Shown here piece by piece: positions 1-64,000 of a stretch of DNA of 64,000 bases (positions within the stretch are counted from its first letter, which is position 1; each line of letters starts with the position of its first letter). The translations under genes and the position numbers were made by a program. The notes under the pieces were generated by a model that made no database searches, had not been told where the DNA came from, and worked only from the letters and a program-made list of their open reading frames with translations. This stretch comes from Lytechinus pictus. Taxonomy: Eukaryota. The stretch lies in assembly GCF_037042905.1 (NCBI RefSeq), contig NC_087245.1, positions 13,580,001 to 13,644,000 on the forward strand, in the 5' to 3' direction.

Positions 1-70
1 GCTTGTTGCATTCAAGGAAATTAATCATGCCAGGTACCGTTTCATCTCACCTGGGTTGAGTGCAGCATAA
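1..70 (-). mobile_element. Fragment of the same tRNA-SINE family
   Basis: Reverse complement TGCTGCACTCAACCCAGGTGAG...GGTACCTGGCATGATTAATTTCCTTGAAT matches 41937-41995. Confidence 0.7.
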
Positions 71-1096
71 TAATGATGCAGTGGAAACGACTGCCCCTAC
101 GGTTTGTCAAGTATTGAAATATGAGGACAAAAAGAAAAAGAGAGAATACTACACTTTGGTAAGATTAGAAAGTTTAGAATGGGATGCCTGTATAATTCAC
201 ATTTTTAATGAATACTTTCATTTTTGAAAAGCTTAATACATGCTTCAAAGCCTGTATAAATCAGAAGCTTATATGTTTAGGCTTGATATAAGGCTTGAAA
301 TCAATGTAGATAGAATGGAACAATGTATCACAATTCGCATGTTATTACGTGAAAGGTGCATTCTAAAATCTAATATGGAAAGGAAAAATTGTCCAATTCT
401 AAACAGTTGGGTCCTAAGGGGTTGAAATTGAAGTATACAATTTTCATTGTTTTATACTTGTACATTATATATCTGTATTAGTGTCTAAATGTATTTGATT
501 ATTTGAATAATAACATTCTTGACATTAACAAGAGAGTGTGATAAAACTTATCATCAGTCATATTTTTCTATCAAAGAATCGATCTAAAAATCAAAATTAT
601 TTAAAGTGCCTATATAGCCTCCCCTGAGAGGCATTTTGTTCAAATGCGACCACATGGCCAAGTGTGGGTGATGTACTAATACCCGGAAAATGGCGTTTAT
701 AAAGTGTAATCTAAAGCAATGAAATTTGCCCTGTGTTGATCGATGGATGCATAATCCACATCTCAAAACCACGTCATGTAATATCATTTAACATATCTGT
801 TCATTATAAAATTCTACAAGCCCGGCTTTTCACAGCACCCCCCCCCCCTCACCAACCCGTTTGCACATTTAAACTCTTGACGATGTTGTACCTAATTCTT
901 CCAACATGTTTCGATATCATTGCAAGTCATATCAACATGTCGTCAGAAAACGAATTATTGAAATTGTCGCCAACATTAATATTAGGCAAAACAATAGCAA
1001 CAGTAGCAAACCATAAAAAACTTGGTCACGAATGCAATGATTTGATTTAGCATTCTGCTGATTCATATTATCTGCTTCTCTTTCATAATACTACAG

Positions 1097-2999
1097 GGAA
1101 AAAACATGGTGGATGCGGCTAAGTCAGCAGATGTGAAGCATGTCGTGATTATTGGATCTAAATCCGTTAAGAAACTTTTGAATAAAGACGTGCCAAGCAT
1201 GGACGATTTAGCAGAAATAGAAGAATATTTGTTTGCATCGGGTCTATCGGCTACTTCGCTGCATTTGGCAATGCCCATGGGCTTTTTCATGGCGTTTCTG
1301 CAGAAGTCAGAAGACGGGAAAATCATAATGAGTAATTATCAAATACACTTTAACTTGTGTTTAGAATTTGAAGGTCCATAAAAAAACCAACAGTCTAATC
1401 GTGTTATATATCGCGGTGTCACATTAGACCATGATAAATCTCTGACTAAAGATTGTTCAACCGAATATTTTTCACATCTTATAACTTCTTCATCTAGCAT
1501 TTTTCATAGGATTTTCTCGTTAAATGTTTCGAGTGCATTTTGAGTATTTGAAATACTAATTATCCCCGGATAATTATGATGACCTTTCTTTTCCTTCGTT
1601 CTTCCTACTTCATTTAGGTGTGAACTATCTATGGCGTCACCTGATAAGCCACGGCGTACGCCTCTATCAAGAACAACGTTTATCATAACTAATTTTTTTT
1701 AACGATTATTTAATTGTTTCCCCCGTGAATGGAAAGTTATTCTTCACACGCTCGATATGCATAATTGAATTAACAATTTGATATCAAAATGCAATTTACT
1801 ACTCTACTAAATTTTAATAATTACATAATGTTTTGTAAGCCTGTATTATTCATAATTATTGTGCACTCTCTTATTAGTTTGGTATCTCCCCCTCTCTCTA
1901 TGTCTCTCTCTCTTAAATTTTTCCCATTATTTTTTCTCTCTCTCCATCATTCAGATATTCCTATGGAAGGAAAGAAATTGCATTCATACCAACATAAGGC
2001 AGTAGGGGGACCTGTAGCAGCCATTTTTAACGATCCTGAGAAGTATAAAGGTAAGAGACTATACTACCTATCAAGGGATAGTGATCCGCTTCTGCCAAGT
2101 AAAATCATCAGTAATATTTAACTTAGCTAATGAGGTGGAATATCTCTTTCCTCCTATTTGTTACGTTCCAAACATGATTACTAACCGCACGGTCAGCCCC
2201 CTCCTCCCCCCCGCCCCGAGAATACATCTTACAAAACATCATCCACCAGGTAGACACACACCACTTATTTCTACCAAAATAATGTTTGGCTATTCAGTGT
2301 GATTATGCCAAAAGGGATTTATAGGGTGCCGTGGCTCGTGGCTGAGAATCGAACCCTGTGCTTTCACGCCCAGGTAAATCTAATCGTGTATGAAATTGTG
2401 TTTACGGTTTTTTTTGGGGGATGCGCTGTTTAATGCATACATACACACACACACCCACACCCTCTCCCCCCACACACACAACTTCTCATACACACACACA
2501 TATATATATTTTTTAAGTATATATATATATTCATACCTTGGTCAGCTTGGTCTACAACCGACGCGTCGGTTTCACGCTTTCGGCAATTTTCAGGCAGACT
2601 GATGATTTGACGACTTGGTTGTGTCTGCGTGCTGCGATGGGTCGTCACCACTGATCAGTGTTTCGAATCCGCTGTTTTACAGGGCTTCGTCGTATGTCGG
2701 CGCTGCTTCTTTGAAGATGCATTCGTTTGACGACAGACCTGATATTCTTTTTTTCTACAGCTAATGGTATCTGCTTGAGTATAGGAGGGGGTGGTTTGGG
2801 CTCTTGTGTACGTATGGGCATGGAGCTCCATGGTATAGGGGTATGTCGTTTGGTTTCCTGCAGGGTAGTCGACGGTCACAAGGTTGGTTTGGACCGTAAT
2901 GCGTAAACCCATATGATTGAATACTTAAATTAGATCTTTCAGTGGCTCTACTGCCATATTTATACATATATATATATATATATCCATATTTATATATAT

Positions 3000-3033
<34 letters not shown>

Positions 3034-5076
3034 TTTTTTTTTTTTACATATCGATTATGTGAGGAACATTCAGTTGTCAAAATCACATGGCCAAAAAAAA
3101 GCACCCGATACGTGGATCAATATAAGGGAGACAATTCTAATAGGAAATTTCAGTGTACAAAGACGGTATGATATAAGAGAAACTAGCAGGATTCGGCTTT
3201 ACAAAAGTTGTGTCATAAATAAGAAGCTGCCGGACATAACACATATCAGGCTCTTTAATGTCATGATGATTGTGTTCATATTATTTTGTCGTTTATTAAT
3301 TTGTACACCTATTGCAGGTCTGACAATTGGACTCGCCGGTGACCACTTGACCATCCAAGAGTGTTGTGACGTCATCAATAAGTTACGTGGTGATGATACT
3401 ATTTCAGCTGGAAAGGTAAGATTTTACATGAAAAGGCTCAGCAACATTTGTGTTGTGTGTGCAAAGTCTATGCAATACAAGGTGGCAAGCAATTTTCTGC
3501 ATATTCATTTTCGCTTGGTGACCCCAAACTGCGGCCAAATAAAAATTAATAAGCAAAATAATTACCGATGGTGAGCGACCTGTGGACGATTTCACGAAAG
3601 TTGTCATCACTGGGTCAGATGCATAAAACATGCTAGCAAAGCAAAATATCATGCCTTAGCAATTGCTTTAATTCGTATAGTATGCATAAACCTTTGCTTG
3701 TTCTTAATCCCGTTTCCTGCCTTCAGAAAGCAATTGCAAGCGTTTTGAACAATAGCCACGTCCCGCTGCAGCCCGTTGGTGCGAACACGACTCGACAAAG
3801 GCTGGACTCGAATGCAGAGGTGTGGCGGACTGGCAGTGCAAAATATCAATCTCATGTAACATCTTTTCCTTAGTCGTGTGTCAAACTTTTCCTTTAACTG
3901 GTTTCTAATTACTGAATTTGTATAGTTTGATTTCGGTTTGCTATAGGAAGATATTGTGGAGTTCTCTCTCAGCTGCATAGCCATGATTATAAAACGCGAA
4001 CGCCCTGATCCGGGGAATCCGGGCCCTGATCAAGCAAATGTTCAAGCTGCTCTGACGGAGCTTGAAACCCCCAAGCAAATGCTTAAACACACAAACGAAA
4101 TGTTCGCTGTATGCATACGCTTTTTAGCAATCGTCAAGTAAATGTTACCAGGCAGTTAGCAATTGCTTAAGGTTACTAGCAAAAGCATTTGCTCGTTCAT
4201 TTTTATGCGTGCGGAACCAAGCAAAGGCCAAGCAAAAGCCTAGCAAAGGCAATTGCTACTTTTTTATGCATCTGACCCACTGCCTAGTTGGCATAATCCG
4301 TAATAATCACTTTCAGAAATATCAAATATTTGAGAAATAATCCCTCTTTTGTCCATCAGCAGCGATTGCGTGACAATACAGCCGGTATTTTTACGGTTAC
4401 GCTTATCCAGTTATCCTAAATCTGTATTCACCACTGATGATGCAACCATAGCCCTGGGAAGCGGGGTGCTGATCTGAAGCACCACCAAGATTTCCCTAGG
4501 GGTGTTGCGTGTATTATTCATCATAGGCAGCACCCCCTGGAAAAATGTTACGTAATTTAAATAGCAAATATTGAACCGAAATTAACGTTCATTTTGTTGC
4601 AAAACTTTTTTTTTGCTTCACTTCCTGAAAACCTTTTTTTAATGTCAAATTTAAACCGGCACCCCTGTTGTGTTAACAAAAGTCGTTCCCAGGGCCTTGG
4701 ATGCTATCAGTTTGTTATAGCATCAAGTCATAATTATTTGGCATTATCATAATGTATTTTGGATCATCGTTTGATAAATTGTCCTTACGAAGTCACGAAT
4801 GACAGATCCACTGACAGTAATCGGATATCCTATCATGATTTTTTTTCAACCTCTTTGTTATATTAGATGACAGCTGAGGAGTTTGTTGAGAGTCAACCAC
4901 CTGCCAAACGACCAAGTGCGGAGGTCATTTGCACGATGTGTGAATTTTATCACTCAGATCACCCTTCTTTCGACATAGAGAAAACGAAGGAACTGCATCC
5001 AGAGACCATGAACTTTGAACAATTCATGTCAAGAGAAATCTACAAATTAGAAAAAATGTTGAAGTACTTGGATTAA
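1097..5076 (+). CDS. NMRAL1: NmrA-like family protein, divergent paralog A; 5'-partial (exons 3-6: 1097-1331, 1955-2050, 3318-3415, 4867-5076)
   Basis: All exons have AG/GT boundaries with consistent phases. Exon sizes 235/96/98/210 match paralog B (241/96/98/204). The peptides GKNMVDAAKSADVKHVV, VAAIFNDPEKYKGLTIGLAGD and TKELHPETMNFEQF align to the NmrA-like family and to B and C. Confidence 0.88.
2965..3032. repeat. (TA)n microsatellite
   Basis: Seen directly in the sequence. Confidence 0.9.
3612..4278. mobile_element. MITE, PIF/Harbinger-like
   Basis: TIR GGGTCAGATGCATAAAA / TTTTATGCATCTGACCC. ACT is duplicated on both sides (could be read as 5-bp CACTG). Confidence 0.8.
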
Positions 5077-5354
5077 ATTGGTTGCGTCCATCTGCAATTT
5101 TGTTAAAAATCAAACATAGGAAGCTATATGAAAGTTATATCCTTTAGCCAAGGCACTCGGAGCTGTTATTTCCCTAAACGCGCCTGAATACTTGGTATTA
5201 GAGTAAATGTGCGAGGTGGAGCGGCTCGGACCAAGTCTAGGTCTAGACGTTAGTAATTACTTGTTCAGAAAAACCCTACACCCACTCATATTTGCTGTAT
5301 ATAGGCCTAAGCAATGATTGAGTGTAGAGTTTTATGAACAAATAAAATCAACAG

Positions 5355-5700
5355 TGACATTTATATAGCGCTTCATATTTTGTGTTTCTAAGTACCTTAC
5401 TTGTAATTATCATTACCCCGGTCGCTCGTTAGATCCATCACTTTTTCACAAATAAAGTGCACCATCTCCACTCCCTGGGGAGCATCCAGGTCAGGCAATC
5501 ATTCTTAACCAGTGCACATGCCATTCTAATCACTTCAAGTCTTACCAGGAACCCATATAATACGTGGGTGGAAAGAGACAAACGTGGATAAGTGCCTTGC
5601 ATGCCGAATGCCATTACAGGATTTACAGCCTAGTGGAATTCGAATCCTCGATACTTGATTTAAGAGTCAAGTGACTTAACCACTACACAACAACACCTCC
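5355..5700 (-). mobile_element. tRNA-derived SINE (related family)
   Basis: - strand GTAGTGGTTAAG (A-box-like), GATTCGAATTCC (B-box-like), CTCCCCAGGGAGTGGAG and a GCGCTATATAAATG tail. Confidence 0.7.
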
Positions 5701-5816
5701 ACTAACTAACGTCTAGATCTAGACCAGTTTAGTCCGTGATCACTGCTGTAAATGCTTTCTGCCGTTTAAGTCTACTTTCAAACTATGTTCGGCAGAGATA
5801 AGCAGCGCGTGAGGAC

Positions 5817-5963
5817 TATGTCAAAAGCTATAAAGGTAATGGGGTTTTCTCGGATATACAGGGTGGTTCATAAAATATATTCGTATGCATATGTCAAAAG
5901 CTATAAAGGTAATGGGGTTTTCTCGGATATACAGGGTGGTTCATAAAATATATTCGTATGCAT
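5817..5963 (+). repeat. Perfect 73-bp tandem duplication
   Basis: TATGTCAAAAGCTATAAAGG...ATTCGTATGCA occurs twice, starting at 5817 and 5890. Confidence 0.9.
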
Positions 5964-6629
5964 TTCTCCTTCAAGATTGATTTGTAAATCTAGAACGACT
6001 GCATGATTTAATAATCAAATCATATACATATGTTACCAGTAGTTACCGCATAGCTAGTACCAGTACTTCGGCAGTATATAAGCCATGTGTATTTATGATA
6101 GAACGTATATAATTTAAACTCATGTATATTTAAGAAAAGGCGTCATTGAATAAATATTTCTTCCTAATAAGGTGATGCTCGGAATTTTTTAACATTTTGA
6201 GGTAACATTTTAAAACTTAATTACAGTTCTTTAATATATATCTTTTTATTTATGTGTCTTTGGAACAGCAAGAATAGTACATGATACCCAACTTGGGTGC
6301 ATAATAATATTCTATTCGTGTTGTATTACTTGTAGTATCGGTACCATATTTGCAGAAAGTTATTGCTCATTCTATTTCTCAATTTTACATTACAACCTAA
6401 CGTGCTTCTCCTTTATTAAAATGGCGTGTAATATTATCAGAGAAAATAGTGAGTCGCTCGAGTAAAATTGAGTCAATTAGTACGTATAGTGAAACACTTT
6501 GTCGCAAAATGTGTCACATGGACTCATTCGTATCAAGTGTTTCAATGAACGGACAAGTGAATCAATCTTTTCTGTGTATTTTTTTAAGGTTTAACCAATT
6601 GTTGGTCAAGTATGTTAAAAAATGGAGTA

Positions 6630-8960
6630 TAAAATAGCCGCTGTTATTTACAAATGGACATATAATATCCATCAAGGATATGGTTTTGATGTCTAAACCA
6701 TGATTTTTAAAGTCAGAAAATTAATAACAAGGACAGTCAGTGGTCTAGTATGTCGAAAAATCCGAGATGGCGTCAAGAAATCTGAGTCTAAAATGACTGC
6801 TGTCACTTAGAATGGATAAGGACATTATGATTTCGGTATCCACTCTGTGGTTTCATGATTAAAATAATACTTTAGACTGGTTACAAAGATATGCACTTGT
6901 CCATTTTGCCTAAAAATCCAAGAGGGTTTTCAAAATGGCATCTAAAACGACTCCTTACACTCAATAATGGTCAGAGTTCATACGATATAAATCTGTGAGA
7001 AAAAAATTTTGGTGTCTACACGGTGGTATAAAGGGTCAGATAATACATTCGACAGGTAACAAGAATATTTAGTTTTCCAATTTGTCCAAAAACCAATGTA
7101 GATTTAAAAATTTCATCAAAATGGGTGCTCATGAATCAATATGATAACTTATCCCATAGGCACAAAAATATATCTCACAGGTGGATATTCGATATATCCA
7201 CTTTTAAGTAACAATAGTCATTTTTAGAACCCATTTTTGGAAGCCAACTTAGATTTTAAGGCAAAATGGATAACTGCATAATCATAGTAACCAGTCTTTA
7301 AAGTTGAATTAAGAAGGGGGTGAGTTTCCATTCGCAGATACAACTTCAACTGCAGTTTATTCCATTATGACTTGTTTCGCCACGGACACAGTCCCGAACG
7401 AAAACAAGGCATTAAAATCGTCTAAAATCGCTACATAGAAGAACAGTTTTAACAATGTAGGGACATATTATTGATTATATGACTTTGAATAATTATTACT
7501 TTCAATATCGTTCACATAAAATCAAAAGCGACAAAATGAAGTTTTGACACAAAAGTAAATATGAAGGCGTTCGTGCATAGCACACAAAACGGCACTGCCT
7601 TGTTCACTACACCGGGACCGAATACCCCCGTGACGTCACAGTCAGAGAACACCCGTCTCGGTAGGCATTGCAGGAGCGAACTCGGGGAAAATGGGTAGGG
7701 ATAAATCGTTCAAATTCACTATTTTGAAAAAAGAAAATAGGGGGTCGAATCACCTCCTAGTGTTTGGGGGGGTTGTAAGGTTGCTATTAATGTAAATATC
7801 TCAATATTTGGAATCGTCTTCTTAATTCAACTTTAAGTATTTTTAACCCTTGGCATACTAGTGTAGACATCAAAATAATATCCCCAGGTGTATGTTTAAT
7901 GTTCTATATCCACTTTTAAGTCATCTAAGACCCCATTCTTGGAAGCAATCTTGGATTTGTTGACATACTTGACACCCGACTGTTCTTTCAACTTGACCCT
8001 TTAAACTCTAGCGTAGACACCAAATCAAATCAACAATATGCATTTCTAGTGAACTATGTCTACTTTTAAATAACCACAGTCAATATAGAACCTGCATTTT
8101 GGAGGCCATATCAGATTTTTTTCATATTACCAGACCACTGACCATCCTTAACTTGTCCTAATGTATTATTTGACTCTTGAAATTAGTGGTTTCGACACCA
8201 AATTACATCTCCCAGGCCGATATGAAATAAGCTATGTCCGCTTTTATAAATAAGTATCAGCAGCCAATTTAGAATCAATTTTTGGAAGCCATCTTAGATT
8301 TTTGACAAACCAGACCATTGACTATCCATGTAACTTGTCCTAATGTATTATTTGACCCTTGAAACCAGTGGTTTAGACACCAAATGACATCTCCCAGGCC
8401 GATATAAAATGAACTATGTCCGCTATAAGTAGCAGCAGCCATTTTAAGATCAATTTTTGGAAGCCATCTTGGATTTGTGGACACACCAGACCACTGACTG
8501 TCCTTGTAACTTATCCTAATAATGCTTGACCCTTGAAACCAGTGGTTTAAACATCAAAATCACATTTCCCTGGCCGATGTAGAATGAGCTATGTCTGCTT
8601 TAAGTATAGCAGCCATTTCAGAATAAATTTTTGGAAGCCATCATTAATTTTTGGACACACCAGACCACTCACTGTCCTTACTCCCCCTTAAAATCATGGA
8701 ATTGAAAGCAAAGCAAAGCCGCTTACGTTAAGTAATAGATGAATTGTGGATTTTTAGCACAGTACGGCAGCCATTTTTGATGCCATCTTGGATTTTCCAG
8801 GTACCCTGGAGTCCTTATATTTACTCTACCCCGTGTCAAAAAATTATTTTACCTCCTAGACCATGGAGTATGAAACGAAATAGTATTCTAGGGTGGCTAA
8901 TGAGTGAGTCATATATTAATTAATTTTCAGTGAATGGTTGCCATCTTGGATGTTATCTTG
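6630..8960. repeat. ~175-bp minisatellite array in two opposed arms (foldback-like)
   Basis: GAAGCCATCTTGGATTT-type units at about 7942, 8102, 8285, 8460 and 8634. Reverse-oriented units (AATCCGAGATGGC, AATCCAAGAGGG) lie in 6630-7170. Boundaries approximate. Confidence 0.7.
7302..7832. mobile_element. Kolobok-like MITE nested in the minisatellite
   Basis: 15-bp TIR AGTTGAATTAAGAAG / CTTCTTAATTCAACT with TTAA on both sides. Confidence 0.8.
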
Positions 8961-11069
8961 AAAATAACCACTTTCCTCCATGCGGATTTTTGTAGATTTT
9001 TAGTATAATATTCATGAGGTCAAATAGTACTAAAACTGTTGAAAAACAAATTGTTGCAAATTTTCCGGGTAAGGGTATTTTTGGTCGTACATTGACTGGT
9101 ATGTAGGCCCTACCTTAGAAAGTGAGGCACAGTGCAGGTTTGTAAGTTCGGAAGTTCTCTAAATCTTGTGAAGATCAATGAATAAAACATTACATAATTT
9201 TTTATTTCAATACTGATTATGTGCATGTGTGTGCGTATGTGGTGATCTAACTGGAAGTCTTCAGATATGAGCATTCTAGCTGTCTAAGGATGATAAATAT
9301 ACCATAAAGCAATTCCATTTTTAACCAGTCGCAAAATTGCTAATACACCTGATTTTAGGGGGTCTTGAGATAGGCGATCCCCACCCTCAGGCAGTTGGTG
9401 AGGGTCGGGAGAATTTGAATGCTATCCCTTCCTGATAGATTGGACCCAAGTGAATCCAAAATGCAAAAATCAGTTTTGGCACAAAAGTCCTACAGCAGCT
9501 GTGTCATGACATACCGTACCACACTAATATCATCATGATAAGTCATGGCGCCATCTAGTGTTGTAGTAAGGTTTTTACTGCATAAAATCCTGAAATGGAG
9601 TTAATTTTTACATCAATTGACCAATAATAATCATATGAATTACATGTGATGTATTCCTCTGTTATTGGACTGTATAACAAGAAATATTCATTTCATTTTG
9701 TAATCTTTTTGTCCTAATTCTAGTGCGAAAAAGGGGGGAAATTACATTTTGGGGTAATATTTTACAATTTTGGGTCATTTTTCTTAAAGTCCGCCCCCAT
9801 ATGGTAAAAGTGAAAAAAACATTGACATCAAAACATCATCAAATATTCATTCTTGTACACCTCAAACAACTTAAAATTAAAATTGGCAAAGAAAAGTGAG
9901 AAATAAGGTTGAAAACAATAGATTATCCTATTAGGCTTTGTACAGGCCAATATGGCGCCAAAAAGTGAGTGTGGTGTGAGGGTGGGTGCGTCTCTATGTC
10001 GAATGATGGTTAGATGTGTTTCTGTGTGCACACAAGTTACTTTTTTCACCCAGCTACTTGGCGCAACTGAAATTTTACGATCTTCTGGAGATTGCCTCGT
10101 AGTCAGTCAGTCATGCATGCAAATATCCATATGAAATAGGTACCAAAGTGAGCGGGGGATAACTCTTTCATGATATATCAATAAATCAATGACTAAATGT
10201 TCATAAATTAGACAAGACAGCTTCAAACCATTTGGAAACTTTTTTCAAACTCACTCTATAGAGAGCGGCCGCGCCTTGATTGCGAAAACTCTCTATTATG
10301 TCAATATTGGTCACTCTAAATAGAAGAATAGTAAAGACACATATAATCTGGTTCGTATGATACGGATTGTTTTATTATGAATAACTCATAATTGGGAACC
10401 TTGTCCTTCTTCTGACATTTAGTCTTATTCATTAGTATACATAATTAAAACATGAATTATAAAAACATAACAAAAAAACAAGTCCGATTACAAAAGAACT
10501 AATCTCCATTTCATTTTATCTGTATTAAAATATTAGGGAAACGTGGATCAGGGGTTTCAAAAACCACTATCTCCGTTGGAATGATTACTTGACCAGTTCG
10601 TAGTTAGTTCATTGACAATTTTTGTCATATGACCTTTCATTTCTTTCATTATGATATTACGTAAGCTTTTCTTACATAGTAGGAATAGACCAGGTGACTA
10701 GAACAGCACATCAATGAAGGTATTTGTTGCATTTCTACTTTGAATGCTTATTAGAGCATGTTGTACAAATGTACTTGGCAAACTGTGAAATATACCAGTC
10801 ATTCGTGGACGCATTTTTTTGTGGATGTAAATTAAAAACACAATTCAAAAGAATATATCAATAATCATGACATCAAAGTTGGTGCTTATCTCATTAAATT
10901 TTAAACCACCATGTCACTTTAGTACCAATGACCTTCCTCTTCCTCTGATCATGCGCAGAATCTTCTGATCATGCGCAGAGTGGAACTACGAACTGACTTA
11001 TTGACGCAGATTTCATATGACTTATTCTGAACATATTTATTATACAATTGGAGATAAGATGTTCTTTAA

Positions 11070-11911
11070 GGGAGAATGAAACCCTTGAAATAACTTGAAT
11101 TGATTCAAGAGAGAAAAATCAAAGAAAGAGATCAATGAAAGTTTGAGAAAGATTGAATGAATAACGAGAAAGTAATGAACATTTTAATATCAATGAATCC
11201 TCTCAATGGCAATGCGACCAAGAATCTGTGACAAACTTATCAATTTCTTTAGTACATTAGCACTTAAATTTTCTTCTTAATCTAGTCTATCGCAAGATCA
11301 GGGATTCTTGTCTTATGAGAAGGCAGGTAATACAGATTTCTCAACATTATATAATGGATGAATAGATTGTTCTATCAGTAGAATGAGCAAAAATAAATGT
11401 TTTGGGGTATATTTTCAGTGTCTATAAGGCAGAATTGTACATAATGTGACATCACAGACCTTGTTTGCATTGCCAATAGAAGGATCTGTATCGTTAATAT
11501 GACATTAGTGTATGTTCTCGACATTCAATGTTCACAACCAATAACGTAATGAGCAAAAAATAGCATGATACACGTATTATATCCCGAGCAAGCAAAAACT
11601 TAGACCTGTTTAATATGAAAATCTAATTTTATGTTAGATTGTGACATGACAATCAGAATATAATATCACACTTTACCCATTTTCCTTTACCTTTCTCTCT
11701 CTCTCTTCCTCCTCCTCTTTATTATCTTGGTCATGGAACTTGAGGGGGGCATGGCCTCACGCCCCCTCCCCTCATCTGTACCCCAGTGTTCGTAACTTTC
11801 GTATTGTTTGTCCAATTCTACTCGGAATTTCGTTGATATTATTCTTGATTTTTTTCCCCAAGGTTTTTTTCCCTTTCACGCAAGCTAATTGTTCCATGAT
11901 CTGATTCTCCT
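11070..11911. mobile_element. Degraded Kolobok-like MITE
   Basis: TTAA|GGGAGAATGA ... TGATTCTCCT|TTAG, with imperfect internal inverted similarity. Confidence 0.5.
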
Positions 11912-12169
11912 TTAGATGTTTGCATCGTGATATACTTACATAAGTTAACCATGTGGATAGTCCTTAAAAGGATTGTTAGTATAGTGGAATGAAGAGAGAT
12001 TGATGAGGAGTTAAAGTGAGAAGTGAATGCGTGGAAATCCTAAAATGAGAAGATGATGGATGACATAATGGAGTAATCTTTTCGTGAAATAAGGTAAAGT
12101 TATTAAAATGGCCCAAGAGCAGGTGAAAAATGACGACTTTTAGCTTTAGAAGGGTAAATATCTCTTTCG

Positions 12170-13287
12170 CAGGGGCGGCGGAGCGAAGTTGAAAGTGGTG
12201 GGGGCACAGGGGAAAAGGGCACTATCTTAAACATGGCCGTATGCAGAAATTTTTCGCTGGGGGGCAGCACCCGTAAATTTTTTTGGAAAAAAAATCGAAA
12301 GCGGGGGAGCGAAGCGACTGAGCTTATCATTGACGCGCTTTCTCAATTTGTTAAGTGAAATTTATGGATTTTGTGCATATTTTTGGTGAATTTTGTGAAA
12401 ATCTGCGGTAAAAATGTGAGTTTTCAAAATTTGGAGGGGGGGGGCTGCCCCCGCTGCGTACGGCCATGATCTTAAAACGAAGAAAAATATGACTTCTCTA
12501 CCCCCACTCACATGGCTCATGTAACTTAAGGCACTTAGGTTTATTTTTACATTTTTTCATTCTTTATGCACTTGCAGAAGGAAGCAGAACGGCGCTAAAT
12601 AAAGAATTAAACCAGGCGCTCATCGGGCATGAAAAGTGTGGTTATTCAGGACAACTTATCTGAGATGAAGAACAGGCACCTATATGAGAAGGCAAAGGGG
12701 TGCTCCTTAGCACATAAAGCAGGCCCTTCTCAGGTAAAAGGGGCACAGAACATGTTCGTGGGGGCACTTTTCTTAGGTAAAAAGGGGCACTGATACGAGA
12801 AAGGGAACCTATAAAAAGGCAAAGGGGCACTTGATAACGGCATAAACGGATCCTTTTCAGGTGATAGGGGCACTGATTCGAAAAAGGGCACTTATAAGAA
12901 GGCAAGGGAACACTTGCTCAGACTTAAAACGGGTCCTTCTCAGGTGAAAGGGGTACAGAACACGTTCGTGAGGGGCACTCTTCTTGGGTAAGGGGCACTG
13001 ATACGAGAAAGGACACCTATAAGATGGCAAAAGGGCACTTGCTAACGGCATAAATGGGTCCTTCTCAGGTGAAAGGGGCACAGGACATGTTCGTTAGGGG
13101 CACTTTTCTTAGGTAAAAAGGGGCACTGATTCGAGATATGGCACATGCTTACACAGAAAACGGTTCTTTCTCAGGTGAAAACGGCACATAAATGTTCGTG
13201 AGGAGGCATTTTCCTTGCGTAAAAAGTGCTTTAAAAAGTAGGGGGCACTGTGCCACCCGCCCCCCCCCCCCCCGATCGCCGCCCCTG
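12170..13287. mobile_element. Non-autonomous hAT element with an internal GGGGCAC-rich minisatellite
   Basis: TIR CAGGGGCGGCG / CGCCGCCCCTG; 8-bp TSD CTCTTTCG at 12162-12169 and 13288-13295. Confidence 0.88.
12232..12468. mobile_element. hAT MITE nested inside the 12170-13287 element
   Basis: TIR CATGGCCGTATGCAG / CTGCGTACGGCCATG; 8-bp TSD ATCTTAAA. Confidence 0.88.
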
Positions 13288-14304
13288 CTCTTTCGTTTCC
13301 ATTTATCACTAACTTTTCAAGCAATCCTTTTCAGGATATTAACATAGTGAAACCTAAACCTCGTCTTGAATAGAAATATGTTTGTATTCGCCAGGAGTCA
13401 GGAGATGTTGTCAGATATTTATGACTCGACGTTTGTTTGAATATTACCTTTCCTCTAAATGCACTTAAAAGCCCAATGAGCCTTCCTTTTTTTTTTTTTT
13501 TTTAAATACGGGATAAAAAAACCTGCTTTCAGCCGCAAAGCTGTTTTTCAGCAAGTCCGTACATAAAAGTTGAAAGACATAAAACAATAAATTCCAGTGA
13601 CGTATTAAAACAAAGTCTAACGGGTTACCCCACTCTGACTGAAGTAAGATTTATTTCATTAGTATAATTATAAAGAATAGAATTGAAGCGGTAAGTTTAC
13701 ATGCACAATCTGATATTAACAACATCTAAACATTACATTATCTTGATTTGCGAAACGAAACAAACGAATCGGAATAACGAAGTTCAAAACTACTTTTATT
13801 TTGTATTTCATGAAGGTAAAGCATGTGATATGTTTTTGCTCCTCTTACTCATAGAGTGTGCAAATTAAATGCTAAATTGTAAATCATTTTGAAACAAGAC
13901 AATAGTATATTCTTACAATTATTTTTATTCATAAATTGTGATATTTTGGTGATAAAAGTGCCTCACTTCGCCTCGATCATTTGCATATGAATTGTTTAAA
14001 GAGAGAATACAAACTTGAACAGCTACTCTGATATAAAGCCAAGGATCATTTTGAGCCCTAAGTTCCGATAAAGCATTGTTTGCATGCATTGTGTAATTCT
14101 TCATCAAATTTAGCAGATTTATTATTTTCTCCCTTTCTGTTATTTTACGTTGTAATACTCTCTGTCATCTATAACCGTGCTTTAAATTAAGGTAAGTCTT
14201 TTAAGAATGATGTAAACATAGCCTAGTTAGCTAGACCCTTCACCGTTTAAAGAATGGGCTAAAACGGTTTCCTTCAAGTATGAAAGTATATGATGCAATG
14301 TCTC

Positions 14305-17300
14305 TCAAAGAGACGTATTCTTGTTCATAGCCGCCAGTATTTTCTCCTTGTTGGCTTTTACAAACCCTTCAAAGTCGATGGTATCTGGATCAAGTTTCTT
14401 GGTTTTATCAACGCTGTAGCATGGATGGTCGGTTTGCAGGAACTCAAACATGGCGGCAAAATCATCCGCTCCAGGAATTGGCAGCTTAGAAAAATCTTCT
14501 GGTGTCATCTGTTTTGAATGATGCAAAATAGAGGGAGCAACCAAAGACAATCATGTTCATAAAGTTAATAACTCCTTATGCATCATCATCATTTTCATTA
14601 GTGGCGTAATAGTCCACAAATGAGGGAACTGAATTTTTGTTACGGTGCATTATTTCTGAAAAAATGCGAGAGAGGGGCGATCAACAAGAATTCGGCAGGT
14701 AACAGGAAAAAAATCAACATTATTAAGGAAATTGTGATGGCCAAATATGAGAGCGAAATTCTAAATTTAACTTTTCAATTATCTGACTTACCTTTTAGCA
14801 CTTATCAGACGCTGTCAGTCGTGGCATTTAAAAAATCATTTTTCGAATGAGACCCAAATGTAAATTAACCAATCAACTAAAGATCAACTAATCAACTATA
14901 AACGTTAAACATCTAAAAAAAAATGGAATATTCCATCAGAAAGAAAAAAATTGTGTGGCAAAAATGTTCTTAAAGAAATGCTTATAATGGTAATAAGAGG
15001 CTTTTAAAAATACAGACAGTTGATAAGGTACTGAAATATTTGCAATGTCACAATAAAATGCATAAAATTCGCTGAATGAAATGCTATCGAGTCACACACA
15101 GCCTTACAATGACAAACTCAATCAATATATCTACATTCTTTTTGTTTTAATAGTGTCACGGAAAAAAATATCGGAAATAATCAATGATTTAGAGCGATTT
15201 GTATTTTTGATTACCATTAACATAATCAAAGGGGGAGTCTCACATAGTGCGAATGTTTGCAAATGTAAGGAATTTGGAATTTTGCCAGTACTTGAAATTA
15301 TCATTAAATGTTCGTAAAAGGTTGCAAGAGAAGTTCCTAGACAGTTCTTTTTCATGTTTGTGATTTGCGAATACTGGCGGTCCGCCGAAAATATATCATG
15401 TATACTGTATCGAGCGTCTCCGAACATAATGATAAATAATTTTCGTTCAAGAAAGTTCGTATTGCAACAAACATCAAAAGAAAATAAAAGTTGGAGAATC
15501 TCAAACATCGCTAGAAAAAAAGTTGCAAACATTCACTGGTCAGTGATCCAGATACGCCCATAACGACTGATAATGTATCGTTTGAAATAAAGCTGTAGTT
15601 TTTATCGGTTTTGTTACTGTGATTGTCATATTGCCTTTTTAACTTATGTACGCGGTTTGAATAAATCAGGTGGATTCTGGCCTCTTGAGGGAGCGACAAA
15701 ATTTATTATTTCCATTACCTGAGAGGGCGTGACTTTAGCAGGAACAAGATGAGAATTGAGGATATCACAGTATTGCGACAAGGTCCTTTCATCGCCTGCC
15801 AATCCAACACTTTTACCTGCAGAAAATATGATACATACACAGATGATTGATTAATCTTTCTCCCACATATGCAATAGGCTAAATACCCTTTGGTCGATTT
15901 GTGTCCTTAATTGGGAAACCATAATACTAGAGTGTCTCCACATGCCCTAAGCTCTAAGAGCACTTGAACATTTGGAGACAGTTTCATATTCCATAAAGCA
16001 TATAGGACACACATATAATGGTGTGGACATCTATCGACGATTGCCTTGACAGGTTTGTCCCACATGCCGTAAGCGTTGCGTAAATACCTCAGTCACATTT
16101 GCTCTATGGCGGCCATATATACGGCAAGTCGAAAACAGCCGTTTTATCCATATGTATTCAAACCACCTATATGTGGCTATAACAACAAATGTTAAAACGA
16201 CTGTTTTCGACTCGCCAATACGGCCGCCATAGAGCAAATGTGGCTGAGCTAAGCAAGGTAGAAAAGGTTTATGGGGGGGGGGGGGGACAGCAGGCATTGC
16301 CAACAGAGGACCTGTTGACCAATATCTCACTTTCAAGAACAGAGAAAGTCTATTATCAATTGCCCATGACAGTGAGCAACCAAGAAGTAGTTGTTGAAAA
16401 TTAGTGAAATTAGTTTAATATTTAATTCCTGGACTCTGGAAAAATTGACATATTTTCGACTTTTCGTCAGCTCCGAAACTTAGGACGAACTGCTATTCCG
16501 GGTCACCAATTTTCAACAAAGTCCTCCCAGATGTAAATTGTCATTTGACAGGCATTTTCAATACATTTACTGTCTTATAGAATTCGTTCTGCGTGGCGGG
16601 GCGAAAACTGCTAATACTCAAAATAAAGGGAGAGGTTACAGGCAAAATATCATCTTGAACTCTTCCCTAAGAGTCAAAAGAGGAGAGAGGGCTAAAAGGA
16701 AAGAAAAAGAAAGAAAAAGAGGTGATTGTGATTTGATTGAGCTGAAAAAGTAGGTTATCAATAGTCATATTTACCAATATACTCATCAGGATTCTTAAAG
16801 ATGGCTGCCACTGCACGCCCGGCTTCACTGGTATACACCATGTGGACTTTCTTATTTGCCACCGGAATGTCTATATGAATGTTGAATGAAAGACGTTGGG
16901 AAAATCAAATGAATTTAAATATACTGACCATCCACTCTGTTGTCCAATATAAATTGCTATTGATAAAATCGTGAAAGTCAAAGAGGTCGATTAAAGAATT
17001 ACAGTTTTGTGAAGTTTTGTTTCATTTTTGTGATGTCATTTGCAAGCAACACTTACTGTGCAGTTAGCCTATGACATGTATTACAAAATGTAGGCCTATA
17101 TCTTCCCAGAAAATTGAACTCATTACATTTTGCATACAATATTTTCAACACCCCATGTATCCCAGATTCTATGAAGGAGAATAGTTATCATGACCAAAAA
17201 AACAAACGTGCATATCAAGAAATTCATTTTGCAAGGCACGTATAAGCTGATCGCACGCATGGCCCTGACGGAGAAGCGGGGGTGTTGAACCACCCTCGAA

Positions 17301-20300
17301 GATTTGCCTGCGGGTGCCGCGTTTGTATACACCATAGGCAGCACCCCTTGGAAATCAAAAGGTGGTATTTTAACCAAAATCACCTTCATTTTGGAGTAAA
17401 ACCTCCATTTTCGTTCCCAAACCGGCACCCCCTATTAAAAAATCGTTCCCATGGCCCCGCTCGCATGTAGGCAAAAGTTATAGACATGGTGAATTAAAAA
17501 AGATACCAGCTTTGTTATTTTGTATGGATCTTTCCCAAATTGAAGTTGGTCTCTTGTCTCATTACTTCTATCCTTTCTATTATTGAAACCAATTTGAAGC
17601 CATGGTTGACTTCCTCTTCAAGGTTCAATGAAGACCGATATGAGTTCTTTTTCAGAATGATGTCTTTATATCAGGTCTCGAATTCAATAGCCTATTCAAT
17701 TGGCTATTGAATTCTAGACCTAATTATTTTGAAAATAATTAATATTCTGTAGTTTATTTTCATTCGTATTTATTTATTTGATTTTATATTTTCCACTCGT
17801 GGGCTGAATGGCCCTCTTCAGCCACAGGCTATTCTTCTGAGGGGTCCAGTACACATACATTTAAAAATACAAACATACAGTACTAAAAAACAAATACATA
17901 TTTAAAAGATGCATTAATCGACAAAAGTAAAACATATAAGTAATCCTAGACGATGCTGAGGTAGGACCTCAACTTCTACAAGTATGAAAAAATGAAAAAA
18001 ATAGTTGGATTGGAGATGATGGGGGAGGGGTAGCATGCAGTAGGGGGGGTAATCATAATAAGTGCTGATCTATGGTGGTACTTAGCTTTTTTCTAAAGGT
18101 AGTAAGAGAAGCTTCAGGACGGATATATGTAGGCTATACTTGTTCCATAACTTTCCGCCTTGAAACAAGAAACGTTTTATGCCATATTCAGTTTTGGGGC
18201 AGTGTATCATAATTTTGCACATGCGTCTTGAATTTACAGATCTTTAATAGTCCCCATTTTAACAAAATGAGCGCACTGCGATTCATATGTCAACTGCGGT
18301 AAAGTATATTTTATCATATTCTCATAGTCGTAAGGTGAGAAATATATTTAGCTAAATGAGAAATCAATTACCTAAATTTGACGTAATCCTCTCATCCTCA
18401 AAATGTTATCGTGATATAGAATATATATGTAAAACTAATCTTAGGGAAAATTAAATAAAAAGGAAGTGGTTTTTTATTTCAGGAGTATTTATGGTGTGCA
18501 TGGGCAGTGTCCAAAACACACGTATGAATATAATTACAGCAGATATATGTAAGTTTATTTATTTCAATTCAATGTGTAAAAAAATTATCATGAAATATTT
18601 GCCTCAAATTATGTAAATTATGCCGAAGATCGTGATGATTTATAACACTGTGTTTGTCATATCGGTTATGCAAACGAATATGTGCAGGGAAAATGTTCGT
18701 TTTTAAATATTGTTTGCAATAGATTAGTCAGCCCACCTTGACCCTTTGAAACATCCACCTAAAGGGCCCTACTTAAAGCAGATACGAACCAATAGGCATC
18801 TCGAGTCCTCAACTACTCATACCTGGCCACTTTCCTGACCCATAATGATAGTGTAGACTAGTAATATAGACCCACTTGAATGATAACATGCTAATTAACT
18901 AATCAATACATTTATACCGCAATAATCATGTTACCAAGTAGCAAAACAATTACTTTTCTTCTCTAAATATTTTAGTATCTCTATCCAAATACAATTACAT
19001 AATTTATTCTCTGTAGTATTAGTAGATATCTGAAAACGTATATTTTCAGACTATGTATTTATGACACACAGTCAATGAAAGACCACACACAGTTCACTCC
19101 CCTTTAAAATCTATAAAACACATAACTCTATTATTCTCTGATTGATTTGAAGAAAGAAACTTTCTTCTTTTTTTAAATAAAAAAACCCAGCTTACAGCCG
19201 AGATTAACTTCATCCAATAAAAATCAAACTTACGCCAAAGATACTCATCACCGTCAACTTTTTGCGGGGTCGACTGGGTTAAGATGTTATCCATGTACAT
19301 GGCATAGCGAACTGAAGAAGCGGGTAGACCTGAGGCAAACATGTATTCTTCTATTTCCGCTTTTCCGTCAAAGTGAGGACATGGCTTCCCAATGGCCTTC
19401 TTGACTGACTGTAGGCCACTAAAGACAAAATGCTTCACGCCTACTTTCCTGGCAACGTCGACCATGTTTTTGCCCTGGATAAACAGATGATTCGAGTTGA
19501 ACATTACATGACGAATTCACTCTGATTTCAAGAAGAAACACATTATGAAGGTTTTATGAAAATGCATCATAGAATAAAGGAATTATAGATTTGTTATTTT
19601 TTTTGACGTCACATTCCATAAAAATCTATTTTATTAGAATATCATTAAATGAAACTAGTCGTGCATTCAATATTACATCAGCCACACTTTTCATACTCTT
19701 CTATGATAACATTGTCATTCATCATGAACATTTCTAAATGTAGATATAGCTTTGTATTGTGCAGCTGTCTGCATGTGACGTCACGGAATAAAAACTTATA
19801 AAACGATCATTACTCTTTTTTCCTGTGATGTATTTTCGTCTAACCTTCATTAATGTTGTTGTTCTGTTTTCAAATTAAAACCAATCTGATTTCAGGATGT
19901 AGGATGGATCCCCCTTAATATAATAAGCGCTTGAATATTACACTGAAATAAAACATTACTTATAAATATGACAAATGCGTTTCCTAAAATAATAACGCTC
20001 AGCAAGACATCGAGATGAATTTCAAACGTCAATATTTATAATTCCATCCAACATGTCCAAAGGATGCTTCAAATCTATTGATTTCATATATAAATCACAG
20101 ATGAAAAAAAAAAGACAGTGATTTTCTCAGATGATGAGAAGTATACAGGCCCTGTTGAATAGTTCATTAGATATTGGCAGGTACCTATAAACATGATGAA
20201 TTTATGTCTTTAGTTCATCCTTGAAGATCCTTAGAAATTTGTACCATATTGTGTAGTTGTGTTGTCCCTTAGAATATGTTATTCAGATGTACTTTTTATC

Positions 20301-21689
20301 GAAATGCACCTCACGTACCATTTCAACTTCTTTTGCCTGGTCCATCAATTCCCAATAGCTTGTCATGGCAAAGACACCGTAACTTCCCGCCATAGCAGGT
20401 TCCAAAGAAGATACATCTTCAGTCGAGGCTTTCACCATTTCAACCCCTATAATAATAATAATCATAGAAATATCTAAATATATGCGCTGCCAAAAAATAT
20501 GGCCATTAACTTGCATGCTTGATTGTGAACAGTTGAAGATGTTCTTATCAGTTCCGAACATTTTTCAAAGTCATGAAATCTTTCAATAATTCTTCAGGTC
20601 TACGAGTTTCTCAATATTTTTTTCAAATGGCAATATCGGGCTACCACAAGGAATGTTCGCAGACTATTTGTAACAATATATCTGTTTTTATTTTATTCCC
20701 ATTATTGAACATTGAATAATAGTTGTTAAAAGTCAGATATTTCGAGGAAATTCGTGTTTTAGGGTCTTATGTCCTTCGAAGTTGTACTTTAATTTTGTTT
20801 TCTATTCGGACCAACTAGGATTAATTCCTCATTTTATACAAGAATATACAAGATACAAAACTCTAATTGCATATACTAATTTTCTACAGTTGGCCTAATG
20901 AATTTATTGGAGAGTAGATTTAGGAAATCAACGTTATCAAATCCATGCTCCTCCTTCTTTCAAGGTTTTCGGTTATATTAATGTTTATATCCACATATAA
21001 ACTATTAAGTAAATGTAGGATATAATAAACAAATATATCAGGCTTTCGCCCCTCGGGAAAAATAGTAATTACCACACCAACCTCTGATAAATAATTATTC
21101 CACTATACTTTCTCAAAGCCTGATATATATGTTCAATGTAGTATATATATGCATTTATGTAGTGAAGTCGTGCAGTATCTCTCTGAAGATGGCGCGAAAG
21201 GTCACTATAATTATATATGATATATTTGTAATGCAAGCGGGTAATGCGGTAAAGTGAACAATGGTGCATTTCGAAGTGCATACAGACATGACTGATGTAA
21301 GTGGAATTTCGATACAAATATTTCGACATAGCCACACTACATCATATATAGAGATGATGAATATAATTTTCTTCCTCATGTTGCAGGCTAGGTTGGAGAT
21401 TCATCTGAACAATTGAAATGACACTAGAAAAGAATGAGAGTAAATGGGACAGCAGTTAATATGGCCACATCCATCATCAACCGCCAGATGCAGCACGATC
21501 TAACTCGTGTCAAAAGTAGCATCGAACACATTACTTCTGTTTACCTTTTTGGGCTAGGGCTCTAGCCTTCTCGCTATCCACATTTCTTGTGATTCCTCGA
21601 ACCTTAAAGTTACTGTCCTGAAGAAGTGCCCTAACCAGAGAACCTCCTTGCGTTCCTGTGGCTCCAAATACGGTGATCAATTTCGCCAT
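14305..21689 (-). CDS. NMRAL1: NmrA-like family protein, paralog B; 6 exons (21689-21545, 20446-20319, 19474-19234, 16870-16775, 15816-15719, 14508-14305), 303 aa
   Basis: The N-terminus MAKLITVFGATGTQGGSLVRALL carries the Rossmann GxxGxxG; VRGITRN, HFDGKAEIEEY and YMDN motifs follow. Canonical splice sites; the spliced CDS is 912 nt and in frame. Confidence 0.93.
16085..16251. mobile_element. Palindromic MITE with ~55-bp TIRs
   Basis: CTCAGTCACATTTGCTCTATGGCGGCC...GTCGAAAACAG pairs with CTGTTTTCGAC...GGCCGCCATAGAGCAAATGTGGCTGAG. Confidence 0.8.
17760..18240 (-). mobile_element. 3' end fragment of a CR1/L2-group LINE
   Basis: - strand translation FQGGKLWN...SLTTFRKKL is typical of the RT C-terminus, followed by a 3' stem-loop and an A-rich tail. 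Confidence 0.6.
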
Positions 21690-21998
21690 TTTGGAAAAAA
21701 TAACACCAAACTCGTCAGATTGCTCACATAATATATGATCCCTGGATCTATATTTTGCAATGACACGGAAACGGTGTACACACAGCTGATGTGTTCAATG
21801 TCATGGGCGGTGGGAAATTTTATTACCAGGCATCCAAGCTCTGATGCACTTCGGATAGTCTCTATTTTCAGACCTTAATATCTACAATTCTCTTATCTGA
21901 ATCAAGGGGTGGATAAAGGATTTTATAATCGAGTACAGAAAATTTATTCAAGAAAACTAGGGTTAAGAAAGAAAGACGTAAAGAAAAATGAGAAATTT

Positions 21999-23212
21999 GA
22001 CGTGTCCTAAGGACACAGATGCCCCGCTTAACGCGATCAGAAATTCATTCTATATGATTGAACTTAATATCGTGCAGAAACCAAAATGCATATATATAAT
22101 GAACAAATTTAGACCATTGACCTAAAGACTCACCCTTTCCATAATAATCTCTGACAGAAGATATGACAGTCAGGTCATTGGATGTGACCTGACTGTATTT
22201 TGGTGTCATCTACCCAGACACCAAACATTTTTTTTAAATATCTGGTGAATATTTCTAAAGTTATCATGCGGAAACCAACTCGCATAAGTTGTGACCTTTG
22301 ACCTGCGGACTCCGAATTCGAACTTAGTCTGTATTTCGGTGTCATCTACCTACACACCCATTTTTTTTAATCTGTTGAATACTCCAGAAGTTATCATGCG
22401 GAAACCAACTCACCTATGTAATGAGCTGCAACCTTTTACCCGAGGACTCCGAATTCAAACTTAACCTGTATAATGGTGTCATCTACCTACATATTTTTTT
22501 GATCCATTAGATATTGATCCATTAGATATTTTTCGAGTTATTGCACGGAAACCAAGGGGGGGGGGGGCGGACGGAAGGCCGGGGCAACGCTTAAAGGGAT
22601 GGTCCGGGCTGAAAATATTTATATCTTAATACATAGAGTAGAATTCACTGAGCAAAATGCCGAAAATTTCATCAAAATCGGATAACAAGTAATAAAGTTA
22701 TTGAAGTTTAAAGTTTAGCAATATTTTGGGAAAACAGTCGTCATGAATATTCATTAGGTGGGTTGATGATGTCACATCTCCACTTTCCGTTTTCTTATGT
22801 TATTACATAAAATCATAATTTTTTCATTATTTCATACTTGTGCGAATAATATATTTCCCTTATAGTGAAATAAGTTGCAGCAATAAATATCTAATGCACT
22901 AAATCAGTTGTCAATCCAATTTTTCTAGTTCTTGGAGGAAAAAAATTGAATAAACCTAATTTCATATAATAAAATACAAAAGAACATGTGGAGATGTGAC
23001 ATCATCAGCCCACCTAATGAATATTCATGACGACTGTTTTCACAAAATATTGCTAAACTTTAAAATTCAATAACTTTGTTATTTGTTATCCGATTTCGAT
23101 GAAATTTTCGGCATTTTGCTCAGTGAATTCTACTCTATTTATTAAGCTATAAATGCTTTCAGCCCGGACCATCCCTTTAATGCCCCATCCGGACTTCGTC
23201 TGCGGGGGCTTA
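21999..23212 (+). mobile_element. Helentron-associated / pearl-like non-autonomous element with ~120-bp tandem core repeats, interrupted by a Kolobok-like MITE
   Basis: 5' hairpin GTGTCC-TAA-GGACAC; subterminal IR TGCCCCG / CGGGGCA; repeated GTGTCATCTACC...GTTATCATGCGGAAACC cores; a GGAC/CGGA microsatellite remnant; 3' GC hairpin at 23182-23209. Confidence 0.6.
22595..23176. mobile_element. Kolobok-like MITE with ~190-bp TIRs
   Basis: TTAA|AGGGATGGTCCGGGCTGAAA ... TTTCAGCCCGGACCATCCCT|TTAA. Confidence 0.9.
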
Positions 23213-23692
23213 ATAAGTTTTCTCTTTTTTTCCACCCCAACTTCGAAAAGGGCTGAGGGTATAATATCACACATCGTTGGATTTAACTTTGGGCCAAAAA
23301 GGGACACATTTCCCCTGTGTCACCCCTCCCCCTTCTGGATCTCCACCTGCCTAAACATAATTATACACACGCGCACTCTAACCTCACCCACGGACAGCCA
23401 CATACAACACCCATCCAGATGAGACCTAAATCTGTAGCCTATACTCTTCGCCAAATATTTTATTTGGCAAAGAAAAGGGAAAATGTATGAAAATCATTTT
23501 AAGCTAGAAAGTCACCTAATAAGTACATTATAGCATCGTCTGAAACTGTTTTGCTAATGATTTATTATTTTGAACTTTTTAAAATTATTTTTATCCAGCA
23601 CGTTTTACTCTACAGAGATATAGCAAATAAACACACAATTAATTATACAGTCGTTCCCACTATCACATGACATTCGGAATAAACAGTATATA

Positions 23693-23695
<3 letters not shown>

Positions 23696-23728
<33 letters not shown>
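23696..23728. repeat. (TA)n microsatellite
   Basis: Seen directly in the sequence. Confidence 0.9.
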
Positions 23729-23733
<5 letters not shown>

Positions 23734-24410
23734 CTCGGTTTTGTATTTTTTCTTCATTTGTTCTTGTTCTATAAATATCGATAAATCTTCGTAGGCTATT
23801 GGGGTGAGGTGGGTTCACATTACACAAGCAAAGTTTGGAATGAACCCCCACCCACACACACATATTTCTACAGTTAGTATTTATTTTTATTTATCCTTTG
23901 TATAACAAAATTGACTACAAAAAATATTCTAAGTTACATCAAATTTCTTGAAAAGTTAAAAATCATATATATCATTGAATATATGTATTGATTTATGGAA
24001 TCAAATTTTACTATATTTTCTGTTTTGAAATGAAGTCGAATTTGAATTGGGAAGCGCTTACTAAATATCTAATTCTAGGAAATAAACTCCGGAAATAACC
24101 ATCTAGTATATTACTTAACAGTGGCATAATGACCCAAACATTTTGAGGGGGCCAGATATGGCGTATCGGGCAAAAATTACGACATTTTTTTACTACAAAA
24201 ATCAAATTTATGAATAGATTTTTTTGGGGGTGGGCAAGTGCCCCAAGCCCCCTTGTCTGACACGAATCTATAATCACGTACCTTGGAATGTACAATACGT
24301 ACAACGAATATTCTAAAAATATAGTATAATATGAAGGTTAGTATGATAAACTTATACACCCATAAACCGAATAAAACAAATAAATAACACACACATAAAC
24401 AAGTTTTATT

Positions 24411-27400
24411 TTATTTCAATACTGCCAATATTTTTTCCTTGTTGTCTTTTACAAAAGCTTGGAAGTCGAAGGTCTTTGAATCAAGTCTCTTTGTCTCCTC
24501 CCTGCTGTAACATGGATGTTCGGTTTGAAAAAATTCAAACATGACGCCCAAATCGTCCGCTGCGGGGAATGGCATCTGGGAAAACTCTTTTGCCGTCATC
24601 TGTTGTTAGAAGAACAAAACAAGATTTTACCTCGATGACAATATAAAATAATTATAATTCAAACAAAAATACATAGGGCCTAATATAGTGAGGGTGTGTG
24701 TGCGGTTGCAGGGTGTGTGTCTAAGTGTGAGTGTAGTTTACTACAAGCGCAAATCCTTATTTAATCTGGGACCGACCTTAAACGTCATCAACGGAACGAA
24801 ATAAAGCATGCCTCTATTTTCTTCTATTCAATTCAATTCATTTAATTTTTCGTTTTCAATACTTCATATTTACAATATCAATTCAATGTTCATGCAGTTT
24901 ATTGACCTGTATCAAACTCCCGACTTCTACGTACGTGGTGACAAACTCTTAAGTCAATAGGAAACTTTATTGAAAACATGACCATGAATGATGACGGAGG
25001 ACAAAGAGAGGACGGAAGACTCGATAAAAATATATCTGCGCATGCTATGTTCTTAATTTCCTTAAGTGCATAGAAATGTTTGTAGAATCTTCCTCCTTCT
25101 TTGCCTTTCGTCTTGCTTTTTGAATATTTCTAGTACCTGGGTTGGCGAAACGTGAACAGATTCTGCTTCAAGAATAGCATTGAGAATATCACAGTATTGT
25201 GACATGGTCTTTCTGTCGCCTGATAATCCAACACTTTTACCTGGAAAGAAATAGTACGTGAAATGATTTGTGCGATTGTGATCATCAATCGATTAATACC
25301 CGGTATGAGATTATATTCCTTTCAGAAGGGAGCCCATACGACCATCATGCATGTTATATAAAACGAGGAACAAAAGTGTGTCATTGTTCACTTGAGTTAT
25401 TCATATAAACTTGATTTTTTATTAGGCATTTTCGTTTTTGATTATCTCATTTGATCCCCAGTTAAAGTGATATCAAATCATACTCTCTGCCCATTGAAAC
25501 GGAGCCATGTAAACATTTCTTCTTTGAGGATAATGAGATTTAAGTAATTCATGCGCTGCGCAAAATGATCTATTTACGTCACATTGCGTCAGTTTCATAT
25601 TTTTATATTATGTAAATGATTGCATCTTTTTTCTTTCTAATTTGATTTTTCTTTTCTTATTGTTTGTCTTATTTTGTTCAGATCTTCCCCAGTTTCTTTC
25701 AGATAACTTTGCTTCATCTTACCGATATACTGATCAGGATTCTTAAAGATAGCCGCTACTGCACGTCCAGCCTCACCGGCATATATCATGTCTACTGCCT
25801 TGTTTTCCATGGGAACATCTGCATAAGTAGTATATAAATTATATAGGGTATAAGTAGTATAGATATTAGGCAATTTTCGCAACCGCTCCGGAAAATGCTT
25901 TTAAGAAAAAGAAAATGTATTGTAAAATAACTTTCATGAGAAAGAGCAACTAAGAACAGCAGTTTCGTCCTTAGGAGCGTTTCATGGAAGGATTTGTCAG
26001 ACGTTCTAACCGACAAGTCCTGTCTGGTCCGGCAGTTATCATGGTAACTGTGCTTCTCAGCCAATCAAAATCAAGGAAAGTTGTCAAAGCTGACATCCTG
26101 TCGGACATATATGTTAATAAAACGCTCACCTGGACTCTGAACAAACGACAAATTTGCAACTTTTCGTCAGCTGCAAAACTAAGGACGCAACCATTTTTCC
26201 GGTTCACTAATTTTCAACAAAGACCTCCCAGCTTTTAATTATCATTATATTGTATATGGAGATTTTCAATACATTTGCCGTGTTCTTGATTCGATCTGCG
26301 TCGCCGTTGCGAAAAATCGCTGAAGTCTCATATCAGTGGCGTACCGTGGGTCACGACATGGGGGAGCAGCAAAAGTTTTGAGTCACTTAGTGAGCGGGAG
26401 AAGCGCGCTCACTTGCCAGATATACCGACCTAATATAGACATTTTAAAGACAGTGCCTTAAACAGATATGTATCTCACTGATCAAAAAATGCAATTTTTT
26501 TATATTCAGACCTAAAAAGGGATATAAGAAGCAAATTTTGTAATCACGATACTTACCTATCTCGCTAAACAAACAATGCGAGCTCCAAACAGGGACATTT
26601 TAAGGACTATATTTTAGGAATCCACAAAGAGTATGTCATATATCATGCACCATAGTCATCTAATGCGAGTGCCAAGCGCTTGCCGACTTTGTTAGAATTA
26701 CATCTAAACACATGAAGCACTTTTTGTAGTTATTGTAATCATAATTATCATACGCATCTCACTAATCAAATATTCAGATCTGAAGAGGGGCTTTCTAAGG
26801 CTTGTTGGTAGGAATTCACTTAGACCATACGTATTTCACTAACCAAATGATGCGATCGCGAAAAAGGAACATTTTAAGGACTGATTTTAGGAACTCATGA
26901 AGAGCAGACATATCTCACCAATCCACGCGAACGTAAGCACGGACAGGAAATGTTTTATATTAAGACCTTAAAATGGGGCAGTCACTTTTATAGTCATGAA
27001 AAAGAAGCATATGCCACTACGTAAAACAATGATAACTCGAAGTGCGAAGAAATATATTTGGTGTTTTTTACTTGAAAACGGGAGGTTTTAGTACAACAGG
27101 ATTATATATCTCGTTAAACAGACAATGCGAGTACCGGGAACAATGAAGACATAGGCCCTGAGCAAATTACATTTCATAAAGTTATGAAAAAAATGTTTCT
27201 AATGTAATATAACATAACAAAATTATAATATAACATTACAATGAACAATAATTTCTTCTTTCCCACTACGTTTCTCTTTTTGTCTCCCTCTTTTTCTCCT
27301 TTCCCCCGTTTTCCCTCCAGCCGATTGGGGAGGGGGGCACGTGCCCCCAAGCCCTTCCCCCCCCCCCGTAGTTACGTCACTGGTCTCATATAGATAAGCA

Positions 27401-30400
27401 ATAATCAGAAAATAAGGCCCACTGTGTTAGTATAAAAAATACGGCCCAATAAGTTGGTGTCATTCTCCACCGCTAAATTTTCATGAATGTTTAATACAGC
27501 TATATGGTATTTTCTTTTAAATGCTGAAGAAAATATTAAATGCTGATCGCCTAGCAAGAAGGCAGGATTTTTCTTTTTTTTAGTCTTTGGTATGACTCGG
27601 CCAGTAAATTGCCAATTCGTCTACTGCCAACTTGTCCACTCACCGAATTGTCTAGTTTCATTTAGTCAAATGCCACTCCGTCCATCAACATCACGACCAT
27701 TTGGATCAATAACCATTTGGGCCAATCATCATTTCGTCTCATAACCAGTTGGTCTATTTTTATTCATTTTGCACAATTAACACTAAGTAAAATTAGACCA
27801 AATGGTACATAGACTTAATGGCTATTGGACCAACTGGTTATTAAACGAAATGGTGAGTGGTCGAATTTGCAATTAGACCATGTGGATAGTGGACAGACTG
27901 ATGGTAGACCAAATGATAGTAGACGATCTGACAATTGGACGAATTGGCATTAGACGAATTTAAAATAAACCACTCGGTCGGAGATCGAACCGAACGTTCA
28001 TGAGGCGGGAGCTCTACCACTAAGAGAAAAGTTTACAGCTTTACAGACGCAAAGATTCGTCCATTATGTATCTTATGCATAAAATCCCGGGTCATATATC
28101 CGCGTCTGTTGGTGCCATACCCCTATCCGCGTAAAAATGAACTGAAATAAGGAATGACCTTATTTATTCTTACATACATATAAAAAAAAATGCGGTACAG
28201 CAAAGGTATGTAACTCCAAAAGATTATACTTACTCCAAACAAACTCGCCATCCGCGACTTTTTGTGGGGTCAGTGCAGCCCAGATATTATCCATGTACAT
28301 GGCATAGCGAACTGAAGAAGCAGGTAGACCTGATGCAAACATGTATTCTTCTACTTCCGCTTTTCCTTCTAAGTGAGGACATGGCTTCCCAATGGCCTTC
28401 TTGACTGACTGTAGGCCACTAAAGACAAAATGCTTCACGCCTACTTTCCTGGCAACGTCGACCATGTTTTTACCCTGGACGACGAGTTAACAAAACATGT
28501 TTGAATTACTTGAATGTCATTAAAAAAATAAGATTCTAGTATATTTTTTACCTAAATGAATATCGTTGAATAACTAATTTAGAAAACAACACCCATAAAA
28601 TTCTAGTCGATCCTTCCACCGGTCGTGGAACAAGATTAAATTTATTGGAACTTATTTCACATAATTTAATGCAATTAGCATTGTTTGAAATCTAAAGAAT
28701 GTAAGGGAAAGTATAGTCCAATCAGGACTTATTCTGGTTATGATTTTGTGTTAATTGCCCATATTGGCAAAAAGAATTAAAAGCGAACTTCATTTGGCAA
28801 AGGAATGTCCGTACGTCAAGATAAAAGCAAATCATATGAATAGTGAGAGAACATTCATATACTCTTCGCAAATAGTGTGCTTAGAGAGTCCGATGTTCTT
28901 CCCTTATTTGTAACCTTCAAGAATACTTGGAATAAATCTAAATCATAAAGAGAGCGCCCATAGTCATAAGAAAAGTCCATCAAGTCCTATGAAGCCCATC
29001 TGCAAGTAACTTCCAAGCATTACAAGTTTGATTTACAGCAATATAAACACTGAGTCTCTCATTCAATATTGATGCTCTTATAATTCATCTTACCATCTCA
29101 GTTTCTTTTGCTTGGTCCATCAATTCCCAGTAATTTGTCACAGCAAAGACACCGTAGCTCCCCTCCATGGCTTTCTCTAAAGAAGCGGCATCATCCATTG
29201 AGGCTTTCACCATTTCGACACCTTTAGAAATTCGAAAATGATAAAAGAAATAAATACACACATTTCCATACGACATAACCTTACATACCCACAAACTTTT
29301 ATTAGGAAAACAAGAATTCTTTTTATTTCATCGATTATAGAAAAACAGGCGGAAGGGCCTAGTGCCTTGTAAAATAAATGAATACATGAATGAGGCGTAA
29401 TCTTTGTCACAAAATCTGACATTAGTATTGTTATCATGCCCCTCTTCTGCGTCTTTCCCAATATTTGGCCCAAAACGCCTACAATGACTTAAACTGTATG
29501 CAATCATAAAAGATAGGGGTAATGCATTTCAGGTGAGCACGCGTGATCCAAGTGTGGAAGGTTCGAGCCCTGGTCACGTCTTTCGGATGGTGACGTTGAA
29601 GGTCTTTCCCAAATTTAAATAATCATATCTGATTGTCTGAATTACACAAATTTATCACGAGAAATTCTCGCATCTTTTAAAACCTATCCTTCCCCATAAT
29701 AGGTTTTTAACCTAGCTTGGCGAAAAAATAATTTGACAGTAAAGTATTCAATGATAAAATTTAAGCTTTTGGTAAGATTATGCGAATTCAGGTTTTAAAT
29801 AAATACTATTACCCCCCCCCCGAATGTCCCCCATGATCGAATTCCTGTTTTTAATACATGTAAATAGAGTATTAATAAATTAGGGCCTCAGTGGGAGAAT
29901 TGAAATAAGAAAGTTTATATCTTAAAAGGTGAAAATAAAAAATAATGATTTAAGGCGAAAACGATGATACTTGAAAGTTTTATGACTTTGATTTTTGGTT
30001 CAATATGACGATCGAGTTCTCCCCTCCCCCTCAAGGAATAGAAAGCGTGGGCGGATCGACATCCATGGATTTGAATATGAATAGGAAACCATGACAACCA
30101 AAGTCAACAATTTCTCTGAACACTCGACCTCCATGATGAAACCTCTATATTTGCGCGGTGACATTTCCCGCCGTAATCATCACCTTTTCATGATATGAAT
30201 CTTTGGAATGTCACATAAGCCCCCATACGTGATTGCGTGAAAATCATTAAGTAAAACTTCATCTTACCTTGTTGAGCAAGAGTTTTTGCCTTTTCGCTCT
30301 CCACATTTCTAGTGATTCCTCGAACTTTATAGCTGCCGTCCTGAAGAAGTGCCCTAACCAGAGAACCTCCTTGTATTCCCGTGGCCCCAAATACAGTGAT

Positions 30401-30412
30401 CAATTTCGCCAT
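24411..30412 (-). CDS. NMRAL1: NmrA-like family protein, paralog C; 6 exons (30412-30268, 29221-29094, 28474-28234, 25818-25723, 25240-25137, 24599-24411), 300 aa
   Basis: MAKLITVFGATGIQGGSLVRALLQDG...HLEGKAEVEEY...FPAADDLGVMFEFF. Same intron positions as B, canonical splice sites, spliced CDS 903 nt in frame. The stop codon overlaps AATAAA. Confidence 0.93.
24757..24798 (-). mobile_element. 3' fragment of the same SINE family
   Basis: TTATTTAATCTGGGACCGACCTTAAACGTCATC (+ strand) matches 38945-38979; GT-rich tail sequence lies adjacent. Confidence 0.55.
25972..26131. mobile_element. Small Harbinger-like MITE
   Basis: Imperfect TIR AGGAGCGTTTCAT / ATAAAACGCTCACCT; internal palindrome CAGTTATCATGGTAACTG. 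Confidence 0.5.
26334..27382. mobile_element. Non-autonomous hAT-like element with a 9-bp TSD
   Basis: TIR CAGTGGCGTA / TACGTCACTG; GTCTCATAT at 26325-26333 and 27383-27391. Confidence 0.85.
27603..27971. mobile_element. Palindromic MITE built of short tandem units, inserted in a decayed tRNA-SINE
   Basis: TGCCAATTCGTCTA / TAGACGAATTGGCA arms; ACTCGG(C/T)C on both flanks; GATCGAACC and CTCTACCACT SINE-head remnants to the right. Confidence 0.65.
29532..29650 (+). mobile_element. Degraded copy of the 7SL-headed SINE in intron 1 of paralog C
   Basis: Shares ATCCAAG, AGGTTCGAGCCCTGGTCACGTCTTTCGGATGGTGACGTT and TAAATAATCATATCTGATTG with the 38899-39070 copy. Confidence 0.75.
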
Positions 30413-32479
30413 TTTGACAAGAAACACAGAGCTGTGGAAAATCACACTGAACAAGTCACAGTGAATCAACCACCCATAAGATACCAGCCTATAACTTCAC
30501 AGGGATCTCTATGGTATTCATTTGCACTGGACTGTGCCAGTGATTATCTGGTGCATTGTATTTTCAGGTCACATGAGAGAATTAGGTGACAGCGCTGACC
30601 ATGCATGACGAACCATCTAAAGAAAGTAAGAGCTATCATTCACTCCACATATCATGTAGGCCTTCAAAAGAAGAAATTATAGATGTCAGATTATTATATA
30701 TATATATATTTATTTATATATATATATGGGGTGTGACTGTGTATGTGTGAGAATGAGGGTGGATGTGTGCGTGTGTAAATGTATAATTTCCCCCCGGGGA
30801 ATTTCTTACATTTGTGATAAGGTGGGGAGATAAAAGTCACTAATCGCATATTCATGGCATGCTAATTCATAACTCGCCGGATCGAAATAATCGAAATGTT
30901 GAAATTCCGTAACGTTTGATTTGATGAAGTCTTCAGTGTTTTGGTAATTTATTGTGAATAATCTCATCATATCATATCAGCATCGAGTTTCCCCTTACAC
31001 ACAACTACAGGACAACGGCAATACGCAATGAATGTATTGAGAAGCTTAATTGGCATTGGCAATCAAGAAATTCAAATGGCGAGCAGAGCAATAAAAAAGA
31101 TGGTTAACTTTAAGCTCATTCGTCGAAAGCCCGTCTGAAAATCTTCCAAAAAGCATTCTATTTCAGCGACGTCTGATAATTTACATGCCCAATTTTTCAA
31201 TTAAAAAAAACTATTGAATTTCGTTCATGATGGGGGGCTACTTCCCCCTATCACCCCAGTCAGTACACTAGTGCGGGAAGGAAAGGAATGTAAGGGAAAA
31301 GGTTGCGGGGCCGCCGTGACTGGTAATCGGTTAAGCAATCAGTCTATGGGGTCTTCTAATCATTATGCAAATTTTCTTTACATCCGTCGATGCACTTTGG
31401 AGAATGAAATTCGATTTAAATTGTTGATTGTGCGATGTTTGTATTAAAGAGATATATGATCATTGATCCATATACCTAGGTAATAAGGAAAGTCTACCAT
31501 TCGTTTAAAACCGACCACACTACCACTGACTTTAAGGTCATGTTCATCCTAAACTCAACTTAAGTTTTATCAAATTGGATATAAAAAAATGTAAGGAAAA
31601 CAGTTATTTCATATGAAAATTTTCATTAAATTCAAATAACACGAGTGAAAATTAAAAGAGGGAGCTCTTTTAAATAGGTTTAAGCAAAGCCATAACTTAT
31701 GCTCACCAAAAAATCAACCATGATTTACAAAATGATAAAGGAAGTATTATATGAAAATATAAAACATGTATTGAGAAAGCTGCACCTTTTATTCGTCTTT
31801 TACTAGCCTACTATGTTGACATAATTATTGCACATACTTTTGTTTAGTGAAAATAATTGAAACTGTAAAATATAGGGCCCTAAGTATATCCAAATTGACT
31901 CAATTTACAGCGTCACATTCATTTAACATCTCTTAATTCTCTCAAATCAACTTGTCGCTTGGGTGTAGAACTTGGCTTTAAATTTCTGTTTGCGTGTTTT
32001 CATTTCGTTCCAATAATAGACGGATAGACAATCATTGACCCAACTCCGTAGTTAAACTACACTAAACAATTGTTGAATTATGAAGTTAAAAAGTTACTGT
32101 CATGAATACCATTCGTTTATGGATCTGATGAGCTTCAAGGTAAAAGTAAATTGCAGAGTAATAATGGCATATGTCCTCTGTCACAACAAGTACATGTAAA
32201 TGCAAAACTGCACAAAATGTACACTTTTCAGTCAGTGACGAATCGAGGGAGTTTAGGGACTGTCACTATGGAGAAAAAATAAGGAGAATAAAAATGAAAA
32301 AAGACATTCTATCGGTGATATTATTTGAGATACTGTAAAATATAGTTGATATCTTTTAATGATTATTTATCATCTATAGGAAATTACCTAGCCATAAATA
32401 TCACCCCTCCCCTTCAACAAAACATTTTCATGAATATCTAGGAACACCTAATTCTAGTGCAATATTTTTCACTGCCGTG

Positions 32480-34915
32480 TTACTGATATTGTATCTAATT
32501 TGAATGTTTGAAAGTCCTGATTATGGTGATGTCAGTAACTTCATTTTAAAAGGTATAATTTCTGAAATTGTCGACCCCTTGACAGATATCTTTAGCCTTT
32601 CACCAACATCTGGGCAGGTTCCTGATAACATGAAATTTGCCAAGGTCATTCAGTTGTTCAAAAGGGTAACAAGTTAAATAAAAGTAAGTATAAGTTATTA
32701 TTTATCTATTATCATCCTTGTCTAAAATTTTAGAAAAAATGGTTAATAACAAAATAATGGATTTCTTAAAATCTCACCATATTTTTTTTCTTTCAAACGT
32801 TTAGTTTGGATTCAGAGAAAAACATAACACAGAAAATGCATGACTGAATTTTGTTGATGAAGTGGCCCACGCTTTTGACAAATATTATTGGTCACAAGTG
32901 TCGGCATTTTCTTCACTTCTACAAGGCCTTCGACATCATTAACCGTGATAATGTATATTATATAAACTTTCTAACTGTGGGGTGCGCAGGAAGGTCTTGG
33001 AGTGGTTCAGAACTACTTGTTCAATAGACGTCGATTTGTATCTTTGAATGGCCTTGCATCCAACATGCAAAATATATTAATTGTGGAGTCCCGCAAGACA
33101 GTTTGTTAGGCCCAGTGATGTTCATCATCTATATTAATGAATGTTGTTAATCATCTAATGTCATTTCGTTCATACTCTTTGCAGACGATTCTAAAATTCC
33201 AATATACAGTGCGTATCAAAAAAAAGTTTACACTTTGAAAAAGCCCTGCATGGGAATTTAAAATTATACAACATGTGGGTAATTTTTTCACATATAATCT
33301 TGGTTTTGGGTCTCATCTATCCAATAAAAATTAAAGTTTTGACAGAATGTTACACTTGAGTGAGCACTGTCCATTTTTGTAAAGCTCGCAGAAATCTGTT
33401 TGCGCAGAAATGCTCATTTTCACGCTGTGTCAAAGGGAAAGGGCAAAATCAAACTTACCCCGCGGAACATTTCTCATACATTTCCCTGCGGCACTTTTAG
33501 TCAATTGAAATAAAATGGATATACATTCAAGTATTTTGTAACAATTTTGCCACCCAAATTGAAATTTCAACACTTAATAGACGCAACCTTTACCCTTTTT
33601 GTGCCAGCTGGATCTGAAGACATAACTGAATCTGAAAAAAAGTTTATGTCAGACACATCCAGCATTTTTTCACTAAGTTTTTATCATTTAAAGTGGGTTT
33701 ACATTTCATTTTTCATTTAATACTTGTTTCTCCACACTTTTCCCGAGCTTGACAATGAATGACAAAATGAAAATCAAGCCTAAGCCATTTCATGTAAATC
33801 ACAGCTCAATGTAAAGCAAATATCGTCACGATGGCCTCGGTGTGTGGGGCGCAATGCACTCTTCGAAGTGTTTTGGGCAAGGAAACAAGTTAAAAGGGGT
33901 ATAAGATATCTTCAAATCAATTTTACTAGATAATTCCACATGTTCTTCATGATTAAGGTCTGCTTTTATTCGCATAACTATTTCAAAGTTCTGCGCAAAT
34001 CATTTTTCACCTACTTTTCAAAAGTAAGTGGTGCTCACTCAAGCGGAAATATTTTTCGACAGTTATATCGTCATATGCTTAAATGGATCTGTACCAATGA
34101 TAAAATGTGGAAAAATCTTCAGGATATTACAAATGTATAATTTTACAGGATTTTTCCTAAGTGTAATTTTTTTTTATACGCACTGTATTTTGTTACTATA
34201 AATCCAATACCTGATGCTGTTGATAGAGAACACAGTGGATAAGATCCAACAATTTGAAAATATGTTACTAAGCGATTCCATTCATTTACTTCCCATAGAT
34301 GATATTAGTTTACAAAAAAAAGTCACATTCATTAAATTTCTCGGTGTTACAGGTTGTAACAAGCTTTACTGGAAATGCCATACTGATAGTACATGTAAGG
34401 TTATTTCGCGAAATATTGGGATTATCAATAGGCCTAAATTGAAATACTATTTTTCATCGTCATCACTATTATTGCTCAATTCCTCGTTCATCTTATTCCT
34501 TACCTGAATTACGGGATACTTGCTTGTCGCAGTACCCGTCAAACCTTTTTAGATATAGACTGTCAATGAAGTCCCTTCCTATAATTCACAATTCAGCTTT
34601 TCGTTCATACACAGACCCAGTATTTTTTTATAGCAAAATGCTTAAGATAAGTGACCTATGCTTATTTCATTTTGGACAATTGACAAATATACAATTTCAC
34701 GTGTATTCGATTTAATGATTCTTCTTCATCGGTCATTTCATAATTACCCTATTGGACAATCTAACGAATTTCATTTACCCCGTTTTAGAACTTTATTAGC
34801 TAAAAGAAGATTAATGTTCGATGGTCCTAGATTTTTGAGTCGCGGCAATAACATAAAAACAGCCCTTCTCTACATTATTTTTAAAAGGAAACATAAAACT
34901 GTTTTTATTTAAAAT
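32480..34915 (+). pseudogene. Decayed CR1/L2-group LINE reverse transcriptase, split by a Tc1/mariner MITE
   Basis: Remnant motifs GQVPDNMKFAKV, FGFREKHNTENA, KAFDIIN, CGVPQDSLLGP, ILFADDS and KFLGV, with many stops and frameshifts. Confidence 0.85.
33207..34185. mobile_element. Tc1/mariner-type non-autonomous element
   Basis: TA|CAGTGCGTATCAAAAAAAAGTTTACACTT ... AAGTGTAATTTTTTTTTATACGCACTG|TA. Confidence 0.88.
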
Positions 34916-35244
34916 CTATAAAGAGTTCTTTAAAACTAATATTTCCCATTATTTTCCCTTCTCAGACCACAACCTATTTCTGTTTTTTTGTCTTTATCGT
35001 TTAGTTTACTCTTTAGCTCTTTCGGTCACAACTCGTCCTATTATTATTTATTTATGTTTATTTCTCCATTTTCGTCGTTCCAGTTTTTCCAATTTTTTTT
35101 GGGGTTTTGTTTTAATTCTTGTTCAACATTGTCTTTGTTTATTTTGTTCTTGTTCTGTGTTATCAGTAAGTCTCCGGAGGCAAATAGCAGCTATTGCGTC
35201 TCTCTCCCTCTCTCTCCCTTTCTTTCTGTATGGTTATAACTATT

Positions 35245-35375
35245 TGATTTCAATTTTGTGGCAAAAAGAAGCTGCTGAAAACTGCTTATCTAATAAAAGA
35301 GAGCCAATGGAGTAAATTAGAAAGTCAAAAGGGGCCTAAGCTTTCAATCCTAGCAGAATCTTCGTCGGAGGCAAA
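35245..35375 (-). mobile_element. Possible Penelope-type terminal repeat remnant with a minimal hammerhead-like motif
   Basis: - strand GCCT-CCGACGA-AGATTCTGCTAGGATT-GAAA-GCTT-AGGC. Confidence 0.45.
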
Positions 35376-35894
35376 ATTTATATTTGTATTATATAAACTG
35401 TTTACGAAAACATACCATATTATGTAATTTTTTGTATATGTTAATTATCATGTATGTCATTGAATTTTTATGAATGTATATGTGACAATAATTTATATTA
35501 TAAAATGTTTGTTACAAATGTATGAAAATAATTTTTGTTATACTTAATGTTCTGTTGGGAATAACAAATCTGATTTGAATTTGAAATCAAAGAAAATAAT
35601 TTCACTCTACTTTTCTCTGCACCTTCAATTTTGTTGCCCTACTCGTGATTTGAATAACTTTCATGTTTTCATCATGCCCTATAATCATGTTATTTATAAT
35701 CGAAAGAATGTCGTGTTCTTTATGGTTGACGTTGATATGAAATTTATAATCAATTGTCATGATTGAGGACTGTCAAAATAACAATCCGGTTTGTTTCTGA
35801 TTGTATACATACCCCATCTACCGACCAACCTTGAACAGTCTAGTAACGATCTGACACACCCGTCCGAATTTTTTTTTATCTTTTTCTCTTTGCT

Positions 35895-35900
<6 letters not shown>

Positions 35901-35934
<34 letters not shown>
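35901..35934. repeat. (TC)n microsatellite
   Basis: Seen directly in the sequence. Confidence 0.9.
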
Positions 35935-35938
<4 letters not shown>

Positions 35939-36530
35939 CCCCCATCCTCGAGCTACCTATCCCTTGAGCTTTTCGTGTTTTTTTCATTCAAATGATCTTC
36001 GCGTCATAGAGTGAAAAATTGAGAGAAGGGTTAGAGGTGGAAGAGGAGGGGGGCAAGAACAGCAGTTGCACCCCAGCAATACTTTCAGGATCATGAAAAT
36101 TAAGCATAAGGGGAATACGAAAAAAAAGGAAAGGAGGAAAGGAATTACGAATAAAACAACTGCATTCAGTGTAGTCTCTCTTACTAAGATTTGAGTTTCT
36201 AGGTTCTCTTCCCTATTGGTATGAAATATGCTCTGGCATAGCTACTTAGCAGGCACAGGGGCCACTCTGTTTTCTGTTTATGGGAAAGAAAAAAAAAGAA
36301 GAAGAAATAAATATTATCGAGTCCACTTCACGTGCTGACCAGATAAAGTTAAAACATACATAACATCATGAACATTAAAAAAAGTAATTTTCTCGCTACT
36401 CGGTTCGTTTTCGTTCGCTACGCTTCCTTGCATTCCAGCAAGTGCCCCTTTACTACAATATACTATCATGAGTGTGTTGAAGGTTCAAAATGCCATATTG
36501 GCAAAATATACATACGTTGCTCGTTCTGTA

Positions 36531-36682
36531 CAGGGGCCGCGGAACCGGGGGGGGGGGGGGGCTTCAGCCCCCCACTTTTTTCCAAAACCGTGTACAAAAA
36601 CGTAAAAATGACCATATGATTGTGATTTTTAGCTTGGTCAGCCCCCCCCCCCCCCACTTTGAAAACCGTTCTGCGGCCCCTG
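36531..36682. mobile_element. hAT-like MITE with a 5-bp TSD
   Basis: TIR CAGGGGCCGCGGAAC / GTTCTGCGGCCCCTG; CTGTA on both flanks. Confidence 0.82.
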
Positions 36683-38231
36683 CTGTACGCTCCTTCGCAC
36701 CCCTTCTATATTGTCATTGTATACAATTTTGGGGTCAAAATAATAATAATAAAATGAACATTTGTAATGCGCCGGTATCCATCATAAAAAGATGCTAACG
36801 AATATTCAAATTGCACTTTGTCAAGGAATTCACTGACAGAGGAATTCCTTGACAAATTGATAGGCCCAAAATATCACAAAATTTGATTTAAACGGTTTTG
36901 TTATCTCTATTTTTTTGTTTTACCGTAACAGGCGCAGAAAATTATCGGGTTCACTTTTTCTTCGGAAATTAGGTAGCGAGCAACAACCAAAATCACATCA
37001 CTTATTTGCTATTATATATGGCCGCATCCCAATAGGAAAAGTGACAACTTTGTAAACTCTGATTTTGTTCAAAATTCCACTGTTCTGTTTGTAATCCGAG
37101 TAGGCCTGTTCTCTGAATATTTCAACCAACTTTCCTCTTGGATCGGATTCTTCTTTAAACTGAATAGAATGCGTAACACTTTGGAAAAAGGGGTAATAAG
37201 TTGCAATAGCCAGCGAACAGTAGCATTAGTAAATAAAATAAGCATTTTGTAAAAAGAAGTTGGTTGACGCGTCATTATGCAACCTCTTTCATAAGAACTG
37301 AATGATGAAAAAAAATGTCAATATAAGTTTTGGTAATAAAATAAATCTTCAGATAAAACGTTTATAATTCAGTTTCTCTATGGGTTTCCATTGCTTTTCT
37401 CTTATGTATTTTTATCTTAAACAATTTATTACGTGCAAGAAGTAAGGATACATATTAGCTCTTTCATTAAACCCGATACAAGTAACCGCTTACCAGAAAA
37501 TAAAAGGGATTTACACTTTCTATTACCGGGTGAGAGTTAGTTAAAAGGCGATAAATCGCTAAATCTTAACCAGCTAGGGGATCAATCATTACCCCTGAAT
37601 TGAGTCTTTTTACTACCAACAAACCACTCTTTTGTACCTCTCGCCACCTTTTGTTATGTTAATCAAAGCACCATGTACTCACCCGCGGTACTGTTCCATC
37701 GCATGCTAGATCAAGCATCCACGCCTCGATAAGTAACAACAAAAATGGGTGTTTCAACTGCTTTTGGAGAAGTGCGTGACCTGAGATCTGTATACCTCCT
37801 GTGTGTAAACGGGTGTGCTAGATTGATATAGGCTGTTCCATCTGATCTGACATAGATGTGGGCGTTGTGAGTTTAGAGTCCATCAATATCACGGACACTC
37901 CACCCATATTTCATCGAGCAACAAGGGCTTTGTTTTGAGAACCGACAACATAGTCGGTCGCCAGTTTCTCTTATCTACGGTAGATGAATATAACAGAACC
38001 TTCAGGAGTTGTCAGATATAGGATCATTTTCATGCAACATCGGGCACTTCCGATCTAACCATACATGCAACAACTTACAGAGCAGAACTTGGATTAGGCT
38101 CCCATTGTGGATATACTATTTCAACATTTTCTCAGCATTGACTTACTAACGAAAGGACTTATCCATGAGAGTTTGACAAAGTTCTATTAACATTTCCTCA
38201 GTGGACGAATCATCCGGGACTATTCGACGCC

Positions 38232-38477
38232 ATGGCGGTCGTTAGCTGGACTGCTACTTGCCGATTATTTGCCGTGCTTATGTTAACACTATGTTTGGTA
38301 AGTCATGATGTCATCGTGATTACTGTATATTGTTTATTAGCTAACATTATCATCATCGTCAGTGAAATTCCCCAAATCAGACATCACTGACAAGTTACAG
38401 CGATTGGAATACAAATAATAGTCATTTTTATTATTATGCTTCTACCACTACGACTACTACTACTACTACTACTACTA

Positions 38478-38517
<40 letters not shown>

Positions 38518-41500
38518 TACTACTACTACGTACTACTACTACTACTCTTGCTACTATTATTATCATCGTCATCATCATCATCAATTTTAACATTATAGTG
38601 TCAATGAGACTTTAGGTTTTTATGTAAGATTTTCCTCTACCCAGCCAGATTCATTCGGCATGGAAAGTCAAAGTACCATTATAATTTATTGATTTAATTT
38701 GATTTGAATTGACTTACACAATCATGTACTTTACGATTTTGCTAATGATAATGGACGTTGGATTGTTTTTCTTCAAAATATCTAATTATAATACTGTATT
38801 TGGTTTCTAATGCTATATGATTCAATATTGTTGCTTCAAGATCCAAACATACTCAATGAACTTTTTAATACTACATACCTTGGACTGGATGCTGACAGCG
38901 TGTGTGTATTTGAGTTGTGTCAGACGTGTATCAATCAGATATGATTATTTACGTCTGGGACCGACCTTTAACGTCACCATCCGAAAGACGTGACCAGGAC
39001 TCGAACCTCTGCATCGATTTTGTAACTTCCCCACATAGCTTGGATTACAGGCGCACGCCACAACGCCCAGAGAGTGACCGTCCTTTTTAAATACACCGTA
39101 ATGTAAATGTAAATTAAACCACTTGCGAACATAATTATGGGTGGGGCCAAAAAGGTTTCACGTATAAGAAAAAAATGAGAAAAAATGGAAAAAGAAAGAG
39201 AAAATGTTGAAATACGATATCACTTTCTAAATTTCAAAATATTTCACAATCATTTTTGTTGTAAAAAGGTCAAAAGTTTTGCTCGTTCGCTTTGCTTACT
39301 CGCAGAATTTAGACATTTTATTTCATACGCTATATTTTATTTCATACCTAAGGAAATACACAATATAGTCTACTTCTATTATCTCTCCTAAGCCAGAATG
39401 ACAGTGCATATGGAACAAATCTGTTTTCCTTGGACCCTATATACATGTAGGAATCTCCAAATAGTGGAGAGATCAGCTAAGAGAGAGATCTACTGGCCCC
39501 TCAATATTTTTGGTTCATTATACGTTATTGATTGAACCTACTTGTACTGATGGTGGAACTTGTATGATCTTGAACTCATAACTTACTCGGAAGCAATTGT
39601 AATGACTACATTTATATATGTTCAATAATATCGATCTCTTGTGGCAGATGGACTCAGAAACGAGAAAGATCTTTAAGGCATTTCACAGGGTACTGTACTC
39701 TATCCACTGATGTTCTTGTTGTTCATCAAGGACTTTCCAGACAATCTTTGCAGATCTGCAAATCTTTTTTTATTACGATTTTCATAAACGGCTGCTTCTG
39801 ATGAGACTTACAAAGTTTAGCATTCAAGGTCTTGGTCCGGGCTGAAAATATTTATATATAAATAAATAGAGTAAAATTCAAAGAGCAAAATGCTGAAAAT
39901 TTCATAAAAATCGGATAACAAATAACGAAGTTATTGAATTTTAAATTTTATCAATATTTTGTGAAAACAATTATATGCACATCGTCAGGAATATTCATTA
40001 GATGGGCTGATGATGTCACGTCCCCACTTTCCTTTTTCTTATGTTATTTATTTCAGTTTTATTTACGCAGGGTAGCCCTTTCAGTTATAGAACTGATTTA
40101 CAAAGAGGCCCTGTTATTACATGAAATCACAAATGTTTCATTTTTTCATTCATGTGTAAATGATGTGTCTCCATTATGATGAAATAAGTTGCGACAATAA
40201 ATAACTAATGAACCTAATCAGTTGTCAACCATTTAGTTCTTGGTAGCAAAATTTTTAATAAACCTTATTTCATATAATATATACAAAAGAACAAGTGGGG
40301 ATATGAAATCATCAACCCACCTAATGAATATTCATGAAGACATGCCAAGAACTGTTTCACAGGAATAATGCAAATCTTTAAATTCAACAACTTTGTTATT
40401 TGTAATCCGATTTTGATCAAATTTTCAGCATTTTGCTCTGTTAATTTTACTCTATTTAATAAGATATAAATATTTCCAGCCTGGACCATCCCTTTAATCA
40501 ACTTGAAGACTGGTAGAACTGATCGAGCTATATAGGTCTTTCAATACAAATGTTTTGTCGTCAAGAAAAGGGTCCATCAAACTTTCTGCAGGTTATATCT
40601 TCAAGAAGTTAGCTCTCATTCCTATGACCTACAGTTTAATGTGGACTTCTGCAACAAGTAGAGATATGACTCTCATTCCAGGATATTTACCTCTGAAACC
40701 GATAAGATGACTGGCTTGCTGAGAAAGTGGAAGAAGCTATATAGTTTTTAAGATCCTTGCCATGGTAATAATGATGATAGTAGTGATAATAAGAACAACA
40801 ATAATAACAATAGTAATAATGATATGATGGTGATTCTCTATGGCCCTCTTCCTTATTATTTACTAACGAGCTCCGCGGAAGAGTATTCGACTGTCATTTG
40901 TTATGTATTAAAAAAAATCATTTGCTAAGGACCAATAAACATTAAGTGCTGTTATTTGGTAAAGGGATTCGCTACTTTCTAACCCAAGTAATCTCAAACC
41001 ATTATACCAACAAGTCCTTTGCTCTATATATGATGTACATATAGTTAGTGGTTTGACTTCCATTCTGACCAATTGCGAGTTAACATTATATGAATATATA
41101 TGGACTATCTTAATATTCACATCACGCTTTAAGCAAGTTATATAATAAACTACTTTACAATTTGAATAAAATGGCAGTAAGGCTTAACATTTGCAAGTCC
41201 TGAAAAACAAGGAAATCATGAATAAAAATAATATTTACATCGCATCGTTACATATCAGAGGCGGATCAAGGATTTCCCAAGGGGGGGGGGGTGCATTTCT
41301 GTTCAGAAACAAAGGTCTTCACTCCCGATTAATGGTGGTTTATGTAAGCATGCATGACATTTTCCATTAACAATATTTTATTTGGCTCTCAAGGGGGGTC
41401 ACTGGCCGAATATGCCCCTACCTGGTCCCGTCACTGTTACATGATAGTATTTTACTTCCTCTACCGTTTCTTCGTCTCTTTCTATTCTCTACAACTTCCT

Positions 41501-43307
41501 CTTATGAAGTCAGATGATGACTCTATCTAGCATATGTATTTGAACCTGATGAATGGATGACTTCTCGTGTTTTATTTGATTTTCTTTACTCATATTAACT
41601 TATTCTAAAATGAATTCGTCATCCTTATCAAGGATTAGAGTTGTTATTTAATATTTTGTTCATCTTAAATTAAGTGTCAATTTACAATATTGTGAATAAA
41701 CGTCAATTCATTGTAGCATCCAAACATTGGTTTGGAACTTTTGTAAAGCAATATTAATCAGTGATAAGTGTAGGCCCCCCGACATGTTTGAAATTTTCAG
41801 TTTCCCATTGCAGCGTGGAGCGTTGTGGCCCAGTGGATTAGTCTTCTGACTTTGAAATAGAGGGTCGTGGGTTCGAATCCCAGCCATTGCGTAATTTCCC
41901 GGGGTAATTTCCTCAGCAAGAAATTTATCCACATTGTGCTGCACTCAACCCAGGTGAGGTGAACGTGGGTACCCGGCAGGATTAATTCCTCGAATACAAT
42001 ATGAGCGGTGAAAGGCAGCTCGAGCTAAAGCCGGGGTAATGATAATAATAACAACGCGCCTTGGAATAGAATATTTCTAGGTAGATGGCGCTATATAAAT
42101 GTATATTATTATTATTATTATCATTATTATCATTAGTATTATTATCATTATTATTATTATTATTATCATTATTATTAGTATGTATATATACATGTATACA
42201 TGTACCTTCGCAATGTGTTATTCTTCTACAAGTTTCCCCAAATCATGTTAGAAGATCAATAGTCCACTACACATGGATTGGATTGTATAAATAAACATAA
42301 TGATATCAAATACAAACTTATTCTGGAAAATTTTATATTTCTTAATCAAACACACAGACAAGCTCTTCGACAAATAGTGAGAAAAAAAAATGAAGAAATC
42401 CTTTACCGTTGAACCTTTACGTGACGTCACAATAACTTCACGGTACAGGTATTACCTCATTTATTCCTCCTGTTCCTAAACAACACTCAATGTGGGTCTA
42501 CAATACCTTACACTATTGTACACTACTGCACGCTTGGCAAAACAGAAATGTGGGTTAAATACAAACACTTTATAAGATAATATTTCATGATATATAAGCT
42601 CTTATTTTTCACAAACACATCTCATGTGTATGCGGGCTCTAATTAAAAGGCAATGGGAGATATATTGTATTTTATTGGTATGAATTTGAGAGCAAATTAG
42701 CGTATTCCATATGCAGTATAAAAAAAAAAGGGGGGGGGCACCTTCGTCACATTTGGTATTTCAGGTAACTGAAATGTCTTTCATGAAAACTTGCTGTTCA
42801 CATTTTTCGATATTCATGAACAATCGAAGTATTCACATTTCTCTCTATGCTCCTATAAAAAAAAATATGTAGCTACTCTAAGCTCCACCATCTATCCATG
42901 TAATACATCACTAAGAGGTTTTTTAAAAGATTTTTTTTGGGGGGTCAAAACATAATTTTAGATTTTATCATTACATCCATTCAAAACGAAAGATTCAACA
43001 TTCGAAGAGCCAAGAAATGTATAAGATAAAAACGTTATTATATCCAAATGAAAACAAAGTATACGAATAAATTTAATATTACATTATTCTGAGCTATCTT
43101 GAAATGTACAGTATATATGACAATAATAATGGTAATGATGGTAATGGTAATAATAGTAATAGTAATAATAATGATGATAATAATTCTAAAAGTAGTAGTA
43201 GCCGTAGTAGAAGAAGAAGAAGAAGTAGCAGTAGTAGTAGTAGTAGTAGTAGAAGTAGTAGTAGTAGTAGAAGAAGAAGTAGCAGTAGTAGTATACATGT
43301 AGTAGTG

Positions 43308-43390
<83 letters not shown>

Positions 43391-46300
43391 AGTAGTAGTA
43401 GTAGATGACAATGATAATGATTATAATAGTAAAGCGTTCAAGGAAGACAATAATCTTTTTAAAAAAAGTACCCTGTACCATAATTCATGTTTCCAAAAGT
43501 CATTATTCAAATATAAATTATATTTCCCTGTAAAAAAAAAATAACTTTTTATGTCAAATATCGAATTGATAAAAAGTTTGTTTACATGTACATGGTGCAG
43601 TTTACGTGCTTTGGACCGCTGTATGACGTCTTCGTGTAAAACTAAAAAAAAATCGGCTATATTGTTTGTTCGACAATCGCTTGAATACATTTTGGAAAAT
43701 TGTTTTAAAAAAAATGTACTCCCAAAAGTACAACGGAGTAACACAGAGACCAGCATAATGTAAAGTATGTGCTGACAGACAGTTAACTAGATAGCGAAAT
43801 AGATACCTATACATGTAGATAGATAGACAGACAGACATATAAATAGATAGAAGGATAGAAGGATAGAGAGTTTCATTCAATTTTCTTCATCTCATCCTTC
43901 CTTTCCACTCCCTCTCTTTCCTTTTTCCTTCTCTCTTTTTTTTTTCTTTATTTTTTTGCGCTGCCAGTGGGGGGAGGGGGGGGGGGGCCACTTCGCCCCC
44001 TGGATCCGCCTATAGATAGAGTACATGTATATGGACACTTACAGCGTAACAAATATCTTCGTCTTTTGCAACTTTATGATCTTATATTTAGAAACCATCA
44101 TTATAATTCTAAACAAATTTAATGCTCAATCCTTGTTTATTTGTGTTCCCTTTTGCCGATTTTTTAAAATTATTCTATAGTGTTATTCGAAATTATGTAA
44201 ATACTTACCAAAAAAGTTTTAAAATCCAATCGTTACAGACATGAGATGATTTTTCGATTTCTTTTAAGTGTTATGGTATATTCCAATGACTTGTAAGACA
44301 TTATGCTATTGTCTCATCAATACATGCTTTCCAATGTCATTGCATTGGCGTAAACAGGGTAATAGGGAATGAAAGACGTGTATATCCTACTACACTTTTC
44401 AATAGAAGTTCTGAAATATAATAGCAATGCAGGGGAATATTTAAAAGGGGGACAGAAAAGAAAAAAAAAAGGAAAATGAACAGGTTTATACTTGCAGGGA
44501 CAAACAGTGTATGTTTGTAAAATGGGGAGGGTGGGCCTGTCCTCTGTACCCCCATCTGCACAATCGTGTATAAATCAGTAAGACAACCTGAGTTGCAATT
44601 TATACAACGGTTCAATATTTATTTGATATTGGGATTGAATTGATGGGATTACGATGGAATTTTCTTTATTATTTGATTTTGATTATTAGGGAAAATATAG
44701 CCTATAAAAAAAAAATCACATTTGCACGACTGTTATAAGGTACATGTATATCAACTCTGCAATGCCGAGTCTGCATTATGCATCTCGACATTCCAAAATT
44801 TGAATATTAAAAGCAAATCATCACATTCCGAGCATATTTTAAGACCGGTGCATTGATATTTCATTCCGTATGAACCAAATCACTCTGAGAATTAAAAGAG
44901 TGAACCATGACCCCTTGACAAATATTTCGTAAAACATCAAAGAGCTTTGCTTCCGAAGAACCGTGTGTATAGCGTATTCTGTATGAACGAATTCAAAAAG
45001 ATAATGGTATTTGAAAAACTGAGCAATATCGGGACCAGATTTCCGCCGCCTGTCCAACTGAGGAGTCTCTAGGTTGCATGTCATTGCACCGCTCCCGTCT
45101 CTTAACATAATTTTTACGCGTTCTTAAAGTCAGATTTTTTTTTAAATGTATAAGAATATGCACAATAAAGTTATTTAATTCTATTATATTTTGGATTCGT
45201 CCTGATGGAAATACAAAACAATCCAAATCCAACCCTCATCAGGTAATTTCCTTATGAAATAGAAAGATGCTTATTTTATAAACCAAAATTTGTTATAGAA
45301 TTTTATCATGATAATTATGGTTCTTGTATTTCTTATGATAAAAACCAATTTGAAATATTTTTTTTTTTTTTTTTGTAATTCATGTTTTATTGATCCTTTT
45401 CATCAAAATATACATAACAAAACATACATGATATAATGGATCACATATAAAAGTTCAGATGACGTTGGCATATAAAATAACATGTCTAACATACAGAATA
45501 GTATATAATAAAAAAAAAACATATGTTTGTATACAACAACACAAAAAAAAATCAGGCACTTGGCCTATATAAAAAAATAAATAAACATAACAAAAACAGC
45601 CTTCTGCTTTATCGCCTCTTTAAAGTATTCAGAATGATAGCCCACTTGCCATCATGTTTTTCTAATTTGCATTTCCTTTGTGCTATGGTATGTTCAACAG
45701 TTTCAAATGATAAAAGAAAGTTACAAAAATGGGGGAGAGTAGGTTTTGTTTCGTCACATCGACATCTAAAAATATATTGTTTACCTGACAGGAGCAGAAA
45801 GTTCAATATAAATATATATCTGGGAATTTGGGGCTTACAAATACCAAAAAGAACATATCTTTCTGAGAGGAAATCAGGAAGATCTAGTGAAGCAAAAAGT
45901 GTACCAACATTATTCCAAAATTGGTTAACAACATGGCAAGAATAAAAAAGATGCACTAGAGTTTCTGGTGATACTTTACAAAATGTACAAAGTGTATCAG
46001 TTACCTTGTTAATACGGAATAACCAAACCTTAGTAGGAATCAAATTATTAATAATCTTGAAATGTAAAGCTCGAAGTCTCGTATCTATAGTAGTACGTAG
46101 AGGTAGTTTTAAGAGTTCTCTTACTTCTTCTTGTTGAAACCCATAAGTGTCTTTTAAACGTGTAAATATATTCGAAATTGATGGGTTATTTTCATTCATA
46201 AAAAATGTGTAAAAAATATACTTTGGTACACCCGTTACTTCTCTAGTGATGCCATCAATAGTTAAAGTTGGAATCAATGAAATGTTGTCGACAATGGGAT

Positions 46301-49300
46301 GAAAGTTTTGAGATAGAAAAAATACTTTCCATTTTGATGGCATAAACTTGTAACAATCAAGAAGCAAAAAGTATTCAACAAATGTTAAGCCTTTATTTTT
46401 GGCATCTTTCCATCTTAATGGTCTGCCATACTCATCCAACATATGTGACACTTTAACAAAACCTTTGTTTTTTATCTCTGGCTTATAAAAAGATTTTCCA
46501 TTTTGTAATATGCATCTATTATTCCATAGCATTTGGTTACATATTTTTATGTTTTTTTGAAATACTGTGCTCCAACTAAGCATGACATCTTTATACCATT
46601 CAGGAATTGTCAGGTTTAAAATATTAAGATCATAATTACAATGGAATATAAAGTCACCACCTACATTTTGAAGCAGTGTTAACAGGATAATCTTCCATCC
46701 CTTTGAATTGGATGTAAAAACTCTTTGTATCCACTTGACTTTTTGCACTTGTAGAAGAGATTTTAAGCATATCATTTTGAGCCCCCCATCTTCATACTGC
46801 TTAACAAGTATCTCCCTTTTGATCCTGTCAGGGCCGTTCCAAATGAACCCAAAAACTAACTTATTAACTTCTTTTATATAATAATCTGGGATTTTTGACA
46901 AACTTGCAAGGTAAAGTAATTGCGAAAAGGCAAAGGTTTTGACAATTTGTATTTTGCCTATTAAAGATAAATGACGAGATTTCCATAAATTCAACTGTAC
47001 TCTAATTTTATCAAGTGTTCTTTGCAATTGTAAAGAAAAAACATTGGGTGAATAAGCTATATCTACCCCAAGAATTGTCAAAGACTTCTCAAACTGGATA
47101 TTCTCTAGTGAATGTTGATTATCTTTACAGGCTCCTATCCACATTGCCTTTGTTTTGAAAATATTGATAGAGAGTGATGATTCCTTTCGGAAATTCTGAA
47201 GTGTATTCAAAAGGTGTCTAAATGAAATATTGTCTGAAAGGAAAACCGTTATGTCGTCTGCATACAGCGACAATTTCAATTCTAAATTGTCCGATATTTT
47301 TAAACCATGTATTGTCTTGTTTTCACGAATATTTATGGCAAATGTCTCTATAGCTAAAACAAATAAATAAGGACTCAATGGGTCTCCCTGCCTAACACCT
47401 CTTTCAACGGGAAAATAACCCGATGACAGACCCCGATTCATTACCGCGCTTTCTAAATTGGTATATAAAACTTTAATAAAGTTACAAAATCCTTCTCCAA
47501 AATTGAATGATCGGAGGACGTTCAACAAAAAAGAATGGTCTAGTGAATCGAATGCCTTTTGGAAATCCAAACTTAATAATATTCCGGGAATATTTTTCAA
47601 GTCGGAAAAGAAAAGAGCATCTTTAACTGTCCTGACAGCTTCTCCAATAAATCTGTCCTTTATAAATGCTACCTGATCGGGGTGAATCAAATCAGGCAGA
47701 ACTTTCTTTAATCTTTCTGCAAGAGCTTTAGAACCAATTTTCAAATCAACATTCACTAGAGTGATGGGTCGGTAATTTTCGATTAACATTTTGTCTTTCC
47801 CTTTCTTTGATATGAGTGTAATTAAACCTTGTCTTTGTGAACTAGAAAGTTGACCTTGTTGAAAACTGTAGTTAAGATTATCTACCAAAAGCTGTCCAAT
47901 TTTACCCCAGAACTTGCGATAGAATTCAACCGTTAGACCGTCGTTTCCCGGTGACTTATTTTTTGACATAAGTAATAGGGATGATGTACATTCCTCTAAC
48001 GTTAACGGCAAGTCACATTTACTCTTGGAGTCCGAGGATAACTTTGGAATATTTTCTTGTCCTAAGAATAAGGAGTTTTGCCTCGAGTCGACATTAGGCT
48101 TTTTATATAATTGTGTATAGAATGATTTTATTTCTGAATTAATATTTTTCATATCTGTAAGTATACAATCGCCTTGCTTAAGTTTAAAAATTGACGATTT
48201 ATTTTTGTGGCCTTTTTCTAAATTAAGAAAAAATTTAGTATTTTTCTCCCCAAATTCCATCCAATTTGCTTTAGACCTTAATATGATGCCTTGTGTTATA
48301 TAATCTAAATAAGACTCATATTCTCTTTCAATCTTTTTATATTCCTCAGCATGCCTTTCACCCTCGGAATCCAACAGAAATTGCAACCTTTTTAGCCTGT
48401 TTTCCAGTTCTCTTCGCCTTTCTTTCCTTTTCCGTGCCTTTTCAATACTGTATTTACGTGAAAATAGGCGAATATTATACTTGAGAAATTCCCAACCTAT
48501 TCTCATATCATCAAATTGTGAAATATCTTTAATCCACAGATCTAAATTTTTCGTCATTTCAGAACAAAACACTTCATCCTCGCATAGGGTGTTATTAAAT
48601 TTCCAATTCATAGCATTACATCTTGTTTCTTCTTGTACTTTAAATTCTAAAATAATAGCCAAATGATCAGAACCCACTCCGGGTATCATATCTACCTTGC
48701 TGATATAATCCTGCAGGGTCTCGGAGACAAACCAAATATCTAATCTACTTTGGATTAAAGGCCGCAATTGTTTCCAAGTATATTTACGCGTGATGGGGTT
48801 ACGTACACGCCATATATCAATGACATCTAAATCACTCTGTAATTTTTTAAGTTGACTGATTACTGCCTGCGAGGTTGTTGGATGACCACCTTGTCTGTCA
48901 ACATTCATGTTTAAAATCACATTAAAATCGCCCCCAATTAATAGAGGAGTAGTCCCAATATCATCAAAAGAATTTAAGGTACATAATAAATGGTCAAAAA
49001 ATATTTTTTGTTCACGTTTCTTATCAGCTGTTGGTGCATAAACGTTACAAATTATAAATTCATTGCCGTCTATAATAATTCTTAAAACCAAATATCTACC
49101 ATTACCTGAAACATGTTTAGAAATGATTTTATAATCTAGTTTTGAATTGATAAGTATCATGACCCCACTACTATGAGGAGATCCGTGACAAAAGAGTACA
49201 TCACTGCCCCATTCCGAAGACCAACTACTTTCTACGTCTTCTGAACTATATGTTTCTTGTAGGAGAGCAATGTCGATTTCTTTTTCTCGTAACCAACCAA

Positions 49301-52300
49301 ATACCTTTTGCCTCCGAAACCCTGATCTTAGACCTCTCACATTCAAAGACAAAAACTTCATGCTCGTTTCTTTAAAACCCATAGCAAGGTATCATATCTG
49401 TAACTTTGATATACATGTACCAATCCACAAACACATACATGTAACCGTGCATCCCACATGTACATGTACTTATGACAGGTGTCAGATGTATTGCTTTGGC
49501 TTGCACCTGTAACATATAGAAGCCTAAATATAACTTTCCACTGTTGCAAACACCATTCCTAAGTACCGTTACTATAAAGACTAATGTAAATTTCAAAATT
49601 GTACATTGAGCAACTGCCCTAACAGTAGTTGTTTTCCAACACTTGGAATTTGTTTTGCTTTCAGCTGACGCAAGAGAACTATAAAAAGAACATCTTTGGC
49701 AAAGGCAAACTATGTACATAGAAACAATATACAAAGAAAATTTAAATGTGTAACACTTGTACACGAACAAATACATTGATAAATGTGAAAAAATTAAGAC
49801 ACGTCTGACTGATCGAATGCTAGACATGAGGAACATGTCAAAGACATGAAACCTTAAAGGAGCTAACAAACCCACCCTTTAACATGTTTACAAAATTCAC
49901 GAATATTACTGGAGGGAGAAACCACAATGGTCAATGTGGCAGAAAAAAAAATAAAAAATTCTATTCAATGCAGTATATAGGGCAAATAAATATCAGTATA
50001 AAAACAACTGATCAAAAGTTGTGTGTTCATTTCCAATGTCAATAGCACTTTGTGTTCAATAAAATAAATGAACTTGAATTTTGTTCTCTGTAATTGTAAA
50101 CGAAATGAAGATCGAGAATGCAAGACCGCTATTCTTTATGTATTTCCCATTTCTGGGTTCCTTTTTCTCTGTAGAAGAGGACCACTTTCGCTCTAACAAC
50201 CGTTATTTTAGTAGACAGCTTCTTTTCTTTTCTCAACTTGTATGCAACTTTGGCCAACTCACTGCGTGTTGCCTTCAGTGCTGGAGGCAAGTCTGTTCTC
50301 ACTGTAAGCCTAGATGTTTCTTGTGTAACAGGTGGGTATCTCCATTCGACTCCTGTGGTGTTTCCAGTCGAAGCATCTGTGGCGACTCTCTTCTTGTAAG
50401 CTCGCTCTTCGAACGCAGCTAAGACTCGATTACGTTGTGACATATAGACAAACTTGGCTATGATAGGATGGGGGACACCTTCTTGTGAGTGGCGTTGGGG
50501 TAGCCTATGCACATTGATAAGGCAAACGGCCTCCGCTTCCTCTTTGCTCAAACCAAGTAGAGTAAAAACATGGCGAATCACGACATAGACATTTTCTCCT
50601 TGCTCCATTTTGACCCCGTAGAATAAGAGATTATTCTTCCTCTGGTATATCTCTGATTCGATGAGCTTTGTACGAAGTTGATCAACCTCCTTCCTTAGGT
50701 CGCTTTCAATCTGAGGAAGCTTCTCTTTCTCGATAATATCGACCTTCGATGCATTAAAATCAACTGCTGCTTCTAAGTCATCCACTTTCGTCTTGATCTG
50801 ATCCAAATTGTGTTGTAAACCATCTAATTTTGCACAGACTCTAACTTCAGATTCCCGTATAGAGCGCATAACATCTGCGAGCGTGAATGCACTCTCCGGT
50901 TCACCCGTGCCCTCCGGCGTTGGTGTACTGGTTTGTGCCGTTGACGTTGACGGTGTAGATTGTTTGGTGCGTTGGCCCTCGGACCAACGCACCTCGGACC
51001 AACGTTCCGTATGAACCAAATCACTCTGAGAATTAAAAGAGTGAACCATGACCCCTTGACAAATAGAGCTTTGCTTCTGAAGAACCGTGTGTATAGCGTA
51101 TTCTGTATGAACGAATTCAAAAAGATAATGGTATTTGAAAAACTGAGCAATATCGGGACCAGATTTCCGCCGCCTGTCCAACTGAGGAGTCTCTAGGTTG
51201 CATGTCATTGCACCGCTCCCGTCTCTTAACATAATTTTTACGCGTTCTTAAAGTCAGATTTTTTTTTAAATGTATAAGAATATGCACAATAAAGTTATTT
51301 AATTCTATTATATTTTGGATTCGTCCTGATGGAAATACAAAACAATCCAAATCCAACCCTCATCAGGTAATTTCCTTATGAAATAGAAAGATGCTTATTT
51401 TATAAACCAAAATTTGTTATAGAATTTTATCATGATAATTATGGTTCTTGTATTTCTTATGATAAAAACCAATTTGAAATATTTTTGCTGCATGATGCAG
51501 AATCTCCCAAAATGGCAATTTCCTTGTGTGTAAAGATCGATACAAATGTGACGTCATTCGAACTTTGGCAACTTTGGAGGCAGGGTAGATAATCGCCTCA
51601 CATAATTTACCCTTCAGAGCTGAAACAGACGTGTTGTGTTGCCACTGCTCATTCGGCCAGGTGGAGGCCTATGACTATTGCATGAAAATATGTATTTTCT
51701 TCGTATCAATAGAAAGACACGTCGAAGAGTTGAAAAGATATTTCACGCTCTACGAGTTCAACAATATATGCCCTTCTCTCTGTGAACCACACGGTTCGGG
51801 CGGTGAGGTATACCACGCCCTACGTAATTACTCCTCGCATGTAGACTATAACAAATCTATAATTTCTATAAGTCACATAAAGTTTTGGGAGATTAAAAAA
51901 ACTTAAATGCAAAAAAAAAAAAATATCCAGACCAAGAAAAGTTACACAAGTGACATGGTTTAACAACTGATTGGGCACATAAATAACACCTCATTGTAAT
52001 ATTAAGAAACCATTTAATTATAAAGCTCGGTGCTTGTTAACCTGTTAATCTACAAAATTTCATTTATGAGAAACGATGGTTTCTTCTAACATGTCTGGAA
52101 GCTATCAAGGACCAACCTGACATGCTGGTTAAACATAAAAAACATATTAGGATATACATGTATATACACGTTATTCTTTTTTCTCGACTGCATGTGAATA
52201 GGCCTATATTATTATTTATGTTTTGCTCAGGCCTCCATGAATTCCTGTGCTAAAATTTTTTGTTGATATGTGACACTAGTATACTATTATTTTCGAACAT

Positions 52301-55300
52301 AAACTATTGTATTTTTTTGTTATTTTCTATAGAATCGTACTGTCGTAAAGAAGTCACTGAACAGTTGTGATAATTTGTTTTCAGATTACCCTTCTCATGT
52401 CTACGAGGGAACTGGGGCCGATTGCACGAAAGGGTCTTTCCAAGGACCGTCTTTCCGTGTAGTCGCCCATCTTTTATGATGCGCTGTGGGATATTTCTTA
52501 AATTTCTGATAAACAAAACAAAAAATAAATCGTTAGGTAGCTTCAAAATAAACACAATTTCACGAGATTCCACATCACTATATATTTTTTTTTAACTTTA
52601 ACGGACAACTACAGTTTGCAGGCAGGTCTAATTTATTGGAAATGTCGCATCATTAAATCGGCGACACGAACCGGGGACACGAAAGACGGTTCTTGCAAAG
52701 ACACTTAGCGCAATCGACCCATTGCTACCACAAACATGACAAATCATTTTTTGGGGTACAGTTGTCATTGATTTATATATTTAAAAAAAATGGTGATCAT
52801 TAGGATCAAAGCTTCAATAAACAATAAAATGTTGGAATACAAATTGAAATTAATCTCCTCTTGCTATTAAATAATCTAGCAAGATTTCATTATCTTGCAT
52901 GTCGGATCAATTTGTCATCATCAACTATACCCCGGGCAACTACATGTACCCTCTACATCTGCATGAAGACAATGAATTTTTTTTTTATAACGACTGCATG
53001 ATACTCAAGTCATGTTGGATTAATCATCCACATGTCTTTTTTCTATACATTTGTTTGTGCTTTTTAAATTTTACTATATTTTTATGCATATCATTTCTGG
53101 GATGACGCCCTCCGTGAGATACCAATCCATATAGCGCTTCATAAGAAAAACTACATGTACATAGCTTATCATACATGTAGACATTGTCGACTGTCGTCTG
53201 GTAATGCCAATGATTTCTGGAAATATACCGCCTACCGGTGATTATTAATTTCTTTAGATCATAGCCGCACTTTATTGTTTGGGCAACGGTTTGGGGAACA
53301 TTTTGATCCTATATGTCGGTTTTAGGATATATATACATGTACGCCATATTTCTATCAAATTTGTTCAGAATACGCTGCTTAATTGCCTGGCTTGGACTTG
53401 GTCCCTGCAGCTGCACGGCTGCAGGTCAGGACTCGGGAGTCAGGACAGGTGCAGGTCTCTTACTCACACTCCACGACAACACTGCGGCGCCGCGCTGCAC
53501 TCGGATAGCCTAGGCCTAGCCGTTAGCCGTAGATCTAGACCTAACGAATGTTAAAACGAAAAATCAGTCTAACGTTGTCATTATTTCGGTCAGAGGCTGA
53601 AGCTTTCGGTCTTGATCTTCCCTTCAAACATTTTTCTCAACCTCGAGAATTAGTTCATCATTCCATCATTTTTCTACTTAAAGAATGTCATGTGTGATGT
53701 ATTTGATTGATTTATAATATAATAGATTCTAACATTAGGCCTAAAATTCATATTATTTTTCATATTTTGCCTTTTTTTGGGGGGGTTGACCTTTGTATGC
53801 GCTATGACATTTCTTGTTTTAACACCTAAGTATCTATTACTAGTATTATCATCATCATCATTATTTTTATCATTAATTTATGGATTTGATTATTTGACTA
53901 TCTATTCTAGTAAGTTAAAGTAAATGCTGAGTTTCTATATTACATTACAATTACATGTTCATGTGGCTTTATGCCTGACCATATGGGGGGATCCCTCTTT
54001 CTCTCAGAAATGTCATTAAAAATGTATTAACATTATAATATTTAGAGCTGGGTAGATCTGCATACTACCTGTATCTGTATATGGAAGTCTTTTTAATATA
54101 TGAATTAACGGTTCTTTTACATTGCAATGCATCATTCATAGTATTAAATTCTAATACAGCAGTGGCTGTGGTTATTGGAAAAAAGGTGATAAAGAATGCA
54201 GTTCTAATTATTTTTTAAATCAATTTAACAACACTTAATCATACAATTTTCTTGTTGAAATGGAAGTAATATATTTTTTTCTGATTTTATGTAATTTTAC
54301 GATGTGGTTATTTGTGACTGCTATTAAAATAGCAATAATGAGCAAGGTACAAGATGATTTCCAAAAATAGAATTTGGTCCCAAAATGAATTTCAATCAAA
54401 ATTCAAAGAACCATACTCTTTTCTATTGGGTTTCTCTTGAGTCTGTTTAACTCTGTTACTCATTTCTACATATTATTTGCCTTGACTGTTAATTTTCTTC
54501 TTTCTTTTTTGTTTTAAATTTACAGTGTTTCATCCAAAGAGTTCATTCACAAACTGGTAAGTTGTTTGCATGATAATTACAATAAAAAATACAAATTATA
54601 TGGTTTTGTAGAATTCAAATTCAATCGTTATTGATATATACATGTAGGGAGAAAGTAAAGGTATTGACAGGGGTATTATACCAGATCGTTGCTAGGTTTT
54701 TTTTTTATATCATTTTTTCTGATAAATTTGCTACTTTCATGACAAACTTGCATTTTAGACCCTACATTGACTTATCATATTAATTCCCATAAATTATTAT
54801 TTTCTAGACTGGTAGTTTTAAAATTTTAATCATGAAACAACTACATAATGTTCTACTAATCAATGTAGGGGAATATTATTAAAAGGGAAAGTTCATCCTG
54901 ACAAAAAAATTATTATAAAAATAGAAAAAATAATAAATATTGTTGAAGGTGTGAGGAAAATACATCATAGAATAAAACAGATATTGGGATTATATATATT
55001 ATTTTATTTGTGACGTCTTATGCGAGTATCTTCCCTACATATTGTATGGTTAAAAAATCAATGAAATGTCATATTCTCGGAAAATTGAAAATGTTTTTTA
55101 TTCTACTTTCAGTTTATAAACAGACAAATCATTTCACACCCGGCCCTGAAAGAAATTTAAAAAATGAGTCAAGAACCATTAAAAATGTGAATTTATGCAT
55201 TTTGTATGACATAAGTTGGCTGCTCGCGTATGACGTCACAGATCAAAAACTTCAATTTCTAATATCTTTTGATGGATTTTCCTCAAACCTTCACCAATAT

Positions 55301-58300
55301 TTTTAAATATTTTTTATGAGGGTGAACTTCCCCTTTACATGTAAGAAGAGCCCCCCCAAAAAATAAAATATGCATATACATGTATAACAATATTAATTGA
55401 ACATCAACACCCTTAACAACTAAGAAAAGATGGAAGAAATGTATTGGATAGGTTGCAAGCAGATTTTGAGATTATTTTCTCACCAGAAGAGATATTTCAA
55501 TCATTGGTACAATTGAATCATTGGTATTGTTTTGTGTCGTTTTCATATAATGGCTGAAGCTTTTCAATAGTGCTTCCTGTGGGATAGGAGTTGGACTTGT
55601 ATTTTGAAACTGTCTTGTTTTTATATTCAGGTATCAAAATGAGCTTCCTTTTCAATCTAAAGATTATTAAGCAATCTCTTTGATATACACGTATTGTAGA
55701 TGTACATGTAGTAGTGCATCTTTTGTTGATGCTAGTGTAACAAGTACATAGGGTGTCATATCAATGCACTGTTGAACTTTGAGGATAAAGTTTATTCTAT
55801 GTGTGTTTAACACCAAGTTAGATTTCAATGTCATTTTAAAATAAAAACCTGTGGCTTAGGTTATCATTTATAGTATGAATAGTGGATGATTTCATTACTT
55901 CTCTTTTCTACCCACAGATCTAGCAGTCGACAGTGTTCTCATAACAAAATTAATGGGTCTTCCTCTCGTGGAACAACAAGAAAAGACTTTAACAGTGGGT
56001 ATTATGGTTGGGACTACAAATGTACCAGCAGTCAATGGCATAGAAGTTCCTCATCCTGGCCCTTTCCAATTTAACTACACATTGGCTTCGGGTTCCAATG
56101 CTTCAAATGCTGTTGAGCTTGTTCAGATATCGAGTAGATTGCTAACGGCAAGGCCACTGTCACCTGGAGAGCTGTTTCCATATAAAATAGATGGTAATTA
56201 GTTTCTAATTTAGACCTCTGGATACCATGTCTTGCTTCTAGGCCCGTTTCGGGTACATGTGTACATGCCCGGTCAAGTCAGTGCACGTGTACTGAATTCC
56301 ATGACCTGTACACGGTAGCATCTGTATAAACCTTGTGTTGGAGTTGTAAACAAGTCAACAGTTATATAATTGAACACAATTCTATTACCATGCTCACAGC
56401 CTCACATTAATTCTAAGTTCTCAGATACTGCAGAAGTTTTAGTCACTAAAATTCCACTTTCATACCCACCCTTGAAGTTCTGTATTTTAGCCAGAAGCCA
56501 CAGCACTCACATTATTTTAATGAATGAAATCTGTCTTCGGCCGGCCCTGGGCACAGGCAGCATGCACTAAGTTTACTTACGATGCAGTGATGTTATGCTT
56601 GATAAAACAATGAGCTACAAGCTTTTTGCCGCACCTTTTCGTAGTAACTACTACTTGATGTATATTTCCCTAAAATGAAACCTATTACTTTATTACACCT
56701 CCTGCATGGACTGAAATCATTCCTCCACTCTGTACAAGGAATCTTTCCCTAAAATTGATTGTTGATAATGATATTTACCCTTTATTAACAATTTTAATCT
56801 ATATGTAGGTTTATGAATGATTGAAGTTTTGAAAATAATCAGAATCTAGTAATCAACAGCATGGTGCACTTGTAACAAAATTAGAATCAATATATTAAAA
56901 TCATAAGCCTGGTTTATAGAGGAATAATACATTGAGTTGTTTAATTCTCATCCTTTTTGTCTTTGTGTTTTCTTTACAGATTTGAGGGTCTCCCTATCAA
57001 ATTATGGTTGTGATGAAATCTCTCTGCTCTGTGTGGAAATTATTTCTGAACAGCCGTTGTTGACATTGACTGGATCACCTAAAGGTTGTATTCAGATCAC
57101 ATGTAGAGGTAAGTTGTATTATTATTTTTTATTTATTTATTTTTTTGTGGATAGGCAGATGGGGTCCTTACAGGCAGAAATTAAGTTATTTTTTAGGAAC
57201 AAGATCCTTTGCAAATTGCAACCCCCTTTTTTTGCTTGTAAAAAACAAACATAACTTTGGTCTCTATCTTGCTCTTGAGCTCAAGAGTTTCTCATTTCAA
57301 TCATTAGGTGGGAAATAATTTCAGATTGTCCAATCTTTATTGTAGTACAGTATCAGACTATATGGTCTTACAGATACTGTGACGTAATACGTTCAAAATG
57401 ATGATGTATCAGAATAATAGGTCCCTCACAGGTTTGGTGATATGGTAAGCTGTCTGCATCTACAGGTGAAGAAATAAAATAAGTCCACATATGTTCTACT
57501 ACACTACACTACTACTAAAAATCGGACGCATCTGAGAATGAATCAACAATGGTACGCCAGGCTTCGCGATCTGACATATGTTCTAAGTCTCCTCCAAAAA
57601 GATGGATTTCAGTTTTCTACTATTAGACATTCTATTGATCTTTCACTGACGACTTCTAGTATCCTCAAAGATACGTAATAAGCAGCTCTAAATTAGAAAA
57701 CAGATGAGAAGGTTCTTTTTTAGGATGAAGCTGATATACTTATCATTTTCCCCCCATCGTCCATAGCATGCCATCACACCATAAAGCTGAGCATAAAACA
57801 GAGTTAAAAGTGATGGATGTGATGATTGATGCAGTATTATGTATACATTCTGAAGCTAAACTTCTGAAACTCTGAAATATATCCTCACAGAACATATAGT
57901 ATGAATAAATCTTACCATGTATTTACTGATGTTGAAAAGCAGAAGGATTTTTGGAAATGCAATGTTGATAGATTTTATGCAAATCCTGAGATGTTTTCTT
58001 GTATTTTACGTGTAGGAGTGGTAATAACGTATGTGGATCCAGTAGAACTTCAAACATCAACATTGAATCAAGGAGTACCAAACAACAATGTCAGGTTAAC
58101 GGTTAGCTTTGAGTCGGACCCAAATTATGCTTCCGTTTCAGGTAATTTGAATGTCTTATTCTTCAAATTGGGAACCGGAGGTTTTTTTTTTACTGTTATT
58201 ATGTAAGATTTCATAAATAATTTATATTATTTGCCTGGATAGTGTTTTCGTTGCACTGCTAATGGAGGGCTGTAGAATTTGTTTTTTTCTCTAATAATTT

Positions 58301-61300
58301 CTGAAGCATCGAGCAAAATATACTGATGCAGTGTATATCAGCACATTGTATATTATAAAGACTTTTGACAAATGTTTGTGTGTTAAATATAGTATTTAGG
58401 GTTGTGCATCATTGGGCTCAAACATGGTCGGTAAGCCTGAAAGAAATGGATGAGGTATGCTCTTATCTGTATTTCTTAGTTTTTATTAAAGATTACTCTT
58501 ATTTATCATAATGGATAAATTGGAAAATGATTTTCCATTGACTGTTTGCTTGATGATAAGCAATGCATGTACACATATTTTCAGAAAAATATTATTCCAG
58601 ATTTACTTGAAATGTTTGTAAGTTCCTTTACTATTTCAAAAATCCAAACGTTTATATTATTATTCAAGTAAAGTTGGAATCCTATGGACTATTTCTTGTA
58701 AGTTTAGTAAAAAAAAGTCACTTTAATCATGTATTTTCCTTTGCTTATTTGTAGAGGTCTGTACTAGAAGTCACGAAATGCCACATCTTTGAAGAAATCT
58801 TGGTAGTCTTACATGTACCATGATTTTTAATGAATAATTCTTCAACAAACCTGGCAGTGAATAGGTGCAAAGAAACTGATAAGATAAAAATTGATAATTG
58901 AATTAATTATACATGTATAGTGTAGTTGTACTTCTACATAAAACCATGTACAATTGAAACAATTGCTTGCATATTTATAAAGTAGATTCATTAGTTAAAG
59001 TGTTTCATTTGAGTGGTATTCACTCAGATTGGTGGTTTTTATTTTTATTGTTAAAGGGGAATATCTGTGGGACCCCAATGTGTTTGGGAATGGTAACCAG
59101 TTTGGCACTAAAAATCCCAGGGTTGATGGAATGACCACATTGACTGCTGTATCTAACTATGGTATCAACAGTATGGCAACATCTGTATGGCCAGAGGTAT
59201 GTTCATTAATATTGTTTATCTTGACCATTGGGGAGCTTTTCTGGAATTTTGATGAATTGTCTTCTATCTTCAAATTGGCAACTGTCTGATTTAAAAGAAT
59301 GATATATTGTAACTTGATTTTCATGCAATTATATCATAATTCACTTATTTTATTTTATTAATTTATTTTCACTTATTGAAAATTGAATATGATTGTAATT
59401 GTTATTGGACAGGGCCTATCCATAGATGGGCATGGATATAGTGATCATGTATTGTTAAATATGTTGCCAATCTGAAGAATTGAATGATTAATTACGACTT
59501 AATGCTTAAATTTGAGAATGGTACATTATGTAGGTTTGGAAATGGACTCAGGAGTTAAAGTGGATTTTCCTCTTTCTGCTTATGCATGATTTGAAGTACT
59601 GCACATTCTGATTGGTCCTTGATCAGTGTTATGAATAGTGTGCATACAACACTGATCTCGATTGGTCATTTAGCAATTGATTGCTAAACCTTTGCATTTA
59701 TAGCACCCTGCTAATTTACCAATGATATATTTAATATTTTACAGTTGGGAGTCATGATTGATCTCTCCGACTATGGGTGTCCTGAGGCTCGTTTTATCTG
59801 TGTGAATCCTCGAAGGAACAGCTCCAGCACAGTGCAGTTTTCATTGAGTTTCATTCCAATGTCTGCCCAGTATGGATGTGCAGAGGTTGAATGCGCTGGT
59901 AAGATTATCAGGGTTTGAAGGGAATCACGTAAAAAGTGAGGGAATTGGGGTAAAAGGAGAGATTTTTTTAAAATGTGACAGAAGACAAAGAGGACCAAGG
60001 TTCCTTGTGTCATCTTCCCAAACGTGAATGTTCTCTGATGATATTTTGAAAGGTGTACACTTTGAACAATAGTGTGTCGGCTTGGTAGCTACCTGTAATC
60101 AGCCAAGAACCAACAGCTCAAACTGTCCAACTTGCATTATGTATGTGCTGCTGATTGCCCAACTAGCATGCCCATAAATTCACTTTATCTGCACACTCAT
60201 ATAGTGAGGTGTCACAAAAAAACTTCTTTTATTGAACGACCTTATTCTTCCTTGGTAGTGGTCATGCATCAGATTTTGAGTAATCTGAAGTTCTTAAAAT
60301 CACTATGTTTTGTATGAATTCACAAATGACTTGATACTTCATCTTTCCTTCTGTTATGTCTTCAAAGGCTTTGTAATATGTGCTTGAAAGTAATTAAATA
60401 CATGTATGGCTCATGCAAGATTTCTCTTAAACCCCTGCTTAAACTAGCCCTGGGTGCATGACATGTGATCAGTTTGGAATTCCACTTTGTATGTCATCAT
60501 CTCACATGATTGGTGATTTTAAGGAGTTATTTTTTTTCTTTGTGAAATAAAAAAATTACTCTGAACTTTTCTGACCTGAAAGGAGTGGTGTGCTTGGCTA
60601 TTTCAATCTACACACCAGCAATGAAGTAGTAAAAACGAATACTTCTCATGTACATGTAGCTATAGTATAGATCTACACATTTTTCCAAGGAAATATATAA
60701 ATATAAATACATTTTCAGTGAAAGATGGAATTTATGGTAGACTTTACCTTAGAATGTAATATTTTTTTCATTAATTCTTACTGTACTGCTTTGCAACCCT
60801 CGATACTTGTATTCATTATATATCTAGTCATGTGAACAAGATGTATTGTTCTGCTTCCTATGGTTTATACAAGTTTGGAAAGCGTAGGCATTATCTTGAT
60901 CAGGACACCACAGCAAGACTTGTTCTTGCATTTGTAATGAGCCATATTGATAATTGTAATGGCCTATTGTCTGGTTTGTCCGACGTACAGATCAGTAGAC
61001 TGCAGCGAATCCAGAATTCTGCTGCAAGGGTTGTCACTAAAACACACTCTCGAGAATCAGTTTCTCCTACACTTAATTGGTAACCAGTGAAATATAGATT
61101 GATTTTCAAACTTCTTGTAATTGCTTTTAAATGTCAGCATAAAGTGGCCCCTTCACACATTGTACTTACAACAGCTTCTCAATGAGTATCACCCCGTTAG
61201 GCAACTACGTTCAAGTAACAGAAAGATGTTCTTCACCCTAAATTTCATATGGACAAAGAGCATTTCAATATTCAGTCCCTCAACTATGACATCAACTTCG

Positions 61301-64000
61301 CAATGATACTAAAGAATGTTCTTCTCTTGATCTGTTTAAGTCTCTGTAAATTCTCTGTAAATTCATCTTTTCCAAAGATGAATTTTAATTTTCTTATGAT
61401 GCATTATCAAATTCCAAATTGTCAAAATTCCATTTCAATATGTATAATGATGTTTTCAGCTTATGTTTAATAATGTATTCAGGTTCAATATATTTTTTTC
61501 CTTTTCTTTCTCCCTCTCTTTCTTTCCCATACTACCTTTTAGAGCTATAAGAGACTTAACTGTAATTTGCACTATATTTTCAAAAACATAACTCTATTGA
61601 ATTGATATTTCCTATACTATTTTCATGATTAATTTGAAGGGGTGGAGTTCATTGGCGGAACCTTGTCTACAAATTCCAAGTTTGCAGAGTTCCGGAGCAT
61701 GCATGAGATCTCCTTCAGTGGTAGCTTTGAATCAGATCCTAGCAAGGGGGGTGTCCAAGGACACAAGCTGTGGAGGGTGAAAGGTTATGCCTCTAACACT
61801 AATGATACCGGTAGCAGCACCACCTCCACTCCCATCTCAGAAGCTACTACTTTAGCAGGTAGGAATTGGAATTGCATGTCACTTAGTAATAATAACCCCT
61901 ATGTTGTATATTTGGTTGTTAATCTCACAGTATCTTATCTATGCATCAGATGGAACAGGTGATTGTGGTTATTTGTTCTTTGTGACATTGTTCAACATTA
62001 CTTCTCTTCAATCAATGATTTATTGCTTGCCAAATTCTTCAGTTTTCTCAGTGTTATCTGGACTTAACACTCTGTCCAGCCGTACTTGTACAACAAGTTG
62101 ACATGAACTACCAGGGCTTATTACAATCAAAGGCCATTAACTAGAAGGAAAACAATTATTTTGAGTATTTTTCTTTATTGGTAGGTGAAAGTTGAATTAA
62201 AGCTAGATTTTCTTCAAAATGTGAAGGTGATAATGATTTCTTTTGGTATTATCTCAAAAACTGAGTTGCATCCTTCTGTTGGCCAAGCATCTATTATGTA
62301 TGATATTTTCAGGCTTTTTGTTCAGACATTCATACATTCATTACTGGATCCTTTCTTAATACATGTATCTGCACCCTATTAATCATACTTTATGCATAGA
62401 TCGAATGTGTATAAACCTGGTTTCAAACCACATATTATTCAAAATCAACTTTACCAGTTCATGAGATATGACAGACATACAAGTCTTTACCTAGCGTTAA
62501 GTAGTAAACAAGGATGCAACGTCCAAAACATACAGTATATTGGTAACAGAATTGCAATGACCATTTTAACCCCCCCCCCCATGTATTTATACTCAACAGA
62601 TAATGTCATCGATCAGGACCTGTCACCTGGAGCCTCCCTGAGTTGGGTTGGAACAACCTTTGTCATATTAGATCTATCCACAGTCAGCTGTAGCTCTCTC
62701 GTCTACTTCTGCATCTTGGCTGAAAGGAACCCCGACTCTCAGAGAAAAGATCTATCACCTCTTAATTTCGATGTTAACTCGTACATCGTTTGTGAGCAGA
62801 TAGAGTGTGTGGGGCTTGAGATCGACACACTGACACTTACCCACAACGCAGATCAAGGTGACCCTCTGCGGGAGTTGGTAACCGGCAACCAGGACTTCTA
62901 CTTGGACCTGACCATTGATCCTCTTTCGACCAGCGGCGGTGTGTCGGGTAACTGGACATTTGATGTCTACTTCAGTGACATGCAAGACTGTTCGAGTACG
63001 CCTACCAGTCTTCCGACCATTACTGTTGTTCCCTCAATGAAACAAATCTACCAAGACGTGGATGGACAATTGGTCACAATTGAAGGGATTCAAGTAAGTG
63101 TCTTGTACCTGATCAATCACGATACATTCATGCAGGAATAAGGTTTGTTGCTTACAGCTTCATGGAAGGAATACCCCCTCCCCCTCATGATAATCAATAT
63201 TAATGAATTAATATAGAAAGGAAGGAATAAATTGATAAAATGAATAAATAAATAAATGAACAAGATATGAAAAAATGAATGCAAAAAAATTGAATAAAAA
63301 ATGAAATAGGACATAAATACAATAATAAATGAATAGATAAATGAATGAATGAAATACATGTAATACATCCAAATTATTGTACCATAAAAACTTTTTTCTT
63401 GAAATTCTAAAATCATTAGATTTATGTCTATGTACATACACAATATAATTAAGTATCTCAATTTTTATTAATGCAAAATGTATAGATTTTCTGGTGACAC
63501 TCATGTGCCTTACAGAAAATTTATTCAACACTATTTAAGTGGTCTAGGGCTGCTTTTATTCATATTCACAACCTTGGAGCATGGTTTAAAACTTCTGTTC
63601 AAATCATGGCTGCATTCAAGCTACAATGTAGTTTGCTTGGTTGTATACATAAAAAGTCTTTCACAAAGAACAAAGAATGTGCATTTTAAAAGGATTTGCA
63701 GGATAAGCCTTTAAACAAAGAACTACTTTTATGAACAAAAATAGCTGAAATCTGGCTGCAATGACCATCTATGTGTTTTAATATTTATTACTCTAGTTAA
63801 AAAAAAAAACATGTAATGTACCATACATGGTATCTGTAATTTATTTATCATGCAGGCACTATTATTGTTATGTTGCTACAATTGTTTGTTCTTATGAACA
63901 AATCATATTGATTTGGTCTATTTCTTCTCAGGTGAAGGTTGATCTGTCAAGGTTTGCATGTTCAAGCGCTCCGTACATGTGCTTAAATTTAACCAGTGCT
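38232..64000 (+). CDS. Uncharacterised secreted/extracellular protein with tandem ~140-aa four-Cys repeats; 3'-partial. Exons: 38232-38297, 54526-54556, 55918-56193, 56980-57108, 58016-58141, 59057-59196, 59745-59898, 61640-61858, 62600-63093, 63932->64000
   Basis: gccATGG start at 38232. Exons 1+2 splice to MAVVSWTATCRLFAVLMLTLCLCFIQRVHS|QT (signal-peptide-like). All exons have AG/GT ends and chain in frame. The motif (D/S)LSxxxCx6C...Cx4CxG(V/L) recurs. Linking exon 1 across 16 kb is an inference from phase and signal-peptide fit. Confidence 0.8.
38443..38582. repeat. (CTA)n compound microsatellite
   Basis: Seen directly in the sequence. Confidence 0.9.
38899..39070 (-). mobile_element. 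Short SINE with 7SL RNA Alu-domain-like head, B-box, DeuSINE-like core and (CA)n tail
   Basis: The - strand begins CTGGGCGTTGTGGCGTGCGCCTGTAATCCAAGCTA. B-box GGTTCGAGTCC at 38997-39007. Core CGTCTTTCGGATGGTGACGTTAAAGGTCGGTCCC. Related copies at 29532-29650 and 24757-24798. Confidence 0.75.
39833..40493. mobile_element. Second copy of the same Kolobok-like MITE (left tip eroded), carrying a 63-bp retro-insertion
   Basis: Colinear with 22600-23176; right end CTGGACCATCCCT|TTAA. Confidence 0.85.
41256..41436. mobile_element. Degraded hAT-like MITE
   Basis: CAGAGGCGGATCAAGG ... CCTGGTCCCGTCACTG; flanks TTACATAT / TTACATGA. Confidence 0.55.
41816..42178 (+). mobile_element. tRNA-derived SINE with (TTA)n tail
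   Basis: A-box TGGCCCAGTGG, B-box GGTTCGAATCC, central GCACTCAACCCAGGTG...GGGTACC, and a 3' GCGCTATATAAAT followed by (TTA)n. Confidence 0.85.
43122..43430. repeat. (GTA)n/(ATA)n compound microsatellite
   Basis: Seen directly in the sequence. Confidence 0.92.
44864..45362 (+). repeat. Long direct repeat copy 1 (499 bp), putative target-site duplication
   Basis: Identical to 51005-51486 except for 17 extra nt (44924-44940) and C44954 vs T51078. Confidence 0.95.
45609..49382 (-). CDS. ORF2: APE endonuclease + reverse transcriptase + C-terminal CCHC zinc knuckle, 1257 aa, uninterrupted
   Basis: APE motifs SLNVRGL, LQET, NVYAP, GGDFN, SRLD, SDH. RT motifs KSPGNDG, NYRPITL, DFQKAFD, GVRQGDPLSP, YADD. 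C-terminal CTFC-x8-H-x4-C. Confidence 0.97.
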   Translation of the reverse strand: MGFKETSMKFLSLNVRGLRSGFRRQKVFGWLREKEIDIALLQETYSSEDVESSWSSEWGSDVLFCHGSPHSSGVMILINSKLDYKIISKHVSGNGRYLVLRIIIDGNEFIICNVYAPTADKKREQKIFFDHLLCTLNSFDDIGTTPLLIGGDFNVILNMNVDRQGGHPTTSQAVISQLKKLQSDLDVIDIWRVRNPITRKYTWKQLRPLIQSRLDIWFVSETLQDYISKVDMIPGVGSDHLAIILEFKVQEETRCNAMNWKFNNTLCEDEVFCSEMTKNLDLWIKDISQFDDMRIGWEFLKYNIRLFSRKYSIEKARKRKERRRELENRLKRLQFLLDSEGERHAEEYKKIEREYESYLDYITQGIILRSKANWMEFGEKNTKFFLNLEKGHKNKSSIFKLKQGDCILTDMKNINSEIKSFYTQLYKKPNVDSRQNSLFLGQENIPKLSSDSKSKCDLPLTLEECTSSLLLMSKNKSPGNDGLTVEFYRKFWGKIGQLLVDNLNYSFQQGQLSSSQRQGLITLISKKGKDKMLIENYRPITLVNVDLKIGSKALAERLKKVLPDLIHPDQVAFIKDRFIGEAVRTVKDALFFSDLKNIPGILLSLDFQKAFDSLDHSFLLNVLRSFNFGEGFCNFIKVLYTNLESAVMNRGLSSGYFPVERGVRQGDPLSPYLFVLAIETFAINIRENKTIHGLKISDNLELKLSLYADDITVFLSDNISFRHLLNTLQNFRKESSLSINIFKTKAMWIGACKDNQHSLENIQFEKSLTILGVDIAYSPNVFSLQLQRTLDKIRVQLNLWKSRHLSLIGKIQIVKTFAFSQLLYLASLSKIPDYYIKEVNKLVFGFIWNGPDRIKREILVKQYEDGGLKMICLKSLLQVQKVKWIQRVFTSNSKGWKIILLTLLQNVGGDFIFHCNYDLNILNLTIPEWYKDVMLSWSTVFQKNIKICNQMLWNNRCILQNGKSFYKPEIKNKGFVKVSHMLDEYGRPLRWKDAKNKGLTFVEYFLLLDCYKFMPSKWKVFFLSQNFHPIVDNISLIPTLTIDGITREVTGVPKYIFYTFFMNENNPSISNIFTRLKDTYGFQQEEVRELLKLPLRTTIDTRLRALHFKIINNLIPTKVWLFRINKVTDTLCTFCKVSPETLVHLFYSCHVVNQFWNNVGTLFASLDLPDFLSERYVLFGICKPQIPRYIFILNFLLLSGKQYIFRCRCDETKPTLPHFCNFLLSFETVEHTIAQRKCKLEKHDGKWAIILNTLKRR
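50129..51004 (-). CDS. ORF1: L1-type RNA-binding protein (S/T/P-rich N-terminus, coiled coil, RRM); native start probably lost, frame stays open into the duplicated flank up to an ATG at 51232
   Basis: Heptad region LDGLQHNLDQIKTKVDDLE...LRKEVDQLRTKLIESE, then RKNNLLFYGV, HRLP, PIIAKF and DLPP motifs typical of L1 ORF1p (Transposase_22 type). Confidence 0.88.
   Translation of the reverse strand, partial: RWSEVRWSEGQRTKQSTPSTSTAQTSTPTPEGTGEPESAFTLADVMRSIRESEVRVCAKLDGLQHNLDQIKTKVDDLEAAVDFNASKVDIIEKEKLPQIESDLRKEVDQLRTKLIESEIYQRKNNLLFYGVKMEQGENVYVVIRHVFTLLGLSKEEAEAVCLINVHRLPQRHSQEGVPHPIIAKFVYMSQRNRVLAAFEERAYKKRVATDASTGNTTGVEWRYPPVTQETSRLTVRTDLPPALKATRSELAKVAYKLRKEKKLSTKITVVRAKVVLFYREKGTQKWEIHKE
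51005..51486 (+). repeat. Long direct repeat copy 2 (482 bp), putative target-site duplication
   Basis: Matches copy 1. It ends in TTTTT, which in copy 1 runs into the element's poly(T). Confidence 0.95.
54883..55334. mobile_element. Kolobok-like MITE
   Basis: TTAA|AAGGGAAAGTTCATCCT ... AGGGTGAACTTCCCCT|TTAC, with internal inverted arms. Confidence 0.65.
60828..61360 (+). pseudogene. Decayed L2-clade LINE 3' fragment (RT C-terminus)
   Basis: RRHYLDQDTTARLVLAFVMSHIDNCNGLLSGLSDVQISRLQRIQNSAARVV is typical of L2 ORF2; stops and frameshifts follow. Confidence 0.82.

Follow-up and report, generated by a model that had tools for sequence, protein, structure and literature searches.

Results

A SINE Copy and Other Features of the Window

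The window analyzed in this work is a 64,000-nt stretch of Lytechinus pictus contig NC_087245.1. It contains three NmrA-like paralogues, the third of which has the two worn SINE pieces in its introns (Table 1). NmrA-like exons at 24.4-30.4 kb are 97-100% identical to a Lytechinus pictus protein, and the neighboring paralogue is 70-98% identical to an L. variegatus protein. The window also carries an L1/Tx1-like LINE with a poly(A) tail, a 1,260-residue open ORF2 (endonuclease, RT, and zf-RVT) and a 372-residue upstream ORF; a tRNA-headed SINE with an (ATT)n tail and a presumably CORE-like body, from a group with 3,439 promoter-pattern sites; and a long inverted repeat with weak microRNA-model scores that is probably a small inverted-repeat element. 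ARAGORN called no tRNA genes in the whole window, and Rfam models gave six weak matches across it, none reaching the cut-off.

A profile of the SINE family detected three members in the window (206, 75, and 25 bits). The best of them is a copy composed of a 7SL-derived head, a tRNA-His-derived segment with a pol III B box, a short core, and a LINE-derived tail. An earlier note on this DNA, made from the letters alone, had described this element, and its head at 39070-39036 (-) and its core motif are present where it had put them. The extent it gave (38899..39070, about 170 bp) is corrected to 39071-38900 (172 nt). The B box lies at 39007-38997 (-) as claimed, but most family copies read GGTTCGAGCCC instead of the "perfect" box. 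The (CA)n tail was correctly located but amounts only to (AC)4. The two further members that were claimed are real but worn, with new bounds: the plus-strand copy has a partly deleted head and a decayed 3' end, and the other is a headless fragment. RNA folding of the whole element was no better than that of shuffles (z 0.44).

Table 1. Positions of the SINE copy, its modules, related elements, and other features (positions are those of the window unless a locus is named).
Feature	Position	Strand	Remarks
Whole SINE copy	39071-38900	-	172 nt, 206 bits vs family profile
7SL-derived head, 7SL nt 1-47 (5' Alu domain)	39025..39071	-	nt 4-30 identity; shuffles; Rfam SRP match
A-box position	39057-39066	-	7SL numbering of PMC7245038
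tRNA-His-derived segment	38989..39024	-	last 20 nt 19/20 vs host tRNA-His(GTG)
Pol III B box	38997-39007	-	inside tRNA-His-derived segment
Short core, like 5' end of Deu/Nin domain	38958..38990	-	26/33 columns vs AmnSINE1_HS
LINE-derived 3' tail	38910..38956	-	37/47 identical to L311 LINE 3' end
Two-stem hairpin in 3' tail	38956-38922	-	same predicted fold as LINE end
(AC)4 tail	38900..38907	-	window copy
Worn family member	29544..29640	+	75 bits (family profile); 92% over 77 nt
Headless fragment, core and tail start	24736..24800	-	25 bits, E 5.6e-7; 84% over 44 nt
NmrA-like paralogue, first	1097-5064	+	
NmrA-like paralogue, second	14311-21689	-	
NmrA-like paralogue, third	24402-30412	-	holds both worn SINE pieces in introns
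Long inverted repeat	16077-16256		
tRNA-headed SINE	41815-42160	+	(ATT)n tail
LINE, L1/Tx1-like	45609-51247	-	poly(A) tail
Insertion site shared by SINE and LINE	L016, L050		satellite-like repeat
Insertion site shared by SINE and LINE	L017 (SINE/LINE pair with L349)		second repeat, identical flank
Insertion site shared by SINE and LINE	L107 vs L283 and L289		third repeat, seen separately

The Head Comes From the 7SL RNA of the Host

The host genome has seven full 7SL genes (272-283 bits). Positions 4-30 of the SINE are identical in five SINE copies and four host 7SL genes, and the similarity runs to nt 47, the end of the closing helix of the 5' Alu domain. Against host 7SL, none of 2,000 shuffles scored as high as the first 47 nt (p 0.0005, the lowest value that this test can give), and the U3-A45 pair of the SINE, in place of the usual C-G, is common to one 7SL paralogue (L037). 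The Rfam model Metazoa_SRP matches 39004-39071 over the head at 24.6 bits, below its 70-bit cut-off, with an E value of 0.021 in the window search and 0.00013 in a 401-base search. No similarity to the 7SL 3' end (nt 251 to end) was detected anywhere in the SINE (p 0.66-0.97). The 7SL origin proposed in the earlier note is thus borne out by the species' own genes, which the head matches across nt 1-47. A tRNA does not explain the head better: nt 1-47 show no similarity to host tRNA-Lys (p 0.58-0.87). The 5' part of the family therefore derives from 7SL RNA, as in SINE1 elements, whereas the tRNA-derived 5' end of SINE2 elements is absent, tRNA-His accounting only for nt 47 onward.

This head is a property of the family. 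Among 55 exact core sites on contig C1, 33 have an exact head, 14 a mismatched or start-clipped head, and 8 are 5'-truncated; none of the 55 has another head type. Conversely, all 19 head sites without an exact core run on into the family body. Full-length copies begin at 7SL +1 (A in 68/95). A weak Rfam match of the head to the Alu-derived mir-1268 model might suggest human or rodent Alu/B1 contamination or horizontal transfer, but the head is identical to the 7SL of the host over nt 4-30, matches to the remaining modules come from host tRNA-His and a host LINE, and copies are carried by many chromosome-scale contigs. We consider such a foreign source to have a negligible probability.

When the head was scored with the pairing scheme of the Rfam structure line of the SRP match, the elements that make up the SRP9/14 site (helices 2-4, the UGUAA turn, and the GGC/GCU loop-loop triplet) were all intact in 69 of 90 scorable copies (5/95 were unscorable). 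The common subfamilies all keep the three helices and the loop-loop triplet, and they differ in the second loop. The base-pairing is almost wholly inherited from 7SL, so that it gives no sign of independent selection on the head within the SINE.

The 7SL genes themselves show two further features. Six of the seven (L031-L036) carry a consensus B box about 20-45 nt past the terminator, +318 to +342 from the start, which in three genes lies in a perfect T-arm-like hairpin; L037, the paralogue closest to the SINE head, is without it. The usual internal B-box position of the 7SL genes is degenerate, and the downstream box may be an extragenic promoter element; our literature search found no paper on it. 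A same-orientation SINE ends about 35 nt upstream of each of the clustered genes L031, L035, and L036 (G000:C10:7.91-7.92 Mb), probably a single insertion that was duplicated along with the gene.

The B Box Lies in a tRNA-His Segment

In early tests the source of the segment behind the head was ambiguous, the candidates being 7SL nt 48-92, tRNA-Lys, and an element that lies downstream of the 7SL genes. Its last 20 nt match host tRNA-His(GTG) at 20/20 positions in copy L040, at 19/20 in the window copy, and at 18/20 in L038 and L046, vs 11-16/20 for seven other host tRNA types; this comparison covers these seven types, part of the host tRNA set, and the search was a directed one that started from a guess. 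The tandem tRNA-His(GTG) arrays used here were found with a pattern built to exclude the SINE. A long form of the SINE, counted by motif in 28/95 copies, has a 7-nt stretch in this segment that the window copy is without. It aligns gap-free to tRNA-His nt 27-69 with 26-30/43 identities (shuffle p 0.0002-0.0006), and the alignment starts at the very base where the 7SL similarity ends.

Identity to tRNA-His is only about 45% over the first 24 nt of this segment, and SINE nt 48-90 are weakly colinear with 7SL nt 48-92 (p 0.008-0.09), as expected if the first 90 nt all came from 7SL and the B box had drifted to consensus as in Alu. The perfect tRNA-His match over 20 nt and the ungapped register over 43 nt argue against this, as does the drop in 7SL identity from 100% at nt 4-30 to about half beyond nt 47, and we rate an all-7SL origin as very unlikely. 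Two other sources of the B box were tried and rejected: a tRNA-Arg source gave 0 sites, and the B-box element downstream of the 7SL genes matched weakly (p 0.002-0.03) and was superseded by tRNA-His. The Rfam tRNA model gave no match on the middle segment.

The B box of Alu, B1, Tu, Urop, and Ebu1-1 is that of 7SL, unlike the B box here, which sits in a segment matching tRNA-His at 18-20/20 positions. Since the B box comes from tRNA-His, the head region is a 7SL/tRNA hybrid without the 3' strand of the Alu domain. Our inference is that the long form came first, with the 7SL domain in the place of tRNA nt 1-26. The B box is present in 82/95 copies, and an internal TTTT in 3/95.

Nine identical bases occur in the anticodon arm of host tRNA-His (L335:1451-1522) and at 7SL nt 6-14 (window 39058-39066), and these bases also open the commonest tRNA-type SINE of the genome; they may have helped template switching. 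The tandem tRNA-His array has a period of about 160 nt and some GCG anticodons (L335-L336, G000:C11:6.69 Mb); tRNA-Lys also forms a tandem array (L173-L200, G000:C4:9.70-9.74 Mb).

A Short Deu-Like Core

The likeness to the Deu domain noted earlier holds for the 33-nt core: 26 columns, counted by eye, match the AmnSINE1_HS row in Fig. S4 of PMC7245038, including a 12-nt exact run (binomial P about 1e-9 before correcting for search), this being one published alignment in which only the first ~33 nt of the domain match. As the Deu/Nin central domains of described members span 70-330 nt in the available text of PMC4824008, the core appears to be a remnant.

Searches for a tRNA-headed parent gave 0 sites with the canonical Deu-core motif, 0 sites with a motif from two worn fragments, and 2 sites with an A box plus core pattern, both of them family copies; a profile search of 0.82 Mb found neither a tRNA-headed parent nor a sister family. 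The common tRNA/CORE-type SINEs (3,439 A-box/B-box sites) were rejected as relatives, since at 36 loci they had neither the core nor the tail in common with the family.

The 3' Hairpin Is Shared With a LINE

Searching with a profile of the SINE body also brought up a second repeat, which has the same hairpin at its 3' end and a tail of (AAC)n. Its 3' motif has 212 sites; among 30 examined, many are 5'-truncated at differing points and two have RNase H motifs upstream. Locus L311 holds a near full-length but frameshifted LINE whose ORF1 has a zinc knuckle and which also carries endonuclease, RT, and RNase H domains, and eight places are at least 88% identical to its RT piece, one of them with a 1,125-residue open frame. 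A sister LINE family (63-65%) encodes an ORF2 of 1,239 residues and has a hairpin related to this one. The RNase H and zinc-knuckle scores are below the Pfam cut-offs in L311 and L349 and above them in L353 of the sister family. An ORF1 with zinc knuckles and an ORF2 with endonuclease, RT, and RNase H is the layout of the I group. By this domain layout, the partner is in all likelihood an I-group LINE.

The last 47 nt of SINE copy L004 are identical to the L311 LINE end at 38/47 positions (E 1.8e-7), the only strong match in 8 kb, and the window copy has one identity fewer (Table 1). Over the 35-nt hairpin, SINE and LINE differ by six substitutions, five of them in stems, with pairing kept in all: four form two compensatory pairs and one retains a wobble pair, the sixth being unpaired. 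A candidate has thus been found for the LINE that the earlier note supposed the SINE to exploit. The two tails differ, (AC)n in the SINE and (AAC)n in the LINE, and identity over the shared part reaches only 81%, so a related family may be the one that now serves as partner. No LINE end identical to the SINE tail was present among 21 tail matches in 20 regions, and a tail pattern built to exclude the SINE gave 88 sites, mostly SINE variants.

SINE and LINE ends also occur at the same base in three different host repeats (Table 1). When 110 distinct SINE 3' junctions were compared with 19 LINE junctions, four had a match; one of the four entered via the LINE search and is therefore not independent, and the control for this count, which used a loose pattern, is weak. 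In L309 and L353 a SINE copy lies directly behind a LINE tail. Instead of the poly(A) tail and L1 partner of Alu, B1, and Urop, the family has an (AC)n tail and a hairpin common to an RNase H LINE; by eye, the poly(A)-tailed LINE of the window has no SINE-like 3' end. One of the three host repeats, a satellite-like repeat of ~110-nt units (L016, L050, L154, L271, L281-L310, L351, and L362), has been hit repeatedly, always at one position in the unit, by the SINE and by three or more related LINE families.

Copy Number, Age, and Insertion Marks

The window copy is one of about 1,300-1,600 copies of a young SINE family in the Lytechinus genome, a moderate number rather than the high copy number claimed earlier. 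In 812 Mb, exact patterns hit the head 735 times, a figure that includes the 7SL genes, and the core 808 times, and a tail pattern with up to one mismatch found 1,268 sites genome-wide; reversed control patterns gave 0 sites. Capture-recapture on contig C1 (52 head, 55 core, and 33 with both) scales up to ~1,600 copies. A first BLAST gave 1,587 candidates, 40 of which were scored, and 48 evenly chosen 10-kb pieces contained one full copy and one fragment. The 95 independent copies have a median identity of 96% to one young copy, but the sample leans young because copies were chosen by similarity.

Target-site duplications of at least 6 bp flank 25/95 copies vs a mean of 2.2 (maximum 8) in shuffled pairings, and those of at least 10 bp flank 7/95 vs 0.0 in the control, the longest being 17 bp; the remaining 70, the window copy among them, are without a duplication of at least 6 bp. 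Together with 5'-truncated copies and variable repeat tails, these are the marks of LINE-driven insertion. The 95 copies remained from 163 full-length hits once tandem neighbors, repeat fetches, and shared flanks were removed, and some copies and dimers sit inside larger repeated units, which could mean that copies spread chiefly as passengers of other repeats or segmental duplications. The 95 unrelated flanks, the duplications, the truncations, and the variable tails point to retroposition of the SINE itself and make the passenger explanation highly improbable. Copies are spread over many chromosome-scale contigs.

Head-to-tail SINE arrays were observed in L013, L039-L044, L051-L055, and L261, and a SINE dimer sits inside a larger repeated unit on several contigs.

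Discussion

Comparison With Known SINEs

The literature comparison draws on the available portions of PMC7245038, PMC13023118, PMC11760393, PMC10886601, PMC3531059, PMC4824008, PMC4758252, PMC11481361, PMC4494074, and PMC3747384. SINEBase describes a SINE as short (<1 kb), interspersed, and present in at least 100 copies, with an identity of 60% or more to tRNA, 5S, or 7SL across a stretch of 60 nt or longer (PMC3531059). The sea urchin family has a length of 172 nt and 735-1,268 pattern sites, and 44-48 of its first 61 columns match host 7SL, mainly via nt 1-47. The family is genuine, is of SINE1 type, and has a new architecture, and it arose independently, as the earlier note proposed.

An Alu-like SINE was reportedly found in amphioxus in 2006; the available parts of the later literature on 7SL-derived SINEs do not count it. 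There, 7SL-derived SINEs are limited to supraprimates, hagfish, and shrew mole, with three origins, all vertebrate and all by nearly the same central deletion (PMC13023118, 2026), and the known families all retain both 7SL ends. The sea urchin family has no such central deletion with both ends kept. By title and abstract start, we found no paper on a 7SL-derived SINE in an echinoderm and, in the papers covered, no earlier description of this family as a SINE1.

The closest parallel is hagfish SINE1-1_EBu (Ebu1-1; Kojima, 2020, PMC7245038), which likewise placed an independent 7SL head on an older tRNA-type SINE and has a non-L1 partner, a microsatellite tail, and ~2,400 copies. Ebu1-1 keeps 7SL nt 1-96 with the 7SL B box, as well as the 7SL 3' end, and has an RTE partner via a bipartite tail, whereas the sea urchin family retains only 7SL nt 1-47, draws its B box from tRNA-His, and continues with a Deu-like core and a hairpin tail of the I-group kind. 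Alu, B1, Tu, and Urop also place the 7SL 5' Alu domain first and have internal pol III boxes, but they differ in the central deletion that keeps both 7SL ends, in poly(A), and in L1; the left unit of tree-shrew Tu, of possible dual 7SL/tRNA origin, is the nearest precedent for the hybrid head (PMC13023118). DeuSINE/Nin-DC elements (AmnSINE1, SINE3-1, and sea urchin SINE2-3_SP) resemble the family at the 5' end of the core, and head swapping is known among them, with 5S rRNA added to a tRNA head; their cores are 70-330 nt and their heads tRNA or 5S, in contrast to the ~33-nt core of the 7SL-headed family, and the sea urchin SINEs listed have tRNA heads and CR1/L2 partners (PMC4824008, PMC4758252, and PMC3747384). 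Nimb/I-partnered mollusc SINEs have, as here, a 3' end of 35-61 nt with 72-95% identity to an I-superfamily LINE, but tRNA heads and V or Meta cores (PMC11481361 and PMC4758252). The minimal Alu construct SA46/AY46 (Moldovan et al., preprint PMC11760393) has the same 46-47-nt 5' domain; it is an engineered RNA with a pol II promoter, poly(A), and L1, whereas the sea urchin family is natural.

Origin, Mechanism, and the Role of the Head

The element is almost certainly composed of a 7SL 5' domain, a tRNA-His piece, a Deu-like core, and a LINE 3' hairpin, and this composition together with LINE-driven retroposition is very probable. A tRNA-His/Deu SINE would have lost its first 26 bases, the A-box half, to the 7SL 5' domain, probably via template switching. 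Transcription by pol III would then start from the 7SL A box and the tRNA B box, the head may fold into an SRP9/14 site that parks the RNA on ribosomes, and the LINE ORF2 protein would recognize the 3' hairpin, as in other stringent pairs (PMC3747384), with target-primed reverse transcription beginning in the (AC)n tail.

The intact fold of the head and a preprint on the 46-nt 5' Alu domain suggest that the head binds SRP9/14. According to the available text of that preprint, the 46-nt domain binds SRP9/14 and supports retrotransposition in HeLa cells at 73-86% of Alu activity (PMC11760393). By analogy, we lean slightly toward a functional use of SRP9/14 by the head.

The main rival explanation is that the 7SL head merely donated an A box and a 5' end, SRP9/14 binding being incidental and the LINE hairpin alone ensuring copying. 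The head replaces exactly the tRNA half bearing the A box, the family lacks the 3' strand of this domain, which Alu, B1, Tu, Urop, and Ebu1-1 retain as part of the Alu domain (PMC13023118), the second loop varies among subfamilies, and LINEs with a shared 3' hairpin recognize their RNA directly (PMC3747384). On the other hand, the junction coincides with the final base (nt 47) of the closed 5' domain and lies far beyond the A box (nt 6-15); the three helices and the loop-loop triplet are kept in all common subfamilies; and the searches turned up no tRNA-headed relative, an outcome to be expected had the new head been advantageous. The A-box explanation is thus plausible but rather doubtful. 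The reading in which the head does dock the RNA is of a natural "mini-Alu", the first invertebrate 7SL SINE, with a 47-nt SRP9/14-binding domain, a tRNA-His B box, and SRP9/14 ribosome docking despite LINE hairpin recognition; as a whole we put it forward tentatively, at not quite even chances.

The family would be a fourth origin of 7SL-derived SINEs, outside vertebrates, by head replacement at the boundary of the SRP9/14-binding domain. Since its B box comes from elsewhere and its LINE would recognize the hairpin, it separates the two proposed jobs of 7SL, promoter and ribosome docking. If the mini-Alu reading is true, ribosome docking would be a general, repeatedly invented aid to SINEs that needs neither the 7SL 3' strand nor the L1 poly(A) route. 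With a candidate for the partner LINE present in this genome, and Lytechinus being a laboratory genus of sea urchins, the reason for the success of 7SL heads can be put to a direct test.

Follow-up and report, generated by a model that had tools for sequence, protein, structure and literature searches.

A 0.5-kb tandem duplication of host DNA around a young L1-clade retrotransposon in Lytechinus pictus

We found a young L1-clade LINE lying between two copies of a 0.5-kb stretch of host DNA in Lytechinus pictus, and we consider it probable that one aberrant insertion left this tandem duplication (a "large TSD," or target-site duplication) as a one-off event. The locus was analyzed in a window of 64,000 nt (contig NC_087245.1, positions 13,580,001 to 13,644,000 of the forward strand), whose own numbering is used throughout (Table 1). 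The sequence contains a T-rich priming site, a near-full-length cDNA that falls short of the ORF1 start, and a filler for which the end of that cDNA served as template. Insertions that go wrong in this way are rare but have been described before; the element itself is not of a new kind.

Table 1. Coordinates of the element, its flanking repeats, and its junctions within the window
Feature	Position	Strand	Remarks
Putative L1-endonuclease-like site ATATTTC/A	44856..44863	+	On the priming-nick strand; putative cut one base before the repeat
Duplicated host segment, left copy (A)	44864..45362	+	499 bp; global alignment
T5 primer at first-strand nick	45358..45362	+	Inferred empty site ATATTTTT/G
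Poly(A) tail	45363..45374	-	12 nt past target T5
3' UTR	45375..45608	-	234 bp; AATAAA at 45386-45391
ORF2	45609..49382	-	Uninterrupted, 1257 aa from Met; APE endonuclease, RT with YADD, C-terminal CCHC
Inter-ORF spacer, noncoding	49383..50128	-	746 bp
ORF1 (predicted coiled coil-RRM-CTD), cut just inside start	50129..50984	-	Start codon and 5' UTR absent
Templated filler	50985..51004	+	20 nt; exact matches to element end
Duplicated host segment, right copy (B)	51005..51486	+	482 bp; global alignment
Host ATG in frame with truncated ORF1	51047..51049	-	Others at 51208 and 51232

Judged by its sequence, the element is a non-LTR retrotransposon of the L1 clade on the minus strand, an identity proposed in an earlier note on this DNA and borne out by the ORF2 domains, the ORF1 fold, and the poly(A) at a T-rich nick. 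As in other L1-clade elements, ORF2 combines an N-terminal APE endonuclease, a reverse transcriptase (RT), and a C-terminal CCHC motif, about 105 aa past which it terminates. Pfam matches included Exo_endo_phos (4e-13), RVT_1 (2.8e-34), and zf-RVT (3.2e-7), and in a ranking against PDB chains human L1 ORF2p scored 5e-92 and R2 6e-23. The type of ORF1 was not revealed by sequence searches alone; for its predicted fold (AlphaFold model), all 11 Foldseek matches with E ≤ 0.001 were human L1 ORF1p, and on this model ORF1 would be of the coiled coil-RRM-CTD type expected in the L1 clade. The poly(A) likewise sits where L1-clade elements place it, with an AATAAA signal, an inferred empty site of TTTTT/G, and a T17 tract (45358-45374) continuing from the end of copy A, which upholds the claim that a T-rich primer for target-primed reverse transcription lies at this end. 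The ORFs had been called intact; this stands for ORF2, which is uninterrupted, but not for ORF1, which lacks a start codon, just as the element lacks its entire 5' UTR. All 16 aligned ORF1 homologues begin with Met near the truncation point, and in organisms A and B the family contigs extend through a start codon into a 5' UTR. The inter-ORF spacer was covered by family contigs in all four runs compared.

Elements of the Tx1 subgroup insert sequence-specifically into a repeated target. Here, the target is single-copy in the window, and one sister copy shares ATATTTTT/G; an Rfam scan of the window gave 0 matches, so the target is no RNA gene. An LTR element was ruled out, there being no TG..CA ends and no outer TSD; no short duplication occurs outside the repeat pair, and the longest word common to the 30-nt outer flanks is 5 nt. 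The copy is very young, with 4 differences in 4396 nt and 6 in 4486 nt relative to the two closest runs. No ORF2 relative was confirmed among 57 pattern matches in JGI metagenomes, and comparison with viral contigs yielded a single distant RT match (31%) among 180; neither search turned up a relative whose flanks could be compared.

Global alignment confirmed the repeat pair described in the earlier note, and both copies do terminate in T5. The copies are identical at 481 of 482 aligned bases, the exception being a C>T change in a CpG (C at 44954 in A, T at 51078 in B), and also differ by one 17-bp gap (44924-44940, present in A only). The repeats had been said to adjoin the element exactly, which is correct on the poly(A) side; on the 5' side the 20-nt filler intervenes, and the repeats bound both ends of the insertion once the filler is counted as part of it. 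At 482-499 bp, the duplication falls outside the ~5-30 bp of a canonical L1 TSD. There is no third copy of the segment within the 64-kb window, and an exact 26-nt pattern from the repeat returned 0 matches in JGI metagenomes. Copy A is crossed by an open frame of 94 aa, for which neither Pfam nor Atlas gave a meaningful match; it thus gives no evidence of exon duplication.

We drew on contigs from four of 19 listed public runs, leaving out X14 and X15 (small word shares) and 13 others. The two closest runs, X16 and X17, belong to one study and may derive from the assembled animal itself; k-mer contigs such as these collapse the repeat pair. Family copies in X6 and X13 run on into a different 5' end, and in X13 the element occurs at high depth with the duplicated segment at zero depth. 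In both X16 and X17 the segment joins the left flank without a break, and in organism A the segment and left flank have similar low depth (17-36) compared with 150-3200 for the element. Since family 5' ends differ (in two of two related-organism runs) and the segment continues the flank, the contigs indicate that the repeat is target DNA, as first claimed, and that the 0.5-kb segment belongs to the host and not to the element. The reverse reading, in which the segment is a terminal repeat or a 5' transduction, is largely refuted by these contigs and by the position of the left copy beyond the poly(A), and we regard it as extremely improbable. The right copy does offer the truncated ORF1 in-frame ATGs; of 18116 random junctions, 29% have an upstream ATG in frame ahead of any stop, and we rejected the host ATG as meaningful, its frame being probably due to chance.

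Could the duplication exist on no single chromosome? Such an assembly mis-join would fit several observations. Nothing among the rows listed, whether contig or read, reaches across the element or across either of its junctions; the joint 51004-to-44864 is absent among the 13 joints listed, and 0 records of X16 run over the stretch ends. These absences count against the one-off insertion as well. X16 and X17 show the right-copy (B) variant only. The ratios of depth between the repeat-bearing contig and the left flank (2.1 and 3.3, although depth is no copy number) are nearer those expected for three copies (2.3 and 3) than for two (1.3 and 2). However, in both runs the element contigs end exactly at 50984, the left-flank contigs end at 44893 (a 30-nt overlap), and the next contigs begin exactly at 44864. 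These breaks on both sides of the 5' junction are the branch points expected if that junction exists. A full artifact would also require two different novel junctions, and a haplotype switch is not expected to produce a templated filler. We therefore consider a complete mis-join very unlikely. We tentatively entertain a weaker, nonexclusive version, in which the true duplication is a perfect 482-bp B-type repeat and a phase switch brought copy A into the assembly from the empty homologue. The 3' junction fell in a poly-T zone skipped by the contig comparison, and an X17 contig crosses the repeat end unbroken, where a branch is expected if the 3' junction is in its graph. No empty allele was demonstrated; organism A has the flank and segment with no linking contig among those shown.

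The filler is wholly templated from the element's own end. Natural element sequence stops at 50984, after which 9 nt are an inverted copy of 50966-50974 (snap-back) and 11 nt are a direct copy of 50979-50989 (slip); none of 200000 shuffled fillers could be explained in the same way. The templating shows a join that was aborted and then restarted, lending support to the repair- or replication-coupled origin suggested in the earlier note. In a one-off aberrant insertion, ORF2p would have started reverse transcription from a nick that it made in the plus strand at ATATTTTT/G (45362). The stalled cDNA end, left unjoined, would have folded back and gained 9 nt. Second-strand synthesis would have begun from a host end lying 499 bp off; after some 13 nt it would have slipped back, using a microhomology of 2 nt, and then run through. 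That distant end may have been supplied by a remote nick in the second strand, accompanied by strand displacement; alternatively, replication-type synthesis, either on the same chromosome or on its sister, may have provided it. We count in favor of this explanation that the edges of the repeats fall where the poly(A) and the filler end. A snap-back class of 5' junction is known from R2-protein insertions (PMC11371274), and flank-templated inserts are known from Pol theta repair (PMC5068794). With its inverted and direct copies of junction-proximal sequence, our filler is of this snap-back or templated type: as in those cases, the cDNA end was copied in inverted form and short flank-templated sequence was added before joining. 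It differs in that the consulted portions of those reports draw no tie to long duplications.

An L1-like cut site on the priming strand is found one base from the left breakpoint; this position is not predicted by a distant second-strand nick and counts against the one-off insertion as we describe it. A two-cut "pseudo-TSD" would explain this position. Under that model, ORF2p cut, on different chromatids or homologues, two similar sites that lie 0.5 kb apart on the same strand, and one cDNA bridged them, the primed end of the right site being joined to the trimmed reciprocal end of the left site; alternatively, two neighboring insertions later recombined. The site at the breakpoint (ATATTTC/A, 1 nt away) resembles both the priming site ATATTTTT/G and the site of a sister copy, and a contig of organism A departs from the window sequence at 44862 (16 unaligned letters). 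Joining of two L1-cut sites has been documented in tumors (10.1101/2024.08.27.596794), and in 5'-truncated insertions flaps are known to be trimmed, leaving a deletion of 0-20 bp (PMC11702581). If the sites were on homologues, the event would be an L1-bridged unequal crossover with copies A and B as two alleles; both copy differences would then be explained at once, and left-flank contigs vary from the window at a similar level (1 substitution and a gap per 800-900 nt). Yet the model requires two cuts within 500 bp, the tumor cases join distant sites, and a generic L1-type site is found within 1 nt of 4.4% of background positions by chance. A narrower motif is found within 1 nt of 0.2%, but it was chosen post hoc. 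On balance, we judge a pseudo-TSD unlikely, and we would call its specific germline form, in which ORF2p cut two ATATTT(T/C) sites 0.5 kb apart on homologues and the repeats are alleles, distinctly unlikely.

The differences between the copies do not call for error-prone fill-in, as had been proposed from their closeness to the 5' junction. The element's own divergence predicts about 0.9-1.3 substitutions between the copies, and the clustering near the junction has a P of about 0.03-0.07. Both differences can be accounted for by mutation or conversion after the insertion, by an origin from two alleles, or by a phase switch in the assembly, and they carry no evidence about fill-in. The occurrence of the B variant alone in X16 and X17 is more in keeping with two alleles or such a switch than with a fill-in error. 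Organism A carries C at 44954, suggesting that C is probably ancestral. No template for the 17-bp indel was found elsewhere in the window (the best other match has 3 mismatches), and microhomology at the indel is 1 nt only. An 8-bp inverted repeat at the two breakpoints has a chance probability of ~2%, or 4% when direct repeats are counted, and was not used.

TSDs of hundreds of base pairs had been put forward as rare. They are, but the surprise was overstated: TSDs of >100 bp occur in up to 10% of engineered L1 events in HeLa cells and in 57-91% of events in NER-deficient cells (PMC5223499). Small L1 tandem duplications, also termed "large TSDs," have been ascribed to break-induced replication (10.1101/2024.12.14.628481). 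Our locus shares with these human insertions an APE-type L1 that is 5'-truncated and has its poly(A) at a T-rich nick, a target duplication of hundreds of bases, and extra, locally templated sequence at the 5' junction. Unlike those engineered or somatic events in cell lines and tumors, it comes from an invertebrate assembly, is presumably germline, and has copies that differ. A similarly rare one-off, a 1228-bp TSD in 1 of 25 wild-type events, was reported for zebrafish ZfL2-2 in DT40 cells (PMC2666801), although that element belongs to the L2 clade and was studied in a reporter assay. HERV-K (HML-2) loci offer inherited insertions with TSDs of 111-450 bp and the same doubt over true versus recombination-made TSDs, addressed by a pseudo-TSD model (PMC5488345); there the element is an LTR element with integrase chemistry. 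In the consulted portions of two further sources (10.1101/522623 and PMC10249811), TSDs are of ordinary length only.

Families that routinely make such long duplications also exist. In Chlamydomonas reinhardtii, more than half of Dualen-4b insertions have duplications of >50 bp, with a median of 900 bp (PMC9977147), and rotifer R9 has a 126-bp TSD (as cited there). These too are natural LINE insertions between very long target duplications. There, however, the long TSD is a family trait, possibly produced in Dualen by two nucleases, whereas our element has a single nuclease, and one of its sister copies hints at a short TSD. Specifically, the four Pfam matches of ORF2 include no second nuclease domain and no restriction-like endonuclease (RLE), so the Dualen arrangement of APE and RLE in one ORF is lacking. 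Of four loose ends in the element body in X16 and X17, we dropped 46159 (a diverged relative) and 46049 (unclear) and counted 46612 and 46871 as sister 5' junctions, the two whose flanks could be read, without paired 3' flanks. One sister copy has a 5' flank that starts with ATATTTTT/G, as a short TSD would, and resembles a TSD of about 8-12 bp. The junction at 46871, one of the two clean sister junctions, has no T-run within its first 30 nt, which speaks for a family trait and against a one-off event. The filler, for its part, indicates a failed join and not a programmed cut. We judge it highly improbable that this L1 family makes TSDs of hundreds of bases as a habit.

Read as a one-off aberrant insertion, the locus offers a clean instance from nature of an L1 outcome that is rare and has been seen mainly in cell culture and tumors, and it keeps a legible record of how a cDNA end was joined by snap-back, slip, and a distant end. 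Insertions of this kind duplicate host sequence, which recombination between the repeats can excise again, and they escape callers that expect short TSDs. A single locus does not settle the origin of second-strand breaks; it would carry greater weight if phasing showed that the repeats are two alleles or if the family did this habitually. Were the crossover account true, L1 would make allele-mosaic tandem duplications and swap flanking markers in an animal germline; the signature would be that each breakpoint carries an endonuclease site on the priming strand.

Global alignment bore out, at the coordinates given, the pair of direct repeats that the earlier note had described around an L1-clade element. 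The two copies are identical at 481 of 482 aligned bases; the single substitution is a CpG transition, with 44954 in the left copy a C and 51078 in the right copy a T. The alignment also has a single 17-bp gap (44924-44940, present in the left copy only). Self-BLAST found no third copy in the window, and no short duplication was found flanking the repeat pair on the outside. A T17 tract directly continues the left copy, and five of its T are common to the right copy, so that the empty target site would have read ATATTTTT/G. An 8-bp inverted repeat joins both breakpoints (44856-44863 and 45351-45358; chance, ~2%).

Features of the insertion locus and of the rest of the window
Feature	Coordinates	Strand	Description
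Left copy	44864-45362		499 bp
Right copy	51005-51486		482 bp
ORF2	45609-49382	minus	uninterrupted; APE endonuclease, RT, and CCHC motifs
Filler	50985-51004		20 nt; 9-nt inverted copy of 50966-50974, then 11-nt direct copy of 50979-50989
Open frame from host ATGs	50129-51247	minus	372 codons
Tandem pair of diverged multi-exon genes	~15700-21700, 25200-30400		separated by ~9 kb; match to NmrA-like PF05368 in one exon (1.8e-15)
Two related MITE-like elements	22591-23180, 39820-40498		inverted arms of 117-193 bp
Several open frames	~55900-63140	plus	exon-like, as if from a host gene with beta-rich repeats; those searched against Pfam and Atlas gave no meaningful match
Tandem duplication	5817-5962		perfect, 73 bp

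The element runs on the minus strand, and the solved structure closest to its ORF2 is human L1 ORF2p (5e-92; R2, 6e-23). By sequence, ORF1 had no useful match in Pfam or PDB; all 11 matches to its predicted structure with E<=0.001 were to human L1 ORF1p. Six of 85 ORF1 homologues are named, and all six are from echinoderms, which makes a sea urchin the probable host. This copy is young, differing from contigs of the two closest sequencing runs, X16 and X17, at 4 of 4396 nt and 6 of 4486 nt, respectively.

Of the 19 runs available, all as contigs, we compared four with 43990-51004, a region containing the left copy only, and skipped the poly-T (3') junction; the comparisons rest on the matches listed, beyond which there were 553, 86, 175, and 950 more. 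In related organism A, the flank and the repeated segment occur at comparable low depth, with C at 44954. In related organism B, the element is present and the segment wholly absent. Together these results show the segment to be host DNA outside the element family, and they leave repeats owned by the element itself with a negligible probability. The earlier note had held that finding the segment at the 5' end of other family copies would refute its reading, and these data do not do so. An X16 contig from another locus, a loose end, matches the segment rightwards from 45157, which may mean that an old dispersed repeat makes up part of it. Organism B (run X13) carries 45375-50984 at ~95 to 98% identity, the non-coding spacer standing at ~95%, and no flank match reaches 85%; the organism A flank is ~90 to 94% identical, and many of its element contigs are 95 to 99% identical. 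Horizontal transfer could account for this pattern, as could a family that is young and shared or a run made from RNA.

Contrary to the earlier note, the right repeat does not abut the 5' end of the element but is separated from it by the filler. All 16 aligned ORF1 homologues (from 85) begin with Met near where the Met-less ORF1 of the element starts, and contigs of organisms A and B extend beyond 50982, where they carry a start codon and a 5' UTR. The element's own sequence in this copy therefore stops at 50984, having just entered ORF1 by a few bases. None of 200,000 shuffled fillers could be explained in the same way as the filler. The natural end folds weakly (-1.8 kcal/mol), so snap-back priming would have used very few pairs; the 11-nt direct copy requires the complementary strand as template, suggesting a slip in second-strand synthesis. 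No microhomology was found between the filler junction and the repeat start. Snap-back preceding 5' joining is a known junction class in R2-protein insertions (PMC11371274), and short inserts templated from flanks are a hallmark of Pol theta repair (PMC5068794). Together with the filler, the 17-bp deletion in the right copy also places the truncated ORF1 in one frame with three host ATGs, the nearest of which is a 29% chance event.

In X16 and X17, among the matches listed, element contigs stop exactly at 50984, left-flank contigs stop at 44893, and the next contigs begin exactly at 44864, breaks that would arise as branch points if the filler links the element to the repeat start. An X17 contig runs past the repeat end unbroken, which counts against a 3' junction there. 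A contig of the 5' junction was not among these matches, nor was the joint among the 13 joints shown, and none of the matches established an empty allele. X16 and X17 come from one study of unstated kind and may be the assembled animal itself. A full assembly mis-join appears quite improbable. Separately, one organism A contig (X6 record 23) tracks the left flank as far as 44862, where the left endonuclease-like site would be cut, and continues with 16 unaligned letters, possibly an indel or a separate insertion.

We consider a single aberrant L1 insertion the probable explanation. After a normal nick and priming at 45362, the cDNA would have halted just before full length, its unjoined end would have been remodelled, and it would then have joined a host end 499 bp distant, created either by nicking of the second strand at that distance or by replication-type synthesis. 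At 46612, a loose end in X16 and X17, ATATTTTT/G follows a further family copy that is likewise truncated at its 5' end. This 9-mer is also the nick site of the present insertion (post hoc background within 13 nt, 0.03 to 0.09%; TTTTT/R, 3%), a hint of target preference and of a short TSD. Long duplications as a habit of the family seem highly improbable. This reading, a mis-join, and element-owned repeats are all less likely than an aberrant insertion, and less likely than a rival in which a single cDNA forms a bridge between two cuts, each on a different chromatid or homologue.

Such a bridge is unlikely, although it would account jointly for cut-site proximity and both copy differences. A single base separates the left breakpoint from ATATTTC/A, a site on the priming strand that resembles the priming site and the flank at 46612, and a tumour precedent has one cDNA bridging two L1 cuts (10.1101/2024.08.27.596794). 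However, a generic L1-type site is equally near 4.4% of positions; the narrow motif, chosen post hoc, is equally near 0.2%.

Had each copy aged like the element, at most 0.9 to 1.3 substitutions would be expected between them. Both changes fall within the first 91 bases (P = 0.03; P = 0.07 counting either end). Error-prone fill-in of the right copy, proposed earlier, would leave its variant outnumbered in a heterozygote and level with the other in a homozygote. X16 and X17 showed that variant alone among the matches listed, which leans against fill-in, with the caveat that contigs of this kind lose variants and that runs made from RNA could introduce bias. Depth ratios of 2.1 and 3.3 hint weakly at three copies rather than two. 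The two differences could stem from mutation or conversion after the insertion, from allelic origin, or from a phase switch affecting the left copy.

TSDs of >100 bp are reported for up to 10% of L1 events in HeLa cells and 57 to 91% in NER-deficient cells (PMC5223499). The term "large TSDs" has been applied to small tandem duplications tied to L1, which were attributed to break-induced replication (10.1101/2024.12.14.628481; earlier version, PMC11702581), in a study whose supplementary figures may show junctions like this one. Elsewhere, ZfL2-2 produced a 1228-bp TSD in 1 of 25 events (PMC2666801), the median duplication made by Dualen-4b is 900 bp long (PMC9977147), and repeats of 111 to 450 bp at HERV-K loci may be pseudo-TSDs (PMC5488345). 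By title or abstract opening, in a search with most subscription journals outside its coverage, we found no report of long L1 TSDs in echinoderms. The insertion is very probably real and very probably belongs to a known class, that of L1 insertions with large target duplications; it is probably inherited, and the host group is probably new for such insertions. If phasing showed the repeats to be alleles joined by an L1-made crossover, the finding would matter more.
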